Both the position numbers and the translations under genes were made by a program. Of a stretch of 64,000 nt of DNA, positions 1 to 64,000 are shown piece by piece. Within the stretch, counting starts at the first letter, position 1. Each line of letters opens with the position of its first letter. The notes under the pieces are model-generated. The model was not told the DNA's origin, did no database searches, and saw nothing but the letters and a program-made list of their open reading frames with translations. Origin of the DNA: an uncultured bacterium (lineage in GTDB: Bacteria > Patescibacteriota > Minisyncoccia > UBA6257 > 2-01-FULL-56-20); NCBI GenBank assembly GCA_963844965.1, contig CAWJQC010000007.1, positions 32,001 through 96,000 of the forward strand, in the 5' to 3' direction.

Positions 1-1
1 T

Positions 2-175
2 TATGAATACACCTACGTACCAAATACTCCGCCGCAGAAGATACCGAGGATTCAGTTCTTGACTGCCGAAGATCTGTTCAAAGATCCATTGCCCATCAAG
101 CTTCCTCCAGCCGTCATTTCGCCCTTCAAGAAGCCCGCTATCGAAGCCATAAAAGAAGAAAGGGGCCTGTTCTAG
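2..175 (+). CDS. 3' end of a hypothetical protein (partial, runs off the window start)
   Basis: Frame open from the window edge to TAG at 173-175; no recognisable motif. Confidence 0.25.
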   Translation, partial: YEYTYVPNTPPQKIPRIQFLTAEDLFKDPLPIKLPPAVISPFKKPAIEAIKEERGLF

Positions 176-264
176 GTTTTGAAAATCAAACCCCAACCGA
201 AACGAGAATTTAAATATAAAAAATACCGAATACCAATATTCCAACAGCTCAACTCCCAAAGTCC

Positions 265-1137
265 CTATTCACGAGAGAAAACAACCTGAGGGCGGAACCC
301 CAAGTCGTCGTCCCGTGCGGCAGGGCCATCCCAGTACACGTCGGAGAGGCCACCGTAGCCTGAGCTGCCGCCATCGAGGCGCCTCGCGCCCTTCTGGTAA
401 GAATCTTCAAACCATTCCCAGGTATTGGTATCGCCCCACTCGGGGTGATAGGCGTTGCCGATGAAGTTCCATTCAATGGCTCGCGGCAGGCGGAGACACT
501 CTTCGGGCACGTCCATTGCCTCCGCTATGGCTTTTTTCACTTCCGGCTTGTTCAGCTCGTCCCAGGAGATGTTGAAGCGGGAGCCTTTCGTCTCAAAGTC
601 CGTAATAATCTTCTTTTTCCTCAAGTCCTCCAAGACGGGTCTGAGAACGTCGTCCTTATATATTTGCTTGCCGCTCTCGTACTTCGGCTTCCCGCGGGTG
701 TCGACGAGAATCCAGGAGGCGGGGAGCTTCAGGGCGTCCTTCGGCAAATCGTCCTTTTTAACATCGGCATAAAATTCAATTCCCCAACCATCGGCATATT
801 TTTTGCCCGGCTTCTTTTTCCAACCAGGCAAATCGCGCTCTTCTGTTAGTTCTTCATCGGGCAAGTAATGGAGCTCGAAGCCCATTTCCTTCCACTTCTC
901 GTATCGTTCGGGTGTGATTTCTTCCGGCAGCGGTGGAACCTCAACGTCGTAGCCGAAGAATTCCCTGAGTTTCTCGGTTTCCTGTTCCATTAGTTCCCTG
1001 AACTCTGCCGAGGATTCGGGCGCTTTCCTTTTCTCCTTCTCCGCCTCGCCCAATGCTTTTTCCACCTTCTTCTGGACGGTGGTTTTGTACTGGTCGGGGT
1101 TATACTCTTCGTAGATTTTGTAACCGGGGAAGGGCAT
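265..1137 (-). CDS. DGR target protein, paralog 1 (C-terminal FGE-sulfatase/C-type-lectin-fold domain carrying the variable region)
   Basis: 290 aa. C-terminus ..CLRLPRAIEWNFIGNAYHPEWGDTNTWEWFEDSY..RRLDGG..LGFRPQVV matches the RLPxEAEWE / GNxWEW / RGG / LGFR motifs of the FGE/SUMF1 fold used by DGR targets. The last ~35 codons are VR1. The N-terminal 2/3 is shared with paralogs 2 and 3. Confidence 0.7.
   Translation of the reverse strand: MPFPGYKIYEEYNPDQYKTTVQKKVEKALGEAEKEKRKAPESSAEFRELMEQETEKLREFFGYDVEVPPLPEEITPERYEKWKEMGFELHYLPDEELTEERDLPGWKKKPGKKYADGWGIEFYADVKKDDLPKDALKLPASWILVDTRGKPKYESGKQIYKDDVLRPVLEDLRKKKIITDFETKGSRFNISWDELNKPEVKKAIAEAMDVPEECLRLPRAIEWNFIGNAYHPEWGDTNTWEWFEDSYQKGARRLDGGSSGYGGLSDVYWDGPAARDDDLGFRPQVVFSRE
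286..391 (-). repeat. DGR variable region VR1
   Basis: 106 bp matching the template repeat at 4576-4681 except at positions that are A in the template sense strand (T on the printed strand); ends with the GC-rich ctgagggcggaaccccaag 3' element. Confidence 0.75.
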
Positions 1138-1142
1138 GGGGG

Positions 1143-3164
1143 TTATAAGTCTTTAGTATATTGAAGAATAACTTTTTGAACGGCCCGCGGCAATTTATTG
1201 ATGTCTTCAATGACTTCCGCGTCGGGCTTGTAGGTTTCTTTCACAGCGGCCCCAGATTCCGTCATCCCGAGTCCCAAAACAATCACTCCTTTCTCGCGAA
1301 GGGCTTTGAGATTTTTTTGAACAAGCTCCGCGTTTTCGCTTTCGCCGTCCGAGAGCACCACGATTACCTTGCGCCTTATCTTTTCTCGAATCTGTCGCTC
1401 GTCTTCTGGCGTCAACGATTTCAATACCTCATCAAGCGATAGATAATCCGGCGTTCCGCCGCCCGCGTTGTGCATTTTCTTCCAAATTGCGATGCGGTCT
1501 TTTTCCGATAGGTCTGGCGAGAGTTTTTTGAGTTCAGCGTCCCCGAAGTCGCCGAACGCTCTCGTTTCGGTTCTCACGCCCAAGCCAACCGGCGTACCGC
1601 TTTCGTACTCGGCCTCCTCAATTTCTTTTTGGAAATCCGCAAGCGATTCCAAGAAGAGAAGCTTGCTCTTCCGGTCCATTTCCAATTTTGATCCCTCGTT
1701 CATGGAACCGGACAGGTCGTTGATCAGGGTCATGTCAAGCGCACCGTATCCTTCCTCCTCCCGTTCTTTGCGCTCGACTTCTCGGAATGCCCTCGGCTCG
1801 CCGCCGCTTTTTGATTCAATGTACGCTTCCGCGATCGCGCCACCTTCTATTTCCTCTCCTTCCCTCTGAAGTTGTGGCCGCACTTTCCAGCGCCGCCGCA
1901 ATCTCCTTGTCACCACTTGTTTGAACACTTCTCGGAGTTCGGCGATGAGCGGTGCGATTTCTTTATATTCATTCCGATAGCCAATTATGTCCTCAGGGCT
2001 TACATTATGCTCTTTGGCCCACTGTTCAAGGATGCTTTGATCAAGCGACGGCATTCCGCCCCGTTCTTTCACGATCGTCTCCATTGTTTTCATGATTTTC
2101 TCCTCGTCTTTCGCGGATAACGGCTCGGGGTGCACATCTTCGTAAGTTTTATATTGCTTCTTGAAATTTTTTTCCGCTTCTTTTCGCGCCGCGCTCTCGC
2201 TCCCCTTATCTTTTTTCTTGTCTTTCTCTTTCCCGCCCTCTTCCTCTTTGCCCTTGCCGGCCTCGGCTTCTTTTTTCTTTTTGAATTTGTCCCACCATTT
2301 TTTATCCTGCTTTTGCTCGCCTTGTCCCCCCTGCCCTTCTTGAGGTTGGCCTTCTCCGGCCTCTTCCTGCCCCTTCCCTTTTTTACCCTTACCTTTCTGC
2401 GTTTCTTTCTCCAGGTCCTTGCGATAGAGCTCCATATAAACCGGCTCGACAACCTGGCGCATAAGCCTGAAGCGATCGCGCGGCTCTATCGTAGGAGTGG
2501 TTACGAGATCCAAAATATCCGTCTTGTCGCCGCCGAAGCTTCTGAGCTTATCGAGCGCTTCTTGGGCTTCGGGACCCACCATAACCTTTTCATCGGGGAC
2601 CATCATCTGACGTATAAAGCCGTAGACGAACTGGACGTGGGCCGCCAGTTCTTGTTCTTGCCCGGTCTTCGGGTCTTCCAGGCGTCGGTAGTCCGTCGCC
2701 GGAAACATTTTCTCTTTATATAAAGTTCGGCGCGTCTCCTCCAAAAATGGTAGTTCGGCGACGATACGCCGATTACCAAGCACATCTTCAAAAATATTAT
2801 GAAGGATGTGGAGCTGCGGTTTTTGCTGGCTGTATCGCTTCGCTTCTTTGAGTATGAACTCGGGGTCTCTCAAGAGCTCGCCGTAATGAGCCATAAGTTC
2901 GTGGGTTGTCGCAAAAAGGGTTTCTTTGAGATTGTAGCCGCGCTCGATAAAAAAGTTAGGATCGTAAATTAGCCGACGGTTTTCAAAATCGAACGCCCAG
3001 CCGTTATTGCCCCTATCAAGCGTGATATCGCCGCGCATGCCGTACGCGCCGAGAATCTCGCCCTCTCTATCGAAAAACGCTTCAATTTCGGATGGCGGCG
3101 CCTCCTTTTTCTCAGCGAGGACGGTATTCTCCTCTGGCGGTTTTTCTGGCGAGAATTTAGTCAC
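1143..3164 (-). CDS. vWA-domain protein with N-terminal HExxH metallopeptidase-like motif and K/E/G-rich linker
   Basis: 673 aa. ATTHELMAH (HExxH) near the N-terminus. C-terminal DMTLINDLSGSM (MIDAS DxSGS) and VVLSDGES, typical of von Willebrand A domains. Long low-complexity KEG linker. Confidence 0.65.
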   Translation of the reverse strand: MTKFSPEKPPEENTVLAEKKEAPPSEIEAFFDREGEILGAYGMRGDITLDRGNNGWAFDFENRRLIYDPNFFIERGYNLKETLFATTHELMAHYGELLRDPEFILKEAKRYSQQKPQLHILHNIFEDVLGNRRIVAELPFLEETRRTLYKEKMFPATDYRRLEDPKTGQEQELAAHVQFVYGFIRQMMVPDEKVMVGPEAQEALDKLRSFGGDKTDILDLVTTPTIEPRDRFRLMRQVVEPVYMELYRKDLEKETQKGKGKKGKGQEEAGEGQPQEGQGGQGEQKQDKKWWDKFKKKKEAEAGKGKEEEGGKEKDKKKDKGSESAARKEAEKNFKKQYKTYEDVHPEPLSAKDEEKIMKTMETIVKERGGMPSLDQSILEQWAKEHNVSPEDIIGYRNEYKEIAPLIAELREVFKQVVTRRLRRRWKVRPQLQREGEEIEGGAIAEAYIESKSGGEPRAFREVERKEREEEGYGALDMTLINDLSGSMNEGSKLEMDRKSKLLFLESLADFQKEIEEAEYESGTPVGLGVRTETRAFGDFGDAELKKLSPDLSEKDRIAIWKKMHNAGGGTPDYLSLDEVLKSLTPEDERQIREKIRRKVIVVLSDGESENAELVQKNLKALREKGVIVLGLGMTESGAAVKETYKPDAEVIEDINKLPRAVQKVILQYTKDL

Positions 3165-3201
3165 GTTGTTTTGTTTATTATACCGCTTATACGCAAAAAA
3201 A

Positions 3202-4221
3202 TCAAATGATTTTCTTTATCATTTCCAGCCGCACCCCGCGAGACCGAGAATGCTTCACGAGCCCCAAATACGAGATGAAAGAATCTTTATTGAAACCGTT
3301 ATCCAATTTTTGGAGCATTCTCCGTTTTGTTTTTGTGCGCAAAATGCGGTGATGCGGAAAACAAACAAATCCGAGAAAATCTACGCCCTGATGATATTTT
3401 CTTATGGAAACTTTTTTGGGGTGCAGCTCGAGTTTGAGGTTTGCGTTAAGAAAATCGCTGATTTTTTCGATGTAGCTCGACAGAAGTTCCTTGTCCCTGT
3501 CCAAAATCACGAAATCATCGCAATAGCGCATATAATATTTTGCCCGCAAGATCGTTTTTACGAATTGATCGAGCTCATTCATGTAGATATTCGCGAAGAG
3601 TTGGCTCGTAAGGTTGCCGAGCGGCAACCCCTTGCCAGCTTCTTTGCTGAAACTGTCGATAATTATTTGGAAAAGGCTGAGGGCGCGCGGATCTTGTATT
3701 CGCCGCGCAAGAAGATTCTTCAATATCCCGTGGTCAATGGAGTTGAAAAAACTTTTGATGTCGCACTTCAGGGCCCAAACTGTTTTCGTGTTGTTTTTGG
3801 ATAATTTCCAGCCAAATTTGTGCAAGCGCTCGAGCGCGGCGTGAGCCCCCTTCTCGTCCCGGCAAGCGTAAGAATCAAAAATGAAGCGCAGATCGAATAT
3901 CGGCTCGATCACCCTGACGATCGCGTGATGTAAAACCCGGTCGCGAACCGGTGCTTTGTGGATGTGTCTTTTCTTCGGATCGAACACAAAAAACGATTTA
4001 TACGCGCCATGTTGATATTTTCCGTCCTTTAGCGTATAATGCAGGCAGAAAAGGTTATCTTCAAGATTGCGGGAAAATTCCATCACTTCCAGCTTCCGCG
4101 ATTTACCTCGTAAAAACTCATACCATGCAAACAACAAATTATTAGATGAAATAATGTTTTCATACACAACATGACTATCCAAACCGTCCCCGATAGAATG
4201 TTGGACCTCCCTATTTTCCAT
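3202..4221 (-). CDS. Diversity-generating retroelement reverse transcriptase
   Basis: RT motifs: ENIISSNNLLFAWYEFLRGKSRK (motif 0/1), KKRHIHKAPVRDRVLHHAIVRVIEPIF (motif 2), KSFFNSIDH (motif A), LPLGNLTSQLFANIYMNELD (motif B with the DGR-specific GxxxSQ instead of SP), YCDDFVI (YxDD). The ORF track starts at alt-start 4278; the ATG at 4221 fits DGR RT N-termini better. Confidence 0.8.
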   Translation of the reverse strand: MENREVQHSIGDGLDSHVVYENIISSNNLLFAWYEFLRGKSRKLEVMEFSRNLEDNLFCLHYTLKDGKYQHGAYKSFFVFDPKKRHIHKAPVRDRVLHHAIVRVIEPIFDLRFIFDSYACRDEKGAHAALERLHKFGWKLSKNNTKTVWALKCDIKSFFNSIDHGILKNLLARRIQDPRALSLFQIIIDSFSKEAGKGLPLGNLTSQLFANIYMNELDQFVKTILRAKYYMRYCDDFVILDRDKELLSSYIEKISDFLNANLKLELHPKKVSIRKYHQGVDFLGFVCFPHHRILRTKTKRRMLQKLDNGFNKDSFISYLGLVKHSRSRGVRLEMIKKII

Positions 4222-4551
4222 AAAACATACGATTTTATTATTGTATTTTCCAATTACGTCGTTAAGTTTCCCAAACACGATCGCTTCACTCTCGGCGCGA
4301 GGATAGAAAACACCGCCGTCGAACTCTTAATGCTTATCATGCGGGCGAATTACGGGCAAGCCGTAGCGCGCGTCGGTTTTTTAAACGAAGGAAGTATCCT
4401 GCTCGATATGCTCAAGGTATTCGTGCGGCTCGCGAAGGATAAGAAAGCTATACACCCGAATCAGTATTTAATGCTCGAGGAACGGTTGCAGGAAATAGGC
4501 CGCATGCTCGGCGGTTGGATAAAGTCCTCAAGTGCAAAAAGACCCGTGTGA
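4198..4551 (+). CDS. avd: Avd-like accessory variability determinant (four-helix-bundle protein)
   Basis: ~118 aa. ..FPKHDRFTLGARIENTAVELL..FLNEGSILLDMLKVFVRLAKD..LQEIGRMLGGWIKS closely resembles Bordetella bAvd (..GRILGSWIA..) and the TIGR02436 four-helix-bundle family. Opposite strand to the RT, 5' ends overlapping by ~24 nt. Confidence 0.6.
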   Translation: MLDLPIFHKTYDFIIVFSNYVVKFPKHDRFTLGARIENTAVELLMLIMRANYGQAVARVGFLNEGSILLDMLKVFVRLAKDKKAIHPNQYLMLEERLQEIGRMLGGWIKSSSAKRPV

Positions 4552-4563
4552 GCGGGTCTTTTT
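4536..4563. terminator. Bidirectional hairpin terminator between avd and TR
   Basis: aaaaagacccg-tgtgag-cgggtcttttt perfect palindrome with A/T runs on both sides. Confidence 0.5.
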
Positions 4564-4575
4564 GTGAGATACGAT

Positions 4576-4681
4576 CTGAGGGCGGAACCCCAAGTTGTCG
4601 TTCCGTTCGGCAGGGTCATCCCAGTTCACGTTGGAGAGGCCACCGTTGTCTGAGTTGCCGCCATCGAGGCGCCTCGTGCCC
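4576..4681 (-). repeat. DGR template repeat (TR)
   Basis: Not in a full-length gene. In the sense (minus) orientation it encodes GTRRLDGGNSDNGGLSNVNWDDPAERNDNLGFRPQ, with AAC/GAC codons exactly where the three VRs differ. Every VR/TR mismatch I can see is at a TR adenine. Confidence 0.8.
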
Positions 4682-4920
4682 GGTCCCAAGCCCATCTGTG
4701 TCCCAAACCATCCAAGGCAGCGGCAATTCGCAGAAAGCGTCTTGCCTGTATAAATATGGAGCGGTATTCCTTTGTTTAAAGGAAATCCGCATAAGTTTGG
4801 AGCACGTCGTTTCTCTCGTTTGTTGGGCGAACCGACGATCCGTAGATCCGGCTACATTAGCCCGCATAAAAAATTTACACCGAAATGCCCAAAGGAGCAA
4901 CAGCCCAATCCCCAAAGTTC

Positions 4921-5799
4921 CTACTCACGAGAGAAAACAACCTGAGGGCGGAACCCCAAGTCGTCGTTCCGTCCGGCAGGGCCATCCCAGTCCACGTGGG
5001 AGAGGCCACCGCGGCCTGAGTGGCCGCCATCGAGGCGCCTCGCGCCCTTTTGGTAAGAGTCCTCGAACCATTCCCAGGTATTCGTCTCACCCCACTTGGG
5101 ATAATAAAGATTTCCCATATAGTTCCATTCAATAGCTCTTGGAAGTCTCAGGGATTCGGGCGGAACGTCGAGTGCCTCCGCGATGGCTTTTTTCACTTCC
5201 GGCTTGTTCAGCTCGTCCCAGGAGATATTATAGCGAGAGTTCTTGACTTTGAAATCCGTGATTATCTTTTTCTTTCTCAAATCCTCAAGTGTCTCTGCCA
5301 GTATGTCTTCGGCATATTTTTGTTTGCCGTCTTGATAGTTGGGCTTTTCGCGGCTGTCCACGAGAATCCACGAGGCAGGTAGTTTGAGGGTGTCTTTCGG
5401 AAGATTGCCGTTCTTTACCTCGTCAAAAAACTCGATACCCCAACTCTTATCCGGAGTGTATCGCGTGCCCGGCTTCTTTTTCCAACCAGGCAAATCGCGC
5501 TCTTCTGTTAGCTCTTCATCGGGCAAGTAATGAAGTTCAAGCCCCATTTCTTTCCACTTTTCGTATCGTTCTGGTGTGATTTCTTCCGGCAGCAGTGGAA
5601 CCTCAACGTCGTAGCCGAAGAATTCCCTGAGTTTCTCGGTTTCCTGCTCCATTAGTTCCCTGAACTCTGCCGAGGATTCGGGTGCTTTCCTTTTCTCCTT
5701 CTCCGCCTCGCCCAATGCTTTTTCCACCTTCTTTTGAACGGTGGTTTTGTACTGGTCGGGGTTATACTCTTCGTAGATTTTGTAACCGGGGAAGGGCAT
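4921..5799 (-). CDS. DGR target protein, paralog 2
   Basis: 292 aa; same architecture as 265..1137; C-terminal VR2. Confidence 0.7.
   Translation of the reverse strand: MPFPGYKIYEEYNPDQYKTTVQKKVEKALGEAEKEKRKAPESSAEFRELMEQETEKLREFFGYDVEVPLLPEEITPERYEKWKEMGLELHYLPDEELTEERDLPGWKKKPGTRYTPDKSWGIEFFDEVKNGNLPKDTLKLPASWILVDSREKPNYQDGKQKYAEDILAETLEDLRKKKIITDFKVKNSRYNISWDELNKPEVKKAIAEALDVPPESLRLPRAIEWNYMGNLYYPKWGETNTWEWFEDSYQKGARRLDGGHSGRGGLSHVDWDGPAGRNDDLGFRPQVVFSRE
4942..5047 (-). repeat. DGR variable region VR2
   Basis: Aligned to TR; substitutions only at TR adenines. Confidence 0.75.
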
Positions 5800-5888
5800 G
5801 GTGTCAAATGAATGGTCTTATTTGTTTATTGTTATAAAATTTTTTTTGAAAGCCTACCAAAGAAACAAGAGAACAATTGTCAAAGTTC

Positions 5889-6737
5889 CTACTCACGAGA
5901 GAAAACAACCTGAGGGCGGAACCCCAAGCTGCCGAGCCGCTCGGCAGGGTCATCCCAGTCCACGTGGGAGAGGCCACCGAGGCCTGAGCCGCCGCCATCG
6001 AGGCGCCTCGCGCCCTTTTGGTAAGAATCTTCAAACCATTCCCAGGTATTGGTATCGCCCCACTCGGGGTGATAGGCGTTGCCGATAACGTTCCATTCAA
6101 TCGCTCGCGGCAGGCGGAGACACTCTTCGGGCACGTCCATTGCCTCCGCTATGGCCTTTTTGACTTCGGGCTTATTCAGTTCGTCCCAGGAGATGTTGAA
6201 GCGGGAGCCTTTCGTCTCAAAGTCCGTAATAATCTTCTTTTTCCTCAAGTCCTCTAAGACGGGTCTGAGGACGTCGTCCTTATATATTTGCTTGCCGCTC
6301 TCGTACTTCGGCTTCCCGCGGGTGTCGACGAGAATCCAGGCGTCGGGGAGCTTAGCAGCATCGGCAGGGATTTCGTTCGCCTCTAAGCGGCCATAAAACC
6401 AATCTCCAGGTTTCTTTTTCCACCCCGGGAAAGCGGCATCCTTCCTCATCTCTTCCGGGGGAAGGTAGTGCAATTCAAAACCCATCTCTTTCCATTTTTC
6501 ATAACGCTCGGGGGTAACTTCATCGGGTAAGGGCGGGACTTCAACCTCATGACCGAAGAAAGTGCTGAGAGATTCTGTCTCGCGATCTACCAGTTCCCGG
6601 AATTCCGCTGATTCCGGCGTCATTCTCCCTTTCTCCTTCTCCGCCTCGCCCAGTGCTTTTTCCACCTTCTTCTGGACGGTGGTTTTGTACTGGTCGGGGT
6701 TGTACTCTTCATAGATTTTGTAGCCGGGGAAGGGCAT
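5889..6737 (-). CDS. DGR target protein, paralog 3
   Basis: 282 aa; same N-terminal and C-terminal architecture; middle segment divergent; C-terminal VR3. Confidence 0.7.
   Translation of the reverse strand: MPFPGYKIYEEYNPDQYKTTVQKKVEKALGEAEKEKGRMTPESAEFRELVDRETESLSTFFGHEVEVPPLPDEVTPERYEKWKEMGFELHYLPPEEMRKDAAFPGWKKKPGDWFYGRLEANEIPADAAKLPDAWILVDTRGKPKYESGKQIYKDDVLRPVLEDLRKKKIITDFETKGSRFNISWDELNKPEVKKAIAEAMDVPEECLRLPRAIEWNVIGNAYHPEWGDTNTWEWFEDSYQKGARRLDGGGSGLGGLSHVDWDDPAERLGSLGFRPQVVFSRE
5910..6015 (-). repeat. DGR variable region VR3
   Basis: Aligned to TR; substitutions only at TR adenines. Confidence 0.75.
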
Positions 6738-6742
6738 CGGAA

Positions 6743-8419
6743 TTATTCTTTACCTTGCCACGCACGTAGGGTCTTCGCCGCGAGTCCAGGCACCTTGAAA
6801 TCTTCCGGCTTGGTGTCTTTGAAGAATTTATTCGCCATAAAGACGCGGATCATGTTTTCCCTGTCTTTGCTCGCGCGTCCGCTGATTTCCGCCTTATGGA
6901 AGAACTCGCGGAGAACCACGTTTCCGAGCGGATCTTTGAAGCCGCCGGCCTTCCACGCCTTCATAATTTCAATCTGGTCCTTCAAGGTGATGACGAGTTC
7001 TCGAAACGCAAGGCGGTCGCTCTTTGACAAGCTTTCTTCCGCGCCCTCCCGCACCGAGAGCGTGAAATCTTCCTGAATTTTGCGGCAGGCGGCGGCAAAG
7101 CGCTTCAGCTCATCAACTTTTTGCCCTGCTTCCGCTTCGCTCCATTGAATGTTGCCGTGGCGGTCGGCGAGAACGGCGGTCAAAATCTGCAACGTTTCCG
7201 GAGCGATATACTGCCCTTCTTTATTTTTCTTGCCGAGGTCCAAGTAATGTATTTCCCGCGCCCCTGCGCCTCCGATGAAGCGGCGAAGGGTCGCGACGTC
7301 CAGCTCATAGCGCTGCTTATATCGTTCTGATTTCAAGTTTGCCGTTGCCATAATCGGCGCGCGGATCGGAATTTCTTCCCCGGTCACCGGATGCTTCCAT
7401 GCGTCGCCGACGCGTTTCTGAAGAAGATCGTGCAAGATCCCCGCGAATTCGTGGGGCATAAGGTTGACTTCGTCCAAGATCACCGGGCGTCCTTCTTTTT
7501 GCGCCTTTACGAATTCGGAATAGTCAAAAACCGTCTCGCCCCCTTTGAGCCCTCGGCTCCCTATGATTTGTGATTCTTTGATTTGTTCTTGAATGGGGAT
7601 TAGGGCTGGGTCTCTCCTTAAGTATCTTTCGGAAATATATTTTGCAAGCTGCGACTTTCCGGAACCGGTTTCGCCCTGGAAAAGAACCGGCGCACCCTGC
7701 ATCAAATCCGGAAGTATGGCTCGGATCAATTCCGTACGCGATTCCGTTTCGGCGAAGCTGTAACGTTCGAGGTCGCGCTGCATGCGTCTGATTCCTCGCC
7801 GCTCCAACATATCAATCGTTTCGGGGTCCAATTCAAACTTCTGTAATCTTTCTTGAAGCTCAATCTTCCGAGCCGCCATGTTCGCCAATTTCTTGCGTTC
7901 AATCGGACCGGGCGCTCGCCCCACTTTCTCGAAAAGCATCTGGAGCTTTTCTTCGGCAGAAGTTATTGCGCCAAGTTCTTTCTCCGCATGTTCGTATTCT
8001 AACGCTTTTGCGAGCGTCTGTTTTTGTCTTTCAAATTTTTCTTTGTAAGCACGCAGCACTTCTGGATTGCTTGCTAATTCTTTTATACGAGCGTCGTATT
8101 CGTGAAGCGTGGTTTCCTGAAATTCCGCTAATTCTGGATCGAGCGAAAGAGCCTCAAGATGTGCGGCCATTTCTTTTTCGCCTTTGGCTTTGAGATCGGC
8201 GAGTTCCGTTTTGCTTTTCACGCCCCAGGCCTCATTCACATGTTTTGCGACCTCCGCGCGAGAAGCCGAAAACTCGGCGAGTTCGCTGACTCGCGATTCT
8301 AATTCTTCAGGCGACAGGGTTTTTTCTTTTTTCCCGGATTTTTGCGCGCCCTCCTTCTCAAGAACGATTTCGGGGGTAGTTTTTACCTCGGGAACATGTG
8401 GTATTTTTTCTGGGGACAT
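6743..8419 (-). CDS. AAA+ ATPase (AAA_5/MoxR-like) with N-terminal coiled-coil region
   Basis: 558 aa. Walker A GETGSGKS, Walker B VILDEVNL, ATANL sensor-like segment, arginine finger region RRF. Confidence 0.7.
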   Translation of the reverse strand: MSPEKIPHVPEVKTTPEIVLEKEGAQKSGKKEKTLSPEELESRVSELAEFSASRAEVAKHVNEAWGVKSKTELADLKAKGEKEMAAHLEALSLDPELAEFQETTLHEYDARIKELASNPEVLRAYKEKFERQKQTLAKALEYEHAEKELGAITSAEEKLQMLFEKVGRAPGPIERKKLANMAARKIELQERLQKFELDPETIDMLERRGIRRMQRDLERYSFAETESRTELIRAILPDLMQGAPVLFQGETGSGKSQLAKYISERYLRRDPALIPIQEQIKESQIIGSRGLKGGETVFDYSEFVKAQKEGRPVILDEVNLMPHEFAGILHDLLQKRVGDAWKHPVTGEEIPIRAPIMATANLKSERYKQRYELDVATLRRFIGGAGAREIHYLDLGKKNKEGQYIAPETLQILTAVLADRHGNIQWSEAEAGQKVDELKRFAAACRKIQEDFTLSVREGAEESLSKSDRLAFRELVITLKDQIEIMKAWKAGGFKDPLGNVVLREFFHKAEISGRASKDRENMIRVFMANKFFKDTKPEDFKVPGLAAKTLRAWQGKE

Positions 8420-8860
8420 ATTATTGCAATTATAGTAGCAAGGCCTTTATTTCTCAAGACTTTCGATTGTTTCCATGATACCATAATAATATAACTGCGT
8501 CAAGTCGCGCGTTTTCGTTCCCGAACGACCCCTGCTCTATCCTCAAAAACCTTGTCAGGGTCTAACTACGAAGGCCCCTTCGCAAGTCCTCTGATCTAAG
8601 TTAGGGTGGATGCAAAGGTCGAAAAATCGTATAATCTCATTAACAACTGAATAACCTCAAAGGCAGAGCCGTAACCCTCGCGAAAAATCGTGCGGCATGG
8701 CTCGAAATCCGTCCTCGGTAGAAAGCTCCTAGTCAGAGCACCGGGGACGGTCATATCTCGAAAGGGGTGTGGGTCCCGCAAGGGATCGCTGGCTGGGAGC
8801 TTTTTATTTCGGTCGATCTCTCGCTGGCACATTAGTAAATAATTAACAAAAAATAAAAAT

Positions 8861-9421
8861 ATGGAAGAGCAAACAAAGAAATGCAGGGAGTGCAAGTCGG
8901 ACATTCCGGCTGGCGCCAAGCGATGTCCCAGCTGCCGAGCGGATCAAAGGAACTGGTTGATGCGCCATAAAGCCTTAACTGTCGTGGTGATATTTATAGC
9001 GCTCATTATCATAGCCATGGTTGCTGGTAGTAATAGCAATAACCCTAAACAGGTCGGCAATAACAGCCAGCCAGTCCCATCATCCCAAGAGCAGACGTTC
9101 AAGGTCGGCGATCACGTCCAGATGGGAAGCGATATCATAACGGTGAACAGCGCGGAGTTTTCGAGCGGTACAGAATTCGCAAAGCCAGCCGCTGGGAACA
9201 CCTGGTTAGACGTCAATCTGACGATACAAAACACGGACAACGCCCAGCAGTATATAACGACCATGGGACAGATGTTTGTTAAGGATTCCGACGGCAACAG
9301 TTACAACGTTTCGCCCACGGACAAAGAATTACAAAATCCATCGCTTGGCATGGACGGCCCGATTCTTGCCAACAGCAAAAAGACCGCTTGGGTAGGGTTT
9401 GTAAAGGATAGGTTTCTTTAG
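8861..9421 (+). CDS. Zinc-ribbon / single-TM / DUF4352-like extracellular domain protein, 3' end running into the IS3 terminus
   Basis: N-terminal CxxC..CxxC, TM helix, then a beta-rich domain. The last codons (..VKDRFL*) are encoded by the IS terminal repeat, so the native C-terminus is probably lost. Confidence 0.55.
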   Translation: MEEQTKKCRECKSDIPAGAKRCPSCRADQRNWLMRHKALTVVVIFIALIIIAMVAGSNSNNPKQVGNNSQPVPSSQEQTFKVGDHVQMGSDIITVNSAEFSSGTEFAKPAAGNTWLDVNLTIQNTDNAQQYITTMGQMFVKDSDGNSYNVSPTDKELQNPSLGMDGPILANSKKTAWVGFVKDRFL

Positions 9422-9456
9422 ACAGTGATTCGACGGCTTTTTGCCGTTTTTTTTCG

Positions 9457-10239
9457 TTAAGCCGCAATCTTCTCGGCAAACACGGACGGCGGCATCTTGA
9501 GGGCGGAGTGGATCCGCGTGTGGTTGTACTGCCACAAGGTGCTGTAGATCTCCGCCACGAGCTCGCCGAAGGTCCCGAACCGGTTGGGATCACCGAGGTC
9601 AATCTTGAACTTGTCATAGAACGATTCCTGGTAGCCGTTTTCCCATGGGGCACCGGGCCGCGACCGCGAGATCGTGATGCCACAGTCCCCCAGTGTATCG
9701 GTGAACGCTCGTGCCTTGTACTCGCTGCCGTTGTCCGAATGGAAGATGACCGGATGCGGATGGTGGAAAAGCGCGTTGGCCAGGGTCTGTATCGTGAGGG
9801 GCGATCCTTTCCGCAACGCCACATGGACGCCCATCAATCGTCTCGTGAAAAGATCGAGTATCGTGGACACGTACACTTTCTTGCCGCGATACAGGAACTC
9901 CGTGAAATCGGTTGCCCAGACGTGGTTCGCGTACGAGGGCATGATGGCAAGTAAGAGGTTCGGAAAGGCCCGCGATGCCTTTGATTTCCGGTATTTCCTG
10001 CCTCGCCTCCGGTACGGCCTTATGCCGAAGATTCGCATGACGCGCTGCGCTCGCGGACGGCTCACGCCCAGAGCTTGTCCCAAGCGCCGGGAACCGTATG
10101 CCGGATGGCGCTGCAATTCTTCTTCCATGCGGATCTTGAGCGCCCAATCTTTCTTGTCCTGCCGTGATACGTAGTAGAGCGATGCCCGCGAGACGCCCAT
10201 GGCCCGCGCCATGGCGGACTTGTTCCGCTTTTCCGTCAA
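9457..10239 (-). CDS. IS3-family transposase OrfB (DDE integrase core)
   Basis: 260 aa; ..WATDFTEF..HSDNGSEY..YNHTRIHSAL.. rve-type DDE motifs. Confidence 0.85.
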   Translation of the reverse strand: MTEKRNKSAMARAMGVSRASLYYVSRQDKKDWALKIRMEEELQRHPAYGSRRLGQALGVSRPRAQRVMRIFGIRPYRRRGRKYRKSKASRAFPNLLLAIMPSYANHVWATDFTEFLYRGKKVYVSTILDLFTRRLMGVHVALRKGSPLTIQTLANALFHHPHPVIFHSDNGSEYKARAFTDTLGDCGITISRSRPGAPWENGYQESFYDKFKIDLGDPNRFGTFGELVAEIYSTLWQYNHTRIHSALKMPPSVFAEKIAA

Positions 10240-10499
10240 TTCTTTTTTTGGGCCTGGGAGAGCTTCACGGTGAGCTCGCCCACCACTTCAAACAGCTCCC
10301 TGTTCTGCTTCTGGAGACGGCTGAACTCGCCCCAGGAAGGGACGCCCGATGCTCCTGCGCCTAGCCAATTGTAGATGGTGGACTCGTGCAAACCGTGGTC
10401 CTTCGCAGCCTGCGCTACGGGGACTCCTTCTTCCTTCACCCGGCGGAGGATGTCCGCCTTCACTTCCTTCGCAATCCGATGCCCTTTTTTGTTGCTCAT
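10236..10499 (-). CDS. IS3-family transposase OrfA (HTH)
   Basis: 87 aa; helix-turn-helix; ends QAQKKN* at the frameshift heptamer. Confidence 0.85.
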   Translation of the reverse strand: MSNKKGHRIAKEVKADILRRVKEEGVPVAQAAKDHGLHESTIYNWLGAGASGVPSWGEFSRLQKQNRELFEVVGELTVKLSQAQKKN

Positions 10500-10531
10500 G
10501 ACACAATGGTAGTTTGTTTCGACCTTTGTGT

Positions 10532-11794
10532 CTAAATTATCCTATCCGGGTCAATGGTTAAGTCGCAGAATGCCGGTTCCAATTCGACCGTATAGACCCG
10601 GCGCTTAAGTTGTTCACCTGCAATCAGCGTGCTGCCGCTGCCGCAAAAGCTGTCCAAGATAATGTCTCCCGGACGGCTGCACCTGCGGATCGCTTTTTCA
10701 TGGAGCGCTGGCGGCTTGGACGTAGCGTGCTGATATTCGTTGCCCGCGAGTCGCTTCACGAGCCAGATGTCAAGCAAATCCAGGATGTCGTCAATGAGCC
10801 TGTTGCCCGTGGAGAGTTCCTTGTTCTGGATCTCGTTGAGCGACTGGAGGCCCTTCGCGAGATACGGCTTGCCGCGGACGCCGTAGACGGCGGGTTCATA
10901 GCACTTCGAGAAAGCGACCTCGGGAGTGGGGTTCTGGCCGTTTTTAATCCAGAGGCAGACGCGCTTGTTTTCAAGGCCGAGTTCCGCGTAGAGTGTCTGC
11001 AGGAGCCAGATATAACGCTGGTCGCACCAATAAAAGACATGCATATCGTCTTTCGCGACGGCGAGGGCGTTTACGAGGCTCTTCCGGAGAAACTCTTTGT
11101 ACTCGTCGTCAGTCCGCGTGTCGTTGACGCTACCGCCGTAGTTGGCATGTCCGCCGACGCCCTTCGCATAATCCACGCCGCCCTTCAGGTTATAGACCGG
11201 ATCGGAATAAATGACGGATGCCTTCTCGCCGCCAAAAAGCTTTTTGAGGACGGCGGGGTCTGTTGAATCGCCGCAAGCTAATTTATGAGGGCCTAGCGAG
11301 AATATGTCGCCGAGCTTTGTTTTCGGTTTTTTGATCTTGGCGAGCTCGCGTTCGACATTGAACTCATCGTCCTGAACTTCCGCGATGTCGTCCCAGAGGT
11401 GCGACAGCTCTTCGTCTTTAAATCCGATTTCAAGCAATAGCTCGGTGTCGAAGGTGCGTAATAGCTCGTATGACCAGTCTCCGCGCACGGCATTTGAGGT
11501 GAGCAAGTATTGCTCAAACTCGTGTTTCGTCAATTTCCGGTTCGGCACGCGCACTTCTATTTCTTCGCTCCCTCGGCCAAGGAGCTGAAGGGCCTTCAAC
11601 CTTTGATGACCAGCTATGATCGTGCCGTCCGTGTCGATCGCGGGAAGTTCTACGACGTTGAATTTCGTCAGGCTCTTCTTAAGGGCCTCGAGCTGAGCCT
11701 CGCCGATGGTGCGGGGATTTTTGGAAAACGGGACGAGTGAGTTAATCGCTCTCTTCTCCGTGTGCCAGATTAGCGATATGTGTTTTCTAGCCAT
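10532..11794 (-). CDS. ParB-like nuclease domain fused to an N6-adenine/N4-cytosine DNA methyltransferase (beta-class, PF01555-like)
   Basis: 420 aa. N-terminal ParB/Srx-like region (..IIAGHQRLKA..). MTase motif IV variant SDPVYN. C-terminal motif I ILDSFCGSGSTLIAGEQLKRRVYTVELEP. The last 8 codons are encoded by the IS IRL. Confidence 0.7.
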   Translation of the reverse strand: MARKHISLIWHTEKRAINSLVPFSKNPRTIGEAQLEALKKSLTKFNVVELPAIDTDGTIIAGHQRLKALQLLGRGSEEIEVRVPNRKLTKHEFEQYLLTSNAVRGDWSYELLRTFDTELLLEIGFKDEELSHLWDDIAEVQDDEFNVERELAKIKKPKTKLGDIFSLGPHKLACGDSTDPAVLKKLFGGEKASVIYSDPVYNLKGGVDYAKGVGGHANYGGSVNDTRTDDEYKEFLRKSLVNALAVAKDDMHVFYWCDQRYIWLLQTLYAELGLENKRVCLWIKNGQNPTPEVAFSKCYEPAVYGVRGKPYLAKGLQSLNEIQNKELSTGNRLIDDILDLLDIWLVKRLAGNEYQHATSKPPALHEKAIRRCSRPGDIILDSFCGSGSTLIAGEQLKRRVYTVELEPAFCDLTIDPDRII

Positions 11795-12054
11795 TGTTGA
11801 TAATTTTTAATTTGTTCGACGACATAACGACTGCATTCCCACCCGACCGATTTTTCCTCTGACCATTCACGAAGGGTTGACAACGTGACATCAGTCGAGA
11901 TCGCAAACGCTTTTATCTGCTCCGGCGTCGCGTCGCGTACGGCGGCCCGCCAGTGGATGAATGCCGAGCGTCGCGCCAGTTCGTCGTATTTTCCGCGCCG
12001 GATGACGATCGGTTCCCGTGCCGTCGGCACTTTTTCGGGGCTTAGATATTGCAT
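11770..12054 (-). CDS. Hypothetical protein
   Basis: 94 aa; co-oriented, between the 309-aa ORF and the ParB-MTase; no motif recognised. Confidence 0.4.
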   Translation of the reverse strand: MQYLSPEKVPTAREPIVIRRGKYDELARRSAFIHWRAAVRDATPEQIKAFAISTDVTLSTLREWSEEKSVGWECSRYVVEQIKNYQQWLENTYR

Positions 12055-12168
12055 ATAAATGTAAATTTATTTTTCGACTCTTTGCCTCATGAAAAATTTG
12101 AGGCATGACCGTTCGGTCATACCTCTATCGAAGCACAAGCTCCTGTGGATATTCGGGAAAAAAGTAGA

Positions 12169-13098
12169 CTACTCTTTCCCGAAGCGCTTATCCCTCAATT
12201 CCTGCAGCAACCGGGCCGCCTCGGCGATTCGCTTGCCATCAGGCTTCCCTTTGATAAGTTTTTGCTCTATGGCGGTCTTGGCGAGTTCGTCGAGGGTGGT
12301 GTGGTAATACGCGCCGCGCTCGTTATTCTCGGCGTGATCCCAATGGTCGCGGTCTCCCATGACCCACTGCTCAATGGTCAATTTGTTATCGATGTCTTTA
12401 ATGGGATTAAACTTAGCGAGGCGGCGCTTGCCCCAGTAGGTGAGATAGCGTTTAAGTTCCTCGAAGTCTTCGTCGGTAAGTTGAGCATATACGTTTACGG
12501 GCACATACCGCATATCTTTCGATCGCGCGCCCGGCGGCCATGCGCCACCCTGAAAACTGCTCATGGGGGCGTTAATACTCCCGTTCAAAATATATTGCTG
12601 AATAAACCAGCCGAAGTGTTCCGGCGCGTTGAATCGTGCCGCGATATAGCGTGGCATTTCATGGAGATAATAGCTTGGGTTTTTGAAGTTCAGCATCTTC
12701 CGGCGTAGTTTCGCAGCATCGAAATCTTTCTGCGCTTTTTCTCGGTCTTGTGCAGTGGCGTTTTTGTCTCGCGATAACTCATAACAGACCTTCCGGCACT
12801 TCTCGATTTCGGCGTTTGCGTCGCGCTCGCTTTTCTGGAATTCGAGGGAATCCAAGACTGCTTCGGAGCGTTCCAGAAGGCAGTCGCCCCATCCAACGTG
12901 TCGCTTGTCATTTTTATCAGTGGGGATATCGAGAAATTCCCGCGCTTCCGCGACGAACTCTTGGAACGGCTTGTGGGAAATGAGCAGCTTCATCATGTCG
13001 AGATTCTTCCTGTGGGATGGAAATTTGCCGTTCAGCCATCCCGTCGCCATTCTCTTGGCCGGAGACTTTTTCTTTGTTTTACGTTTCGCTTTGGGCAT
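12169..13098 (-). CDS. Hypothetical protein (basic N-terminus)
   Basis: 309 aa; MPKAKRKTKKKSPAKR.. N-terminus; no recognised domain. Confidence 0.5.
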   Translation of the reverse strand: MPKAKRKTKKKSPAKRMATGWLNGKFPSHRKNLDMMKLLISHKPFQEFVAEAREFLDIPTDKNDKRHVGWGDCLLERSEAVLDSLEFQKSERDANAEIEKCRKVCYELSRDKNATAQDREKAQKDFDAAKLRRKMLNFKNPSYYLHEMPRYIAARFNAPEHFGWFIQQYILNGSINAPMSSFQGGAWPPGARSKDMRYVPVNVYAQLTDEDFEELKRYLTYWGKRRLAKFNPIKDIDNKLTIEQWVMGDRDHWDHAENNERGAYYHTTLDELAKTAIEQKLIKGKPDGKRIAEAARLLQELRDKRFGKE

Positions 13099-13147
13099 TG
13101 TAAGCTAATGGTAATTCCCTAGTTTTGGAAAAGCAATTTACCTCATT

Positions 13148-13795
13148 ATGGATAAAGAAAAGCAAGAACAAGAAATTGAAGAGACTGCGTCGACAAATCA
13201 ATCCAAGAAGCCACGCAAATTAAAAGCGCGTTTACTGCGCCTTTATTACCTCGCCGTTTGGAACAGTACCCTCCGCAAAGATCGCTGCGTACAGTGGTTT
13301 CGGCGATATGCGCACGCCCTACGCGAAATTTTTATCTTAATAGTCACGATCGTTGCGGCTTGGTCTATCACGCAATTCATCGACATTTCTTCAATTTCGA
13401 CGAATAACTTGGCGAGTTGTTTTGTCGCGGTTGGTGCGATGATCGGTGGCGTCATAGCCATCGTGTTTTCGCTCTCGATTTTTGCCCAGCAAAGCAGCGC
13501 CGATCTTTATTCATCCCAGTATTTCGAGGTGTATGCCCACGATTGGAAAGAGAAGATGACGTATTCGTTAATTGTGCTCATAACGATTGCGTTCTTCGTC
13601 GGCGGAATCATTTTTTACGGCAACGCGAACTTGGCCACGGTCTATAAGTATGTCGGTGTGTATGCATCGCTGATCTTAATAGGAACCGTCTTCATTTTGG
13701 TCGATTGGCAGTACCGAAACGTAACGTCGAAGGCTAATCCCATTAAAGCGCTCAACTTTCTCGAAAGGCAATCTGACCCGGATAGGATAATTTAG
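13148..13795 (+). CDS. Membrane protein, C-terminus running into the IS terminus (probably truncated)
   Basis: 215 aa; several hydrophobic helices; the last codons ..DPDRII* are encoded by the IS IRL. Confidence 0.45.
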   Translation: MDKEKQEQEIEETASTNQSKKPRKLKARLLRLYYLAVWNSTLRKDRCVQWFRRYAHALREIFILIVTIVAAWSITQFIDISSISTNNLASCFVAVGAMIGGVIAIVFSLSIFAQQSSADLYSSQYFEVYAHDWKEKMTYSLIVLITIAFFVGGIIFYGNANLATVYKYVGVYASLILIGTVFILVDWQYRNVTSKANPIKALNFLERQSDPDRII

Positions 13796-13827
13796 ACACA
13801 AAGGTCGAAACAAACTACCATTGTGTC

Positions 13828-14091
13828 ATGAGCAACAAAAAAGGGCATCGGATTGCGAAGGAAGTGAAGGCGGACATCCTCCGCCGGGTGAAGGAAGAAG
13901 GAGTCCCCGTAGCGCAGGCTGCGAAGGACCACGGTTTGCACGAGTCCACCATCTACAATTGGCTAGGCGCAGGAGCATCGGGCGTCCCTTCCTGGGGCGA
14001 GTTCAGCCGTCTCCAGAAGCAGAACAGGGAGCTGTTTGAAGTGGTGGGCGAGCTCACCGTGAAGCTCTCCCAGGCCCAAAAAAAGAATTGA
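13828..14091 (+). CDS. IS3 transposase OrfA
   Basis: Identical to the other copies. Confidence 0.85.
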   Translation: MSNKKGHRIAKEVKADILRRVKEEGVPVAQAAKDHGLHESTIYNWLGAGASGVPSWGEFSRLQKQNRELFEVVGELTVKLSQAQKKN

Positions 14092-14870
14092 CGGAAAAGC
14101 GGAACAAGTCCGCCATGGCGCGGGCCATGGGCGTCTCGCGGGCATCGCTCTACTACGTATCACGGCAGGACAAGAAAGATTGGGCGCTCAAGATCCGCAT
14201 GGAAGAAGAATTGCAGCGCCATCCGGCATACGGTTCCCGGCGCTTGGGACAAGCTCTGGGCGTGAGCCGTCCGCGAGCGCAGCGCGTCATGCGAATCTTC
14301 GGCATAAGGCCGTACCGGAGGCGAGGCAGGAAATACCGGAAATCAAAGGCATCGCGGGCCTTTCCGAACCTCTTACTTGCCATCATGCCCTCGTACGCGA
14401 ACCACGTCTGGGCAACCGATTTCACGGAGTTCCTGTATCGCGGCAAGAAAGTGTACGTGTCCACGATACTCGATCTTTTCACGAGACGATTGATGGGCGT
14501 CCATGTGGCGTTGCGGAAAGGATCGCCCCTCACGATACAGACCCTGGCCAACGCGCTTTTCCACCATCCGCATCCGGTCATCTTCCATTCGGACAACGGC
14601 AGCGAGTACAAGGCACGAGCGTTCACCGATACACTGGGGGACTGTGGCATCACGATCTCGCGGTCGCGGCCCGGTGCCCCATGGGAAAACGGCTACCAGG
14701 AATCGTTCTATGACAAGTTCAAGATTGACCTCGGTGATCCCAACCGGTTCGGGACCTTCGGCGAGCTCGTGGCGGAGATCTACAGCACCTTGTGGCAGTA
14801 CAACCACACGCGGATCCACTCCGCCCTCAAGATGCCGCCGTCCGTGTTTGCCGAGAAGATTGCGGCTTAA
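14088..14870 (+). CDS. IS3 transposase OrfB
   Basis: Identical to the other copies; -1 frame relative to orfA. Confidence 0.85.
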   Translation: MTEKRNKSAMARAMGVSRASLYYVSRQDKKDWALKIRMEEELQRHPAYGSRRLGQALGVSRPRAQRVMRIFGIRPYRRRGRKYRKSKASRAFPNLLLAIMPSYANHVWATDFTEFLYRGKKVYVSTILDLFTRRLMGVHVALRKGSPLTIQTLANALFHHPHPVIFHSDNGSEYKARAFTDTLGDCGITISRSRPGAPWENGYQESFYDKFKIDLGDPNRFGTFGELVAEIYSTLWQYNHTRIHSALKMPPSVFAEKIAA

Positions 14871-14929
14871 CGAAAAAAAACGGCAAAAAGCCGTCGAATC
14901 ACTGTCTAAAGAAACCTATCCTTTACAGG

Positions 14930-15675
14930 GCACGGAATATGGCGAAGGCGGTCATCTTGTCATCCCGACGCTTTCATCGCGGCCGCACCATCATCCACGC
15001 GAACTCGACCGAGCGGTCATTGGCCGCATCCTTGCACTTCGCAGCGAACGGGACCAATGCGCGGAGATCGTCCATCACCGGCTAGAAGAGGAAAAGATTG
15101 CCGTTAGCCTTTCGTCCGTGAAGCGTACACTCAAACGCCACGGTATCACGCGATATTCAAAATGGAAGAAGTGGCACCAGTATCTTCCGCGTCCCATGCC
15201 CACAAAGCCAGGCATATTGGTTGAGATCGATTCAATGCAAGAAGGTATTGCCATGGACCACCTCCATGCGTACGCCTTGATCGACGTATGTTCCCGTTGG
15301 GCGTGGGCATGGCCAGCCGCCCAGGTCTCAAGCCGCTTAAGCGCACGGTTCGTCCAGCAAGCGCAAGCGGCAGCTCCGTTTCCTTTCGTCACAATCCAAT
15401 CCGACCGTGGCGGGGAGTTTTCAAAATGGTTTACCAAGGTCATCGAGCATCAGGGATTTTCACATCGCCACTCGCGCGTACGGACGCCAACAGATAACAG
15501 CCATGTGGAACGGTTCATCCAAACGCTTCAGCGGGACTGTTTACGACGTATCCCTAACACTCTTGCCGCGTGGCGCAAGGAGATTCCCGATTTTCTTCAC
15601 TACTACAATACCGAACGGCCGCACATGGGACTTGATATGAAAACGCCCGTCGAGTGGTTAGAAGCTATTGATTAG
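14930..15675 (+). pseudogene. IS481-like DDE transposase (integrase core), 5' end disrupted or ambiguous
   Basis: ..HTH-like RELDRAVIGRILALRSE.., then DSMQEG..DHLHAYALIDV.., QSDRGGEF.., HYYNTERPHMGLDMKTP. No in-frame ATG after the IS3 right end; the only ATG (14939) is in another frame that closes at 15085. Confidence 0.5.
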
Positions 15676-15691
15676 AAAGCATCACCGCGGG

Positions 15692-16129
15692 CTAAAGCCC
15701 GCGGCTTGTGTTCGGCTCCTGTTCCCACTGGTTTCTGATATATTCTCTCATCGCTTTTTCGTTTTGACGGCCAACGGTTTCGGCAAAGTAACCATCCTGC
15801 CACAAGCTGTCTCCCCAGAGGAATTCTTCCAGCTCGGGAAATTCTTTTCTGACAGCCCTGGACGTACCGCCTTTGAGATAAAACACCGCTTTGGCAACCG
15901 TCAGGGTAGCAGGAATTTGAAGCAATAGATGGACATGGTCGGGCATTATCTGCGCTTCATGGATGAACCATTTATTCATCTTGGCGGCTTGAAAGAACAA
16001 TGTCTTGAGTCGCCCGACCATGTCCCCTCGCAGTATCGAGCGGCGGTACTTTGGGCAGAAAACAACGTGGTACAAACATCGCGTATAGCTGTGGTTGCTT
16101 GGCCAGAATCCAGAGGGCATTATCTTCAT
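15692..16129 (-). CDS. tnpA: IS200/IS605-family Y1 transposase TnpA
   Basis: 145 aa; HVHLLL (HuH), Y..IRNQ; the palindrome ccgcgggctaaagcccgcgg overlaps the 3' end. Confidence 0.8.
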   Translation of the reverse strand: MKIMPSGFWPSNHSYTRCLYHVVFCPKYRRSILRGDMVGRLKTLFFQAAKMNKWFIHEAQIMPDHVHLLLQIPATLTVAKAVFYLKGGTSRAVRKEFPELEEFLWGDSLWQDGYFAETVGRQNEKAMREYIRNQWEQEPNTSRGL

Positions 16130-16581
16130 TATCGCACCGGCAGAAACCAGTGGGAACAGGCAAATAAGCCCTCCGCCCCTCGCTTCGCTCGGGGCTACGG
16201 GGTCGCCTTATCCTCGGCCTAAAGGCCGGGGCTTGCGGCGGAGCGGGTCAAATGAGAAACCTCCCACATGCCTCTTTTTTGCCCCAAATGCCCCAAATGA
16301 TCACCGACCGCGGTGCTTCAGGAGCTGGCAAAGCATCTCAAAATGCTTTATATTTCCGTCATAGCCCCGCGACCAGGGTGCTTCGGAAAGGAGTGGAAGG
16401 GTAATCATCAAAATCCCTCAATAACCTTGTGAAACCTCGCTAGGAATACACCCTTAAAAGTTCGACACCGCACGGGGGGCAGGCAGGCCTCCAAGGCGCA
16501 CACCATCGTGGCTCTTGCTTCTGGCTCTGCGGGGGTTTAAGCTATTCGTAGTCCTATTTTTATTTTTACACGGAGACATGA

Positions 16582-17235
16582 TTGCTGAAAGATCCAAGGA
16601 TTCTGAGGCCGGCTCCTCCGAGCGTTTTGATTTGGGACATTGGCGGAGTGCTTATAAGGTATAGAAATCTTTGGGAAGATGGTGAGTTTGTGGGCAACTG
16701 TGCCTGCGGAGTTGCCGAGATAGAGAGGTTCTTTACCAGCTACCCATTTTTTCTCTGCGAGGAGAGTAAAATAAGCGACGCGGAATTATTCGGATTGGTC
16801 AAAGAACAACTTGGGTACAAGTTCGATCTTGGAAAGTTCGCTGTTGATTTCTGCGAATGCTGCCGTTTTGAGTTGGACAGGGAAGTATTCAAACTTTTCT
16901 TGTATATAAAGGTGAAATATGCCGACGTGACGACGCTGTGGGCGCTGAGTAACGTGAATAAAATCCATTATGATTACTTTCGGAAGCTATATCCCGGGCT
17001 CTATGCTAATTTTTCCGAACTTTTTCTGTCTTTCGAAATGGGAGCGAGAAAGCCAGATTTGGCAATCTATGAGAGAATGTGCGGGATGGGCGGAGTTAGT
17101 TATTCCGACTGCCTGCTTATTGATGATAACCCGGAAAACGGCGTTGCGCCGAAGCAACTCGGCATGGGGTTCGTACATTTTGAAAATTCTAGACGGTTGA
17201 GGTTGGCGCTTGCGGTTCGCGGCATCGTGATTTAA
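16582..17235 (+). CDS. HAD-superfamily hydrolase
   Basis: DIGGVL (motif I), ..SN.. , K, DD motif near the C-terminus. Confidence 0.65.
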   Translation: MLKDPRILRPAPPSVLIWDIGGVLIRYRNLWEDGEFVGNCACGVAEIERFFTSYPFFLCEESKISDAELFGLVKEQLGYKFDLGKFAVDFCECCRFELDREVFKLFLYIKVKYADVTTLWALSNVNKIHYDYFRKLYPGLYANFSELFLSFEMGARKPDLAIYERMCGMGGVSYSDCLLIDDNPENGVAPKQLGMGFVHFENSRRLRLALAVRGIVI

Positions 17236-17554
17236 TCCCCCCCAGTCGTTCTTCGGCGGGGGATTTTGATTTTTATCATTGCTTTGGTATTATTTGATTT
17301 GTGCGGAACGCCGATTCTGCCTTCGTTCTGAATTTTTGGGTGTGTAGTTCAGTGGCACCCCGTAGCAAAATTTGGGCACATAGTTCAGCTTGCCCCGCCA
17401 AATTTTACCAGTTAGTAAAATTTGGCGGGGTGAAGTAGAACGTCCCGATATTTGCAAAATTTTCAATTTTGCTAAAATATCGAGGATCCGCGATTTTGCT
17501 TTTCTGTCGCACCGAAAGCAAAATCGGGACTGTCCTGACCCCGCACCAAATTAT

Positions 17555-17626
17555 GCGCGTGTAGCTCAGTGGTAGAGCACAGTCCTGATAAGACTGGGGT
17601 CGATGGTTCAATTCCATCCACGCGCA
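17555..17626 (+). tRNA. tRNA-Ile (anticodon GAU)
   Basis: Full cloverleaf: acceptor gcgcgtg/cacgcgc, D arm gctc-agtggta-gagc, anticodon arm cagtc-ctGATaa-gactg, T arm gatgg-ttcaatt-ccatc, discriminator A; CCA not encoded. Confidence 0.85.
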
Positions 17627-17635
17627 CATCATAAT

Positions 17636-17711
17636 TGGTGCGGGGCAAGTAAGACAGACCTGCCTGCCGGCAGGCAGGGGTCGAAGGTTCGATTCCTTCT
17701 GTGCCCACCAA
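17636..17711 (+). other. tRNA-like 3' module (10-bp perfect hairpin + T arm + acceptor strand + encoded CCA), no canonical 5' half
   Basis: ttggtgcgggg...cctgcctgccggcaggcagg ggtc gaagg-ttcgatt-ccttc tgtgccc a CCA; the complementary acceptor strand gggcaca lies ~300 nt upstream at 17375. Confidence 0.3.
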
Positions 17712-17728
17712 AAACATAATTACAGCTC

Positions 17729-18472
17729 ATGTCGGAACCCGAAATTATCTATCAAGACGAGAATTTTCTGGCGGTCAACAAGCCGGCAGGCCTGCTGGTT
17801 CACAAGGCGCGAATTACCAATTACCAATTACCAATTACCAATGAGCCCACCTTGGTTGATTGGCTGCTTAAGAAATATCCTGAGATAAAAAACGTAGGCG
17901 ATGACCCCGAGACGCGACCAGGGATTGTTCATCGGCTGGATAAGGATACTTCCGGCGTGATGCTCGTGGCGAAAAACCAAAAATATTTTGAGTATCTGAA
18001 GTCGCTTTTCCAGAGACATGAAGTTAAAAAAACCTACCTGGCGGTGGTGGCGGGAGAATTGCGGCCGAGAGCGGGGGTTATAAGCAAGCCGATTGGCATT
18101 AAAAGCGGGACGACGAAACACAGCGTTCACTCCAAAAAGTTTTTAAAGGATGCGGTCACGGAGTATGGGGTCGTAAAATCGCTGAAATTGGATAGCGGTC
18201 GCGGTGAGGAGCGGGGATTTTCTCTGGTGGAAGTATGGCCCAAGACCGGCAGGACGCACCAAATCCGAGTGCATTTCGCGAGCATCGGGCACCCGGTCGT
18301 CGGCGACTTGCTCTATGGTCCCAAAAAGCAGCCAGAGTGGGCAACTCGTCTCATGCTTCACGCGCTATCTTTGGAATTTGCCGCGGCCGAAGGCAAGGTG
18401 TTGAAGATAGAGGCGGAGCCACCCGAAGAGTTCACTAAGTTTGCTGAAGTTGCGAGGTTGAAGGGCGGATAA
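17729..18472 (+). CDS. RluA-family pseudouridine synthase
   Basis: HRLDKDTSGVMLVAKN catalytic motif; contains a 4x ttaccaa heptamer repeat at 17814-17841. Confidence 0.8.
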   Translation: MSEPEIIYQDENFLAVNKPAGLLVHKARITNYQLPITNEPTLVDWLLKKYPEIKNVGDDPETRPGIVHRLDKDTSGVMLVAKNQKYFEYLKSLFQRHEVKKTYLAVVAGELRPRAGVISKPIGIKSGTTKHSVHSKKFLKDAVTEYGVVKSLKLDSGRGEERGFSLVEVWPKTGRTHQIRVHFASIGHPVVGDLLYGPKKQPEWATRLMLHALSLEFAAAEGKVLKIEAEPPEEFTKFAEVARLKGG

Positions 18473-18566
18473 GAGTTCTGAGCTGGGCTCTGTTTGCGAC
18501 CCGGAAAAAGAGGCGGTCTGTGCATAACTCCCGCCGCCGGATTTGATATAATTAAATTCTAAGACA

Positions 18567-20177
18567 ATGTCTGATACGCCCGGTTTCATAGGGGGAGCTA
18601 TGCGCAAGGGTCTTCTTGTTGCCCTATTGGCCTTCATTGTGCTCGCCGGTCTGACCATCTCGATCGGCTTGTATTATTATCGATTTATAAATCAGCAGCT
18701 TACTTTGAGCGTTTACAATCACCGGCTGGTTGTCGCGAGCCTGACCGCATCCGGAATCAAGTTGAAATTGGACCATCTTGAGGGGATCGCGATATCTTTC
18801 GCGGCGCAGGACGACATGCGCGCAGAAATTATTGGCGGCAGATGGGAAGACGCCATGGCTAAGGCCGAGGACCTCTCCAACAGCCCAGATTTTTATGATT
18901 ACTACATAGACAGAACCTTATTGGTGGACGCCTCGGGAGCCATAAGAGCTGCCTATCCGCTCCTTAGCGGAACCATGGGTTTGCCCAAGTCAAATTTTAA
19001 GGAGTGGAGCGTTCCCCTTGAGAACGGGCAGGCCGCGTATGTTTCCGATGTCTATGAAAGGTCCGTCTCCCCGCGGATTAATGTCGTTGACGTCGTCGCG
19101 CCGGTTGCGGCGCACTCCGTTATTTACGGCTTCGTCGTTCTGCAGGTGCCCATCAATGAATTTTCCGATTTCGGCCAGGATACCGACATCAGCTCCAACG
19201 GTTTTGCCTACATAGTTGACAGGAAGGGTCAGATTGTATATCACCCGAAATATTCTTCCGTCGGTCCCATTGTTGACTATTCGGAGGTGCCGGCTGTGCA
19301 AAAATTGCTCAGCGGCGAAACCGGAATCGGAATTTTATCCAATCCGATTGAGAGAACGGAGAGAGTGTCGGCTTACGAATTGGTGCCGACATACGGGTGG
19401 GGCGTTGTGTCCGTGGAGCCGACCGCGGACGCGTTTGAGGCGCGGAATAGCATTTTGCACCAGATTTTGCTGGCCATTTCGGTTTTATGCGCATCAGAGC
19501 TTTTCCTGGCGATTTTCATTTTTTGGCTGGTTACGAGGTCCGAGAGAAGCAAACCGAACGCGGGATACGCGAGACAATTTCCGAAGACGCCGCCGAGGGC
19601 CAGCGGAGGGTTCACGCTGATAGAACTTTTGGTCGTTATCGCCATTATCGCCGTTTTGTCCATAGTCGTCATCCTGACCCTTAATCCGACGGAACTTCTG
19701 CGCCAGGCGAGGGATTCCGACAGGATTTCGGATCTCTCCATAATAAAGAGCGCCATTTCTATTTATTTGGTAGACCTGCGCAATCCGATTATCGCTTCCT
19801 CTACGGAATACTGCTACGAATCGGTCTTGGCAGCGAACGTCACCACTACCTACAGCACTTGGTTTCCCTCAATCCCACTCGGCAATGCGACTACTTCTCC
19901 GCAAGCTACCTACAGAAATATTGACGGCACGGGCTGGATTCATGTGAACTTTACCCAAATCAGCGCCGGCACGCCCTTCGGCCAGCTTCCGATCGACCCC
20001 TTGAATAACGCACAGTATATGTATATGTATGTAGGCAGTTCCACGCAGTCCACATTCAAACTCGCTACGGATATGGAAAGTTCAAAGTACGGCAATGGCG
20101 GAGCAGCGGACGTTGAGTCAAAAGACGGCGGCACTGACCCGAATAAATACGAAGCCGGAAGCAATCTCAATTTGTAG
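18567..20177 (+). CDS. dCache-like sensor domain (two TM helices) fused in frame to a type IV pilin/pseudopilin module
   Basis: N-terminal TM, ~300-aa periplasmic domain with Cache-like YVSDVY..GFVVLQVP..IVDRKGQIVYHP, second TM, then GGFTLIELLVVIAIIAVLS prepilin class-III signal, then a pilin body homologous to the two downstream pilins. Confidence 0.6.
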   Translation: MSDTPGFIGGAMRKGLLVALLAFIVLAGLTISIGLYYYRFINQQLTLSVYNHRLVVASLTASGIKLKLDHLEGIAISFAAQDDMRAEIIGGRWEDAMAKAEDLSNSPDFYDYYIDRTLLVDASGAIRAAYPLLSGTMGLPKSNFKEWSVPLENGQAAYVSDVYERSVSPRINVVDVVAPVAAHSVIYGFVVLQVPINEFSDFGQDTDISSNGFAYIVDRKGQIVYHPKYSSVGPIVDYSEVPAVQKLLSGETGIGILSNPIERTERVSAYELVPTYGWGVVSVEPTADAFEARNSILHQILLAISVLCASELFLAIFIFWLVTRSERSKPNAGYARQFPKTPPRASGGFTLIELLVVIAIIAVLSIVVILTLNPTELLRQARDSDRISDLSIIKSAISIYLVDLRNPIIASSTEYCYESVLAANVTTTYSTWFPSIPLGNATTSPQATYRNIDGTGWIHVNFTQISAGTPFGQLPIDPLNNAQYMYMYVGSSTQSTFKLATDMESSKYGNGGAADVESKDGGTDPNKYEAGSNLNL

Positions 20178-20290
20178 ATATATTTGCAAATGTGTCTTCG
20201 CGCGCTACTTCCCGCACCTCCTCAGGACGGGTTTTCGGTTATCCACAGAGGCGGTTATGAAGACGTGAGCGGTTTGTTACAATTAAGATT

Positions 20291-20330
20291 GTTGGTATTA
20301 GCAAAACGAAAAAGGTCGATTTGACGCGAT
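20291..20330 (+). promoter_or_regulatory. Conserved upstream element of pilin paralogs (copy 1)
   Basis: gttggtatta.c.aaac.a.aaaggtcgatttgacgcgat, repeated at 21205-21244 at the same distance from the start codon. Confidence 0.35.
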
Positions 20331-20348
20331 GTTTAGTGTGAAATAAAC

Positions 20349-20954
20349 ATGTCAAAGAAAACCAATAAAGGTTTTACGCTCGTTGAGCTTCTGGTTGTTA
20401 TCGCCATTATCGCCGTAATGTCCATAGTCGTCATTTTGACCCTTAACCCGGCGGAACTTCTGCGCCAGTCAAGGGATTCCAACAGAATTTCGGATATGGC
20501 GACGCTTAAGAGCGCGATGTCGCTCTACCTCGCGGATGTGAACGCGCCGTACCTCGGGACAAGTACCTGGTGTTATCAGGATGTAAGCGCGGCAAACGCC
20601 GCTACCGCGGGCACGAGCTCGAATTCCTGCAATGCTACGTTCGGTAATAATCCCGCCACAAATGCCGTGAGCAATGTGGCTTCTCCGAGGAATGTGGACG
20701 GCACGGGCTGGATTCCGGTTAATTTCTCCAAAATCAGCTCCGGCGCTCCGTTCGGCCAGCTTCCGATTGACCCCCTGGACAATGATGCGTTGCACCTGTA
20801 TCTCTACAAGACATCGAGCACGCTTCTCACTTTCCACATTGCAGTAAAGATGGAAAGCGCGAAGTACAGCTATCCTTCAGCCACCAATATTGAGGGTACC
20901 GATGGCGGCACCTCGCTTACCGAGTATGAAGTTGGAAATAATTTGAGCTTGTAA
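20349..20954 (+). CDS. Type IV pilin / pseudopilin (class III signal peptide)
   Basis: MSKKTNKGFTLVELLVVIAIIAV; conserved C-terminal VDGTGWIPVNF..GQLPIDPLDND. Confidence 0.75.
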   Translation: MSKKTNKGFTLVELLVVIAIIAVMSIVVILTLNPAELLRQSRDSNRISDMATLKSAMSLYLADVNAPYLGTSTWCYQDVSAANAATAGTSSNSCNATFGNNPATNAVSNVASPRNVDGTGWIPVNFSKISSGAPFGQLPIDPLDNDALHLYLYKTSSTLLTFHIAVKMESAKYSYPSATNIEGTDGGTSLTEYEVGNNLSL

Positions 20955-20996
20955 CGTCTGCGGACGGCAAGCCAGTCCGATTCTTGGCTTAAGAAC

Positions 20997-21028
20997 GTGA
21001 GCGCTCCGACCAAAGTCGGAGCGCTCAC
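20997..21028. terminator. Hairpin terminator after the pilin gene
   Basis: gtgagcgctccgac-caaa-gtcggagcgctcac followed by a T-rich stretch. Confidence 0.5.
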
Positions 21029-21204
21029 GTTTCTGCGTTGCCAGAACATCGTTCCGACCGCGGAAATATGCGGCGGCTCGGTTTCTGAGGCCGGCTCCAT
21101 CTTTGCTTTCGTTGATTTGCGCGAGCGGTATGGCCATAAATTGGGCTTTTGGGTTATCCACAGAGCATTCTGCGGATAAGGGGGAGATTTGCTATAATGT
21201 ATTT

Positions 21205-21244
21205 GTTGGTATTAACCAAACAAGAAAGGTCGATTTGACGCGAT
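21205..21244 (+). promoter_or_regulatory. Conserved upstream element of pilin paralogs (copy 2)
   Basis: See 20291-20330. Confidence 0.35.
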
Positions 21245-21252
21245 ATTCACAC

Positions 21253-21888
21253 AAAACGAATATGTCAAAGAAAACCAGCAAAGGTTTTACACTTATTGAA
21301 CTTTTGGTCGTTATTGCCATTATCGCCGTCTTGTCCATAGTCGTCATCTTGACCCTTAACCCCGCGGAACTCCTGCGTCAGGCGAGGGATTCCAACAGAA
21401 TTTCGGATATGTCCGTGGCGAAGAGCGCGATTTCGCTCTACCTCGCGGACGTGAGCTCGAATATCTCTATCGGGAGCACAACACCGTTCGTATACTGCTA
21501 TGAGGATGTTTCTGCGGCAAATGCGACCACTAATGGCACTACTTCGGCGAGTTGCAAAAGTGGTGTGGCAGGCGCAGAAACGTTTGCGAGCGACATAAGC
21601 TCCTCTAGCAACGCGGTTACTCCCAGAAACGTTGACGGCACGGGCTGGATTCCGGTTAACTTCACTAAAATCAGCTCCGGCGCGCCAATCGGTCAGCTTC
21701 CGGTTGACCCGTTAGATAATGACGGCATGCACATGTACCTCTACAGAACGAGTTCAACCCTCGTTTTCAAGATGGCGACAAAGATGGAAAGCTCTAAGTA
21801 CAGCAAGGGCGGCGCAGGTGACGTTGAGTCAACCGATGGCGGCACTAATACTGGCATGTATGAATCGGGAACCAATTTGAGTTTGTAG
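21253..21888 (+). CDS. Type IV pilin / pseudopilin
   Basis: MSKKTSKGFTLIELLVVIAIIAV; the ORF track extends it upstream to 21103, but this Met gives the canonical short leader. Confidence 0.75.
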   Translation, partial: KTNMSKKTSKGFTLIELLVVIAIIAVLSIVVILTLNPAELLRQARDSNRISDMSVAKSAISLYLADVSSNISIGSTTPFVYCYEDVSAANATTNGTTSASCKSGVAGAETFASDISSSSNAVTPRNVDGTGWIPVNFTKISSGAPIGQLPVDPLDNDGMHMYLYRTSSTLVFKMATKMESSKYSKGGAGDVESTDGGTNTGMYESGTNLSL

Positions 21889-21933
21889 TATGTAGGCGTG
21901 TGAAAGTTTGTCCCGGCGGTTTGTCCCACAAGG

Positions 21934-21963
21934 GGAGCGCTCCGACTTTGGTCGGAGCGCTCC
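21934..21963. terminator. Hairpin terminator after the pilin gene
   Basis: ggagcgctccgac-tttg-gtcggagcgctcc + TTTGTGTTTTT; same stem as 20997-21028 in opposite orientation. Confidence 0.5.
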
Positions 21964-22160
21964 TTTGTGTTTTTGGCCGTGAAGCCGTATTTTGTTATGA
22001 TTAAGGAGTAATCGCCGATGATGCGAATCCTGGCCCATTTTCACCAAACCTCCAGCGAGGTAAACAGATAATACCGACGAGGATTCGCATTATTGAATGA
22101 AAATTCGCGTTATTAGCGAACACTCTTATGAGGACGCCCTTGCCGCCGCTACAACTTAAA

Positions 22161-23843
22161 AAGGCGCTTATGGCCGATAACCTGATCACGGCCGAGAGAT
22201 TTGACGAACTTCTCGGGGAAGCCGAGAGGAAAGACCAGAACATACTTGATGTTCTTGTTTCCGAGAAGATCGCGAGCTACGGGTTTTTGGGCGATATGGT
22301 GGCGAAGATCTTGGGAGTTGAACGTGTGGATTTCGCGGCGAAATCCACTGACAGGCAAACCGTGCAGATGCTTCCGGAAGACGTCGCGCGGCAGCGGCAG
22401 GTGATAGTCTTTGACCGCGAGCCGAACGGGACACTGGACGTAGCCATGACAGATCCTTCCGACCTGGAAACCATAGAATTTCTGACCCAGCGCTTTAAGG
22501 TGGAAATCAGGCCGTTTCTCGCCACGGCGGACGATTTGAACCGCGGCTTCGCGGTGTACGGCTATGAACTCGGCCAGGATTTCAAAAAATTGATTGAGGA
22601 AAATATCAAGGCCTCGCTTACGAGCCGCGCCGGAACAATAGAGGAAGCGGCGTCTCAATTGCCGATTGTCGGCATCGTGGACAACATCTTGTCCTACGCG
22701 ATGGCTTCCAGGGCGTCGGATATCCACATTGAAATATTTGAAGAGGCGACCCTCATCCGCTACAGGATTGACGGGATTTTATACGAGATCATGAGCATCG
22801 CCAAGGCGGTGCATCCGGCCATTGTCGCGAGAATTAAACTCCTCTCCGGCCTCAAAATTGACGAGCACGTGAAACCGCAGGACGGCCGTTTCCGCCACCA
22901 GATTGTCGGCGATATCATTGACGTCAGGGTTTCGGTGATGCCGACCTACTTCGGAGAGAAGGTGGAAATGAGATTATTGGAAGCCGCGCAGAAGCCGCTT
23001 TCGTTGGAAGAACTGGGGATCGAGCGGGAAACCGCGAAGATCATTTCTGACAATCTCGGCAACACTTTCGGAATGATACTTTCGTGCGGGCCGACCGGTT
23101 CGGGAAAAACGACCACGCTGTACGCTGTGATGAACATAATCAACAAGCCGCAGATTAACGTCGTGACGATTGAAGATCCGATTGAATATAACATGCGCTA
23201 TGTGAATCAGACGCAGATCAATCCGCAGGCGGGAATAACTTTTGCCTCCGGTCTCAGAGCGATACTCCGCCAGGACCCGAACGTTATCATGGTCGGCGAG
23301 ATCAGGGATTCGGAAACCGCGGAAATAGCCGTGCAAGCCGCGATCACAGGCCACCTTTTGTTGTCGTCTTTGCACACCAACGACGCGCTTACTGCCATCC
23401 CGCGCCTCTTTGACCTGAAGGTGCAGCCGTTTCTTGTATCTTCCGTCCTGAATTTGATAATTGCCCAGCGGCTGGTTAGAAGAATTTGCCAAAGTTGCGT
23501 GTGCTCCTATGACGCCGGTCCGGAGGTGGGTCGGATTATCGCCGAGCAGTTCAAAGAGTCCGGCATCTCCAAAGAGGTCATAAGAGTTCCCAAAACGTTG
23601 TATAGGGGCAAAGGTTGTGCCGCTTGCGGCATGACAGGATACAAGGGACGGCTGGGAATTTTTGAGATATTCGCCGTTGATGATAAAATTAGGAAGATTA
23701 TGAATGATTCAGACTTTGACTTTGACAAGCTCCGCGCGGCGGCGCGCGAGCGCGGCATGAGAACGATTTTTGAGGACGGTCTCGACAAAGCGGAATTGGC
23801 CATTACGACCCTGGAAGAGGTGTTGAGGGTGGTGCAGGAATAG
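22161..23843 (+). CDS. pilB: Type IV pilus assembly ATPase PilB/GspE family
   Basis: GPTGSGKTTTL Walker A, ..CQSCV..C..CG tetracysteine, GspE signature region. Confidence 0.9.
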   Translation, partial: KALMADNLITAERFDELLGEAERKDQNILDVLVSEKIASYGFLGDMVAKILGVERVDFAAKSTDRQTVQMLPEDVARQRQVIVFDREPNGTLDVAMTDPSDLETIEFLTQRFKVEIRPFLATADDLNRGFAVYGYELGQDFKKLIEENIKASLTSRAGTIEEAASQLPIVGIVDNILSYAMASRASDIHIEIFEEATLIRYRIDGILYEIMSIAKAVHPAIVARIKLLSGLKIDEHVKPQDGRFRHQIVGDIIDVRVSVMPTYFGEKVEMRLLEAAQKPLSLEELGIERETAKIISDNLGNTFGMILSCGPTGSGKTTTLYAVMNIINKPQINVVTIEDPIEYNMRYVNQTQINPQAGITFASGLRAILRQDPNVIMVGEIRDSETAEIAVQAAITGHLLLSSLHTNDALTAIPRLFDLKVQPFLVSSVLNLIIAQRLVRRICQSCVCSYDAGPEVGRIIAEQFKESGISKEVIRVPKTLYRGKGCAACGMTGYKGRLGIFEIFAVDDKIRKIMNDSDFDFDKLRAAARERGMRTIFEDGLDKAELAITTLEEVLRVVQE

Positions 23844-23980
23844 TTCCGGTAATTTCTAAATCCTAATATCTAATTTCTAAATAAATCCCAATTTTACAAT
23901 GGACAATATCAAAACTTTTTGAATTTTGGATTTGGAACGTTGAACATTGTTTAGAAATTAGATATTAGAAATTTTAAAAC

Positions 23981-25190
23981 ATGCTCTATCGTTACGTCGC
24001 GGCGGATAAGGGGGGCAGGGTTCACGAGTCGCAATTGGATGCCGACAACTTGAATCAGGTTCTCCAGTACTTGGCCGGGCACGAACTCCAACCAATCTCG
24101 GTTAAGCCCCTCGGAGAAGCGCATGCGACCGCGTGGCACTTTTTTGGCAAGAAGATTTCCACGACGGACAAGGTTTTTTTAACTAAATACTTGGCCCTGA
24201 TGCTGCGGGTGGGGACCGATTTGCTGTCGGCCATTAATATTCTGATCCAGGACTTTGATAAGCCGGCGGTGAGAAATTTTCTTCTGGAAGTAAGGGATAA
24301 TCTGACCCGCGGCCGCCAGTTTTACACCGCGTTTGAGGCGCACGAAGACGTTTTTTCCCCGGCTCTCGTCAATATGATAAGGGCGGCGGAGGCTTCCGGG
24401 AATCTCCAGCAGACCATGGAGGATTTGAGCGTCAGTTTGGGTCGTGACGCCGAGCTCGGTGGGCGTATAAAGTCGGCGCTTATCTATCCGATAATCCTGC
24501 TTTCACTTTCTTCCGTGATCATAGTTTTTTATGGTGACCTACGCGCTGCCCAAGGTTGCCAAGGTTTTCACGGATAGTGGCATAAAACCGCCGATTTTTT
24601 CGCGAATTGTGTTTACGGTCGGCCTCTTTGTGGGAGATCATATAATTGTGATTTGCATTTTGCTTGTAGGCACGATAGTGGGCGTCATTTACGCTTATCT
24701 CAAAACCGTTATCGGGAGGCGCGTGATTAATCGCGTGCTTTTCGGTTTGCCCCTCATTAAGAAGATTTACAGCGAACTCGCGATTCAGCGGCTTGCCTCC
24801 ACGATGGGTTCGCTTATGAAGGCCGGCCTGCCGATTACAGAAAGCATTAAAGTCGCCGCAAGGACTGTCGGCCTTGACGAATACCGCTTTCAGCTGGAGC
24901 GCGTTGCCGATGGAATCACCAAGGGGCTTACACTTGGGGAGGCGTTCAAACGCGAGGTTGTTTTTCCCAAGACGGTGGTCAATTTGATTGCCATATCGGA
25001 GAAAGCCGGTCACCTTGAAGAAGTTTTGGCGACGCTCGCGGATTTTTACGCGTCTAGCGTTGATAACGGGATAAAGGCCATTGTGTCCCTGCTCGAGCCG
25101 GTTCTCTTGCTGACCATGGCCCTGTTTGTGGGAATATTAGCGGTTGCGATTATCGTGCCGATTTATCAGCTGACAAGCAACATCAGTTAA
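23981..25190 (+). CDS. pilC: PilC/GspF-family platform protein, interrupted by a frameshift at a T6 run (24525-24530)
   Basis: Two overlapping ORFs (23981-24577, 24531-25190) each carry one GspF domain; joining them at the T6 run restores a normal ~400-aa PilC. Confidence 0.7.
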
Positions 25191-25234
25191 TTTGAAACGA
25201 AATTCACTTCAAATATCCGGATAAGACATGTATT

Positions 25235-25819
25235 TTGACGCGCTTAGGCCGAAAACATCACAGAGAAAGTTTGTTCCCGCATCGGGGCGGGGATTCACCC
25301 CCACGCCAGAAACGGGAAGTTTTGGGTATCCAATGTCCGCGGCCCGTCTCCCGTTCGGTGCGGGGGTTCACGATGATAGAGGCAATCGTTTGCATCGGTA
25401 TATTGGCAGTTATCGGGACGGCTACTATTCTTTCGCTTTTATCCAGGCGTAGCCAGACCGATCTCACCACTACGGCTCAGAAAATCGCGGCGCTGCTCCG
25501 TGAGGCGCAGAGTCGTTCGGCCGCCGTGGAAGGAGGCGTGGCTTGGGGCGTGTATTTCGCGAATCCGACGACCACGCAGCCGTTCTACGCCATCTTCAGC
25601 AATGTTTATGGGACGTCCACCGTGAAGGGTTTGTACCTGCTGCCCAATACGGTAAGTTTTTCCGCAGCAACGGTCACGTCCGGTTCTTCGACGCAAATTA
25701 TTTTCGGAAACGTTTCGGGCCTTCCCGCCGCTTCATTCAGTGTCGGCATATTTGTCACGTCTAATCCAAATCAGTCGTCAACCATAAGTGTCGCTACCTC
25801 GGGGTTGGTGAATTATTGA
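25235..25819 (+). CDS. Pseudopilin (prepilin-type N-terminus RGFTMIEAIV..), start ambiguous
   Basis: G|FTMIEA cleavage motif and hydrophobic helix; the ORF-track start gives an unusually long 44-aa leader; a GTG at 25358 is possible. Confidence 0.55.
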   Translation: MTRLGRKHHRESLFPHRGGDSPPRQKREVLGIQCPRPVSRSVRGFTMIEAIVCIGILAVIGTATILSLLSRRSQTDLTTTAQKIAALLREAQSRSAAVEGGVAWGVYFANPTTTQPFYAIFSNVYGTSTVKGLYLLPNTVSFSAATVTSGSSTQIIFGNVSGLPAASFSVGIFVTSNPNQSSTISVATSGLVNY

Positions 25820-25893
25820 AGGCGCGAAAGTCACAATCTCAGCAGGAGAACGCGGCTCCGATTTTTGGACCGACTTGATGTTATAATAAAAGC

Positions 25894-26550
25894 GTGGGGA
25901 ATTTTCTGCTTTCCATTTTCCGCCCTCTGCTATTTGCGAAGCGGGGGCAGTCATTGATTGAGATTCTGGTTGCCGCCTCTGTCGGCGCTGTTTTGATCAT
26001 GGCAGCCGCTTCTCTGATTGCTCCGGCATTGAGAATTAATACCGAAACAATTCAGGAACAGACGGCTGCCGCGCTGGCCAAGGGGCTTTTGGACAATGTG
26101 AGCGTTTGGGCGGACGGCAACTGGCACAATATTGCCAACCTTTCCACAAGTTCCGCGTATCATTATTATCTGAACGCTTCGGGCTCGCCATTTTCGTCTT
26201 CCGCCGGTGATGACAGCATCGTGGTGGCTACAACGACATATAAAAGGTTTTTTTATGTTGACGATGTTTGCCGCGACGGCGGCGGGAATATCGCCTCACC
26301 GCCATGCAGCGGCCCGCCCTATTACGATCCTTCCACGAAGAAGATCACCGTCGGCTACAGCTGGCCGAATGCCACGACGGCCACCATATCGGCCTATCTC
26401 ACGAGGAACTCCGATATGGTCTTTATGCAAACCGATTGGTCCGGCGGGCCTAACCAGGCGGGGCCGATTACAAACGCCAACTCACAGTTCGCTTCTTCAA
26501 CCCCGAATATTAATTATGCCTCGAGTGGGGCCATATATTTAAATCTGTAG
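25894..26550 (+). CDS. Pseudopilin-like protein
   Basis: ..RGQSLIEILVAASVGAVLIMAAASL prepilin-like N-terminus. Confidence 0.55.
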   Translation: MGNFLLSIFRPLLFAKRGQSLIEILVAASVGAVLIMAAASLIAPALRINTETIQEQTAAALAKGLLDNVSVWADGNWHNIANLSTSSAYHYYLNASGSPFSSSAGDDSIVVATTTYKRFFYVDDVCRDGGGNIASPPCSGPPYYDPSTKKITVGYSWPNATTATISAYLTRNSDMVFMQTDWSGGPNQAGPITNANSQFASSTPNINYASSGAIYLNL

Positions 26551-26583
26551 CCGGACCAGTCCTTCGCTTCAGGCCGCAATCCA

Positions 26584-27510
26584 ATGCTCAAAGATCTTAT
26601 GAGATTATTTAAAAACATTTCCGGCGCGGCGATTGGTTTCGCTTTCGTCTGCATCGTTTTATACTTAACGACGCTCACGGTTTCGGCTAGTCCGAATATC
26701 AGCTCCACGTATCCAAATTACTGGGGATGGAACGATGTGATGGGGTGGATAGATTTTTACGACACCAAGACCATCAATATTGGTTCAAATCAGACAACCA
26801 CGGGCTATGCCGGTTCTTCCGCCGGTTATATTTCTCTTGATTGCGCGACTACGTACAGCGGAAATATTTGCGGCACGAGCAACTACGGTGTTTACAATCC
26901 CGGCAACGGCAATCTCACCGGCTGGGGCTGGAACAATACTTACGGCTGGATAAGTTTTGATTGCCACAATAACGGCGGCTGCGGCAGCGGGCCAAGTTCG
27001 TCAACTTATCAGGTTGAAATCAATCCGGCTACCGGCGATTTCGGCGGCACCAATACCGTGGATTTTGCCTGGAACGATATTGTTGGCTGGATAAGTTTTA
27101 ACTGTTCCGATTATGGCGGTTGCGGAACCTCGATTTTTAAGGTGAATACAACGTGGCAGTCCACCTCTACCAGTGGCTATCTTGACTCCACTACCTACGA
27201 CACCGGAGTCGCCGGCGGTGCGGAATTGAACTCCATTGTCTGGCAGGGACCGTCGCTGCCGGCGGGGACGGCAGTGAGATTTCAAATTGCGGCGAGCAGC
27301 ACTCCGAACGGACCGTGGAATTTTATCGGTCCCGACGGAACCGGAAATGGTTACTATGTGGGTTTGGGGGCGCCTGGCTCATCCATCCAACTTGACTACG
27401 TTTTACACAATAACCAGCGATATTTCCGTTACCGCGTGATTTTGGTGTCGGACCAGACGCAAAAATTGACCCCGACCGTAAACAGCATCAGTGTCAATTG
27501 GAGCCCATGA
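26584..27510 (+). CDS. Secreted/anchored protein with GW-rich ~45-aa repeats (possible pilus-associated adhesin)
   Basis: TM/signal anchor; repeats ..GWIDFYD.., ..YGWISFDC.., ..VGWISFNC.. with paired Cys and NG/GT-rich linkers. Confidence 0.5.
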   Translation: MLKDLMRLFKNISGAAIGFAFVCIVLYLTTLTVSASPNISSTYPNYWGWNDVMGWIDFYDTKTINIGSNQTTTGYAGSSAGYISLDCATTYSGNICGTSNYGVYNPGNGNLTGWGWNNTYGWISFDCHNNGGCGSGPSSSTYQVEINPATGDFGGTNTVDFAWNDIVGWISFNCSDYGGCGTSIFKVNTTWQSTSTSGYLDSTTYDTGVAGGAELNSIVWQGPSLPAGTAVRFQIAASSTPNGPWNFIGPDGTGNGYYVGLGAPGSSIQLDYVLHNNQRYFRYRVILVSDQTQKLTPTVNSISVNWSP

Positions 27511-27592
27511 AATTAATAAACAGTAGGTAGTAGGTGGTAAGTAGTAATTGGCGAATAAAAAACCGCGAATGCGTTATAATTAGATAACGAAC

Positions 27593-28024
27593 ATGGCCCT
27601 ACTACCTACTACTTACTACCCGCTACCTACCCATAGGGGGCAGGCGGCCCTGGCCCTGGTTCTTATAATCGGCGGGACAATAGTGACCGTCTCCTTAACT
27701 CTCGCGATCCTCACCACCTCCTTCGTCAATTCCGCTTACGGCTTCAGTGTTTCCGAGAGGGCAGAGGCGGTTGCTTCATCCGGAGCGGCGGATGCACTTG
27801 TGCGGCTTTTGCGCAATAAAGATTTCTCGTCTCCCGGTGGTTATTCGGTTAACGTTGGCAGCGACTCGGCTTGGGTAACCGTGAGCAACGGTTCGCCGAT
27901 TGCCGGTGAAGTTACTATAATCTCAAAAGCTACGGCTTCCACGCGCCAACGGACAACTACCGTTATCGCAGCCAGAAGTTCTACGAGCAGCCTTATAACC
28001 GTAGTTTCTAGGATACAGTCCTGA
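27593..28024 (+). CDS. Pseudopilin-like protein
   Basis: HRGQAALALVLIIGGTIVTVSL hydrophobic N-terminus after a G; no Glu at +5. Confidence 0.45.
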   Translation: MALLPTTYYPLPTHRGQAALALVLIIGGTIVTVSLTLAILTTSFVNSAYGFSVSERAEAVASSGAADALVRLLRNKDFSSPGGYSVNVGSDSAWVTVSNGSPIAGEVTIISKATASTRQRTTTVIAARSSTSSLITVVSRIQS

Positions 28025-28040
28025 AGATTAATTTGAAGAC

Positions 28041-29554
28041 ATGGCAATAAATTTTAAATATTACGCAGGAAAAATATTGTCCGCTCTGAGGATTAAGACC
28101 TTCGTGGGCGGCTTGGAGGTTTCCGATTCGGTGATGCGCTTCGCGTATTTTGACGGAAGGACGTGGCGTTTGGCTGGCGTGCGCCTCGAACCGGGCATAA
28201 TCGATGGCGGCAAGATAAAAAACCGCGACGGTTTCATTTCGGCCCTGCAGGCGCTCAAGTCCCAGATTTTCAGCGGTCACGATTTAAAAAGAGGGCCAGC
28301 GTCATTGTTTCTTTGAGTTCCATCGGCATTTACAGCCAGGTATTCAGCTTGCCGATTATAGAGGGGGAAAATCTGGAGAAGGCCATCCAACTTAATGTTC
28401 AGATGGTTTCTCCGATTGAGGCCTCGCAGGCTTACTCCGGTTGGCAGAAGGTCGGCGAGGATAAGGCCTCTTTGCGCCTTGAAATTTTGAGCGCTTTCGT
28501 GGACAAATCGGTGATTGACGAACTTAATCAGGCGCTTTTTGACGGCGGCTTTGTCGCCGCAGCGGTTGATTCGCGGGCGTTGTCTCTCGCTCGTCTTTTC
28601 CGGGAGGAAGGGATTGGTTTTGACGAGAACAAGTCCTACGTGCTTCTGAGCATTGACAGTTCCGGCATGGATTTTTTGATAATCAGGCGTAGCCAACTTT
28701 ATTTTGAATATTTTAGCCCCTGGCGCGAGGCCGCGGACGAGAAAGGCGAAATACAAATCTCTTCATTCAATGCCGCAATCACACGCAATCTTCACCGCGT
28801 TATGAATTTTTACAGTCAGCACTGGCCGGAACCCCTGGAGGGCGTTATACTTTCCGCGACCGCGCTGGTTGACGAGACGAAGAAGGTCGTTGCCGAAAAT
28901 TTCTCGCTCCCGGTGAGGGAATTGCGGCTAAGCATGGACCAATCAATAGGTCCGGAATGGTTCGTCGCCCTGGGGTGTGGACTGCGGGGTGTGAAGCCGA
29001 GGGGCGCCGATAAAGAAGTGAGTTTGCTGGGGATCGGCGCCGCAGAGGAGTTTTATCGCGAACAGCTGATTGGATTCATGAGTTTTTGGCGCTTGCTTGT
29101 GCCACTCGTGCTCGGTTTACTTGTTGTATCGTTTTTCTTGTCGGATTTATTCCTGATTCAGACGCGTCATTCTCTCGAGGCGCGAGCGCTGCCCACTTTT
29201 TCAGGCGAGCAAACAAAAGAGTATTCTACGCTCGCGGCGCAAGCCGATGACTTCAACCGCTCAGTTAAGCTGATTGAGAGTGTCCAGAGTTCACTTTTTT
29301 CGGATGGTAAGCTTTGGGATAAAATTTCTGGAATTATGGCTACCGCCGGGGTAAAACCAGACCACCTTTCTTTCCAGGGCATTAATTCGCCGGTTGCTTT
29401 GAGCGGTACCGCCAAATCAGAGGATCAGGTTATGGCCTTCAAATCCGCATTGGCGAACGATCCAGAATTCGGCGGGGTTAATTTGCCGATTTCAAACATT
29501 GAAACCAACCCCGAAGGAGTTTCTTTTTCCCTTACCTTTAACATAAATCACTAA
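28041..29554 (+). CDS. pilM: PilM-like actin-fold ATPase fused to PilN-like TM protein; N-terminal part frameshifted at an A5 run (28286-28290)
   Basis: 28041-28316 encodes the PilM N-terminus and 28163-29554 the rest plus a TM and a PilN-like tail; the frames meet at gatttAAAAAgag. Confidence 0.65.
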
Positions 29555-29571
29555 AGGACGGTTCGGGCTGT

Positions 29572-30181
29572 TCAGCTGCCGGCGAGACCGATATCTTCGG
29601 CAGCTTTTTTGACAGCCCGAGCCAGCAGTTCGGAGTTCTCCTTCCCGATTTTCTTTAAGACGAATTCCCCAGCCTTTTTTCTTGTTCCTAGTCCAACACC
29701 ATCCAGATGCTCCACTCTTATGCCAATACGCAAGCGCCACAGTTTTTTTGTGCCCAGACGGCTGATTATGGATTCAACTCCTTTGTGGCCGGCCGAGCCG
29801 CGGTTCCAGGACAACTTCGTGCGGCCGATCTCGAGAATCGCTGTCGTCGTGTATGACAAGGATTTCTTCGGGTCGGAGGTTGAAATAGTGGAGCGCCTTC
29901 TCTGCCACCGCACCGGATTCGTTCATAAAGGTCAAGGACTTGATCCAGACGAGCCTTTTCCCCCTGCAATATTCAAAGGACCTTCCGACTCTTTTCGTGG
30001 CAGCTGCTTCTTTGGTGTGATTCCGGCGCAGCCAATCAACAGCGCTGATACCGACATTGTGATAGGTGTTTTCGTATTCGGCCGCGGCATTTCCGAGTCC
30101 GATTATGGCTTTGATAGACGAGGCATCCCATTGTTTTTCACCCTCGGAGCTCGGAGCTTGATTCGATCCTTTTTTAGTCAT
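29572..30181 (-). CDS. pth: Peptidyl-tRNA hydrolase, split by a frameshift near 29845
   Basis: 29774-30181 gives IIGLGNAAAEYENTYHNVG..KSLTFMNESG..VIHDD; 29572-29913 gives ..WNRGSAGHKGVESIISRLGT..RLRIGI..; together they make a complete Pth. Confidence 0.7.
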
Positions 30182-30227
30182 ATAATGTAGTATAACGCTG
30201 CGGGGAAAAAATTAGAAATTTTTTATA

Positions 30228-30779
30228 TTGATGCGCCAATTTTTCGCTTCGGTTTTGGAGGTTTTCGAGGTCGCCCTCGTTGCCGTGGGCGCCGTCTTTG
30301 TGATCCGAAGCTTTTTGGTCCAGCCGTTTCTTGTAAGCGGCTCAAGCATGGTCCCGAATTTCAAGAACGGCGATTATCTTCTCGTGGACGAGCTGACCTA
30401 TCGCTTTCGTCCGCCGGAGCGCGGCGAAGTGATCGTTTTCCGGTACCCGAACGATCCGTCAACATACTTTATCAAACGCATCGTCGGCCTTCCGGGTGAG
30501 CGAATTGTGATTAAAGACGACAAAATTATGGTTTATAACCAAACGACCACTGGCGGTTTCGTTTTGACGGAAGATTATCTGCCCAAGTCGATTTACACGA
30601 ACGGCGATGAAGAATTCAAATTAAAAGATGATCAGTATCTGACGCTGGGGGATAATCGTTCGCTCAGTTTTGATTCGCGAAGCTGGGGACCTCTTCCCAA
30701 GAACGATATTGTTGGCCTTGTGCGCTTGCGGCTTTGGCCCCTACCGGATTTCCAGGCGTTCGCGGCGCCGCAATACTAA
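30228..30779 (+). CDS. lepB: Signal peptidase I
   Basis: GSSMVPNF (catalytic Ser region), YIKRIVGLPGE (Lys box), GDNRSLSFDSR. Confidence 0.85.
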   Translation: MMRQFFASVLEVFEVALVAVGAVFVIRSFLVQPFLVSGSSMVPNFKNGDYLLVDELTYRFRPPERGEVIVFRYPNDPSTYFIKRIVGLPGERIVIKDDKIMVYNQTTTGGFVLTEDYLPKSIYTNGDEEFKLKDDQYLTLGDNRSLSFDSRSWGPLPKNDIVGLVRLRLWPLPDFQAFAAPQY

Positions 30780-30891
30780 ATTAAACTTACGAAAATACGA
30801 AAATATACGAAAATATGAAAGGAAACGAGGATTCATTTTTTTCGTACGTTCGTACAATTTCGTACTTTCGTAAGGGTGAGCAGAAGCGAAC

Positions 30892-32193
30892 ATGAAAAAC
30901 AAATCCAAAAACAAGGAAACGCCGAAGATGTTCCAAGCGCCGAAGGGGATGCATGATGTTTTGCCCCACGACCAGCCGTACTGGGAGAGAATTGAATCTG
31001 TCGTGAAAGATGCGGCGCGGTACTTTAATTTCCAGAGGATTGAGCCGCCGATTTTGGAGGATGCCGATTTGTTTAAGAAGACCACTGGCGAGGACAGCGA
31101 CATTGTTCAGAAAGAAATGTATACCCTAAGGACAAAAGGCGGCGATTTGCTGGCGCTACGGCCGGAATATACGCCGTCAATCTGCCGCGCCTATTTGGAA
31201 CACGGACTCTCGCGCCTTGGTCAGCCACAGAAGCTTTTCCATTTCGGCCCGGTTTTTCGCCATGACCGCCCGCAGCTCGGCCGGTTCCGGCAGTTCACCC
31301 AATTTGGCTTTGAGATTCTTGGCGGTCCGAACGATCCGATTTACGACGCGCAAGTGATTTTGATTTACAACACCATCCTTGAGGATTTGAAAATAAAAAA
31401 TACATTATTGAAAATAAATTCAATAGGGTGCAAGGTTTGCCGGCCCCTCTATAAGAAACAGTTGCAGAACTATTACAAAAATCACGAGAAAGAATTGTGC
31501 GCTGATTGTGCGAGGCGCCTGAAAACTAACCCATTGCGCCTTCTTGATTGTAAAAACGAGAACTGCGAGAAATTGAAGAGTAAGGCGCCGAATTTCCTGG
31601 ACAAACTGTGCGCCACCTGCGGCAAACACTTCAGAGAGGTGTTGGAATATTTGGATGAGCTTAACATTCCATACACTCTTGATAACCAGCTCGTTAGGGG
31701 GCTTGATTACTACAGCCGGACGGTTTTTGAAATTTACGCGGACGGCGTCGGCAGCGATGTCGGCGCTTTGCCTGCTGGCGGACGCTACGATTATCTGATG
31801 GAATTTTTGGGCGGGCGCCTCACGTTCGCGGTGGGAGCCGCTTGCGGCGTTGAACGATTGATCGCCGTTATGAAGCTGCGCGAGATTGGTTTGCAGCCGA
31901 AGATTATGAAACGGATTTTTCTGGCGCACGCCGGGGACTTGGCAAAACGAAAGGCGCTAAAGTTGATGAAAACTTTGGAATCAGAGGGGATTCCGGTGGT
32001 CGAGGCGTTGTCCAGGGAATCCTTGGGGGCTCAGCTTAAGTTGGCGAACAAGGAGGGGATATCGCTCGCCTTGATATTGGGGCAGAAAGAGATTTACGAA
32101 TCGTCGGTCATAATCCGCGACATGAGGACGGGGTTGCAAGAATCCGTGCCTTTAGATAGACTGGTTGATGAAATTAAAAAGCGCTCGAAGTAG
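30892..32193 (+). CDS. hisS: Histidyl-tRNA synthetase with Cys-rich insertion
   Basis: Class II motifs ..FRHDRPQLGRFRQF.., GGRYDYL; insertion with CKVC..C..C / CADCARR / CKNENC / CATCG clusters; anticodon-binding C-terminal domain. Confidence 0.9.
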   Translation: MKNKSKNKETPKMFQAPKGMHDVLPHDQPYWERIESVVKDAARYFNFQRIEPPILEDADLFKKTTGEDSDIVQKEMYTLRTKGGDLLALRPEYTPSICRAYLEHGLSRLGQPQKLFHFGPVFRHDRPQLGRFRQFTQFGFEILGGPNDPIYDAQVILIYNTILEDLKIKNTLLKINSIGCKVCRPLYKKQLQNYYKNHEKELCADCARRLKTNPLRLLDCKNENCEKLKSKAPNFLDKLCATCGKHFREVLEYLDELNIPYTLDNQLVRGLDYYSRTVFEIYADGVGSDVGALPAGGRYDYLMEFLGGRLTFAVGAACGVERLIAVMKLREIGLQPKIMKRIFLAHAGDLAKRKALKLMKTLESEGIPVVEALSRESLGAQLKLANKEGISLALILGQKEIYESSVIIRDMRTGLQESVPLDRLVDEIKKRSK

Positions 32194-32247
32194 AGTAATC
32201 GCTAATGACGCGAATGATAGCAAATAACGCAAATAAAATTCGCATTA

Positions 32248-32712
32248 TTGGTAAAAATTAGCATTATTCGCGAACACTCTATGGAAGATTGTATCTTTTG
32301 TAAAATAGCGGTCAAGAAAAATCCGGCCTTCGTCGTCTACGAGGACGAAGAAACGATGGCGTTTTTGGATGTTACTCCGCGCGCGGAGGGGCACACCATG
32401 GTCATACCGAAGCAGCATTACGCCACGCTCGTTGACTTGCCGGAATCGGAGGTTAAGGCGCTTTTTCTGGCCGTGAAGTCGGTATCGGAGCTTCTTCTTA
32501 AGAACCTGAACGCGGAAGGGCTTACGATCGGCATCAATCACGGCGCGGTGAGCGGCCAGGTTGTGGGGCACCTACACGTTCACGTTCTGCCAAGATTCAG
32601 CAATGATGGTGGCGGCATGATTCAGTCTATCGTGCACCAGCCACCCACGAGTTCGCTAGGAGATACGCTCAAAAAAATACTGGCGAAATCAAAAGGCCGA
32701 AAATTAAATTAA
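32248..32712 (+). CDS. HIT-family hydrolase
   Basis: HLHVHVLP histidine triad; the start is probably the internal Met at 32281. Confidence 0.8.
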   Translation: MVKISIIREHSMEDCIFCKIAVKKNPAFVVYEDEETMAFLDVTPRAEGHTMVIPKQHYATLVDLPESEVKALFLAVKSVSELLLKNLNAEGLTIGINHGAVSGQVVGHLHVHVLPRFSNDGGGMIQSIVHQPPTSSLGDTLKKILAKSKGRKLN

Positions 32713-32787
32713 AGATGAAAAATGAAATATTAAAAATTAGTACCCATGCGCATTTTTAATTTTTAATATTTAATTTTTTATTTTTCG

Positions 32788-33006
32788 ATGTCAAGCGTTG
32801 AAGCAAAAAGAAAACAGGGCGAGTCGGCTTCAAGCCTTCTCTATAATTTCACCAAAAGGGTAAAACGCAGCGGCGTTTTAAAGGAAGCGCGCAAACGCCG
32901 TTTCCACACGCGCCGGATAAGCCGTCTGAAGCGGCGCCTTTCGGCGATTCACCGCGACAATAAGCGGAAAGAAATGGAAAGGGCGCGCAAGCTGGGCATT
33001 CTATGA
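32788..33006 (+). CDS. rpsU: Ribosomal protein bS21-like
   Basis: 72-aa basic protein, ..VKRSGVLKEARKRRFHTRRISRLKRR.. Confidence 0.65.
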   Translation: MSSVEAKRKQGESASSLLYNFTKRVKRSGVLKEARKRRFHTRRISRLKRRLSAIHRDNKRKEMERARKLGIL

Positions 33007-33018
33007 ACCATATATTTT

Positions 33019-33474
33019 ATGTCTACCCACGACAAAATTAAAGAAGACCTGACGGTGGCGTTGAAGAGTGGCTTGAAAGACCGCATCAGTGTTTTGCGCA
33101 TGATTATGGCGGAGCTTCACAATAAAGAAAAAGAAAAGCCGGCGGATAAGCAATCTTTGATCGAAGAAGAAACGCTCGCGGTTTTGAAAAAAGAAGTTAA
33201 AAAAAGAAAGGAGGCCATAGAACTTTTCCGAAAAGGAAACCGGGAAGATTTGGCAAAAAAAGACGAAGCCGAACTCAAGATTATCGGCGAGTATCTGCCG
33301 CCGGAGATTGACCCCGCAGAAATCAAAGCGGTCGTTGAGCGGCTCTTCACCGCGGGTAACAAAGAATTCAACACGCTGATGCGCGAAACGATGAAAGAAC
33401 TCGCGGGCCGCGCCGATGGCAAGATTGTGAGTGAGAATCGTGAAAGAGAAGTTGGCAAAATAAGCCGTGGTTGA
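33019..33474 (+). CDS. GatB/YqeY-domain protein
   Basis: ..VLRMIMAELHNKE..LKKEVKKRKEAIELFRKGNREDLAKKDEAELKIIGEYLP.. Confidence 0.65.
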   Translation: MSTHDKIKEDLTVALKSGLKDRISVLRMIMAELHNKEKEKPADKQSLIEEETLAVLKKEVKKRKEAIELFRKGNREDLAKKDEAELKIIGEYLPPEIDPAEIKAVVERLFTAGNKEFNTLMRETMKELAGRADGKIVSENREREVGKISRG

Positions 33475-33550
33475 CGCTGTATTGCAGCGGTCGGGCGTTG
33501 CTCGGCTTTTTTGTTATTGACTATGGCCGTTTTTTCAGCGAAGATATGTC

Positions 33551-33958
33551 TTGATGGTTAGAAAATTGGGAAAAACACCACTCGAAACGCGGCTTGAATC
33601 GCTCTCTCAGCGGCTGTTTCGCGTTCTCAAAATTAAAAACTCCTACGCGGAGGTTTTTTTATTGAGCGGGGCGGAAATGCGGCGTTTAAGCAGGAAATAC
33701 CTCAAAAAAAAGAAGGGCTATACGCCGGATGTCCTAAGTTTTGTTGAGCCAAAAGGATTCCCGCACCCGGAAAAATCAAAGAAGCTTCTGGGTGAAATTT
33801 GTATAAATGAAGACATTGCCCGTCGCGACCCGAGGCGCGCGCGGGTGCTCCTCCTGCATGGACTTTTGCACATCTTGGGCTACACACACGACAAGAAAGG
33901 TGATACGCTGAAGATGGAGCGGTTAGAACGAAAGCTGATTAAAAAATTAACGAATTAA
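33551..33958 (+). CDS. ybeY: rRNA maturation endoribonuclease YbeY
   Basis: HGLLHILGYTHD zinc-binding motif. Confidence 0.75.
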   Translation: MMVRKLGKTPLETRLESLSQRLFRVLKIKNSYAEVFLLSGAEMRRLSRKYLKKKKGYTPDVLSFVEPKGFPHPEKSKKLLGEICINEDIARRDPRRARVLLLHGLLHILGYTHDKKGDTLKMERLERKLIKKLTN

Positions 33959-34015
33959 CGAGTTCACGAGTTAGCGCGACGCTTATTGTTTTTATTTAAC
34001 CCGTTAACCGATTAA

Positions 34016-35257
34016 TTGTATTTACTAATTATGTCTTCTAACTTTATAACCGGCTTAGATATCGGAACTTCCGCGATTAAAGTCGCTGTTGCCGAGAACA
34101 AAGACAACCGGCCGGCGCTAAAAGCGGTTTTTAAGGAACCGTCCATGGGATTGAGGAAGGGCGCCATTACCGAGCTCGCGGAGGCCTCCCAGGCCATAAG
34201 CCGCGCCCTCGCGGAGGTCAAAAAGATTTCCAAATCCGCGGCGAAGAACATTTACGTGAACATAGGAACTTCGCAGGTCAAGGCACAGGTTTCAAAAGGA
34301 ATAGTAGCGGTATCCCGCGCCGACACGGAAATTTATCGCGACGACGTAGATAGGGCAGTCAAGGCGAGTCAGGCGGTAAATCTCCTGCCGAATCGGACTA
34401 TCATACATAACGTCACGAGGGAATTCGTAGTTGACGGAGTCGGAGACATTCCTGACCCCTTGGGATTGTCTGGCAGCCGCCTTGAGGTGCAGAGTCTGGT
34501 CATAGACGCATTCTCTCCTCACGTGAAAAGCCTGGTCAAGGCCGTGGAACTTGCCGGTGGTCAAGTATCGGGACTCGTATTCAGTCCGCTTGTCGCAAGC
34601 CGTTCGTCTTTGAGCAGGAGCCAGAAGGATCTGGGAGTCGCGCTCATAGATATCGGATTCGGCACGACGGGCCTCGCGATTTACGAGGAGAACAAATTGT
34701 TGAGCGCGGTGAAGTTCCCGGTCGGCGCCTCCAACATTTCCAACGATTTGGCCGTCGGTTTGAAGATTCCCGTTCCGGCCGCGGAGAGTTTGAAATTGAA
34801 TTATGGCTACGCCTTGGCTCGCGACGTCGGGCAGAAAGAGTCCGTGGACCTCAAGAAATTTTTCCCGGAGGCTAAAGGAACAGTTTCGCGCCGTTTTGTG
34901 GCGGAGATTATAGAATCGCGGCTTGCCGAAATTCTGGATTTTATTAATAATGAATTGAAACTTTTGGAGAATCGAGGAAAGTTGCCCGGCGGAGTTATGT
35001 TAGTTGGGGGCGGAGCGAAGATGCCGGGCTTGAGCGACCTCGTCAAACAGGAACTGAAGCTTCCGAGCCAGGTAGGATTGTCTCTCGGCGATGAATGGGG
35101 AACCGAGGGCGCAAATTTTGAAGAATTTTTGGAAGATCCGGAATTTGTCACAGCCTTGGGGCTGGTCCTTTGGGGAACAGATAATGAGGGTTGGAATCGG
35201 AGCGGAGCGCTTTCCGGTTTCAGTGTCAGAAATGTCGTGAAATTGTTTTTGCCATAA
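34016..35257 (+). CDS. ftsA: Cell division protein FtsA
   Basis: GLDIGTSAIKVAV actin-fold N-terminus; the start may be the Met at 34031. Confidence 0.85.
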   Translation: MYLLIMSSNFITGLDIGTSAIKVAVAENKDNRPALKAVFKEPSMGLRKGAITELAEASQAISRALAEVKKISKSAAKNIYVNIGTSQVKAQVSKGIVAVSRADTEIYRDDVDRAVKASQAVNLLPNRTIIHNVTREFVVDGVGDIPDPLGLSGSRLEVQSLVIDAFSPHVKSLVKAVELAGGQVSGLVFSPLVASRSSLSRSQKDLGVALIDIGFGTTGLAIYEENKLLSAVKFPVGASNISNDLAVGLKIPVPAAESLKLNYGYALARDVGQKESVDLKKFFPEAKGTVSRRFVAEIIESRLAEILDFINNELKLLENRGKLPGGVMLVGGGAKMPGLSDLVKQELKLPSQVGLSLGDEWGTEGANFEEFLEDPEFVTALGLVLWGTDNEGWNRSGALSGFSVRNVVKLFLP

Positions 35258-35387
35258 CCTTCCAATACATGAATCCCGTTAGAAGCCGCGATCGCCATAT
35301 CAAACAACAAATCAGTCCCATGTACTACAGTCGTTGTTATAAAATAATTTTACAGACTCGCATCAATCGCGATCTGCTTCTAACGGG

Positions 35388-36638
35388 ATGAAAGAGAGCA
35401 AGAAGCAGCGCCATATTCAGAAGAAGAAGGAGAAGCCCCAAGAAATCTTGGCGAATATAAAAGTGGTCGGCATTGGCGGCGGAGGGGGAAATGCGGTGGC
35501 GCGCATGAGCAAGAACTTCATCCGCGGAGTTGAATTTGTTGCCATCAATACCGACCATCAGGACCTTGACCGGTGCAGCGTGCGCAGGAAAATTTATATC
35601 GGTAAAAATCTCACGAAAGGATTGGGCACCGGCATGAATCCGGACCTCGGGAGGCAGGCGGCGGAAGAGAATAAGTCGGAGATTGCGGAGGCGCTCGCAG
35701 GCGCGGATATGGTTTTTGTGGCGGCGGGGTTGGGCGGCGGAACCGGTTCCGGCGGAGCGCCGGTCATTGCCGAGGTCGCGAAGCACAGCGGAGCGCTCAC
35801 GATTGCCGTTGTCACGAAACCCTTCGCTTTTGAAGGAGCCCAGCGCGACAGGATCGCCCGCGAGGGCCTCGTGAAGCTGAAGGACAAGGTGGACGCCATA
35901 ATCGTGGTTCCGAACGATAGGATTTTCAGTATCATCAGCAAGGATACGCCGATCATGAAGGCCTTTGACGCAATTGACGACGTTCTGAGGAACGCGCTCC
36001 GCGGCATTGTTGAGCTGATTGTTTCTCCGGGGATAATCAACGTTGACTTCGCCGATGTCAAAACGATAGTTCAGGACGCCGGCGCCGCCGTTATCGGGGT
36101 CGGGATTGGGTCTGGTGCTGACAGGGCCGCGAGCGCCGTCAATCTGGCGCTAAGCTCGCCGCTCGTTGAGGCGACTGCCGAAGGCGCGAAAGCGGTGCTT
36201 TTGGGAATTTCCGGCGGGCGCGATTTGAAAATGAACGAGATAAATGAGGCGGCAAAAGTTGTCGCTCAGGTAGTAGATCCGGGCGCGCGCATAATATTCG
36301 GTGCGTATCACGATAAGAACTTGCGGCCGAACCAGGTCAAGGTCACTTTGATCGCTACCGGTTTTAACGGCAATCAGCCAAGCTCCCTTTTTCCCGGCGG
36401 CCAGTCGGGCGAGAAACATCCGGGTTATGGCGTGGAGTCGGCGCATGGCGACGACAAATCCAAAACCGGCATTGCTGATGCGAGAAAGACACAAGTTTTC
36501 AAATCTAAGCAGGAAAGCGGCGCGGTGCAGGCCGTTGCTGATAAAAGAAGAGACGATAATTTTCCGCAGAAAACCGAGGCGGCAAAAAGCGACAGCGACT
36601 GGGACTTCCCGACGTTTTTGAGAAAAAAGAAAAAATAA
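35388..36638 (+). CDS. ftsZ: Cell division GTPase FtsZ
   Basis: GIGGGGGNAV, GLGGGTGSGGAPVIAEV tubulin signature. Confidence 0.9.
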   Translation: MKESKKQRHIQKKKEKPQEILANIKVVGIGGGGGNAVARMSKNFIRGVEFVAINTDHQDLDRCSVRRKIYIGKNLTKGLGTGMNPDLGRQAAEENKSEIAEALAGADMVFVAAGLGGGTGSGGAPVIAEVAKHSGALTIAVVTKPFAFEGAQRDRIAREGLVKLKDKVDAIIVVPNDRIFSIISKDTPIMKAFDAIDDVLRNALRGIVELIVSPGIINVDFADVKTIVQDAGAAVIGVGIGSGADRAASAVNLALSSPLVEATAEGAKAVLLGISGGRDLKMNEINEAAKVVAQVVDPGARIIFGAYHDKNLRPNQVKVTLIATGFNGNQPSSLFPGGQSGEKHPGYGVESAHGDDKSKTGIADARKTQVFKSKQESGAVQAVADKRRDDNFPQKTEAAKSDSDWDFPTFLRKKKK

Positions 36639-36701
36639 TCCGCTTAAGAATTTCAACCCCCTCTGTTGCGAGGGGGTTTCACTTCTGGCTGAGGTCGTTT
36701 C

Positions 36702-37748
36702 CTAATCGTCGCTTTCAGTGTCTGGTCCTTCAATCGCCATGGGCTCTATATTCATGCCTTCGCCGGTGATTTTCAGAACGTCTTTGTCCACTTTTTTCAG
36801 TTCTTTGTAGGCTTTTGTATACATTCCTACCGTTGTTCCGAGGTGTGTTCCCAATTTTTGCATGTAGGCATCGTAGCTCCCGAGATGTCTTCCCAATTCT
36901 TCCACGCGGGCGCGGATTTCCTTTGCCGATTCTTCAATTTGCATCGCCTTTAGTCCCTGGAGGACCGTTTGCAGATAGGCGAGAAACGAAGTGGGGGAGA
37001 CGATGATCACCTTCTTATCTTTTGTCGCGTACTCCACGAGGTCGCGCGTGTTCGCCTTTACCGAGCCGATTTTGTTGACGAGAAGATCGTAGTAAATGGC
37101 TTCGGAGGGGATGAACATGAAGGCGAAGTCCATCGTGCCTTCGTTGGGCTTGATGTATTTTGACGTTTCGTCAATTCTGGTTTTGAGGTCGTTTTTGAAT
37201 ACTTCCTCAAGTCGTTCCCGCTCGGCGTCATTTTTCGCTTCAAGAATGCGGTTGTAATTATCAAGACTGAATTTGGAATCAATCGGTATGATCCTGTCTT
37301 TTACGAAAATGATGGCATCCACAATCGTTCCGTCCTTGAATCCGTACTGCATTTGATACGTACCCGGCGGCATGACATTCTTCAAAACCGTTTCCAGGTA
37401 ATATTCGCCGAGTATCCCGCGCTGTTTCGGGTTTTTCAGGATATCCTGGAGATTTTTCAGCTGGTCGGTTATGTTCATGACCTGCTTTTGCCCTTCGCCC
37501 ACCTTTGTGAGCTCGGTCGTGATTTCCTTGATGATTTTGGCGCTTTCGCCGAATTGTTGCTGGATCACCTTCGTAGATTCGCCGAGTTTTGTATCAAGCG
37601 TGCGTGAGAGTTCATTGATTTGGTTCTGAATCAGTAGAAACGCCTGATCTTTTTGATCGGTTTTCTTGTGAGCTCTTACGAAATTCCAGAAGATGGCGAT
37701 TCCCGCAGCTAAGACTATTAAGACGATTATGAGGAGTATTGTTTCCAT
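36702..37748 (-). CDS. rmuC: DNA recombination protein RmuC
   Basis: N-terminal TM, coiled coil, RmuC C-terminal domain. Confidence 0.8.
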   Translation of the reverse strand: METILLIIVLIVLAAGIAIFWNFVRAHKKTDQKDQAFLLIQNQINELSRTLDTKLGESTKVIQQQFGESAKIIKEITTELTKVGEGQKQVMNITDQLKNLQDILKNPKQRGILGEYYLETVLKNVMPPGTYQMQYGFKDGTIVDAIIFVKDRIIPIDSKFSLDNYNRILEAKNDAERERLEEVFKNDLKTRIDETSKYIKPNEGTMDFAFMFIPSEAIYYDLLVNKIGSVKANTRDLVEYATKDKKVIIVSPTSFLAYLQTVLQGLKAMQIEESAKEIRARVEELGRHLGSYDAYMQKLGTHLGTTVGMYTKAYKELKKVDKDVLKITGEGMNIEPMAIEGPDTESDD

Positions 37749-38216
37749 TTTTTTAATTCTAACTTTTTTCGTAAAAATTTAAAACAAAACCGCCGAGCAC
37801 GTATACCCGGCGGTTTTATAAAAGGCGTTTCATTTCGACCGTTATCTCAAGATGATTTTCGCCACAGTGCACAGTGGCGAGCGCACTAAACCATCTCAAT
37901 CAAACGCGTTCTACTTTGAAATCTTCTCGTTAGCCTTAGCCGCTGGATTGCTCCAAGCCGTAGGCGGTGGGCCGATAAATCGACTCTGCCTGTATGGGGG
38001 AGGCCTTTCAGCATTCCCGACTTACCTTAAGTATAGCTCCTATATTCCTCAAAGTCAAATTGTTTTATCCACAGGACAAAACATCCCCAATTTGAGCCGG
38101 GGTGTTTTTTGGGTTGCGTTTACCAGCGTCCCTGTCCGCCGCGATCTCCGCGCAGAGCCGGTTCAAAGAAAAAAGCTGCCATACGGCAGCTATCTGGAGG
38201 ATTTACCTCCCGCACT

Positions 38217-38387
38217 TCATTTTTTTGAGGCGCGTTTTTTGCGCTTAGTACTTTTTGTGGCTGTCTCGTCAATAATTGACTCTATCTGCTTACGCCTTTT
38301 TTCTGAAACCCCCAGAATTTTCGCGACTTCTTTTGTTGTCGGGTATGGTGTGGTGATTAGGACCGGTTTCTTCTTTTGTTTTGCCAT
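38217..38387 (-). CDS. Small basic protein (56 aa), possible HTH
   Basis: MAKQKKKPVLITTPYPTTKEVAKILGVSEKRRKQIESIIDETATKSTKRKKRASKK; flanked by terminator hairpins; below the ORF-track size cutoff. Confidence 0.3.
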   Translation of the reverse strand: MAKQKKKPVLITTPYPTTKEVAKILGVSEKRRKQIESIIDETATKSTKRKKRASKK

Positions 38388-38448
38388 TTTCTAGCCTCCT
38401 CGTACGAGTTAATTGATGCTAAATTTATTATATCGTCATATATACAAT

Positions 38449-38481
38449 AAAACAACCCCGACTTTGTGTCGGGGTTGTTTT
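38449..38481. terminator. Bidirectional hairpin terminator
   Basis: aaaacaaccccgac-tttg-tgtcggggttgtttt. Confidence 0.55.
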
Positions 38482-38499
38482 ATTGTCTCAAGCGGTAAA

Positions 38500-38805
38500 T
38501 TACCAACGTCCCTGTCCGCCGCCGTAACCGCCCCTGTCTCCGCGAGGAGCCCGGGGTTCTAACGGCCGCGCTTCGTTGACCGTGAGCGTGCGTCCGCCGA
38601 ATTCCTTTCCGTTCCACATTTCAATTGCCTTGTTTGCCTCATCGTCAGAGGACATCTCAACAAAGCCGAAGCCCTTGGAGCGGCCGGACATCTTGTCAAC
38701 GATTACCGTTGCCGAGGTGACCGTGCCGGCCTGGGCGAAGGCGTTTTGCAATTCGTCCTGCGTCGTAGAGTAGGGCAGACCGCCAACGTATAACTTCTTA
38801 GCCAT
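38500..38805 (-). CDS. RRM-type glycine-rich RNA-binding protein
   Basis: RNP2 LYVGGL, RNP1 KGFGFVEM; RGG/GGYGGG tail. Confidence 0.85.
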   Translation of the reverse strand: MAKKLYVGGLPYSTTQDELQNAFAQAGTVTSATVIVDKMSGRSKGFGFVEMSSDDEANKAIEMWNGKEFGGRTLTVNEARPLEPRAPRGDRGGYGGGQGRW

Positions 38806-39097
38806 TAATTAATAAATTAACTTCTAGCTTTTAGCTCAAAGCTTTTAGTAATTTTAGTCTTCTAAAACCTAACAGCTAACACCTAAAAACTATTTTCTTG
38901 TAAGGCGACCGATTTCTCTTTATTTCGCGCACACCTCGCACACAGTTTGCTGTTGCGCGGGGCATATCCACACCTTATTTGTGCGTAGATTCGCGTTTGC
39001 GAGAACACTTACAAACATATGTAGTATACACCAATATGAAAAATAAAGCAAGAGGCGGGCTTTTTAGGCTATTTGCTTCACGCCGCTACCTCGGGCG

Positions 39098-39589
39098 GTG
39101 TATACTTTTTGTATATATATGCCCAAAACCAGCGCGGGAATAATTTTATATCGCAAACGCGAGGGTGGATTGGAAGTTTTGCTTGTGCACCCAGGAGGAC
39201 CGTTTTGGGCTAAAAAAGATTCGGGCGCATGGAGCGTGCCGAAGGGGGAGATTGAATCCGGCGAGGACTTGCTATCCGCCGCCAAGCGGGAATTTGAAGA
39301 GGAACTGGGGTTTACGCCGCCGTCCGTAGAGCTCTTGCCACTCGGGACGATTATTCAGAAGGGCGGGAAGGTAGTTTATGCCTGGGCGATTGAAGGGGAT
39401 TGTGACGTCCGGGCGATAAGAAGCAACACTGTTAAGGTTGAATGGCCGCCGCACTCGGGAAGACTTCAAGAGTTTCCGGAAGTGGATCGCGCGGAGTTTT
39501 TCGGAATTGAAGAAGCGAAGAAAAAAATCAACCCGGCGCAGGTTGAGCTTCTGGAGAGAGCTGGAGAGAAAAAAGGATTAGGAGCGTAA
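39098..39589 (+). CDS. NUDIX hydrolase
   Basis: Nudix box GEIESGEDLLSAAKREFEEELG. Confidence 0.8.
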   Translation: MYTFCIYMPKTSAGIILYRKREGGLEVLLVHPGGPFWAKKDSGAWSVPKGEIESGEDLLSAAKREFEEELGFTPPSVELLPLGTIIQKGGKVVYAWAIEGDCDVRAIRSNTVKVEWPPHSGRLQEFPEVDRAEFFGIEEAKKKINPAQVELLERAGEKKGLGA

Positions 39590-39614
39590 TTTGTCGCCCC
39601 CCCTTATTTCTGTG

Positions 39615-40253
39615 TCATGCTCGGCCGAACAGCAGATAATCCTTCGGGAATATGTATTTTGTAATATGGAAAATACCGAAAGAGATAAAGAGTGCGGAGA
39701 AAACGTCTATGGAATAGTGAAGATGCCCTAAAAGGACGCTTGTGCCGCCGATCGCGGTTGAAAGAAGGAAGAAATACCTTGGAAGTTTTTCTTTCCAGAA
39801 GATGATCGCAAAGAGAAACGGCAAGCCGGTGTGCGCGGAGAAGAACAGATCGTCGCCGGAGCTCAGCTTGTGGAGAATTTCGGTCGGGTCTATATACGAT
39901 TGGGCAAGGGGAGGAGCAAGATGCGTGAGGACCATAAAAAGCGAGCGCACGAGCGTGAAAAGCGCCGCACCCTTCAAGACGAAGGGAATTCGCCGCGGTT
40001 CGTGGAGAAGCATTATCACGACTATGCATATAAAAATTAAAGCGCCCTCGTTGAAAACGAAGTCCACGTTTACTACTGGCAAATTGTCCAGAATGATATC
40101 CGTGACGGCGTTGCTCGCGCGAATGGTGGTGTAAATGTTGGCGTAATACGTCGCGACCAAACTTGCCGCAAGTAGCAGCAAGCCGAACAAAACCTGCCAA
40201 ATGAACGATTTATTTGGCCAAAGTAACTTGTGCTTTTGGAGAATTTCGCGCAT
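39615..40253 (-). CDS. PAP2-family membrane phosphatase
   Basis: Multi-TM; ..SAHTG.. and ..HYSIDV.. PAP2 motifs. Confidence 0.6.
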   Translation of the reverse strand: MREILQKHKLLWPNKSFIWQVLFGLLLLAASLVATYYANIYTTIRASNAVTDIILDNLPVVNVDFVFNEGALIFICIVVIMLLHEPRRIPFVLKGAALFTLVRSLFMVLTHLAPPLAQSYIDPTEILHKLSSGDDLFFSAHTGLPFLFAIIFWKEKLPRYFFLLSTAIGGTSVLLGHLHYSIDVFSALFISFGIFHITKYIFPKDYLLFGRA

Positions 40254-40336
40254 TTATCGCTTTGTTGCCGTCCCCGGCTGCTTGTATGGTAGTATACCAC
40301 TCCCGCGCACAGCGCGGGAGTGGTGGCTGGGGAAGA

Positions 40337-40813
40337 TTACTGCTGTGGGTTTGCTTGCTGTCCGGGATTACCTGCGGGGCTATTGGTCGGCCGTATTTGT
40401 ATTGACTGCGCGGTTACGCTGCCGTCGGAATTGGCCGTGCCGACAACGGTTACATTTTCTCCCGTCGTGAGGTCGTCAAGAGTGCCGTTCACCGATTTCG
40501 TTATGGGCGTGGAGTTTGAGACAAGGACTATTTTCGTGGAATTCCCGGAACTTGTAGAACTGCCATTGCTCAATTCCACGATTATGCTCTGGTTATCTTT
40601 GGAGATAATTTGTCCGGATACGAATCCGCCGCTATTTCCTCCGCCGGATCCACCGTTCCTCATCCTTCCTGTTCCAAACCCTTGGCCTCCTGCCGATGTG
40701 CCGCTAGACGGACTTTTAGTTCCGGTTTGCGACTTGCCATATATCATGCCGCCGTAAAACACGGCTATCACAACTATGAGTGCGCCGACGATTGTAATGA
40801 TGCGTTTTTTCAT
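40337..40813 (-). CDS. Secreted Gly/Ser-rich protein
   Basis: Signal anchor MKKRIITIVGALIVVIAV; GS-rich; short beta-rich domain. Confidence 0.5.
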   Translation of the reverse strand: MKKRIITIVGALIVVIAVFYGGMIYGKSQTGTKSPSSGTSAGGQGFGTGRMRNGGSGGGNSGGFVSGQIISKDNQSIIVELSNGSSTSSGNSTKIVLVSNSTPITKSVNGTLDDLTTGENVTVVGTANSDGSVTAQSIQIRPTNSPAGNPGQQANPQQ

Positions 40814-40895
40814 CTTACGGTTTTTATTTAAGCCACCCGACTAAGTGGCCGGTTTATTTGTGCTCAAGTGTTTTTTATCGGATTAGGTTCAGCGT

Positions 40896-42575
40896 CTATT
40901 TTCCGGCATTGAGCGCCGCCCGTGTCGCAGGGCCAACGTTGCCAAGTGGCTCAATGCCGTTGAGTGTTTGATATTTCTCAACAGCCGTTTCCGTGAGGGA
41001 GCCATAGTATCCCGTGATTGGTCCTGAATATATTCCTTCAGTAGTAAGCCGCTGTTGAAGTTCCGTGACATCCTGACCTGTGGAGCCGAGTGTCAGCGGA
41101 TTGAGGAATTTGTAAGTGGTAGCGGCGCTGTTGCTTTGCTGGGCTTGGGTTTGCAGTTGTGCAAGCTGGGTCTGCAATGCCTGAATTTGAGCTGTTAACG
41201 CGCTTGTGCCCGAAGCTTGAATTGTCGCGGTTGCTCCTGTCTGAACGGTGAATGGGGAAATAAAGAGCTGATTGCTGGTATTCCCGGAATAGTCGGTGAC
41301 CGTAATAGAGCAATTACTGTGTGTTCCGTCAGCCAAACTGTTAAAAATTATGTTATTCGTGCCAGCAATGGCGTTCGCCACAGAACCTGAGCAGTCCCCG
41401 CCGTAACGTATGATGCCGGCAACGTTTGAGACGAAGCCATAGCTTGGGTTTGCCGTCGTAACCACGCTTGGCACCGAAGTTACCACATAAATGAACGGCG
41501 CTGAGGAGTTAGTGTTGATTGTCCTCACCACGTCATAACCGGAAATGGGATAACTTGTGTTGCCGTTCTCGTCTGTCACCGTCACGCCGGTTATCTGAAG
41601 CGGTGTGGATTGGTTGGCTTGGCCACCTGCAACGATATAAGTGGCCGTGTATGTCGCTCCGCCGTCATTTGTATACCAAGAAAGGAGAACGCCATTGTAA
41701 TAGCCGGTTACTTTCGCGTTGGGCAGCGCCGTCCCGAGATGCAGGGTGAAGATGATTGAACCTCCCACGCTCAACACGCCTGCCGTCGTGGCGTCAGACG
41801 TGATATAACCGCTTATGGCCGCTGACGAATTCGTGCTGCCATAGATGTTTACCGTTGCCCGCCCGGAATTTCCTTGGGCATCCGTGAAGGAAACAATGAC
41901 GGGAATGGTTCCTTCCTGATCACCGCTTACTAATGTGTAGTTTACCGTGTACGGGCCGGAACCATTCCCGTTCACCGCGATCGTGTGGCCTAAAATGGTT
42001 ACGGTCGGATTCACCACGGTCTCGTTCGTGGTGAACGAAATTGTTACCATACTGCCGACGGTAGAGAAGGCGTTGTTTATATTATTGAAGTTTGCGGAAA
42101 ATGACTGAAGGATGGGCACGACGGCGCTTGTGACCTGAAATGTTCCGCCGGAGAAATAAGTTGTGTCGCTTATGCCGTAAACACCGCTGCCGATGTAGAG
42201 GTAGCCGGTCGCGCCAGGCTGGAACGGCGTGCCGTTGAAGGTAAGGGTGATGGTGTTCGTGCCGCTGCCGTTCACCGACATCAAAGCGGCTCCGGAAAGT
42301 GACCCCGTGAAGCCGCTGTAATCGCCGGGACTTGTAGCCACCGGCTCCGACCACAGAAGCGTTATCGTATTGGTACTTGTCACTTTCGCGCTTATAAGCG
42401 ACGGTCCCGCCGCGTAGACCGGATAGATGGGGGCGCTTAGCGCGATAATGCCCATGGCAAGGAAAATACTTAAGAAGGTGGACTTGTTTTTACTTGAAAC
42501 CATATTTGTTGTGTTTTTATTTTTAGTAATGGACTTTTTTTTGCAATCGTTCGACCAAACCCGCCGGAATTTCAA
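40896..42575 (-). CDS. Secreted multi-domain protein with C-terminal peptidoglycan-binding domain
   Basis: Ig-like/T-S-rich repeats, coiled coil QIQALQTQLAQLQ, C-terminal PG_binding_1-like ..GYYGSLTETAVEKYQTLNGIEP..; the likely start is the internal Met (MVSSKNKSTFLSIFLAMGII..) at 42503. Confidence 0.6.
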   Translation of the reverse strand: MKFRRVWSNDCKKKSITKNKNTTNMVSSKNKSTFLSIFLAMGIIALSAPIYPVYAAGPSLISAKVTSTNTITLLWSEPVATSPGDYSGFTGSLSGAALMSVNGSGTNTITLTFNGTPFQPGATGYLYIGSGVYGISDTTYFSGGTFQVTSAVVPILQSFSANFNNINNAFSTVGSMVTISFTTNETVVNPTVTILGHTIAVNGNGSGPYTVNYTLVSGDQEGTIPVIVSFTDAQGNSGRATVNIYGSTNSSAAISGYITSDATTAGVLSVGGSIIFTLHLGTALPNAKVTGYYNGVLLSWYTNDGGATYTATYIVAGGQANQSTPLQITGVTVTDENGNTSYPISGYDVVRTINTNSSAPFIYVVTSVPSVVTTANPSYGFVSNVAGIIRYGGDCSGSVANAIAGTNNIIFNSLADGTHSNCSITVTDYSGNTSNQLFISPFTVQTGATATIQASGTSALTAQIQALQTQLAQLQTQAQQSNSAATTYKFLNPLTLGSTGQDVTELQQRLTTEGIYSGPITGYYGSLTETAVEKYQTLNGIEPLGNVGPATRAALNAGK

Positions 42576-42599
42576 ATAAATTGGGCGGGCAAACGATTT

Positions 42600-43838
42600 T
42601 TATTCATATCTCAGGGCCTCTATGGGATTGAGGCCGGCCGCGCGGCGGGCGGGATAATATCCGAAAACGATTCCCGTTAGCGCCGACACGCCTACGGCCA
42701 GGAAGACCGACCACCAAGAAACGCTCGTGGTAATGCTTGCGAATCTGGTTATCAGGAATGAAACTATCCAGCCGAGTATCACCCCCACAATGCCGCCGAC
42801 AAACGTGAGCATCACGGATTCCAGCAAAAACTGTATGCTTATGTCCCTTTTTTTCGCGCCAATTGCTTTGCGCAGCCCTATTTCCCTCGTCCTTTCGGTC
42901 ACGGTCGTGAGCATCATGTTCATGATCCCTATGCCGCCGACGATAAGTGAAATTCCGGCGATGGAAGCGAGAAGCATGGTGAACGTATTCGTAACGCTTG
43001 AGGCCGTGGCGACAATGTCCGATTGAGTTTGAACGGTGAAATCCGCTTGCGAAGAATCGGAAATGTTATGCCTGCCCAAAAGCAGATCGGTGATCTCGTT
43101 CTGCACTTGTGAAATTGAATTCTGGTCTTGCGCCTGGACGTCTACTTCGGAAACGTAGGACGTGCTTCCCAAAAGATAATGTTGGCCCGTTGTAAGCGGG
43201 ACATAGATGACGTTGTCCTGATTGCCGAATCCGGTGCCGCCTTTGGATACAGTGACGCCGACAACCTTGAAGTTAATGCTTTTTATCCTGATGGTATTTC
43301 CGATCGCCTCGTCCGGAGTAGCGGTGGCATTTACGCCAAAGAGGTCTTGCAGGACCGTAGGACCAATAACCGCAATCTTGTCGGATTTTGTCACGTCCGC
43401 ATCCGTGATAAAAGCGCCCTGATCGATTGCCACGTTGCGTACTTGTGTATACGCCGGGACAGTTCCCACAACGCTTGTGTTGGTGTTCGCACCCTTGTAG
43501 ATAACTTGGTATCTGCCGCTGATTTGGGAGCCGTCGCTTCCACGCCGCTCAGCCCTGCGATCGCGTCTGCGTCGTCCGGCGTCAAGGTTTGCGCGCTTCC
43601 TTGCCCTGCCCGCACACCGTAGCCCAAAGTTCTTTGTTGCCCCGGAGTTACCATTAGAAGATTTGATCCAATTGATTGGATTCGCGCGGTGATCGAATCC
43701 TTGCGCACCTTGGCCGATGGAAACCATGGCGATGACGGAGCCGATGCCGATTACGATGCCCAATATTGTGAGGCCCGACCGCACCTTGTTCACCGTTATG
43801 GCGGACGAGGCCTCGTGAAATAGTTCGGAGATGATCAT
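42600..43838 (-). CDS. MacB/FtsX-family ABC transporter permease, with a ~190-nt internal segment in the wrong frame
   Basis: N-terminal TM and 3 C-terminal TMs typical of MacB. Between ~43698 and ~43510 the MacB-like sequence (..DSITARIQSIGSNLLMVTPGQ..EATAPKSAAD..) is in the -1 frame (ORF 43391-43708), while the long ORF reads an Arg-rich nonsense stretch. Confidence 0.65.
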   Translation of the reverse strand: MIISELFHEASSAITVNKVRSGLTILGIVIGIGSVIAMVSIGQGAQGFDHRANPINWIKSSNGNSGATKNFGLRCAGRARKRANLDAGRRRRDRRAERRGSDGSQISGRYQVIYKGANTNTSVVGTVPAYTQVRNVAIDQGAFITDADVTKSDKIAVIGPTVLQDLFGVNATATPDEAIGNTIRIKSINFKVVGVTVSKGGTGFGNQDNVIYVPLTTGQHYLLGSTSYVSEVDVQAQDQNSISQVQNEITDLLLGRHNISDSSQADFTVQTQSDIVATASSVTNTFTMLLASIAGISLIVGGIGIMNMMLTTVTERTREIGLRKAIGAKKRDISIQFLLESVMLTFVGGIVGVILGWIVSFLITRFASITTSVSWWSVFLAVGVSALTGIVFGYYPARRAAGLNPIEALRYE

Positions 43839-44548
43839 TGATGGTTAACGTGAACAATGCGGCGGTCGTGACTTTTGCCGTCTGTGGCTATTTCGCCGTC
43901 GAGTATGTGAATTATGCGTTCGGCGTGTTCGGCGATGTATTTTTCGTGCGTGATGAGCACGATGGTGCGTCCTTCTTCGTGCAGGTTCTGGAATGTGTCA
44001 ATGACTATTTCGCCGGTTTTTGAATCAAGATTGCCGGTCGGTTCGTCAGCTAAGATAAGCGTCGGATTATTCACGAGCGCCCGGGCAATGGCTACTCTCT
44101 GCATTTGTCCTCCCGATAGCTGATTTGAATGGTGTTGCCACCATGCTTCGGGCAGGGCCGCACCTCTAAGTGCGCGCTTCGCCTCCTCCTCCCTTTTCTC
44201 TTTCGCCGCGCCGGCGTAAATGAGGGGCAGCATTACGTTGCGGAATACCGTAGCGCGGGGCAATAGATTGAATTGCTGGAATACGAAACCTATTTTTTCG
44301 TTGCGGATGTCGGCGAGCTCGTCTTCGGAGAACTTTGAAACGTCTTTTCCATCGAGAAGATATTCTCCGCTCGTCGGCGTATCAAGAGCTCCCAGGATAT
44401 GCATCAGGGTTGACTTGCCGGAACCGGAAGGTCCCATAATCGAAACAAATTCCCCGTCTTTTATGGTGAAAGAAATGTTTTTCAGCGCCACCGTTTCAAC
44501 ATCGTCGCCGATTTTATATATTTTCGTGATGTTGCGCAGTTCGATCAT
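43835..44548 (-). CDS. ABC transporter ATP-binding protein (MacB/LolD-type)
   Basis: GPSGSGKSTL, LSGGQMQRVAIARAL, ILADEPTGNLD. Confidence 0.9.
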   Translation of the reverse strand: MIELRNITKIYKIGDDVETVALKNISFTIKDGEFVSIMGPSGSGKSTLMHILGALDTPTSGEYLLDGKDVSKFSEDELADIRNEKIGFVFQQFNLLPRATVFRNVMLPLIYAGAAKEKREEEAKRALRGAALPEAWWQHHSNQLSGGQMQRVAIARALVNNPTLILADEPTGNLDSKTGEIVIDTFQNLHEEGRTIVLITHEKYIAEHAERIIHILDGEIATDGKSHDRRIVHVNHQ

Positions 44549-44580
44549 TGTGATTTAGCCGCCGCCAGATCTACCGCCGC

Positions 44581-46278
44581 CTATGAGTATCCCGCCCCCT
44601 CCCCCAAGACCCGGAAGTCTGGTTCCCCTCCGCCCGTAGTAGCTTGCGAAGTGCCAGAAGTTATGGTTTGCGTAACGACGGCGTCTCCTTCGTTCAGGCC
44701 TGAAACTATTTCCGTCATCGTGTCGTTCGATAGGCCGACGGTTACCTCCTGTTGTTTCGGCTTACCGTCTGACCCTAGGACGCTCACATGCGAAGTTCCT
44801 TGTTTTGTCGTAACGGCAGAATTTGGCACAAGAAGCACGCCTGATTTTACGTTTGTGATAATGTTAACCGTGTCGCTCATGCTGGGTTTTACGTCCGAAG
44901 TGGAATTGTCCAGCACGATTTGCACGCCGTAGCTCACAACTCCCTGAGATACGGTTCCTACCGGATCAACCTCCGAAACTTTTCCAGTAAAGGTAACGTC
45001 CGGCAGTGCGTCAAGCGTTATTGTGGTCTCCTGCCCGACTTTTACGTTGACTATGTCGGTCTCGTTGAATGTCGCCTGCGCGAATTTCTGGTCGGAAACG
45101 ATTGTTGCGACGGCGCCGCTTGCCGTATCGCCGACTTTCACGCTGACCGAAGCAATGGTGCCGTCAAACGGTGCAACGATCGTGTAGTAACTCAAATCAT
45201 TTTGCAGGTCAACAAGATTTTGCTCCTCGGTTATAAGATTGTTATTAGCGATCTGAAGGCTTATTGGATTGTCGCCGTTGGGATTGCCGACCTGGAGTAG
45301 CGCGATGTTCTGCTTGTCGGCTGTAATCGTCTGCTTGTCTGTATCGATCGTGTTTTTCTGGGACAAGAGAGCGCTCAGGTCGTTATTCACCGTCGACAAA
45401 TAGTTCCGCGTATTTGTCTGCAGCGTATTTACCGCCGTCGGGAGGTAACGATTATACTGAGTCGCGAGATCGTTCGCCGCCCCAAGTAGATTCAACTCGT
45501 CCTGTAATGTTTGCGCAACGTCAGTCGCCATATCAATCGATTGTTCAAGTATGGTTTCAATCTGGTCGCCGCTCGAATTCCGACTTAATTGTTTATAGGC
45601 AATAACGCTCGGGTCATATTCTGCAGTCGCGGTCGCGTAGCTACTTTTTGCGCTGTCTGCAAGTGTTTCCATTGTTGATGTGGTTTTGTCGCTGAATAAG
45701 TTGATAAGTGTGTCTACGTTCCACTGGCTGGCCTTCGGGTTGATGTCTGTGCCATAGAGGACGTCTTGCATGCCGGTCATGACGTTTGGCAGGTCCAAGT
45801 AGGTGTTCGATAGCGTGTTGAACGCATCGTTATATTGGGTTTGCAAATTATCTTGATCGGTGGTGAGGGTATCAAGCGCTTTTTGGTAATCGATCGGGGC
45901 CTGAGCCGTACTTTGCTGGAGTTGGAGCTTTGCTGTTACGAGGGATTGCTTTGCGTTTGCAACTGCCTGTTGCGCATCGGTGTCATCCATCTTCATTATC
46001 GCCTGATTGGCTTTGACCTTGTCGCCCGCGCTTACCCCTATCCACGTTATCTCTCCGGCAACCTGCGCTTTTATGTCAATTTGGTACAAGGCCGCGATCT
46101 GCCCGCTGCCCGAAACAGAAACGACAAGCGTTCCTTTCTGGGCCTTAGTTGTGACGTATTGCAACTTAGTGGAAGTGCCACCTCTGATTGCGCCGTAGGC
46201 GTAGTAGGCGGCGATAATGATAACGATTGCTGCTATAACGAGAAATTTTTTATTTGTTAATATCTTTTTCATGTTCAA
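44581..46278 (-). CDS. Periplasmic adaptor / membrane fusion protein (HlyD/MacA-like) with a long coiled coil
   Basis: N-terminal TM, biotinyl/lipoyl-like hairpin, ~250-aa coiled coil, beta-barrel C-terminus. Confidence 0.7.
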   Translation of the reverse strand: MNMKKILTNKKFLVIAAIVIIIAAYYAYGAIRGGTSTKLQYVTTKAQKGTLVVSVSGSGQIAALYQIDIKAQVAGEITWIGVSAGDKVKANQAIMKMDDTDAQQAVANAKQSLVTAKLQLQQSTAQAPIDYQKALDTLTTDQDNLQTQYNDAFNTLSNTYLDLPNVMTGMQDVLYGTDINPKASQWNVDTLINLFSDKTTSTMETLADSAKSSYATATAEYDPSVIAYKQLSRNSSGDQIETILEQSIDMATDVAQTLQDELNLLGAANDLATQYNRYLPTAVNTLQTNTRNYLSTVNNDLSALLSQKNTIDTDKQTITADKQNIALLQVGNPNGDNPISLQIANNNLITEEQNLVDLQNDLSYYTIVAPFDGTIASVSVKVGDTASGAVATIVSDQKFAQATFNETDIVNVKVGQETTITLDALPDVTFTGKVSEVDPVGTVSQGVVSYGVQIVLDNSTSDVKPSMSDTVNIITNVKSGVLLVPNSAVTTKQGTSHVSVLGSDGKPKQQEVTVGLSNDTMTEIVSGLNEGDAVVTQTITSGTSQATTGGGEPDFRVLGEGAGYS

Positions 46279-46339
46279 TAAAATTCAATATTTAAATATT
46301 AATTAATTTATTACCGCAGAATACGTATGAAACTTGCTT

Positions 46340-46789
46340 CTATTTGGCCGCTTTCGTCCGGAGAGCCGATGACAACGACCGGGTCACCGGTTTTAAAATC
46401 AGCAATCTGGATTTCTTCACCGCCTTCACGCATGATTGTAGAAGGAAGGATGGTTGCGGTCCTCTCGATCCGTCTTGGCCGCTTATGGCTATGCTGGAAC
46501 TCGTTGTGTTTAGAACCGTGCCGAAAGCGCCGTGCGCATTTATGGGGCCAGGGTTTGGAGGAGTTCCTGGGGCGCCTATAAATCCTGGGCCTGCTGGAAT
46601 TCCTAATATGTTATGACGTTCTCCTCCGAAATTGCGGCCATAGTTCTCTCCCCAGGCGTACGAAAACCGCGCCTTGTTATAGCCAACCAAAATCCCTGCG
46701 CCGAAAGATATTAAAACTATAATAAGCAGGCCGACGCCGATGACGATTCTCTTGAAAAGTTTTGATTGGAGAAAATTATTGTAGTTCAT
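46340..46789 (-). CDS. Hypothetical membrane/secreted protein
   Basis: TM anchor, Gly/Pro-rich; possibly co-transcribed with the sigma/anti-sigma pair. Confidence 0.4.
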   Translation of the reverse strand: MNYNNFLQSKLFKRIVIGVGLLIIVLISFGAGILVGYNKARFSYAWGENYGRNFGGERHNILGIPAGPGFIGAPGTPPNPGPINAHGAFGTVLNTTSSSIAISGQDGSRGPQPSFLLQSCVKAVKKSRLLILKPVTRSLSSALRTKAAK

Positions 46790-46792
46790 CGC

Positions 46793-47221
46793 TTAGTTGC
46801 TCTTTACAAGTTTTGAGAACGAGAAGGTGTCGCTCGCGTATTTGGCGGCATATTTGAGCGACTCAAGGAGGACGAGAAGTGTAGTCAGGAAAACTGCCAG
46901 GTAAACAACGGGGAGTGACTCCAGGAGGAACGAACCGAAGTCCAACCAATTGGCCGCGATTGACAGAGGGTCGGAGACGATAAGCGAAAGGAGTTTGAAT
47001 ATTTGTGACTCCGCAAGCGCACCCTCCAGCGATAAGAACGCGGCCAAAAAAGCGATTGCCGAACCGAAAAGCGCGAAAACGAAAAATACCGTTCTCTTTC
47101 GAACCACTTCAAATTTTTTCTCGGCGCGTATGCGGTTCATTATCTTGCCACAAAGACAAGAAGGCGGCGTCGCCGCTTCCTTGTTGTCAAGGAAAATATC
47201 AGTTTTATCGCCTTGTTCCAT
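46793..47221 (-). CDS. Putative anti-sigma factor (zinc-finger N-terminus, TM helices)
   Basis: CLCG.. N-terminus, hydrophobic segments; immediately downstream of the ECF sigma gene. Confidence 0.4.
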   Translation of the reverse strand: MEQGDKTDIFLDNKEAATPPSCLCGKIMNRIRAEKKFEVVRKRTVFFVFALFGSAIAFLAAFLSLEGALAESQIFKLLSLIVSDPLSIAANWLDFGSFLLESLPVVYLAVFLTTLLVLLESLKYAAKYASDTFSFSKLVKSN

Positions 47222-47256
47222 AACAATAATACGGCGGGACCGGCGTTTTTGGTGCG

Positions 47257-47880
47257 TTAATCCTCGTTTTCCGGCGCTTTGGCGTAGCTGCGCAAAAGAT
47301 GGATGGCGCGCCAGTAATGGCTTTTGACTGTGTTCAGCGGTTTCTTTAATTTTTTGGCTATTTCCTTGAACGTTAGATATTCTTTGTTCCGCATCGTTAT
47401 TACCGCTTGGTAGTGTTCCGGCAAACTGTTGGCGGCCGCATTCACTTTCTCGGCGGCCATCTTAATGTCCAGTGTGGCGTCGGGCAGGGCAAGCGAATCG
47501 GCCACTTCAAGAATCGGATTTTCGTTTTCTTCTCTGGTCGCGAGCGAAGAGAACGGCAAGGCCCCGCGCTTCTTCAGCCAATCAAGCGCCGTGTTTTTGG
47601 CGATGGCGTAGAGCCACGGTTTGAATTGTTTTGTCCGGTCAAATTTTTTCAGATTGCGCCAGACCTTGATGAATGTTTCCTGCGCGATATCGGCGGCTTT
47701 GTCGGTGTCGCCGGTATAGCGCCGCGAAAAACCATAAATCAACGGTAGGTATCTTTTAATAAGAACCTCCAAAGCCGTTTCATCGCCTTTGCGCGATAAG
47801 AGAATAAGTTCTTCGTCTTTTAGATTTTCCAAATTATTCATGCCTACAGTGTCCATTTTAGCACAACCAAAAGAAATCAC
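47257..47880 (-). CDS. ECF-type sigma-70 factor
   Basis: Region 2 (..YLPLIYGFSRRY..ETFIKVWRNLKKFD) and region 4 HTH (LTFKEIAKKLKKPLNTVKSHYWRAIHLLR). Confidence 0.8.
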   Translation of the reverse strand: MISFGCAKMDTVGMNNLENLKDEELILLSRKGDETALEVLIKRYLPLIYGFSRRYTGDTDKAADIAQETFIKVWRNLKKFDRTKQFKPWLYAIAKNTALDWLKKRGALPFSSLATREENENPILEVADSLALPDATLDIKMAAEKVNAAANSLPEHYQAVITMRNKEYLTFKEIAKKLKKPLNTVKSHYWRAIHLLRSYAKAPENED

Positions 47881-48136
47881 GCAAGCTCAGTATGGTTGTT
47901 TGTGGTGTTTTTGGAGGTTTATCTAAACATAGACGTTAAATTATGAATAATATCTGAAGAATCATGGGCATGGGTATGACGCATTTCGGGCGTTTACACG
48001 AATCCCGGAAAGAAATCGGTTTTGATTCGTCGCCTTTCTAACCCAATGTTTTTTGATACTTCTTCAAATGCGACGACCATGGAGCGCGGGCCCGAGGGGT
48101 AGAACATTCTTTTCCGATAGTCCGGGATTTCTTTTT

Positions 48137-48535
48137 CTAATTCCAGTTTAGGGCCGTTATGGTGAGTTGCAACACTGTCGCGAATAAGACCCAGAGGAGG
48201 TACGGAATATTTACGAGGGCGATCCAATTCGCGTAGGGATAGATCGCGGCGATTGTCCAGACAAGTGTAGCGAGTACGAGGAGAATGTCGATTGCCGCCA
48301 GGATATTATTTCGCAGGCCGAATTGGATCGGCGCGAAGGCAAGATTGGAAACGAGATTCAGGGCGAACGGCAGAGCCGTTATCTTTGGCAATTGGCCCTC
48401 TGCGATTTTATAGAATGTCGCGCCAAAAGAAACAGCGATAATCGCGTAGAGTACTGTCCAGACCGGCCCGAAGAGCCAGGCGGGCGGAGCCCACGACGGC
48501 TTCGTTAATGTTTGATACCAAGCGTAAGCGCTCAC
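48137..48535 (-). CDS. TspO/MBR tryptophan-rich sensory protein
   Basis: W..L.KPSWAPP..FGPVWTVLY signature; 5 TM. Confidence 0.75.
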   Translation of the reverse strand: MSAYAWYQTLTKPSWAPPAWLFGPVWTVLYAIIAVSFGATFYKIAEGQLPKITALPFALNLVSNLAFAPIQFGLRNNILAAIDILLVLATLVWTIAAIYPYANWIALVNIPYLLWVLFATVLQLTITALNWN

Positions 48536-48690
48536 CTGTTAATTCTATATTTTTTTGGGAAATTTGAAAGTTTCGGGCGCAATGATTTTTTCGGCTGGCT
48601 GGATTTTGGTTTGGATTCGAGCTCATTAAGTAAATCCAGTTATTCTGGTACTATAATAGTGTTCTGGCTGAGAAAAAATAAAAGTTCTCA

Positions 48691-51208
48691 ATGCGCAAAC
48701 AAGATGTTCTCGGGATAAGTTTGAGCGGGCTTTTTGGCGAATTGAGATCGTCCGAGAACGGTCTCACCGAAGAAGAAGCCGCCAAACGTTTTCGCGAGCA
48801 CGGTCCGAATATTCTCAAAAAAGAAGGCGTTAGCGCGCTCGGAGTTTTGCTTCGCCAATTCCAAAGCTCACTGATTTATCTTCTTGTCGCGGCGAGCGCG
48901 ATATCTTTTTGGATTAGGGATTATTCGGATGGGACGATTATCGCCGTTATTCTCCTCGTCAACGCCTCCCTGGGATTTTTTCAGGAATATAGATCGGAAA
49001 AGATCGTTGAGAAACTTTCAAAGTTTATCAGCCACCAAGTTCGCCTCAGGAGAAGCGGGCAGATTGTGTTATTGGACGAATCACGGATTGTTGTCGGAGA
49101 CGTGCTTGTCGTTCGCGAAGGCGATATTGTTCCGGCGGACATGCGGCTGTTTGAAGCCGACAATCTGGAAGTGAACGAGTCGCAGCTTACGGGCGAGTCG
49201 GTGCCGGTCGTTAAGCGTGTCTCAAATGATATCGCCAAAAATCCCGACTGCCTCGTTTTCACTGGCAGCGTCATTGAGAAAGGTGAGGGCGTTGGGATTG
49301 TCTATGCGATCGGCAACGACACGGAATTGGGAACTATCGCCAGGTTGTCAACGGAAACAAAGAAAGAAACGCAGTATGAGAAATCACTGCGGTCATTCAG
49401 TTCTTCTTTGATGAAAGTTGTTCTCCTCGGCTTGGCCCTGGTTTTCGCGCTCAAGTTGATTTTGAACGGAGGATTTTCAAACGCAGCGGGTCTTTTGCTT
49501 TTTATCATAGCCATGGCCGTTGCCGTGGTGCCCGAAGTTCTGCCGGTTATCGCCACGGTTACCTTGTCAAACGGAGCATTGAAACTCGCCAAAAGGCATG
49601 TGGTAGTTAAACGCCTGTCGTCGCTGGAGGATCTCGGCAATGTGGATTTGCTGTGCGCCGATAAGACAGGGACCATCACCGAAAACAGAATGGTCATAAA
49701 CAAAATTGTTTCCGCCGATGATAAATTGTTTCAGGAGCTTGCCTACGCCGCCATTACGCCCCTGAAAGGCAGAAAGAGAAGGATGCAGAATTCGTATGAC
49801 GACGCGTTCAACCGATATGTTTCCGACGCCGTGAGGAAAGAGGCGGTGAATTTCAGAGATCTTGAAAGAACTTCCTTTTGACCCGTATGACAGGAGAAGC
49901 CGGGTGGTGCTTGAGGATGCGGCGCACGGAAAACACTTTCTGCTTTCAATCGGCGCCCCCGAAGCGGTCTTTGAAATTAGCGGGAGCGAGCAAAAAGCGA
50001 AATATCTGGAAGACATCGCCGCGGAAGGCAGAAAAGGCCTGCATCATCTGGCGATAGCGTACAAGGAAGTATCATATGCTAACGATTTTGATATTTTGAA
50101 AAACGAACGCGATTTGAAATTCCTCGGATATGTGAGTTTAGAAGATCCGTTGCGGCCTACGGCCAAGAATACCGTTTACCTTGCCGAAAAACTTGGCATA
50201 AAAATCAAAATCCTGACGGGAGACAGCAAAGAGGTCGCCGAGTATGTCGGAAAGCAAATAGGGTTGGTGAAAGAGGGAGATAAAGAGGAAGATAAGGTGT
50301 ATCTCGGCGGCGAACTTGAGAAAATGTCGGAGGACGAATTCAGGACAGCCGTTCGGAGATGCAATGTGTTCGCCAGAGTTTCTCCGACCGATAAATACAA
50401 TATTATAAGGGCTCTCAAGGAAACTAATGTCGTCGGCTACGAGGGAGACGGCATCAATGACGCTCCGGCGCTGAAACTGGCGGACGTGGCGATCGCGGTC
50501 AACTCGGCCACGGACATCGCCAAGGAAAATTCCGACATTGTTCTTCTCAACAAAAGCCTTGAGGTCGTTATCAACGGCATAAAATACGGCAGGTCCATAT
50601 TCGTGAATATCAATAAGTATATTAAATACACCATGGTAAATAATTTTGGCACCTTTATTGCACTGGCCGTTTTATACTTGCTGTCTGCCTATTTACCAAT
50701 GCTCCCGATTCAAATACTTTTGACGAATGTGATTACAGACATTCCTCTCGTCACAATTTCGTCCGACACGGTTGAAGATGTAGAAGTAGTGCGGCCGGAA
50801 AAACACAATACGAAAGAACTGGTGTTCATCTCGCTTATTCTGGGAATTCCAACGGCTTTTTTTGAACTTCTCTACTTCTTGATTATCCGCTCACATCCCC
50901 GAGAGTTCGTGGCAACAGGCCTTTACGTCTTCCTTACCTTCTTGGCATTAATTGTTTTCTATGCGATAAGAAACAAAGAAAATTTCTGGAAAACAAAGCA
51001 GCCATCCCGTCTTTTGAACGTCTCTTTTGTGCTCGCTTTTGTCTTCTCGCTCGCGATCATTTATATGCCCCAGTTTCAGGCGTGGTTTTCCTTCGTGCCG
51101 TTGCCCGCGGCGTCGGTGATTGTCATTCTAATTCTGATGGTGCTCTACCTTTTCGCGGTGGATTTCGTCAAGGTGAGGTATTACAAGTTTTCTGCGGGGG
51201 AGAAATGA
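48691..51208 (+). CDS. mgtA: Mg2+-type P-type ATPase (MgtA-like), split by a frameshift near 49862-49870
   Basis: 48691-49881 carries TGES and CADKTGTIT; 49862-51208 carries GDGINDAPAL and the C-terminal TMs; the two frames join at ..NFRDL|KELPFDP. Confidence 0.75.
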
Positions 51209-51388
51209 GGTTTATATCATAACCGGTTATTTTTCCGTTGTTGTGTGTTTGATGGTTACAAATCGTTGGGCCATTACGATAGATTTTGCAATATCATACC
51301 GGACAGTTGGTTAGAAAATAAAAACGCCCCGTTTGTTTCGGGGCGTTTTTATAGCTTACTGGGCATTTATTTATAGCATAGCGTTTTG

Positions 51389-51862
51389 TCAGAACCCCAA
51401 ATGTTTCTTGAAAATGGTGCCGTAGATGTCTCTGCGGGTTATGATGCCGATCAGCTTTTTATTTTCCACCACGGGCAAGCGATGGAGGCCTCGGCCGAGC
51501 ATAAGGCCGCCGGCGCTCAGGATGCAGGCGTCGGCGTCAATCGTGACTACGCGCCTGTTCATATATTTTTCTATCGGCTGCGCGCGAATCTCTTCAATTT
51601 CATCTTCCTGAAGCTCCGGGTCGTGGTACACGTAAGGTTCCCGTGCGTAGTTCTCGTAGGACGGGAACATTGCCCGGAAGAGATCTTTCTCCGAAACAAT
51701 GCCGATGAGATTCCCCGCGTCGTCCACCACTGGCATGCCACTGATTTTGTGCTTATGAAGAAGCGCCGCCGTCTCCTCGTAGCTTGTCTTCGGCGAGACC
51801 GTGACGACAGGCGCAATCATTACTTCACGCACCTTCATGCAGTTTATCGTAGCGCTTGCCAC
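51389..51862 (-). CDS. CBS-domain pair protein
   Basis: Two CBS motifs (..ISGMPVVDDAGNLIGIVSEKD.., ..HRLPVVENKKLIGIITRRD..). Confidence 0.75.
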   Translation of the reverse strand: MASATINCMKVREVMIAPVVTVSPKTSYEETAALLHKHKISGMPVVDDAGNLIGIVSEKDLFRAMFPSYENYAREPYVYHDPELQEDEIEEIRAQPIEKYMNRRVVTIDADACILSAGGLMLGRGLHRLPVVENKKLIGIITRRDIYGTIFKKHLGF

Positions 51863-51968
51863 GCAAAAGGGAAGTCACAGTTTGTGCACCGATTTCCTTA
51901 CACAAAATTAAAAAATATTGCTTGCTATGACAACAGGAATCGAACCTAAAATTGGAAGCCCCCGATAT

Positions 51969-52023
51969 CCAGAGGCTATTATAAGTGTCCTTTCAGATAG
52001 AAATTATATGGAAAATCTGCATT
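51969..52023 (+). repeat. 55-bp direct repeat, copy A
   Basis: ccagaggctattataagtgtcctttcagatagaaattatatggaaaatctgcatt; ~85% identical to 54485-54539. Confidence 0.6.
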
Positions 52024-52296
52024 TTAAATTCTGTTTCATAAAGGCGTTACAACGCTCAGAAACGGCACATTAACGGCGGCAAGAAATTATTATAACAAAG
52101 GACCTCTTCTTGCGCGGCATAGTAGACGACGCTAGAGCCGTCATCCAGCGATAAAATGAGTATATTTACATCCCAAATTTGAGGGCAGAAGCAATGAGGG
52201 TATAATTTCACCTACTGCATTATTCACTATTTCTCTTGCCATAATATCCTGCGCTTGACACCTGTTTTTAATTTTTGGAAGGGATATAATTATATT

Positions 52297-52572
52297 ATGA
52301 ATAAAAAATTACTAATAAGCGTCTTAGGTGTCTTCGTGTTATTAATTTTAGGCCTAGCCGGTTATTATTTGTGGTTTTATAAAAAACCAATGTCTCCTAC
52401 CGCCGAACAAGCGGTTACGGATATTCAAAAAACGGTTCAGTCTATTGATCAGAATGTAGCCGGGAGTGTTTTCGGCACCACAACGGCTAATCCAATGGAG
52501 AATGTCCCCGATGTTAATCCCTATAAAAATACCAACCCATTTTCAGATATTAAAACCAATCCTTTTCAATAA
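52297..52572 (+). CDS. Small signal-anchored protein
   Basis: MNKKLLISVLGVFVLLILGLAGYYLWFY.. then an N/P/T-rich tail. Confidence 0.4.
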   Translation: MNKKLLISVLGVFVLLILGLAGYYLWFYKKPMSPTAEQAVTDIQKTVQSIDQNVAGSVFGTTTANPMENVPDVNPYKNTNPFSDIKTNPFQ

Positions 52573-52577
52573 AAACT

Positions 52578-54263
52578 ATGAATAAAAAAACTTTAAGCGT
52601 ATTGATACTAATTTCTTCAGTAATGATCTCCGGTGTTATTGTCGGTTCGGCGATGGCGCAGACCCCGGCCGATCAAAGTACGACAACTTTATCCGCAAGT
52701 ATCACGTATCCGATTCCGGAATTGGGCAATTGTCAAAGTCAGGCGGATTGTAAAACCTTTTGCGACGATACCAAGAATACCGATGCCTGTTTGGCTTTTG
52801 CCCAAGCCAATAATTTAATGAGTTCCGACCAAGTGGCTGCCGCTAAAAAATTTGCGGATAGCGGAATGGTTGGTCCGGGCGGATGCAAGGGAGAAACCGA
52901 ATGCGACACGTATTGCGGCGATACGAGCCACATAGAAGAGTGTATTACGTTTGCGCAAAATAACGGATTGATGTCCGAACAAAAGCTACAGGAATCGCAA
53001 AAGGTTTTGGCAGCCATTAAAACAGGTGTCAAACCTTTGGGCTGCAATAGTGAGCAGGAATGTGAAGCATATTGTGCGACCGCTGAACATATGGAGGAGT
53101 GCATAAATTTCGGCACCGAGGCAGGAATATTGCCGGCTCAGGATCAGGAGAATGCGCGCAAAGTTTTGACCGCTATAAAAAATGGTGCCGTGCCTCCGTG
53201 CGAAGGTGATGCGTGTCCGGCTTTTTGCAGCAAACCGCAGAACGCGGATGCTTGCGAGAAGTTCCGTATCGAGGCTGGAATTCCGTCACGCTCCGAAATG
53301 ATAGTAGTTCAGGCAATACTTACTCTTATAGCAAAAGGAACTACTATGTCTACTTGCAGCGGTGCGCAAGGATGCCAGGATTATTGTTCTCAAGATGCCC
53401 ATGCTGAAGAATGCGCTAAATTTGCCGAGGATAATGGGGCGATTACGTCTTCAGAGGCAGAAGCAGCTATAGGCGGAGAAGCAGCGCCCGAAGGACCGGG
53501 TGGATGTAAGACTAAAGACGAGTGCGATGCTTATTGCAATAATCCGGATAATTCCGAAACTTGCTTTAATTATGCCAAGGATAACGGACTGATTTCCTCG
53601 GAAGACCTAAAGAAAATAGAAGATAGCCAGCAGCAAATGAAAGATTCTTTTAATAATATGCCCGCAGAGATATTAACCTGTTTAACTACTTCTTTAGGCG
53701 CAGACACGGTTGAAAAATTAAAAAGCGGAAACGCTATACCAGATCAGAAAACGGCCGAACAAATGAAGACTTGTTTTGACCAATACACTCCAACCGCTCC
53801 AACCGCTCCGGCTGGTCCGGGGAGTCAAGCCGGACAAAATCAGGGCGGACAAGGACAGGGTGGCGGAGGAGGTGGCAACGGTGGTGGTAGCGGCGGAGGT
53901 AGTGGCGGGGGAGGACAGGGCCAAGGTAACCAACCAACCCAACCTACTCAACCGAGCCAACCTATGCAACCAACCCAACCTACTCAACCGGGCCAGCCGA
54001 CTCAGCCCAGCCAACCATCACAGCTACTACCTCAGACGGGCCCCGGTGGATGCAAAACCATCGAAGAATGTAAGACGTATTGCCAGGCGCATCCGGAAGC
54101 TAAAACAGAGTGTCAGCAATTTAAGCAGAGTCAACAGGGACAATCTGGACAGAATCAGCCGACGCAAGGCCCGAATAATCAACAACCCAGTCAACCCAGC
54201 CAGCCGACTCCACCGCAACCTCCGACTCAGCCTACTCCACCAAGTCAACCAAGCCCGCCATAA
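52578..54263 (+). CDS. Secreted protein with ~9 tandem 4-Cys repeats (C-x5-C-x3-C-x8-C) plus Gly-rich and PTQ-rich tail
   Basis: Signal peptide; repeats such as GPGGCKGETECDTYCGDTSHIEECITFAQNNGLMS; GGQGQGGGGGG and QPTQPTQPSQP low-complexity tail. Confidence 0.6.
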   Translation: MNKKTLSVLILISSVMISGVIVGSAMAQTPADQSTTTLSASITYPIPELGNCQSQADCKTFCDDTKNTDACLAFAQANNLMSSDQVAAAKKFADSGMVGPGGCKGETECDTYCGDTSHIEECITFAQNNGLMSEQKLQESQKVLAAIKTGVKPLGCNSEQECEAYCATAEHMEECINFGTEAGILPAQDQENARKVLTAIKNGAVPPCEGDACPAFCSKPQNADACEKFRIEAGIPSRSEMIVVQAILTLIAKGTTMSTCSGAQGCQDYCSQDAHAEECAKFAEDNGAITSSEAEAAIGGEAAPEGPGGCKTKDECDAYCNNPDNSETCFNYAKDNGLISSEDLKKIEDSQQQMKDSFNNMPAEILTCLTTSLGADTVEKLKSGNAIPDQKTAEQMKTCFDQYTPTAPTAPAGPGSQAGQNQGGQGQGGGGGGNGGGSGGGSGGGGQGQGNQPTQPTQPSQPMQPTQPTQPGQPTQPSQPSQLLPQTGPGGCKTIEECKTYCQAHPEAKTECQQFKQSQQGQSGQNQPTQGPNNQQPSQPSQPTPPQPPTQPTPPSQPSPP

Positions 54264-54422
54264 CAACCAACTCCACCACAACTGCCGACTCCGCCAAGCA
54301 GTTTCTTGCGACAAACGCAGAAGTTTTTAGGGAGCATCTTGGATGTATTCACGAGGTAAGGATTTTTGCAATAAAATAGATTGTTATTCCTCCCGGCCCT
54401 CTCCTTCGGTTCGAATCCAGAC

Positions 54423-54455
54423 TGTCAAAACGAGAAATAAAAATGAACGGCGCAA
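54423..54455 (+). terminator. Rho-independent terminator
   Basis: atgaacgg-cgcaaga-ccgttcat followed by TTTTTATTTT. Confidence 0.6.
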
Positions 54456-54484
54456 GACCGTTCATTTTTATTTTAGCTCCAGGT

Positions 54485-54539
54485 TCCAGAAGCTATTATA
54501 AGTGTCTTATCGGATAGGAATTATATGGAAAATCTGTAT
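54485..54539 (+). repeat. 55-bp direct repeat, copy B
   Basis: ccagaagctattataagtgtcttatcggataggaattatatggaaaatctgtatt. Confidence 0.6.
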
Positions 54540-54644
54540 TCCAAGTTTTACATTTTGAGGGAGATGGAGCGGTTGGAAATATCTAAATGTAAAGGATAGG
54601 TTTCTTTAGACAGTGATTCGACGGCTTTTTGCCGTTTTTTTTCG

Positions 54645-55427
54645 TTAAGCCGCAATCTTCTCGGCAAACACGGACGGCGGCATCTTGAGGGCGGAGTGGA
54701 TCCGCGTGTGGTTGTACTGCCACAAGGTGCTGTAGATCTCCGCCACGAGCTCGCCGAAGGTCCCGAACCGGTTGGGATCACCGAGGTCAATCTTGAACTT
54801 GTCATAGAACGATTCCTGGTAGCCGTTTTCCCATGGGGCACCGGGCCGCGACCGCGAGATCGTGATGCCACAGTCCCCCAGTGTATCGGTGAACGCTCGT
54901 GCCTTGTACTCGCTGCCGTTGTCCGAATGGAAGATGACCGGATGCGGATGGTGGAAAAGCGCGTTGGCCAGGGTCTGTATCGTGAGGGGCGATCCTTTCC
55001 GCAACGCCACATGGACGCCCATCAATCGTCTCGTGAAAAGATCGAGTATCGTGGACACGTACACTTTCTTGCCGCGATACAGGAACTCCGTGAAATCGGT
55101 TGCCCAGACGTGGTTCGCGTACGAGGGCATGATGGCAAGTAAGAGGTTCGGAAAGGCCCGCGATGCCTTTGATTTCCGGTATTTCCTGCCTCGCCTCCGG
55201 TACGGCCTTATGCCGAAGATTCGCATGACGCGCTGCGCTCGCGGACGGCTCACGCCCAGAGCTTGTCCCAAGCGCCGGGAACCGTATGCCGGATGGCGCT
55301 GCAATTCTTCTTCCATGCGGATCTTGAGCGCCCAATCTTTCTTGTCCTGCCGTGATACGTAGTAGAGCGATGCCCGCGAGACGCCCATGGCCCGCGCCAT
55401 GGCGGACTTGTTCCGCTTTTCCGTCAA
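54645..55427 (-). CDS. IS3 transposase OrfB
   Basis: Identical to the other copies. Confidence 0.85.
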   Translation of the reverse strand: MTEKRNKSAMARAMGVSRASLYYVSRQDKKDWALKIRMEEELQRHPAYGSRRLGQALGVSRPRAQRVMRIFGIRPYRRRGRKYRKSKASRAFPNLLLAIMPSYANHVWATDFTEFLYRGKKVYVSTILDLFTRRLMGVHVALRKGSPLTIQTLANALFHHPHPVIFHSDNGSEYKARAFTDTLGDCGITISRSRPGAPWENGYQESFYDKFKIDLGDPNRFGTFGELVAEIYSTLWQYNHTRIHSALKMPPSVFAEKIAA

Positions 55428-55687
55428 TTCTTTTTTTGGGCCTGGGAGAGCTTCACGGTGAGCTCGCCCACCACTTCAAACAGCTCCCTGTTCTGCTTCT
55501 GGAGACGGCTGAACTCGCCCCAGGAAGGGACGCCCGATGCTCCTGCGCCTAGCCAATTGTAGATGGTGGACTCGTGCAAACCGTGGTCCTTCGCAGCCTG
55601 CGCTACGGGGACTCCTTCTTCCTTCACCCGGCGGAGGATGTCCGCCTTCACTTCCTTCGCAATCCGATGCCCTTTTTTGTTGCTCAT
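55424..55687 (-). CDS. IS3 transposase OrfA
   Basis: Identical to the other copies. Confidence 0.85.
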   Translation of the reverse strand: MSNKKGHRIAKEVKADILRRVKEEGVPVAQAAKDHGLHESTIYNWLGAGASGVPSWGEFSRLQKQNRELFEVVGELTVKLSQAQKKN

Positions 55688-55741
55688 GACACAATGGTAG
55701 TTTGTTTCGACCTTTGTGTCTAAATTATCCTATCCGGGTCA

Positions 55742-55773
55742 ACCTTTGTGTCTAAATTATCCTATCCGGGTCA
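55742..55773 (-). repeat. Tandem duplicate of the terminal 32 bp (IRL) of the IS3 element
   Basis: acctttgtgtctaaattatcctatccgggtca repeats 55710-55741 exactly. Confidence 0.7.
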
Positions 55774-55776
55774 AGT

Positions 55777-55951
55777 GATGGTTGATTTAAGTAAGCTCTA
55801 TCCCGATATTGATATTGCCGAAACGCTCTCGAACCTAACGGGAAAATGGATCAAGACAATCAAGGGCAATAAGGTTGAATTTTCTGATGGTAGCGAGATA
55901 GATACAAGCGATATGGATTACAAACTTATTAAGCCATTGATTTGGTGGTAA
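55777..55951 (+). CDS. Small hypothetical protein
   Basis: ~58 aa from MVDLSKLYPDIDIAE..; N-terminus resembles the start of the downstream helicase (MSKLY..). Confidence 0.3.
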
Positions 55952-58650
55952 ATATGTCGAAGTTGTATTTACAAGACATAGTTGAGGACATCCCGTTTGA
56001 TGATCTGCCCGCGAAATGGCAGGACTTTGACTTCGGCAGGTTTTCTTCCGATAAAACACTATTTGGCTTCCAGCAAAATGGCTTACGGAACGCTCTGAAA
56101 GCGCTCTGGCTTTTTTATAAAGATAGGAAGGGAAACAAAATAGAGCTTTATGAACAATATAAGGCAAATGGCTTGGGCGCGGATTTTGATTATGATTTGA
56201 CGCGAGAAAGAAAAGCCGCTGACCATCTTTTGGAATTTGATACGGATTATCCGAAAACAGACGGCAAAATTGCTTTTGCCCACTTCTTAAACCGCATGAG
56301 CTTTTGGATGGCTACGGGCTCTGGAAAGACGCTGATTATCGTAAAACTCATTGATATGCTCGGCGCTTTAATGAGGCAAAAAGAGATTCCTCAAAACGAT
56401 ATTCTGTTCTTGGCTCATAGGGACGACCTTTTGGAACAATTCAAAAATCATGTGGATCAATTCAATAGCTTCAATTTTGAAACAAGAATCAACTTCAAGA
56501 GCTTGAAAGATTATGAGAGCGTCAAGCGCGAGAACGCTCTGCCATTTGCAAAAAACGAGATAACGGTATTCTACTACCGCTCGGATTTAATATCAGACGA
56601 GCACAAAGAAAAAATTGTCAATTTCAAAAATTATGATAACGGCGGCAAGTGGTATGTTCTTCTCGATGAGGCGCACAAAGGCGATAGAGAGGACAGCAAA
56701 AGACAGATTCTATATTCAATCCTTTCAAGAAGCGGCTTTCTGTTCAATTTTTCCGCTACCTTTACCGATCCGCGGGATTACGCAACCTGTGCCTTTAATT
56801 TCAATCTTTCAAAATTCATTGAGGATGGTTACGGCAAGCATATTTATGTATCAAGCGCGGAAGTAACGGCTTTCCGCGATCAAGACGACTTCTCAAAAAT
56901 TACGAAGCAGAAAATCGTTTTGAAAACGCTGATACTGCTTACATATATCAATAAGTATTTTGAGAAGGTTCGGAAACAGGATAAAAAGCTGTATCATCGC
57001 CCACTCCTTCTTACTCTCGTCAATTCCGTTGATACGAAAGATGCGGACTTAAAGCTGTTCTTTTCCGAACTGGAAAAGATAGCCAAAAATGAAATAAGAG
57101 GCGACTTGATTGAAAAAGCCAAAGAGGAACTCATAAAAGAATTTGAAGAAAATCCGCAATATGAATTTGAGGGCATAAATGTAGAGATTGATAAGGCCTC
57201 GCTCAAAAAAATCTGCTATAAGGATATTTTGAAGCAGATTTTCAACGCAAAATCTTCTGGTAATATCGAGGTTTTGAAAATTCCGAATAACAGAAACGAA
57301 ATAATCTTTAAGCTGCAAACTTCTGAAAAACCATTCGGGCTGATTAAGATCGGGGATATTTCGGGATGGCTTAAGGAAACGCTTGAGGGTTATGAAATAA
57401 TCGAGAGCTTTGAGAATGAAAGCGTATTTAAGCGGATCAACCACGATGACTCCGAAATTAACATTCTGATGGGCTCCCGTGCCTTTTACGAGGGCTGGGA
57501 CTCAAACAGGCCGAACATTCTCTTATTCGTAAATATCGGCATCGGAAGCGACGCAAAGAAGTTTGTCCTGCAATCCGTTGGCCGAGGCGTAAGAATTGAA
57601 CCGCAAAAGAATAAACGGAAAAGAATTTTGGAATTGCACAACGCAAAAGAAATAAAGACAGAGCTATTTAATAAAATCCGAAGCAATATACAAGCGCTTG
57701 AGAGCTTGTTCGTATTCGGAACAAACGCCGATAATCTGAAGGAAATAATCAAGGCGCTGAAAGAAGAAAAACAAGAGCAAGATTTAGGTGCCGAATTTAT
57801 TATAAATAAAGATGCTGAAAAACGGCTGTTGCTTATACCTACTTACCGAGAATCGGAAAAGATATTTGCCGAAGAAAAAGAGCCGCAGAAATACGGAATC
57901 AGCCGAGAGGACTTGGCACTCGCAAAATCAATGTTCAGCTATCTTGGCGATAAAGTAACTCTGGCAAAATTTGAGTGTGAAGTAAGGGTTATTAAAAAGA
58001 CAGCCGAGAGTTTTGAAACAGCCGAGCAATACTTTGACCTTAACGAGGAGAGGTCAATTTCCGAGCCAGATTTGCTGGTTGATAGGATACTGGACTACTT
58101 CAGCGTCAGGGATAAAGAATTTGATAAATTCAAAAAACTGGAAAACGAGATCGTCCACTTCAAGCGGATAAGGTTTAATGACGGCGAGAAGTTTGAAGAA
58201 ATAAAACAGAAAATCGGCAAAATAAAGGAGTATCCAGAAAGACAGCGAGAACTGGATAAACAATACGGAAAAATATCGCGGGAAGAATTTGCGAGAAAGC
58301 AGGCGAGTTTGTTTGACGCGCAGACCTTTGAATACAAGAGCAAAAAGCTAAAAATCAAATATATCCAAAACCATTACTACATTCCTCTGATTATTTCAGA
58401 AAATGAAAAAGTTGATTATCTCAACCACATTATTGATGTTGAAAGCGAAGTCCGTTTCATAGAACAATTGGAAGAATACCTACAGCAGGACGACAATGTA
58501 TTCAAACAATTTGATTGGTGGATGTTCTCAAAGCTCGATCAAACGCTGGACGAAGTTCATGTGCCGTATTACAGCCCAAAAGAAAACAATATGGCAAGGT
58601 TTAAGCCCGACTTTATCTTCTGGCTGCAAAAGGTGACCCGGATAGGATAA
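55942..58650 (+). CDS. Superfamily-2 DEAH helicase, type III restriction Res-like (ResIII/PF04851-like), C-terminus interrupted by an IS
   Basis: Motif I MATGSGKT, II VLLDEAHKG, III SATF, VI QSVGRGVRI; C-terminus ..KPDFIFWLQK reads straight into the IS IRL, so a C-terminal (nuclease?) portion may be lost. Confidence 0.7.
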   Translation: MVVNMSKLYLQDIVEDIPFDDLPAKWQDFDFGRFSSDKTLFGFQQNGLRNALKALWLFYKDRKGNKIELYEQYKANGLGADFDYDLTRERKAADHLLEFDTDYPKTDGKIAFAHFLNRMSFWMATGSGKTLIIVKLIDMLGALMRQKEIPQNDILFLAHRDDLLEQFKNHVDQFNSFNFETRINFKSLKDYESVKRENALPFAKNEITVFYYRSDLISDEHKEKIVNFKNYDNGGKWYVLLDEAHKGDREDSKRQILYSILSRSGFLFNFSATFTDPRDYATCAFNFNLSKFIEDGYGKHIYVSSAEVTAFRDQDDFSKITKQKIVLKTLILLTYINKYFEKVRKQDKKLYHRPLLLTLVNSVDTKDADLKLFFSELEKIAKNEIRGDLIEKAKEELIKEFEENPQYEFEGINVEIDKASLKKICYKDILKQIFNAKSSGNIEVLKIPNNRNEIIFKLQTSEKPFGLIKIGDISGWLKETLEGYEIIESFENESVFKRINHDDSEINILMGSRAFYEGWDSNRPNILLFVNIGIGSDAKKFVLQSVGRGVRIEPQKNKRKRILELHNAKEIKTELFNKIRSNIQALESLFVFGTNADNLKEIIKALKEEKQEQDLGAEFIINKDAEKRLLLIPTYRESEKIFAEEKEPQKYGISREDLALAKSMFSYLGDKVTLAKFECEVRVIKKTAESFETAEQYFDLNEERSISEPDLLVDRILDYFSVRDKEFDKFKKLENEIVHFKRIRFNDGEKFEEIKQKIGKIKEYPERQRELDKQYGKISREEFARKQASLFDAQTFEYKSKKLKIKYIQNHYYIPLIISENEKVDYLNHIIDVESEVRFIEQLEEYLQQDDNVFKQFDWWMFSKLDQTLDEVHVPYYSPKENNMARFKPDFIFWLQKVTRIG

Positions 58651-58687
58651 TTTAGACACAAAGGTCGAAACAAACTACCATTGTGTC

Positions 58688-58951
58688 ATGAGCAACAAAA
58701 AAGGGCATCGGATTGCGAAGGAAGTGAAGGCGGACATCCTCCGCCGGGTGAAGGAAGAAGGAGTCCCCGTAGCGCAGGCTGCGAAGGACCACGGTTTGCA
58801 CGAGTCCACCATCTACAATTGGCTAGGCGCAGGAGCATCGGGCGTCCCTTCCTGGGGCGAGTTCAGCCGTCTCCAGAAGCAGAACAGGGAGCTGTTTGAA
58901 GTGGTGGGCGAGCTCACCGTGAAGCTCTCCCAGGCCCAAAAAAAGAATTGA
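58688..58951 (+). CDS. IS3 transposase OrfA
   Basis: Identical to the other copies. Confidence 0.85.
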   Translation: MSNKKGHRIAKEVKADILRRVKEEGVPVAQAAKDHGLHESTIYNWLGAGASGVPSWGEFSRLQKQNRELFEVVGELTVKLSQAQKKN

Positions 58952-59730
58952 CGGAAAAGCGGAACAAGTCCGCCATGGCGCGGGCCATGGGCGTCTCGCG
59001 GGCATCGCTCTACTACGTATCACGGCAGGACAAGAAAGATTGGGCGCTCAAGATCCGCATGGAAGAAGAATTGCAGCGCCATCCGGCATACGGTTCCCGG
59101 CGCTTGGGACAAGCTCTGGGCGTGAGCCGTCCGCGAGCGCAGCGCGTCATGCGAATCTTCGGCATAAGGCCGTACCGGAGGCGAGGCAGGAAATACCGGA
59201 AATCAAAGGCATCGCGGGCCTTTCCGAACCTCTTACTTGCCATCATGCCCTCGTACGCGAACCACGTCTGGGCAACCGATTTCACGGAGTTCCTGTATCG
59301 CGGCAAGAAAGTGTACGTGTCCACGATACTCGATCTTTTCACGAGACGATTGATGGGCGTCCATGTGGCGTTGCGGAAAGGATCGCCCCTCACGATACAG
59401 ACCCTGGCCAACGCGCTTTTCCACCATCCGCATCCGGTCATCTTCCATTCGGACAACGGCAGCGAGTACAAGGCACGAGCGTTCACCGATACACTGGGGG
59501 ACTGTGGCATCACGATCTCGCGGTCGCGGCCCGGTGCCCCATGGGAAAACGGCTACCAGGAATCGTTCTATGACAAGTTCAAGATTGACCTCGGTGATCC
59601 CAACCGGTTCGGGACCTTCGGCGAGCTCGTGGCGGAGATCTACAGCACCTTGTGGCAGTACAACCACACGCGGATCCACTCCGCCCTCAAGATGCCGCCG
59701 TCCGTGTTTGCCGAGAAGATTGCGGCTTAA
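58948..59730 (+). CDS. IS3 transposase OrfB
   Basis: Identical to the other copies. Confidence 0.85.
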   Translation: MTEKRNKSAMARAMGVSRASLYYVSRQDKKDWALKIRMEEELQRHPAYGSRRLGQALGVSRPRAQRVMRIFGIRPYRRRGRKYRKSKASRAFPNLLLAIMPSYANHVWATDFTEFLYRGKKVYVSTILDLFTRRLMGVHVALRKGSPLTIQTLANALFHHPHPVIFHSDNGSEYKARAFTDTLGDCGITISRSRPGAPWENGYQESFYDKFKIDLGDPNRFGTFGELVAEIYSTLWQYNHTRIHSALKMPPSVFAEKIAA

Positions 59731-59862
59731 CGAAAAAAAACGGCAAAAAGCCGTCGAATCACTGTCTAAAGAAACCTATCCTTTACATCGGGCAAAAAGT
59801 TAGAGTTTACAATGCGAAAACCGTTTGATGCGGTCCTCGAATTGGCTACTTGTCCAACTGGG

Positions 59863-59933
59863 CTCCGGCGCCTGGATTCGAACCAGGAACCTTCTCCTTA
59901 ACAGGGAGCCGCTCTACCGTTGAGCTACGCCGG
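59863..59933 (-). tRNA. tRNA-Asn (anticodon GUU)
   Basis: Reverse complement folds as acceptor tccggcg/cgccgga, D arm gctc-aacggta-gagc, anticodon loop cuGUUaa, T arm cctgg-ttcgaat-ccagg, discriminator G. Confidence 0.8.
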
Positions 59934-60087
59934 AATCCTTATTCTTATTAATGTATCAAAAAAACAGATTTTTTTCAATCTCGCCAGCCGCAATGCTGCG
60001 AGATCATACTTTAATGTTGAAAAAAAAGAAAAAAGCCGAGTGGTTGGAAAAGTTAGGAAAGGCGGCGTAAAAATTAAAACGTCCCGG

Positions 60088-60831
60088 TTAGAATCGGGGC
60101 GTTCTTGTTTGGTGCCAGGCGCGCAATTTTTTCCAGGCGAGCTTTAATATCTTCGTTTCGTCAGTGACGTCAGTGAACGGTATTGGAAAAGCGTTGAGTA
60201 CGATAAGGAAGATAGAGAAGAATCCTCCAATAATTAGCCACACAACAATATTGCCGTAGTCAGGGGCGGATGTCCCTGCGGCGTGCGCGGTAGTGGTTGT
60301 GACGGCGTTGTGGTGGATTATAAAAGCGCAGAAGGTGTAGTAGGAGAGAAGTCCGGCGGCTATCGGGCCAAGAAGCGGCAATACGTAGGCACAGAATATT
60401 TTTGAGAAAATAATCAATACGGAAATTACCGCGCAGCTCGCGGCGGCAATTATCATAAACCACTGGTTTTTTGGACAGTAGCCGATAAGGAAAGCGGCGG
60501 AAAGCAAGGTTATTCCGAATACAATATTTGCTAACATGCCGGCTCCGTGAAAAAGAGCAGCGTCTTTGTATGCGAGTTTCCCGAATTTCTCTGTGGTATC
60601 GGGCGACGTTTCAAGGTTGATTCCAACGAAAAATAGTGGATTTATTGTTATCGGATATTTGCGGAATTTCAGCTGCAAGGAGGGGAGCCATTTTATTTTC
60701 ATGCCTAAGCCGATTTTCACTATTTTTATGCCGAGATTGCGCATGGCAAGCCAATGTCCAGTTTCGTGTACGGCGGCAACCAAAGCGATCAAAAAGACAG
60801 TAGAAATAATGGGTAACACAGCAGCCTCCAC
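60088..60831 (-). CDS. Site-2 protease-like M50 zinc metalloprotease (membrane)
   Basis: HETGHW (HExxH) in the first TM region; multiple TM helices. Confidence 0.65.
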   Translation of the reverse strand: MEAAVLPIISTVFLIALVAAVHETGHWLAMRNLGIKIVKIGLGMKIKWLPSLQLKFRKYPITINPLFFVGINLETSPDTTEKFGKLAYKDAALFHGAGMLANIVFGITLLSAAFLIGYCPKNQWFMIIAAASCAVISVLIIFSKIFCAYVLPLLGPIAAGLLSYYTFCAFIIHHNAVTTTTAHAAGTSAPDYGNIVVWLIIGGFFSIFLIVLNAFPIPFTDVTDETKILKLAWKKLRAWHQTRTPRF

Positions 60832-60967
60832 ATAAAATATAAAAGCAACGCTGTTTTATTTATACAGCAGGCGCGATTTTTTGTATAGTCGACGGTTTAT
60901 CGGTGGCAAGCGATCAGCCACGGGTAGTTGTGCGGCAGGCGCGATTCTTCCGGCGCGGTATCTTTGG

Positions 60968-63274
60968 TTAGGAAGTATATTTGGCCAGATTTTCGTCGCC
61001 GATTTTCGCCACGGCCTCGTCTATTTCGCAAACGCCGCCGACGCACGCCAATTCTTTCTTTACGTCCGTTTCATCATCTTTCTCGTAGAGAAGGATCTGC
61101 GAGAAATCTATCTCGGGCATTTTCGCTGCCATTTCTTCGTACCTCTCTTTCGTGATCTCTTCGTACGGCGCGAGAAGGTAAGAATGGTCGTCGCGCGGCA
61201 GGAAAGAAAGTCCGCCGATTATTTCCCAATTGTCGTAGACCCAGTTCGCAACTCCGATCCATTCTTTATCGCCGACGGAAATGGTCACCGAAGGATTGTG
61301 CTCCGTGTAATTCACCTTCACTTTTTTCCAGTAGTCCAGTTGTTCAAGCGCGGTGAGGTCGTCTTTCACGACGGCTCCTTCCGGCGACTTTATGGGGAAT
61401 TCAATCACGAAAGTGTTTGCCGCGTTCGTTGATTGTCCGACTTCCGGATAGTAGGGGATCTTCTGGTCCTTGAGCATTTGGAAGAGAGCGTCGGTGGAAG
61501 CGATGCGCACGCGCCGGATGTAATACTTGGAGTGACGCGGATGGAGGCCGGAAGAGGCGTCAACGGTTTGCGAAAGATTTCCGGATGGTTTGATGCAGGT
61601 GATCGCGGCGGAGGGGTTGATGCCGAACCTCGCTGCATATTCCTTATTGACTTCAATGGCGCGATTCAGCAGTTTGCGGAGCGTTTGTTCGTTCCTCACT
61701 GCTTCGCAATCCCATTGGCCGGTGATGGAGACACCAAGGAGTCGCTCCTCGTCGCAGTGTTTTTTCCATTCGCTTGAAAGGAAAGGAAAGTTTGTGAGCG
61801 TTGACTGGTATGTCCCCAAAATCGTGGCCAAGCTGATTTTTTTGAGCAGGGTTTCTTCGGTGTCCTTGGCGCGGGCGACAACTTCCGACAGATTGCAGAA
61901 TTCCTTCGGCTCAAGAAGTATTTCGCCGCAGGGATTTGTACCGATTTTTGAGATATAGGGTTTTATTGTTTTGCGGCGACGCTCGGGAATTTGGTTTAAG
62001 ATGCTACCGCGGTTGAATATGCCGCGCTCGCCCGTGCCGCTTCTCGCCAAGGCGAGCCATTCTTCCAAGAATTGCGTCGCGCTCGGCTTTTCGGTATAGA
62101 CGGCGGAGTTGTTGGCCATGGAGCGCTGCGGTTCTGTGATGTAGAATTGTCCTTTTTTCGCGTCGCGCATTAGTGGATCGTCCAGATCGGAGAGGGAGAT
62201 CATCGCGCTCCTTCGCACGCCGCCCGACACCACGACTTCGCCGATCTTGCAGATGATGTCGTGGACGTCAATGTTCGAGAGCCGCTTGTTCTGGTTAGCC
62301 AAAATTTTGCGGCGGGTGAAATCCAAGAGCGCGCGCAACGGTTCCGGTCCAGAACTTTTGCCTCCCATGGTCTTAAGGCGAGCTCCCGCCGGCCGGAGTT
62401 TTGAATAGTCAAATGTGATATCTTTGCCGCCGAACCAAGCTTTGAGGCCGAACGTGAGTGCTCCGCACCATCCTTCCTTGCTGTCCTCTATAATGTGGGT
62501 CGGCAATTTTTTTCCGGTTTGTTTTTTTATTTGCGGGAGTTGCTGGACTGATTGGCTTTCAACGCTGAAGCCCGCGCCGGTGCCGCACATGGAGATGTAC
62601 ATGATCTCAGCGAAGTCCTCGAGCTTCTCCGGCGTTATGAATGAGCAATTGAAAGCGGCGACGTTCGTCGCGCGCGCCGCGCGGCCCGCGAATTGCAGAA
62701 GCCGCATTGAAGGCATCGCTTCCTGACGGAGAATTCCTTCGCGCAATTCCGCGTATTCATCGTCGTTGAGCTTCCCTCCAAGATTTTCTTTCATGAAGTT
62801 CATGTAGCGGTCAACGGTCTCTATCCAGGTTTCGCGGCGGCCTTCCTCGTCTACCCAACGGGAGTAGGTGCGGTAATACACGAACTCGGCGAGCTGATTT
62901 CTGAAATATTTTTTGCTTTCGGCGGCAAGGTGCGCGACGTGTTCCGGGATCTGTCTCCTTTGTTCCCTGATTTCGGCGCGCTTTTTTCTGTATAAGATGT
63001 AGGCTTTCGCGGTTTTGGCGAAGTCCATCATCACGAGCTGTTCCTCAACGACATCCTGTATCTCTTCAATGGAGGGAACATGGTCTTTGTCAATTTTTTT
63101 TGCGAGCGAACTTATCACCTGGTCGGCGACTTTCTCCGCGTCGTCCTTCGGATCGCCTTCCTGAGCCGCCTGCATCGCGCGCGAAACTGCGCTTACTATT
63201 CTCGTTTGATCAAAAGGCGCGATTCTCCCATCGCGCTTTCTTACTTCCGTGAACGGAAACTTCTTGAAGAGCAT
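60968..63274 (-). CDS. nrdJ: Class II (adenosylcobalamin-dependent) ribonucleotide reductase with N-terminal ATP-cone
   Basis: ATP-cone VRKRDGRIAPFD..; RNR class II core ..NCSFI..MCGTGAGFSV.., C-terminal CxxC pair. Confidence 0.85.
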   Translation of the reverse strand: MLFKKFPFTEVRKRDGRIAPFDQTRIVSAVSRAMQAAQEGDPKDDAEKVADQVISSLAKKIDKDHVPSIEEIQDVVEEQLVMMDFAKTAKAYILYRKKRAEIREQRRQIPEHVAHLAAESKKYFRNQLAEFVYYRTYSRWVDEEGRRETWIETVDRYMNFMKENLGGKLNDDEYAELREGILRQEAMPSMRLLQFAGRAARATNVAAFNCSFITPEKLEDFAEIMYISMCGTGAGFSVESQSVQQLPQIKKQTGKKLPTHIIEDSKEGWCGALTFGLKAWFGGKDITFDYSKLRPAGARLKTMGGKSSGPEPLRALLDFTRRKILANQNKRLSNIDVHDIICKIGEVVVSGGVRRSAMISLSDLDDPLMRDAKKGQFYITEPQRSMANNSAVYTEKPSATQFLEEWLALARSGTGERGIFNRGSILNQIPERRRKTIKPYISKIGTNPCGEILLEPKEFCNLSEVVARAKDTEETLLKKISLATILGTYQSTLTNFPFLSSEWKKHCDEERLLGVSITGQWDCEAVRNEQTLRKLLNRAIEVNKEYAARFGINPSAAITCIKPSGNLSQTVDASSGLHPRHSKYYIRRVRIASTDALFQMLKDQKIPYYPEVGQSTNAANTFVIEFPIKSPEGAVVKDDLTALEQLDYWKKVKVNYTEHNPSVTISVGDKEWIGVANWVYDNWEIIGGLSFLPRDDHSYLLAPYEEITKERYEEMAAKMPEIDFSQILLYEKDDETDVKKELACVGGVCEIDEAVAKIGDENLAKYTS

Positions 63275-63598
63275 GGTGATAACGATAAATCTGTTTTTTC
63301 AACCCAATATGATTTTAGCACGTCAAGCTATCCGCTTTTCACGGAAACTGGGGATAACTTTCGCCTGGATATTGAAGTCCGGCTCGGATCCGGGAAATTT
63401 TTACCCCAGATACACATTTTGTGTATGGCATGAACCGTTCGCACTGCCATTTCAATGGAAATACGCTTGGAGGCGCTGGTAACTGATGTTTTTTGTCGGT
63501 GCGGTGATTTTTTTGGGGGCGTATTGACGCGAAGAGGCCGTCTTTGATAGGGTAGTGGTGATTTTATTTGGGATTCCGTGTGTTAGATTCCCGCGAAT

Positions 63599-64000
63599 AT
63601 GGACACTTTTGGCTTGGAAGAAGAAAAACAAAAGGAGAAAAATAGCCGCAGATTGCGATTCGTGCTTATTATTGTTGTGGTCGCCGCCGTTTTGGTGGTT
63701 GGCATATGCGGATTTATTTACGGATTTGACGTACCGGAGGCATTTTTGAGCAAAACCGCGGCTTTGACGCTTAATACGTTCCGTGATGTGCTTGGTTCGG
63801 GAGGCGGAGGAAAATTGGCCTTCGAGATTGACATGAGCGGCGAGCCGCAGTCGTCTTCGCCGCTGTCCGCGATTTCCGAAACGGCGTCATCCGGCGCCGT
63901 CCAAGATTACGCGAGCGGTGAAATGGTCTCCGTGTCTCAAATTTTGAATGCGAGCGGCGAAAAAAGCGCGGCTTTGGGCGGCTCCAACGGGGAATCGTCA
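63599..64000 (+). CDS. 5' part of a membrane-anchored hypothetical protein (runs off the window end)
   Basis: ATG at 63599; open to the window end; TM helix LRFVLIIVVVAAVLVVGICGFIYGF. Confidence 0.4.
   Translation, partial: MDTFGLEEEKQKEKNSRRLRFVLIIVVVAAVLVVGICGFIYGFDVPEAFLSKTAALTLNTFRDVLGSGGGGKLAFEIDMSGEPQSSSPLSAISETASSGAVQDYASGEMVSVSQILNASGEKSAALGGSNGESS

Follow-up and report, generated by a model that had tools for sequence, protein, structure and literature searches.

We analysed a 64,000-nucleotide stretch of DNA (hereafter the window) from an uncultured bacterium of the Patescibacteriota. The locus comprises a pair of direct repeats, a two-gene operon and its terminator between them and, downstream, two insertion sequence (IS) copies, the remains of a type III restriction-modification (R-M) system and a tRNA-Asn gene. 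The features of its left part are as follows.

51921-51967, minus strand: tRNA-3'-end-like fragments just upstream of module A, namely a T-arm 11-mer GGTTCGATTCC (51936-51946) and TGGAAGCCCCCG, resembling an antisense acceptor/CCA end
51927-52073, plus strand: ORF A (P0121), 48 aa, with a variable N-terminus and then the conserved module PEAIISVLSDRNYMENLHFKFCFIKALQRSETAH
51968-52030, plus strand: repeat copy A, covering the conserved 5' portion of the micro-ORF module A (coding frame from 51969)
52082-52104, plus strand: third, partial module start (AGAAATTATTATAACAA), the first ~20 nt, right after the ORF A stop
52297-52572, plus strand: small protein of 91 aa, the conserved partner of the Cys-repeat gene; hydrophobic anchor at the N-terminus, motif NPYKNTNPFSDIKTNPF at the C-terminus
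52578-54263, plus strand: 561-aa secreted Cys-repeat protein
54264-54359, plus strand: in-frame continuation past a premature TAA, with the conserved C-terminal motif PPSSFL...LGSILDVFTR
54435-54473, no strand assigned: bidirectional intrinsic terminator with a 17-bp stem, an A-run and a T-run
54485-54587, plus strand: repeat copy B (54485-54547) with the remainder of module B, which codes over 54486-54587

An earlier note on this DNA had described a 55-bp direct repeat with ~85% identity that encloses exactly two genes and a terminator. The repeat is real, and so is its position around the two genes. The copies at 51968-52030 and 54485-54547 align over 63 nt with 86% identity (56 nt with 89% identity by blastn), and a 45-nt degenerate pattern matches only these two sites in the 64-kb window, with 0 matches in 100 shuffles. 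The distance from the end of copy B to the start of the adjacent IS at 54588 is 48 bp, as given earlier, and 40 nt when the 63-nt repeat is used. At the peptide level the likeness of the two copies is longer and spans 31 codons (51969-52061 versus 54486-54578). A stop codon lies three codons upstream of copy B, and the IS adjoins the last codon of module B. The layout to the right of ORF A, with a partial tandem module start after the stop codon, recurs in two other contigs, L030 and L031. The tRNA-like fragments to its left do not form a callable tRNA and were reported solely by ARAGORN at a 70% threshold.

We assessed the coding potential of the repeat. Of its six frames, only the plus-strand frame from 51969 and 54486 is open in both copies. 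The first 17 codons differ between copies A and B at five positions, all synonymous, including a change from CTT to TTA; the probability of this pattern was about 0.001 by simulation. Over five family sequences, variable sites fall on codon positions 1, 2 and 3 in the proportion 5/3/14, and the amino-acid replacements are conservative and take several base changes, as in AGT/ACC (S/T), TTA/ATT (L/I) and AAT/GAA (N/E). Judged by this substitution pattern, the repeat is best read as the strongly conserved 5' half (17 codons) of a protein-coding module of ~35 aa. Separately, we compared the repeats with the template and variable repeats of a diversity-generating retroelement and rejected this assignment, the first five differences (G>A, C>T, T>A, A>G and A>G) not being adenine-specific.

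A word-indexed protein search with a 40-aa peptide returned copy A alone, and it was an exhaustive profile search that revealed a family. Using a profile built from both copies, we retrieved 23 further small ORFs (36-143 aa) from 1.8 billion proteins, with a best E-value of 1.6e-10, and the module lies at the C-terminus in nearly all of them. Profile matches to a TALE-like repeat protein (P0232) and a HEAT-repeat protein (P0241) involve only an 11-18-residue helix start (PEAIVSVLS) and were treated as convergent. Members of the family have no matches in Pfam, PHROGs or PADLOC. The AF2 model of ORF A contains two helices (residues 16-23 and 25-47), with a pLDDT of 90-97 in the core. The nucleotide pattern TAAGTGTC-N11-13-TTATATGGAAAA, which is too strict for true family members such as L030, gave chance-level matches in genome, viral and metagenome collections (4, 0 and 17 loci, respectively), the best local alignment among them scoring 27 of a possible 63. 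The family is a rare one of micro-ORFs in Patescibacteria-like genomes. Copy B has no start codon upstream of its conserved part, and the N-termini of the family are heterogeneous, with no obvious ribosome-binding site, so a translated product is uncertain.

The conservation of the module is uneven. Its 5' half is 73-90% identical at the nucleotide level across all pairs, unrelated contigs included, and its 3' half 35-57%. Unrelated contigs without Cys-repeat genes (L030-L032) show 73-85% identity over the same 51 nt, so the 90% identity of the window copies is no sign of a common insertion event. Their identity would reflect purifying selection across the family, not duplication at the insertion of the intervening DNA, and copy A would be a resident 48-aa family member beside decayed tRNA-end fragments. 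In TAT ATG GAA AAT CTG the third codon positions hardly vary, which hints at a further constraint on the nucleotides themselves, one that the coding reading does not explain.

Between the repeats lies the two-gene operon. The 561-aa product starts with a signal peptide, followed by six tandem 4-Cys units and a helical linker that contains two Cys; a low-complexity Gly/QPT stretch then leads to the seventh unit, and the tail is rich in Pro. The nine C-x5-C-x3-C-x8-C units claimed earlier thus reduce to seven (six in tandem, one of them with x4, and one after the Gly/QPT linker) and two lone Cys. We found >770 Patescibacteria homologues, in which all Cys are invariant. The TAA at 54261-54263 ends the frame too early: the in-frame codons after it, up to 54359, encode PPSSFLRQTQKFLGSILDVFTR, the conserved C-terminal motif of the family, and the homologue in contig L001 has CAA at this codon. 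The impression that the family is not a recognised one was borne out, as neither Pfam nor NCBIfam has a matching family, comparison with PHROGs and PDB gave no significant profile or solved-structure match, and a literature search for a Cys-rich secreted repeat family of Patescibacteria found nothing relevant. AF2 predicts an all-alpha protein with a pLDDT of about 90 in the units. The nearest structural matches, which are not significant, are helical repeat proteins (PPR/TPR-like solenoids) and small helix-turn-helix bundles; unlike PPR/TPR-like solenoids, the protein has four invariant Cys per unit, is secreted and has a conserved small membrane partner. We read the product as a secreted helical-repeat protein that disulfides probably stabilise. 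The adjacency of the 91-aa gene and the Cys-repeat gene is conserved in L002, L024, L026 and the contig of P0006. In our reading the pair is an ordinary, vertically conserved operon of Patescibacteria that lies outside the island proposed below.

To the right of the operon the features are as follows.

54474-54480, plus strand: core-like TAGCTCC, at which the proposed island would begin on the left (TGGGCTCC is the counterpart in L030 and at the 3' end of tRNA-Asn)
54588-55741, minus strand: IS3-family IS, copy 3 of four identical 1154-bp copies, with orfA (HTH_Tnp_1), orfB (rve) and ends TG...CA
55742-55773, plus strand: solo 32-nt copy of the IS terminal inverted repeat, adjoining IS copy 3
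55748-55951, plus strand: type III methyltransferase (mod) remnant, only the last ~55 positions of an 816-position profile
55942-58650, plus strand: type III restriction enzyme (res) ORF, its 3' end running into IS copy 4, GC 0.39-0.41
58634-59787, plus strand: IS3-family IS copy 4, inverted relative to copy 3
59788-59858, plus strand: X' segment (SGKKLEFTMRKPFDAVLELATCPT), whose homologue is the N-terminal half of the L030 X-core-module ORF
59859-59935, minus strand: tRNA-Asn (GTT), whose 3'-terminal 8 nt GGAGCCCA read TGGGCTCC on the plus strand at 59859-59866

Fuller members of the module family begin with an X domain, continue with WLP (the antisense of the ...GGAGCCA end of a tRNA) and end with the module. 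We compared one such ORF, in L030, with both sides of the region. Against the window X' segment, the left arm of L030 is identical at 54 of 75 positions and the right arm at 15 of 60; against copy B, the left arm is identical at 20 of 75 and the right arm at 46 of 60, so that crossing the arms gives no more than random identity. The homology switches at TGGGCTCC, which forms the end of tRNA-Asn (its last 8 nt) and is where X and X' cease to match; copy B reads TAGCTCC there, a 7-of-8 match with one base missing. The X and X' sequences behave as coding DNA, with seven synonymous and four non-synonymous codon differences, and X' comes into frame with module B, the domain boundaries meeting, once 54588-59787 is removed. 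From this alignment, copy B and X' appear to be the separated parts of a single X-core-module gene, which is whole in L030; this attP-like reference is a single 1-kb contig of unknown context.

The segment from 54.5 to 59.9 kb is probably a decayed island integrated at tRNA-Asn. One of its ends lies at a tRNA 3' end and a copy of the core at the other; its arms are contiguous elsewhere, as X-core-module in the one contig L030; and the GC content falls to 0.39-0.41 at 56-58 kb, compared with about 0.50 for the window, where the type III R-M genes lie, low GC and such cargo being typical of horizontally acquired DNA. The bidirectional terminator stands exactly at the reconstructed boundary between the Cys operon and tRNA-Asn. 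A search of 54474-59866 for an integrase or recombinase returned none, the region containing IS transposases (rve, HTH_Tnp_1), the mod remnant and the truncated res gene only; an integrase may have been lost to an IS-mediated deletion. A recombinase was likewise not found upstream of X in another contig, L035, where the upstream gene encodes a SWIM zinc-finger protein. An empty attB, with the terminator directly before tRNA-Asn, was not found among relatives, the closest of which are 70-80% identical at the protein level.

We propose the following sequence of events. An island of ~5.4 kb (54474-59866) would have entered the 3' end of tRNA-Asn through site-specific recombination, with copy B as its left arm. 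Integration would have split an X-core-module ORF that spanned the attP site, leaving core-module B beside the terminator of the Cys operon and X'-core fused to the tRNA. The cargo would have been a type III R-M system, later gutted by two copies of the IS3-family element. For the reading as a whole, in which the repeat is a conserved coding module, copy B is an arm of a tRNA-Asn island and the Cys operon lies outside it, we estimate a probability of roughly 0.6.

The same arrangement could also have arisen from residents of the locus. If the module and X' were tandem micro-gene paralogues, nothing would have integrated at tRNA-Asn, the IS/R-M block would have been inserted between them and the junction of X' with the tRNA would be a coincidence. 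The in-frame joining of module B and X' at domain boundaries upon deletion of 54588-59787 is consistent with this, as are one family member (P0253) in which the module is followed by an X-like start, KDRITFGF, and the partial tandem module starts past the stop codon beside window copy A and in L030 and L031. However, paralogy of this kind accounts neither for a module B that lacks its X half and an X' that lacks its module half, nor for the coincidence of both breaks with one 7-8-nt sequence, that of the tRNA-Asn 3' end, nor for a low-GC R-M remnant placed exactly between the halves. We consider it unlikely.

Still less probable, in our view, is that the repeat is non-coding regulatory DNA (a promoter or an operator, for example) in front of two transcription units, with an incidental open frame. 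Nucleotide identity of 73-90% across contigs and near-invariant third positions in TATATGGAAAATCTG are what such an element might show. Moreover, two TATAAT boxes occur on the minus strand, copy A lies about 105-130 nt upstream of a divergent CBS gene, the motif AGAARNTATTATAA recurs after the stop codon, and copy B has no start codon. Against this stand the third-position bias (5/3/14), the exclusively synonymous changes between copies A and B and the conservative multi-base replacements, as well as the single open frame of six and the reach of the protein profile to distant members. A sigma-70 scan found no promoter at the repeat. No conserved RNA structure was detected on either strand: ARAGORN and Rfam scans for tRNA, tmRNA and structured RNA returned nothing at either copy, single-strand folds of both strands of both copies were no better than shuffled sequences (z from -0.25 to +1.55), and RNAalifold gave 0-4 pairs, no covariation and no consensus structure. 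An integron attC site, which we also tried, was rejected, there being no fold better than shuffled and no consensus structure.

The suggestion that the repeats are att-like sites of a small integrated cassette survives in part. They are indeed associated with an att-like junction, but not as the attL and attR of a two-gene cassette spanning 51969-54539, since what the copies share is a coding arm and not a recombination core. A 2.5-kb cassette carrying the small membrane protein and the Cys-repeat protein would explain why the direct repeats enclose exactly two genes and a terminator, and tRNA-end-like fragments do adjoin copy A. The neighbours of the gene pair differ among the window, L001 (80% identical protein) and L002 (70%), and in L002 the pair is flanked by a direct repeat of its own, 16 nt long and exact, whose copies are separated by 2508 nt. 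Yet the conservation of the coding arm in unrelated contigs without Cys genes means that repeat identity neither dates nor marks an insertion; copies A and B are the same type of junction in the same orientation; and no recombinase lies between them, where the 91-aa and 561-aa genes, both free of Pfam domains, are the sole genes. Further, the gene pair lacks the repeat in L001, L002, L024 and L026 (it stands without repeats in all 5 relatives examined) and forms a conserved operon among housekeeping genes in distant Patescibacteria, with housekeeping neighbours in the longer contigs. A search for an empty site through homologues of the CBS gene met no relative close enough (best 70% identical); two contexts of CBS homologues that we looked at are unrelated to the locus. 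We regard a cassette as very improbable.

The IS copies bear on the last alternative. The element resembles the IS3 family in its orfA (HTH_Tnp_1) overlapping orfB (rve), its TG...CA ends, its imperfect inverted repeats and its length of 1154 bp, and departs from it in that none of the four identical copies has a target-site duplication, expected to be 3-4 bp in this family; this suggests later deletions or recombination between copies. A relative with 75% identity occurs in another Patescibacteria contig, L028. Some IS3-family members insert next to sequence resembling their inverted repeats, and the earlier note had pointed to a likeness between the repeat core and the IS terminus. The 9-nt match of copy B (CGGATAGGA) to the IS end CCGGATAGGATAA, close to IS copy 3, is real, and the solo IS end adjoining that copy fits insertion beside such a sequence. 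Nevertheless, that the repeats are preferred IS3 targets is hardly credible. The 9-mer represents the Ser-Asp-Arg codons of the module, kept in members without a nearby IS such as L030. A repeat copy is near just one of the four IS copies, and no IS accompanies copy A. Outside the IS copies we counted the 7-mer GGATAGG three times, where chance predicts about eight, and the proximity of repeat and IS is significant only at an estimated P of roughly 0.04.

We compared the island reading with known systems. In common with islands and prophages at tRNA 3' ends, the locus has low-GC type III R-M cargo beside tRNA-Asn, a breakpoint in the terminal 8 nt of the tRNA, a 7-mer resembling the core at the other end and a contiguous attP-like arrangement in L030. 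Unlike typical cases, it has no integrase, its core is very short and imperfect, its arms are protein-coding, and it has one attP-like reference and no empty attB that we could find. In SSV1-type viruses of archaea (Fuselloviridae), attP lies inside the integrase gene and integration splits this ORF into two flanking fragments. The division of an ORF over the attachment site into an N-terminal part (X') beside the tRNA and a C-terminal part (module B) at the opposite end is similar. Unlike in SSV1, however, the split ORF has ~70-120 aa and no recombinase domain by Pfam, PHROGs or PADLOC, the host is bacterial, and the overlap with the tRNA is 8 nt here versus about 44 nt in SSV1. The element e14 and phage 21 enter the 3' end of icd in E. 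coli and supply an alternative gene end with mainly synonymous changes. Two short coding copies with synonymous differences only, near an integrated element, recall this arrangement, but neither copy completes a larger gene and the synonymous pattern is that of a whole family under selection.

None of the leads from this locus overturns current understanding. It illustrates that direct repeats around a gene need not mean a mobile cassette. It also offers an uncharacterised family of micro-proteins whose core of 17 codons is unusually well conserved, and which is located at tRNA-end junctions and may span an attachment site; a Patescibacteria defence island being dismantled by an active IS3-family element, with at least four nearby genes broken; and a widespread two-gene secreted module of Patescibacteria that has no family or structural relative and is a candidate for cell-surface biology in host-dependent bacteria. 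Tentatively, and with more doubt than confidence, we suggest that Patescibacteria have tRNA-targeting integrative elements with the attachment site inside the X-core-module gene, and that the Cys-repeat protein and its membrane partner are a lineage-wide, structurally new disulfide-rich surface module. If so, the micro-protein would be intact only when the element is excised or unintegrated and split on integration, making it a possible sensor or switch of the integration state and, in bacteria, an equivalent of the SSV-type split ORF that is not an integrase, and the Cys-repeat protein with its partner would be a new disulfide-rich surface module of episymbiotic bacteria.

The direct repeat that the earlier note had described as bracketing two genes and their terminator was confirmed. 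The two copies, at 51968-52030 (copy A) and 54485-54547 (copy B), share 86% identity over 63 nt (89% over 56 nt by blastn). Counting was done within the 64-kb window, where a degenerate 45-nt pattern built from both copies matched copies A and B only; 0 of 100 dinucleotide-preserving shuffles matched it. The features between the copies are as follows.

Features bracketed by copies A and B
Leader, 270 nt
52297-52572, 91-aa gene
52578-54263, 561-aa Cys-repeat gene
54435-54473, terminator with a 17-bp stem

We rejected an RNA as the explanation of the repeat: ARAGORN and Rfam returned no RNA match there even at E = 10, folding of either strand was no better than that of shuffled sequence, and alignment with relatives gave no consensus structure.

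Out of six frames, only the + frame from 51969 and 54486 is open through both copies, and in it copies A and B encode the same peptide, PEAIISVLSDRNYMENL. Over 17 codons, all five nucleotide differences are synonymous (GAG/GAA, CTT/TTA, TCA/TCG, AGA/AGG), a pattern with a simulated probability of ~0.001 given the frame, and peptide similarity covers 31 codons in total. These substitution patterns mark the repeat as protein-coding, and we infer from them that the micro-ORF is translated. Among 5.8 billion proteins, word-indexed searching returned a single match, copy A's own 48-aa ORF (P0121); a profile run exhaustively against 1.8 billion cluster representatives recovered 23 more small ORFs (36-143 aa, E down to 1.6e-10). 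In nearly all 23, a ~35-aa module lies at the C-terminus behind unrelated N-terminal sequences, with the consensus ..[ED].II[TS][IV][LF]SD[RK].YME.LY..[FL].F[IL][KR].[ML][QE][RK].E. AlphaFold, given the family alignment, models the module as two helices, the first short and the second long (core pLDDT 90-97). Two of the profile matches, a large TALE-like protein and a large HEAT-repeat protein, were discounted, as the match was confined to an 11-18-residue helix start.

The module was compared at the DNA level with the three members for which DNA was available (contigs L030, L031 and L032). Over the first 17 codons, the three codon positions have 5, 3 and 14 variable sites, respectively, and amino-acid replacements in the module are conservative, each requiring several base changes. 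Nucleotide identity is 73-90% in the 5' half and 35-57% in the 3' half across all sequence pairs; copies A and B, at 90% and 49%, are barely above copies from unrelated contigs. We regard this as the decisive point, because it makes the "55-bp repeat" the conserved core of the module family rather than a mark left by a single local event. The codons TAT ATG GAA AAT CTG are nearly invariant, third positions included, which suggests that a second, nucleotide-level constraint overlaps the coding constraint in the first 17 module codons (51969-52019 and the homologous stretches of the three contigs). On another family member's contig (L035, 251-7259, encoding P0251), an ORF combining an X segment and the module lies directly 3' of a SWIM zinc-finger gene, with a DUF4268 gene, an FtsK-gamma protein and a type I restriction-modification methylase (HsdM) nearby, a defence- or mobile-element-like neighbourhood.

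The small cassette carrying two genes that the earlier note had proposed found no support, as the repeat is the family core and the gene pair is found elsewhere without a module. The module is absent beside the pair in both close relatives (L001, the closest compared, at 80% protein identity, and L002 at 70%) and distant ones. The small gene, conserved with its N-terminal anchor and C-terminal NPYKNTNPFSDIKTNPF motif, adjoins the Cys-repeat gene in five other contexts (L002, L024/L025, L026/L027 and the contig of P0006), and longer contigs place the pair among housekeeping genes, for example lepA, recJ, NUDIX, S20 and L19. The pair is a common, vertically conserved Patescibacteria operon and not cargo. 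Other repeats lie beside the pair in relatives. In L002, a 16-nt sequence, ACGGAGGCGGAAGGAT, is found as exact direct copies on either side of it (1843-1858 and 4351-4366, 2508 nt apart); chance would give ~0.002 repeats of this kind in 4.4 kb, and the sequence is unrelated to the window's repeat. In the distant relative L024, the 3' 40 nt of a tRNA-Gln (5289-5360) just upstream of the pair recur exactly 86 nt downstream, at 5409-5448, which looks like a miniature att-type duplication.

The Cys-repeat protein has seven C-x5-C-x3-C-x8-C units, not the nine first counted: six in tandem and one past a low-complexity linker, with two isolated Cys besides. The impression that the family was unrecognised was borne out. 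Its >770 homologues are all "hypothetical", the named ones belonging to the Patescibacteria group, and Pfam gave no meaningful domain for the protein or its homologues. PDB sequence matches were confined to the low-complexity linker. The AlphaFold model is all-alpha (pLDDT ~90 in the units, about three helices per ~52-residue unit), and Foldseek found no significant PDB match, the best being designed PPR proteins (E = 0.06). Every repeat-unit Cys is invariant or nearly so in a 64-sequence alignment. Given a signal peptide and four invariant Cys per unit, we infer a secreted, disulfide-stabilised helical-repeat protein working with a small membrane partner; metal binding is possible. The gene has a premature stop, TAA at 54261, past which the frame stays open to 54359 and encodes PPSSFLRQTQKFLGSILDVFTR. 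This peptide corresponds to the family's conserved C-terminal motif (PPSSFL..LG.ILDVF.R; compare PPSSFLKNAEKILGNVLDVFR in P0008 and PSGFLQGTQRLLANILDAFR in P0011), and the L001 homologue has CAA at this codon.

The suggestion that the repeats are att-like sites found no support for the two bracketed genes but probably holds for the other side of copy B. By tblastx, the 75 nt immediately 5' of the L030 module are homologous to window 59791-59865 (the X' segment), past the fourth IS copy and adjoining tRNA-Asn. In L030 a single ORF, P0238, reads DGKKLAFTMRKPFDVVLELAECPNGLP-VPEVIITIISDREYMENL...; X' reads SGKKLEFTMRKPFDAVLELATCPTGLRRLDSNQEPSP and a stop, continuing into tRNA-Asn antisense. With seven synonymous and four non-synonymous codon differences between L030 and the window, the X segment is coding too. 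We aligned the junctions on the shared octamer TGGGCTCC, with one short contig, L030, as the attP-like reference.

Identity on either side of the octamer
L030 vs window X': left arm 54/75, right arm 15/60
L030 vs copy B: left arm 20/75, right arm 46/60
Window X' vs copy B: left arm 20/75 (random), right arm 14/60 (random)

The octamer is the final 8 nt of tRNA-Asn (GGAGCCCA). At this position, copy B reads TAGCTCC and L035 TGGCTCC, and the W-L-P of many family members is the antisense of ...GGNAGCCA. Such an arm swap is expected from recombination between a flank-core-tRNA site and an attP-like X-core-module site of the L030 kind. It would leave flank-core-module from 54474 and X'-core-tRNA at 59788-59935. 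In the reconstructed empty site, the operon's bidirectional terminator directly abuts the convergent tRNA-Asn 3' end, a natural arrangement that fits integration. A live alternative is that two adjacent family genes were separated by an insertion, since deleting 54588-59787 puts module B and X' in one frame.

Integration at tRNA-Asn also fits the content between the junctions, where GC is 0.39-0.41 against ~0.50 and both type III restriction-modification genes are broken: the methyltransferase is reduced to its last ~55 residues, the restriction enzyme is truncated at the 3' end, and an IS copy lies directly against each of them. No integrase remains between the junctions. The IS is 1154 bp long, with four 100% identical copies in the window.

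Copies of the IS
9400-10553, copy 1
13774-14927, copy 2
54588-55741, copy 3, 40 nt from copy B
58634-59787, copy 4

Copies 1 and 2 form one inverted pair and copies 3 and 4 another, with spacings of 3.2 and 2.9 kb. The ends (TG...CA, imperfect inverted repeats) and the genes, an orfA with HTH_Tnp_1 that overlaps an orfB with rve, place the element in the IS3 family. None of the four copies has a target-site duplication, which suggests that the element was recently active and that deletions, or recombination between copies, came later. Together with the missing integrase, this is consistent with deletions mediated by the IS within an old island. We consider a decayed island at tRNA-Asn probable. 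A solo 32-nt IS terminal inverted repeat (55742-55773) abuts copy 3 in a tandem end-end arrangement, showing that this IS can insert beside its own end sequence, and a 75% identical relative adjoins a CBS-gene homologue in L028. The idea that the repeats are preferred IS3 targets is unsupported, with three of the four IS copies lacking a nearby module; the 7-mer GGATAGG shows no enrichment in the window. The resemblance of the repeat core to the IS terminus is real as a 9-nt match, but these are the module's Ser-Asp-Arg codons, conserved where the IS is absent.

Copy A is a full-module 48-aa ORF with its stop codon at the usual place. Directly past this stop, as in L030 and L031, a second module start is partly present (52082-52104), and the motif AGAARNTATTATAA occurs three times in the window, always at this locus. 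tRNA-like sequence precedes it on the minus strand: a T-arm 11-mer at 51936-51946 and a stretch resembling an acceptor/CCA end. No tRNA is callable there. We take copy A to be a resident member of the family near decayed tRNA-end junctions, where an older integration is possible. Perfect T-arm 11-mers (GGTTCGATTCC / GGTTCGAATCC) also occur outside called tRNAs at 17686-17696 (+), ~60 nt past tRNA-Ile (17555-17627), and at 54408-54418 (+), and may be tRNA 3' fragments from integration events. Between the Cys-repeat gene and the terminator, ARAGORN at a 70% threshold reports a tRNA-Ser-like structure (54348-54429).

The gene for a P-type cation ATPase (48691-51208, +) is broken into two ORFs that overlap (48691-49881 and 49862-51208), probably by a frameshift (pseudogene or assembly error). 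With the premature TAA and the broken type III genes, it points to local gene decay. Elsewhere in the window, a LOOT RNA motif (Rfam RF03000; 8667-8787, +; full-length, 83 bits; gathering score 46.4) lies upstream of IS copy 1, at a distance of ~600 nt. Tandem paralogues (70-95% nucleotide identity) occupy 231-6737 (three ~290-aa ORFs, minus strand, 265-6737) and 19579-21962 (three repeats of ~0.8-0.9 kb each, 19.5-22 kb).

The locus thus reduces to a conserved family of micro-ORFs, what is probably a decayed island at tRNA-Asn, and a common, unassigned operon for a secreted protein.

Follow-up and report, generated by a model that had tools for sequence, protein, structure and literature searches.

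Genes and Elements at the Locus

At this locus, the last codons of a putative Type III mod gene and most of the res gene that follows it are held between two inverted copies of an IS3-family insertion sequence (IS-C and IS-D; Table 1). A 32-bp copy of the left terminal repeat of the element (solo IRL) separates IS-C from the mod stump, and beyond IS-D come the end of a large serine recombinase gene and a tRNA-Asn gene. The locus lies within a 64-kb stretch (the window, meaning the whole of the DNA that was analyzed), surrounded by the chromosomal genes HisRS, FtsA, FtsZ, PilB, and RNR; the top named matches of the window FtsZ belong to Patescibacteria/Paceibacterota. The cargo is lower in GC (39.7%) than either the chromosome (∼50%) or the insertion sequence (IS; 56.8%). 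Another pair of copies (IS-A and IS-B) lies elsewhere in the window.

Table 1. Positions of the Features Discussed, in Window Coordinates
Feature	Position	Strand	Remarks
IS-A	9400–10553	−	Identical copy, first pair; IRL end truncates the ParB-MTase gene at its 3′ end
ParB-MTase	10532–11794	−	ParB N terminus and N6_N4 methylase; 3′ end cut by the IRL of IS-A
IS-B	13774–14927	+	Identical copy, first pair; IRL end cuts ORF 13148–13795
IS-C	54588–55741	−	Complete 1154-bp IS3-family IS, identical to the three other copies; IRR at 54588, IRL at 55741; TG...CA termini
IS-C orfB	54645–55427	−	rve match
IS-C orfA	55424–55687	−	HTH_Tnp_1 match
Solo IRL	55742–55773	−	32-bp left terminal repeat copy, direct tandem with the IRL of IS-C
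mod 3′ stump	55774–55951	+	Putative Type III mod, last ∼58–60 codons; stop 55949–55951
res	55954–58633	+	Codons 1–893 of ∼976; SF2 ATPase complete; cut after KPDFIFWLQK
IS-D	58634–59787	+	Complete IS3-family copy, 1154 bp
IS-D orfA	58688–58951	+
IS-D orfB	58948–59730	+
Recombinase tail	59788–59862	+	Last ∼75 bp of a large serine recombinase gene; right end of the island
tRNA-Asn (GTT)	59863–59934	−	ARAGORN; Rfam tRNA, 68.2 bits

The res Gene Is Cut within Its Nuclease Motif

The res open reading frame (ORF) was called at 55942–58650. Its TTG start at 55942 gives the 902 residues cited in an earlier note on this DNA, but is displaced by ATG 55954, the likely start, which lies 2 nt past the mod stop and yields 898 aa, the length of database entry P0001. 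When the ORF was searched with profile HMMs, Pfam ResIII (PF04851) matched residues 117–275 (E = 3.6e-18), but Pfam Helicase_C was found neither in the window ORF (E ≤ 0.01) nor in the intact homolog P0003 (E ≤ 0.1). Motifs I (MATGSGKT), II (LLDEAHKG), III (FSAT), and VI (QSVGRGVR) can all be read in the translation and are invariant across 34 homologs, so the SF2 ATPase core is present. Because the PADLOC profile REase_III covers residues 284–658 and motif VI is retained, a second, divergent RecA-like lobe is probably present as well. NCBIfam and PHROGs gave no match to Res, and phmmer and profile searches of PDB sequences returned no significant match to a solved Type III relative, the top hit being the Walker-A stretch of a Type I HsdR (E = 0.6). 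The full-length AlphaFold model of Res is poor (pLDDT 51.8), and a Foldseek search of the PDB with this model produced only noise.

Homologs of Res are 971–1000 aa long, typically ∼976, and the window copy aligns to residues 1–893, with 93% amino acid identity to P0003 over this range and no internal stops. Its last codons (VTRIG and a stop) are supplied by the terminus of IS-D, the first 17 nt of which give (V)TRIG and the stop. The residues at the break, KPDFIFWLQK, form the first half of a PD...DxK motif that intact homologs continue as ...KGKDYTILFVDPKG; the cut therefore falls between the PD and DxK halves, and the window Res has no complete C-terminal PD-(D/E)xK endonuclease domain. The earlier note was right on both counts, having proposed a C-terminal truncation with final codons encoded by the IS and having found no complete PD-(D/E)xK domain.

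The End of the Cognate mod Gene Lies Directly Upstream of res

The same note saw no mod gene here, only a short ORF with a helicase-like N terminus. That ORF (55748–55951, 67 aa) in fact contains the end of the cognate mod: it matches positions 763–816 of the 816 in PADLOC MTase_III PDLC03638 (E = 6.8e-7) and, by tblastn, is 93% identical to residues 761–820 of the intact 820-aa Mod of a related locus, L001. At the DNA level the identity to L001 is 95.5%, and homology begins at 55773/55774. The SKLY sequence is native to the Mod C terminus, and there is no duplicated helicase start. A disrupted restriction or defense helicase was thus a sound description, given that a predicted Type III Res has lost its 3′ end to an IS3-family element, but the helicase is not “lone.” Of the upstream N6_N4 methylase with its target-recognition domain, the window keeps residues 761–820 only.

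The intact relatives share the gene order HTH_17, mod (741–820 aa), res (976–981 aa), serine recombinase, and in all of them mod lies directly upstream of res; an intact Mod scores 715 bits on PDLC03638. These neighbors, looked for as a means of naming the parent system, point to a Type III restriction-modification (R-M) system, a class assignment that rests on PADLOC and Pfam profiles, gene order, and domain order. As in EcoP15I and EcoP1I (mod-res operon, Mod2Res), mod precedes res, here with a 2-nt gap; the Mod of the family is an N6_N4 (β-class) methylase of ∼800 aa, its Res combines an N-terminal SF2 DEAH ATPase (ResIII) with a C-terminal PD...DxK nuclease, and the top profiles are PADLOC MTase_III and REase_III. 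Unlike the known Type III enzymes, the family has no detectable sequence similarity to solved structures of the class, lacks a detectable Pfam Helicase_C, and is carried on a tRNA-Asn island together with an HTH_17 gene and a large serine recombinase, and the system in the window is broken, with Mod 1–760 and Res 894–976 gone.

A separate, independent instance of such inactivation is found in relative L031, where an IS21 element splits a mod of the same family and likewise leaves a 67-aa ORF directly before res. There, however, res is full length (984 aa) and the mod pieces remain close by, whereas at our locus mod and res have each been cut short and the window contains none of the lost sequence.

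The Right Flank Is That of a tRNA-Asn Island

In alignment, window positions 55773–58631 correspond to L001 7820–10678 and positions 59787–59871 to L001 12343–12428, and these breakpoints coincide exactly with the IS ends. IS-D therefore replaces ∼1.66 kb of island (L001 ∼10679–12342). The recombinase tail is 98.8% identical to L001 12344–12423 and matches residues 472–503 of 524 in tblastn; it adjoins tRNA-Asn in the window as it does in the Ca. Azambacteria locus L028 and in L036. The 3′ end of the tRNA gene, which the island end abuts, is the presumed integration site. When Mod, Res, and the recombinase were searched against the 64-kb window with tblastn, Mod 761–820, Res 1–893, and recombinase 472–503 were matched, and no further pieces of any of the three were found. 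The locus has accordingly lost mod codons 1–760, res codons 894–976, and recombinase codons 1–∼471, and the best 120 Mod homologs include no truncated Mod from the source contig. Comparison with the intact relatives, made on sequence, establishes where the breaks fall, which parts are gone, and that the right outer flank is collinear with them.

This collinearity bears on whether the inverted copies captured a mod-res fragment elsewhere and moved it here as a unit. Identical inverted IS arms do bracket the cargo, as in the composite transposons Tn10 and Tn5, and the second window pair has the same geometry. The DNA outside IS-D, however, is the 3′ end of the recombinase gene, the next gene after res in intact islands, and it joins tRNA-Asn exactly as in L028 and L036. 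In addition, no target-site duplication surrounds the IS-cargo-IS unit, and we found no second instance of it: the cluster of P0001 has no other member and comes from a single contig, and matches from other contigs include no truncated Res. In contrast to Tn10 and Tn5, there is no sign of unit movement, the outer flank is collinear with the ancestral neighbor of the cargo, and the cargo amounts to fragments of two genes. We regard capture and transposition as very unlikely. Since island sequence continues, collinear with res, beyond the outer end of IS-D, the sequence indicates that the IS pair did not bring the helicase in as transposon cargo.

Four Identical Copies of a Short IS3-Family Element

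The four 1154-bp copies are 100% identical and all lie within 50 kb. The transposase scores 189.8 bits on NCBIfam transpos_IS3 (cutoff 160), and, as in IS911, IS3, and IS150, orfA (HTH, frame 0) is followed by orfB (DDE/rve) in the −1 frame, with a slippery site A AAA AAG (58939–58945 in IS-D, orfA frame). The element ends in TG...CA, and its terminal inverted repeats, ∼33 bp long, are imperfect (IRL TGACCCGGATAGGATAATTTAGACA...; IRR, as reverse complement, TGTAAAGGATAGGTTTCTTTAGACA...). The arms of IS-C and IS-D (54587–55748 and 58627–59788) were reported as an inverted repeat of 1162 nt with 100% complementarity, and in both pairs the inward-facing, orfA-side end is the IRL (TGACCCGGATAGG...). 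The inverted IS3 pair with inward IRL ends, and the geometry shared with the first pair, are therefore as the earlier note described them. At IS-B, the IRR end adjoins a 5′-truncated IS481-like transposase gene. A scan of the genome contigs with the IRL found a single match, to a distant IS (76% identical) in another MAG, and an Rfam scan of a 63-nt repeat left of IS-C gave no match.

The element departs from the IS3 family in being short and in lacking the 3–5-bp target duplication at 10 of 10 copies with both flanks (four in the window, six complete related copies on metagenome contigs). Rearrangement or chimeric assembly may account for these absences. With no target-site duplication at any copy, the order of events (insertion, then deletion) is not reconstructable from the flanks. 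Neither IS pair is bounded by a target-site duplication as a unit, the flanks of the window copies do not fit the patterns predicted for intramolecular inversion, and GC skew, examined for signs of a large inversion spanning IS-B to IS-C, did not change sign at the IS positions.

We considered the possibility that the assembly collapsed the four identical 1154-bp repeats or took a chimeric path through them, in which case the true genome would carry simple IS insertions or additional DNA between the copies, and the deletions and absent duplications would be mis-joins. Chimeric joins through repeats are common on short metagenome contigs, the kind that also carry the six related copies without duplications. 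Yet the two flanks of IS-D belong to one island, in the same orientation and ancestral order, and lie only 1.66 kb apart in relatives, a collinearity that a random mis-join would rarely yield. Moreover, none of the eight window IS flanks completes another, so re-ordering the segments cannot restore simple insertions. We therefore judge an assembly artifact to be unlikely.

The solo IRL, correctly noted before as a tandem duplicate of the IS terminus, is an exact copy of 55710–55741 and is a further departure from the IS3 family, seen at one window copy; no second IRL match was found in 25 other loci carrying the IRL of this IS. It is presumably what was left when one IS inserted into another (IR-proximal) and the two copies then recombined. 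IS911 reportedly inserts in a targeted manner at such terminal repeats. Taken further, the element could represent an IS3 lineage, occurring in Patescibacteria and in groundwater metagenomes, whose insertions leave no target duplication and are directed at its own terminal repeat, a behavior that would fit both the tandem IRL and the head-to-tail IRR-11 bp-IRL arrangement in locus L013. We hold this to be improbable; if true, such a lineage would produce systematic one-sided deletions and inward-IRL inverted pairs, and would dismantle the defense islands of very small genomes.

The ParB-Fused Methyltransferase Is Not the Partner of Res

The earlier note also raised the possibility that a cognate-looking methyltransferase (MTase) 45 kb away had been separated from the helicase by IS-mediated rearrangement, which would make the two genes modules of one system. 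A split by inversion is mechanically possible, as both genes adjoin the IRL ends of mutually inverted identical copies, and the ParB-MTase and Type III Mods are all members of one broad Pfam family, N6_N4_Mtase. The ParB-MTase is, however, a phage-type enzyme, with best matches to the phage family phrog_498 (E = 4.8e-78) and to PADLOC MTase_II PDLC03229 (E = 3.4e-51; profile positions 10–396 of 436). Its resemblance to the true Mod is confined to the SAM-binding motif (19 of 56 residues shared), and the mod stump beside res is the C terminus of a different protein with a different profile (PDLC03638). The halves do not fit together either: the ParB-MTase has lost its 3′ end, whereas beside res it is the 5′ end of mod that is missing, and the window holds no other part of Mod. 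Finally, every intact relative carries its 741–820-aa Mod directly upstream of res. On these sequence grounds, we conclude that the ParB-MTase is not the cognate partner of Res, and we give almost no credence to a system split by inversion.

Discussion

The locus is best read as what IS erosion has left of a Type III R-M system, a non-functional remnant within a decayed tRNA-Asn island, and we put the probability of this reading at roughly 0.85. Ordinary mobile-element decay explains it, and there is no new system here. In our proposed history, horizontal transfer brought an island of ∼10 kb into a Patescibacteria (Parcubacteria/Paceibacteria-like) chromosome, where it sits at the 3′ end of tRNA-Asn; in intact relatives, the island carries three unknown genes, an HTH_17 gene, mod, res, and a large serine recombinase. 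An IS3-family element that has recently expanded now lies on both sides of the mod-res junction, with IS-C and the solo IRL standing in for mod codons 1–760 and everything upstream, and IS-D for res codons 894–976 together with recombinase codons 1–∼471. Each IS presumably inserted in situ, and the DNA on its IRR side would have been lost afterward, either in an adjacent deletion mediated by the IS or when two copies in direct repeat recombined. The identity of the IS copies, the absence of stops in 893 res codons, and a dN/dS of 0.023 between res and L001 all indicate that the erosion is recent.

In Type III systems, cleavage depends on ATP and on two unmethylated sites in inverse orientation, and Mod carries out hemimethylation. 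A Type III Res requires a Mod dimer for site recognition and its PD-(D/E)xK domain for cleavage. With both Mod and the nuclease domain gone, the system is incapable of methylation and of restriction alike, which makes res a young pseudogene. The intact ATPase part, with every motif readable and an uninterrupted reading frame, could suggest instead that the truncated Res was kept as a functional stand-alone SF2 translocase or helicase, neo-functionalized, with the IS providing a new C terminus. But the event is recent, as the 100% identity of the IS copies attests, so intactness is expected by default, and the low dN/dS stems from divergence that preceded the truncation. A promoter scan revealed no outward-facing site above background that could drive res from the IS or the solo IRL. 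The only other short forms among the listed homologs are three entries of ∼855–865 aa, at least one of them labeled partial, and we know of no productive DNA binding by a Type III Res without Mod. Retention of Res as a stand-alone enzyme is thus extremely unlikely.

Once res is read as a pseudogene, the consequences are mainly for annotation, beyond which the locus has little significance: the “helicase” becomes a res pseudogene, the 67-aa ORF becomes a mod fragment, and inventories of active or orphan defense systems should leave the locus out. The locus is nonetheless a small, clean illustration of how, in a reduced Patescibacteria genome, an R-M island gained by horizontal transfer is worn down by a burst of a single IS. 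It also documents a widespread, uncharacterized Type III-like cassette at tRNA-Asn, comprising HTH_17, mod, res, and a large serine recombinase.

A mod stump and a halved nuclease motif

The long ORF between IS-C and IS-D, two of four copies of one insertion sequence (IS), matches Pfam ResIII and PADLOC REase_III, and helicase motifs I, II (DEAH), III, and VI are legible in its translation. An earlier note had named ResIII and Helicase_C as profiles for this ORF; the first matched, and Pfam Helicase_C was not detected in Res by profile search, motif VI being read from the translation. Homologs number in the thousands, the best being 971–1000 aa long. The window Res corresponds to residues 1–893 of P0003, an intact 976-aa homolog, at 93% identity, and the first 17 nt of IS-D supply its last codons, VTRIG plus stop. 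Both the C-terminal truncation and the IS-encoded end had been proposed from the DNA and are borne out. The likely start is the ATG at 55954, rather than the TTG at 55942; a promoter scan found no outward promoter-like site ahead of res.

Type III Res cleaves via a PD-(D/E)xK domain. Intact Res continues beyond the window cut with ...KPDFIFWMQKGKDYTILFVDPKG..., and among homologs P885/D886 are invariant and D903/P904/K905 nearly so. Since the window Res stops at 893, the IS cut falls between the PD and DxK halves, and no complete PD-(D/E)xK domain is left, as the earlier note had read it.

The short ORF ahead of res matches PADLOC MTase_III PDLC03638 at the end of the profile (positions 763–816 of 816) and is 93% identical to residues 761–820 of the Mod (820 aa) whose gene precedes res in L001 (GCA_030689595.1), the closest intact relative locus; intact L001 Mod scores 715 bits against this profile. 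The statement that there is no mod gene should therefore be replaced: mod has been cut down to its last ∼58–60 codons, the short ORF already described in that note. An independent parallel is found in L031:1-8955, on a 2-Mb metagenome contig, where an IS21 element carrying rve and IstB has broken a mod of the same family and left a 67-aa ORF immediately ahead of a res that is intact at 984 aa.

The assignment to Type III is a prediction from profiles, gene order, and domain order; sequence searches detected no similarity between the window system and the solved Type III enzymes. To act, Type III Res must be bound to a Mod dimer, the partner that recognizes the site. Since the locus lacks Mod and keeps half of the nuclease motif, it is a pseudogenized restriction-modification (R-M) system, and the reading as a disrupted restriction helicase, its 3′ end replaced by IS-D, was right.

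The distant methyltransferase encoded at 10532–11794 had been considered cognate-looking. Its product best matches phage family phrog_498 and PADLOC MTase_II, and its similarity to true Mod is confined to a 56-residue SAM-motif match, so it is a phage-type, ParB-fused methylase and not of the cognate type. This gene has lost its 3′ end and the missing mod piece is the 5′ part; it therefore cannot be that part. Everything in the island ahead of mod codon 761 is missing, with no further island piece found within the window, and, as a weak negative, no truncated Mod from the source contig (331,718 bp) was among the best 120 Mod homologs.

Features of the IS-flanked segments and their surroundings (window positions)
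Feature	Position	Strand	Description
LOOT RNA motif	8667–8787	plus	Rfam RF03000
DUF4352 gene	8861–9421		enters IRR of IS-A
IS-A	9400–10553	minus	IS copy identical to other three
ParB-MTase gene	10532–11794	minus	ParB N-terminus, N6_N4 methylase
IRL-abutting gene	13148–13795	plus	
IS-B	13774–14927	plus	IS copy identical to other three
TnpA-like ORF	15692–16129	minus	IS200/IS605-type, by eye
P-type ATPase ORFs	48691–49881; 49862–51208	plus	N- and C-terminal halves
63-nt direct repeat	51968–52030; 54485–54547		86% identity
Secreted-protein genes	52255–52572; 52578–54263		between the repeats
IS-C	54588–55741	minus	IS copy identical to other three
Solo IRL	55742–55773		32 bp
mod stump	55748–55951		
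res fragment	55954–58650	plus	
IS-D	58634–59787	plus	IS copy identical to other three
tRNA-Asn	59863–59934		

The parent island

Intact relatives share the gene order HTH_17, mod (741–820 aa), res (976–981 aa), and large serine recombinase, with three further unknown genes ahead of the HTH_17 set common to L001 and two other relative loci, L034 and L036. Two blocks are collinear with L001: window 55773–58631 with 7820–10678, and window 59787–59871 with 12343–12428, inside the recombinase gene at its 3′ end. Their breakpoints are IS ends, placing IS-D in the position of ∼1.66 kb that held the res 3′ end and most of the recombinase gene.

The recombinase tail extends to the 3′ end of tRNA-Asn. 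The same junction occurs in L036 and in the Ca. Azambacteria locus L028, which shows that the IS pair did not bring the cargo in; the ISs lie within a resident tRNA-Asn island. Between the solo IRL and IS-D, the cargo is 2860 bp long with 39.7% GC, compared with ∼50% for the surrounding chromosome and 56.8% for the IS. Identity to L001 is uneven (mod tail 95.5% nt, 55775–55951; res 84.5%, 55954–58631; recombinase tail 98.8%, 59788–59867), a mosaic pointing either to recombination among cassettes of related type or to strong conservation of the attachment region. Genes for HisRS, FtsA, FtsZ, PilB, and RNR also lie in the window; the best named FtsZ matches are Patescibacteria/Paceibacterota, and the DNA belongs to a Patescibacteria-type host.

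The insertion sequence and its ends

The 1154-bp element, its four window copies 100% identical, is an IS3-family insertion sequence. Each copy encodes an 87-aa OrfA (HTH_Tnp_1) and, in the −1 frame relative to it, a 260-aa OrfB (rve/DDE; 189.8 bits against NCBIfam transpos_IS3, cutoff 160), with a slippery heptamer, A AAA AAG, at the orfA end (58939–58945 in IS-D). The termini are TG...CA, and their inverted repeats (∼33 bp) are imperfect. As the earlier note had it, the orfA-side end (IRL) faces inward in both pairs, and the 32-bp duplicate of the IS terminus is exact, lying directly outside the IRL of IS-C.

No 2–5-bp target-site duplication flanks any of the four window copies or six complete related metagenomic copies (75–78% identical, same IRL; related-copy loci L003, L009, L013, L014, L017, L024, and L026). 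Such absence is unusual for the IS3 family and may stem from rearrangements or from chimeric assembly through repeats. In L013:1-44, 11 bp separate an IRR end (CTTTACA; IRR is the end opposite IRL) from the IRL of the complete related copy that comes next, head-to-tail as in a tandem dimer or circle junction. A 346-aa ORF of the source contig (P0124) begins as orfA of the window IS and goes on in other element frames, indicating at least one further, degenerate copy there; this orfA is also found on two other contigs.

All three genes abutting IRL ends (ParB-MTase, the gene next to IS-B, and res) read into the IS and have lost their 3′ ends, with IS-encoded tails of DPDRII plus stop twice and VTRIG plus stop once. 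The DUF4352 gene likewise enters an IRR, and the LOOT motif (83 bits, gathering score 46.4) lies just 5′ of it. A 5′-truncated IS481-like transposase gene adjoins the IRR of IS-B; with the TnpA-like ORF counted in, mobile elements have piled up locally at 14929–16129 in this small-genome bacterium. A gap of 40 nt separates the second 63-nt repeat copy from the outer end of IS-C; the repeat has no Rfam match, and the product of the larger enclosed gene has Cys-rich repeats and a low-complexity tail, PTQPSQ. A P-type cation ATPase occupies two overlapping ORFs (E1-E2_ATPase and Hydrolase halves), as the result of a frameshift or of an error in sequencing. Several 100–300-nt direct repeat families (60–95% identity) at 231–6703 and 19579–21962 indicate tandem paralogous genes.

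A likely route to the present locus

The lost pieces are Mod residues 1–760, Res 894–976, and recombinase 1–∼471, and IS copies stand exactly in their place. A random assembly mis-join through the identical IS repeats could produce such junctions, but the flanks of IS-D are collinear with L001 and in the same orientation, which counts against it. In the deletion route, one IS copy would have entered mod and another either res or the recombinase gene, and IRR-side DNA would then have been lost through adjacent deletion mediated by the IS or through recombination of copies lying in direct repeat. The solo IRL is essentially the whole terminal repeat; by a simple route, a second copy would have inserted just inside the IRL of the resident copy and the two would have recombined. 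IR-proximal targeting has reportedly been seen for IS911. The res fragment has no stops in 893 codons and a dN/dS of 0.023 against L001, which, with the identity of the IS copies, dates the damage as recent. What the locus shows is a mobile R-M island in ordinary decay under the action of an IS.
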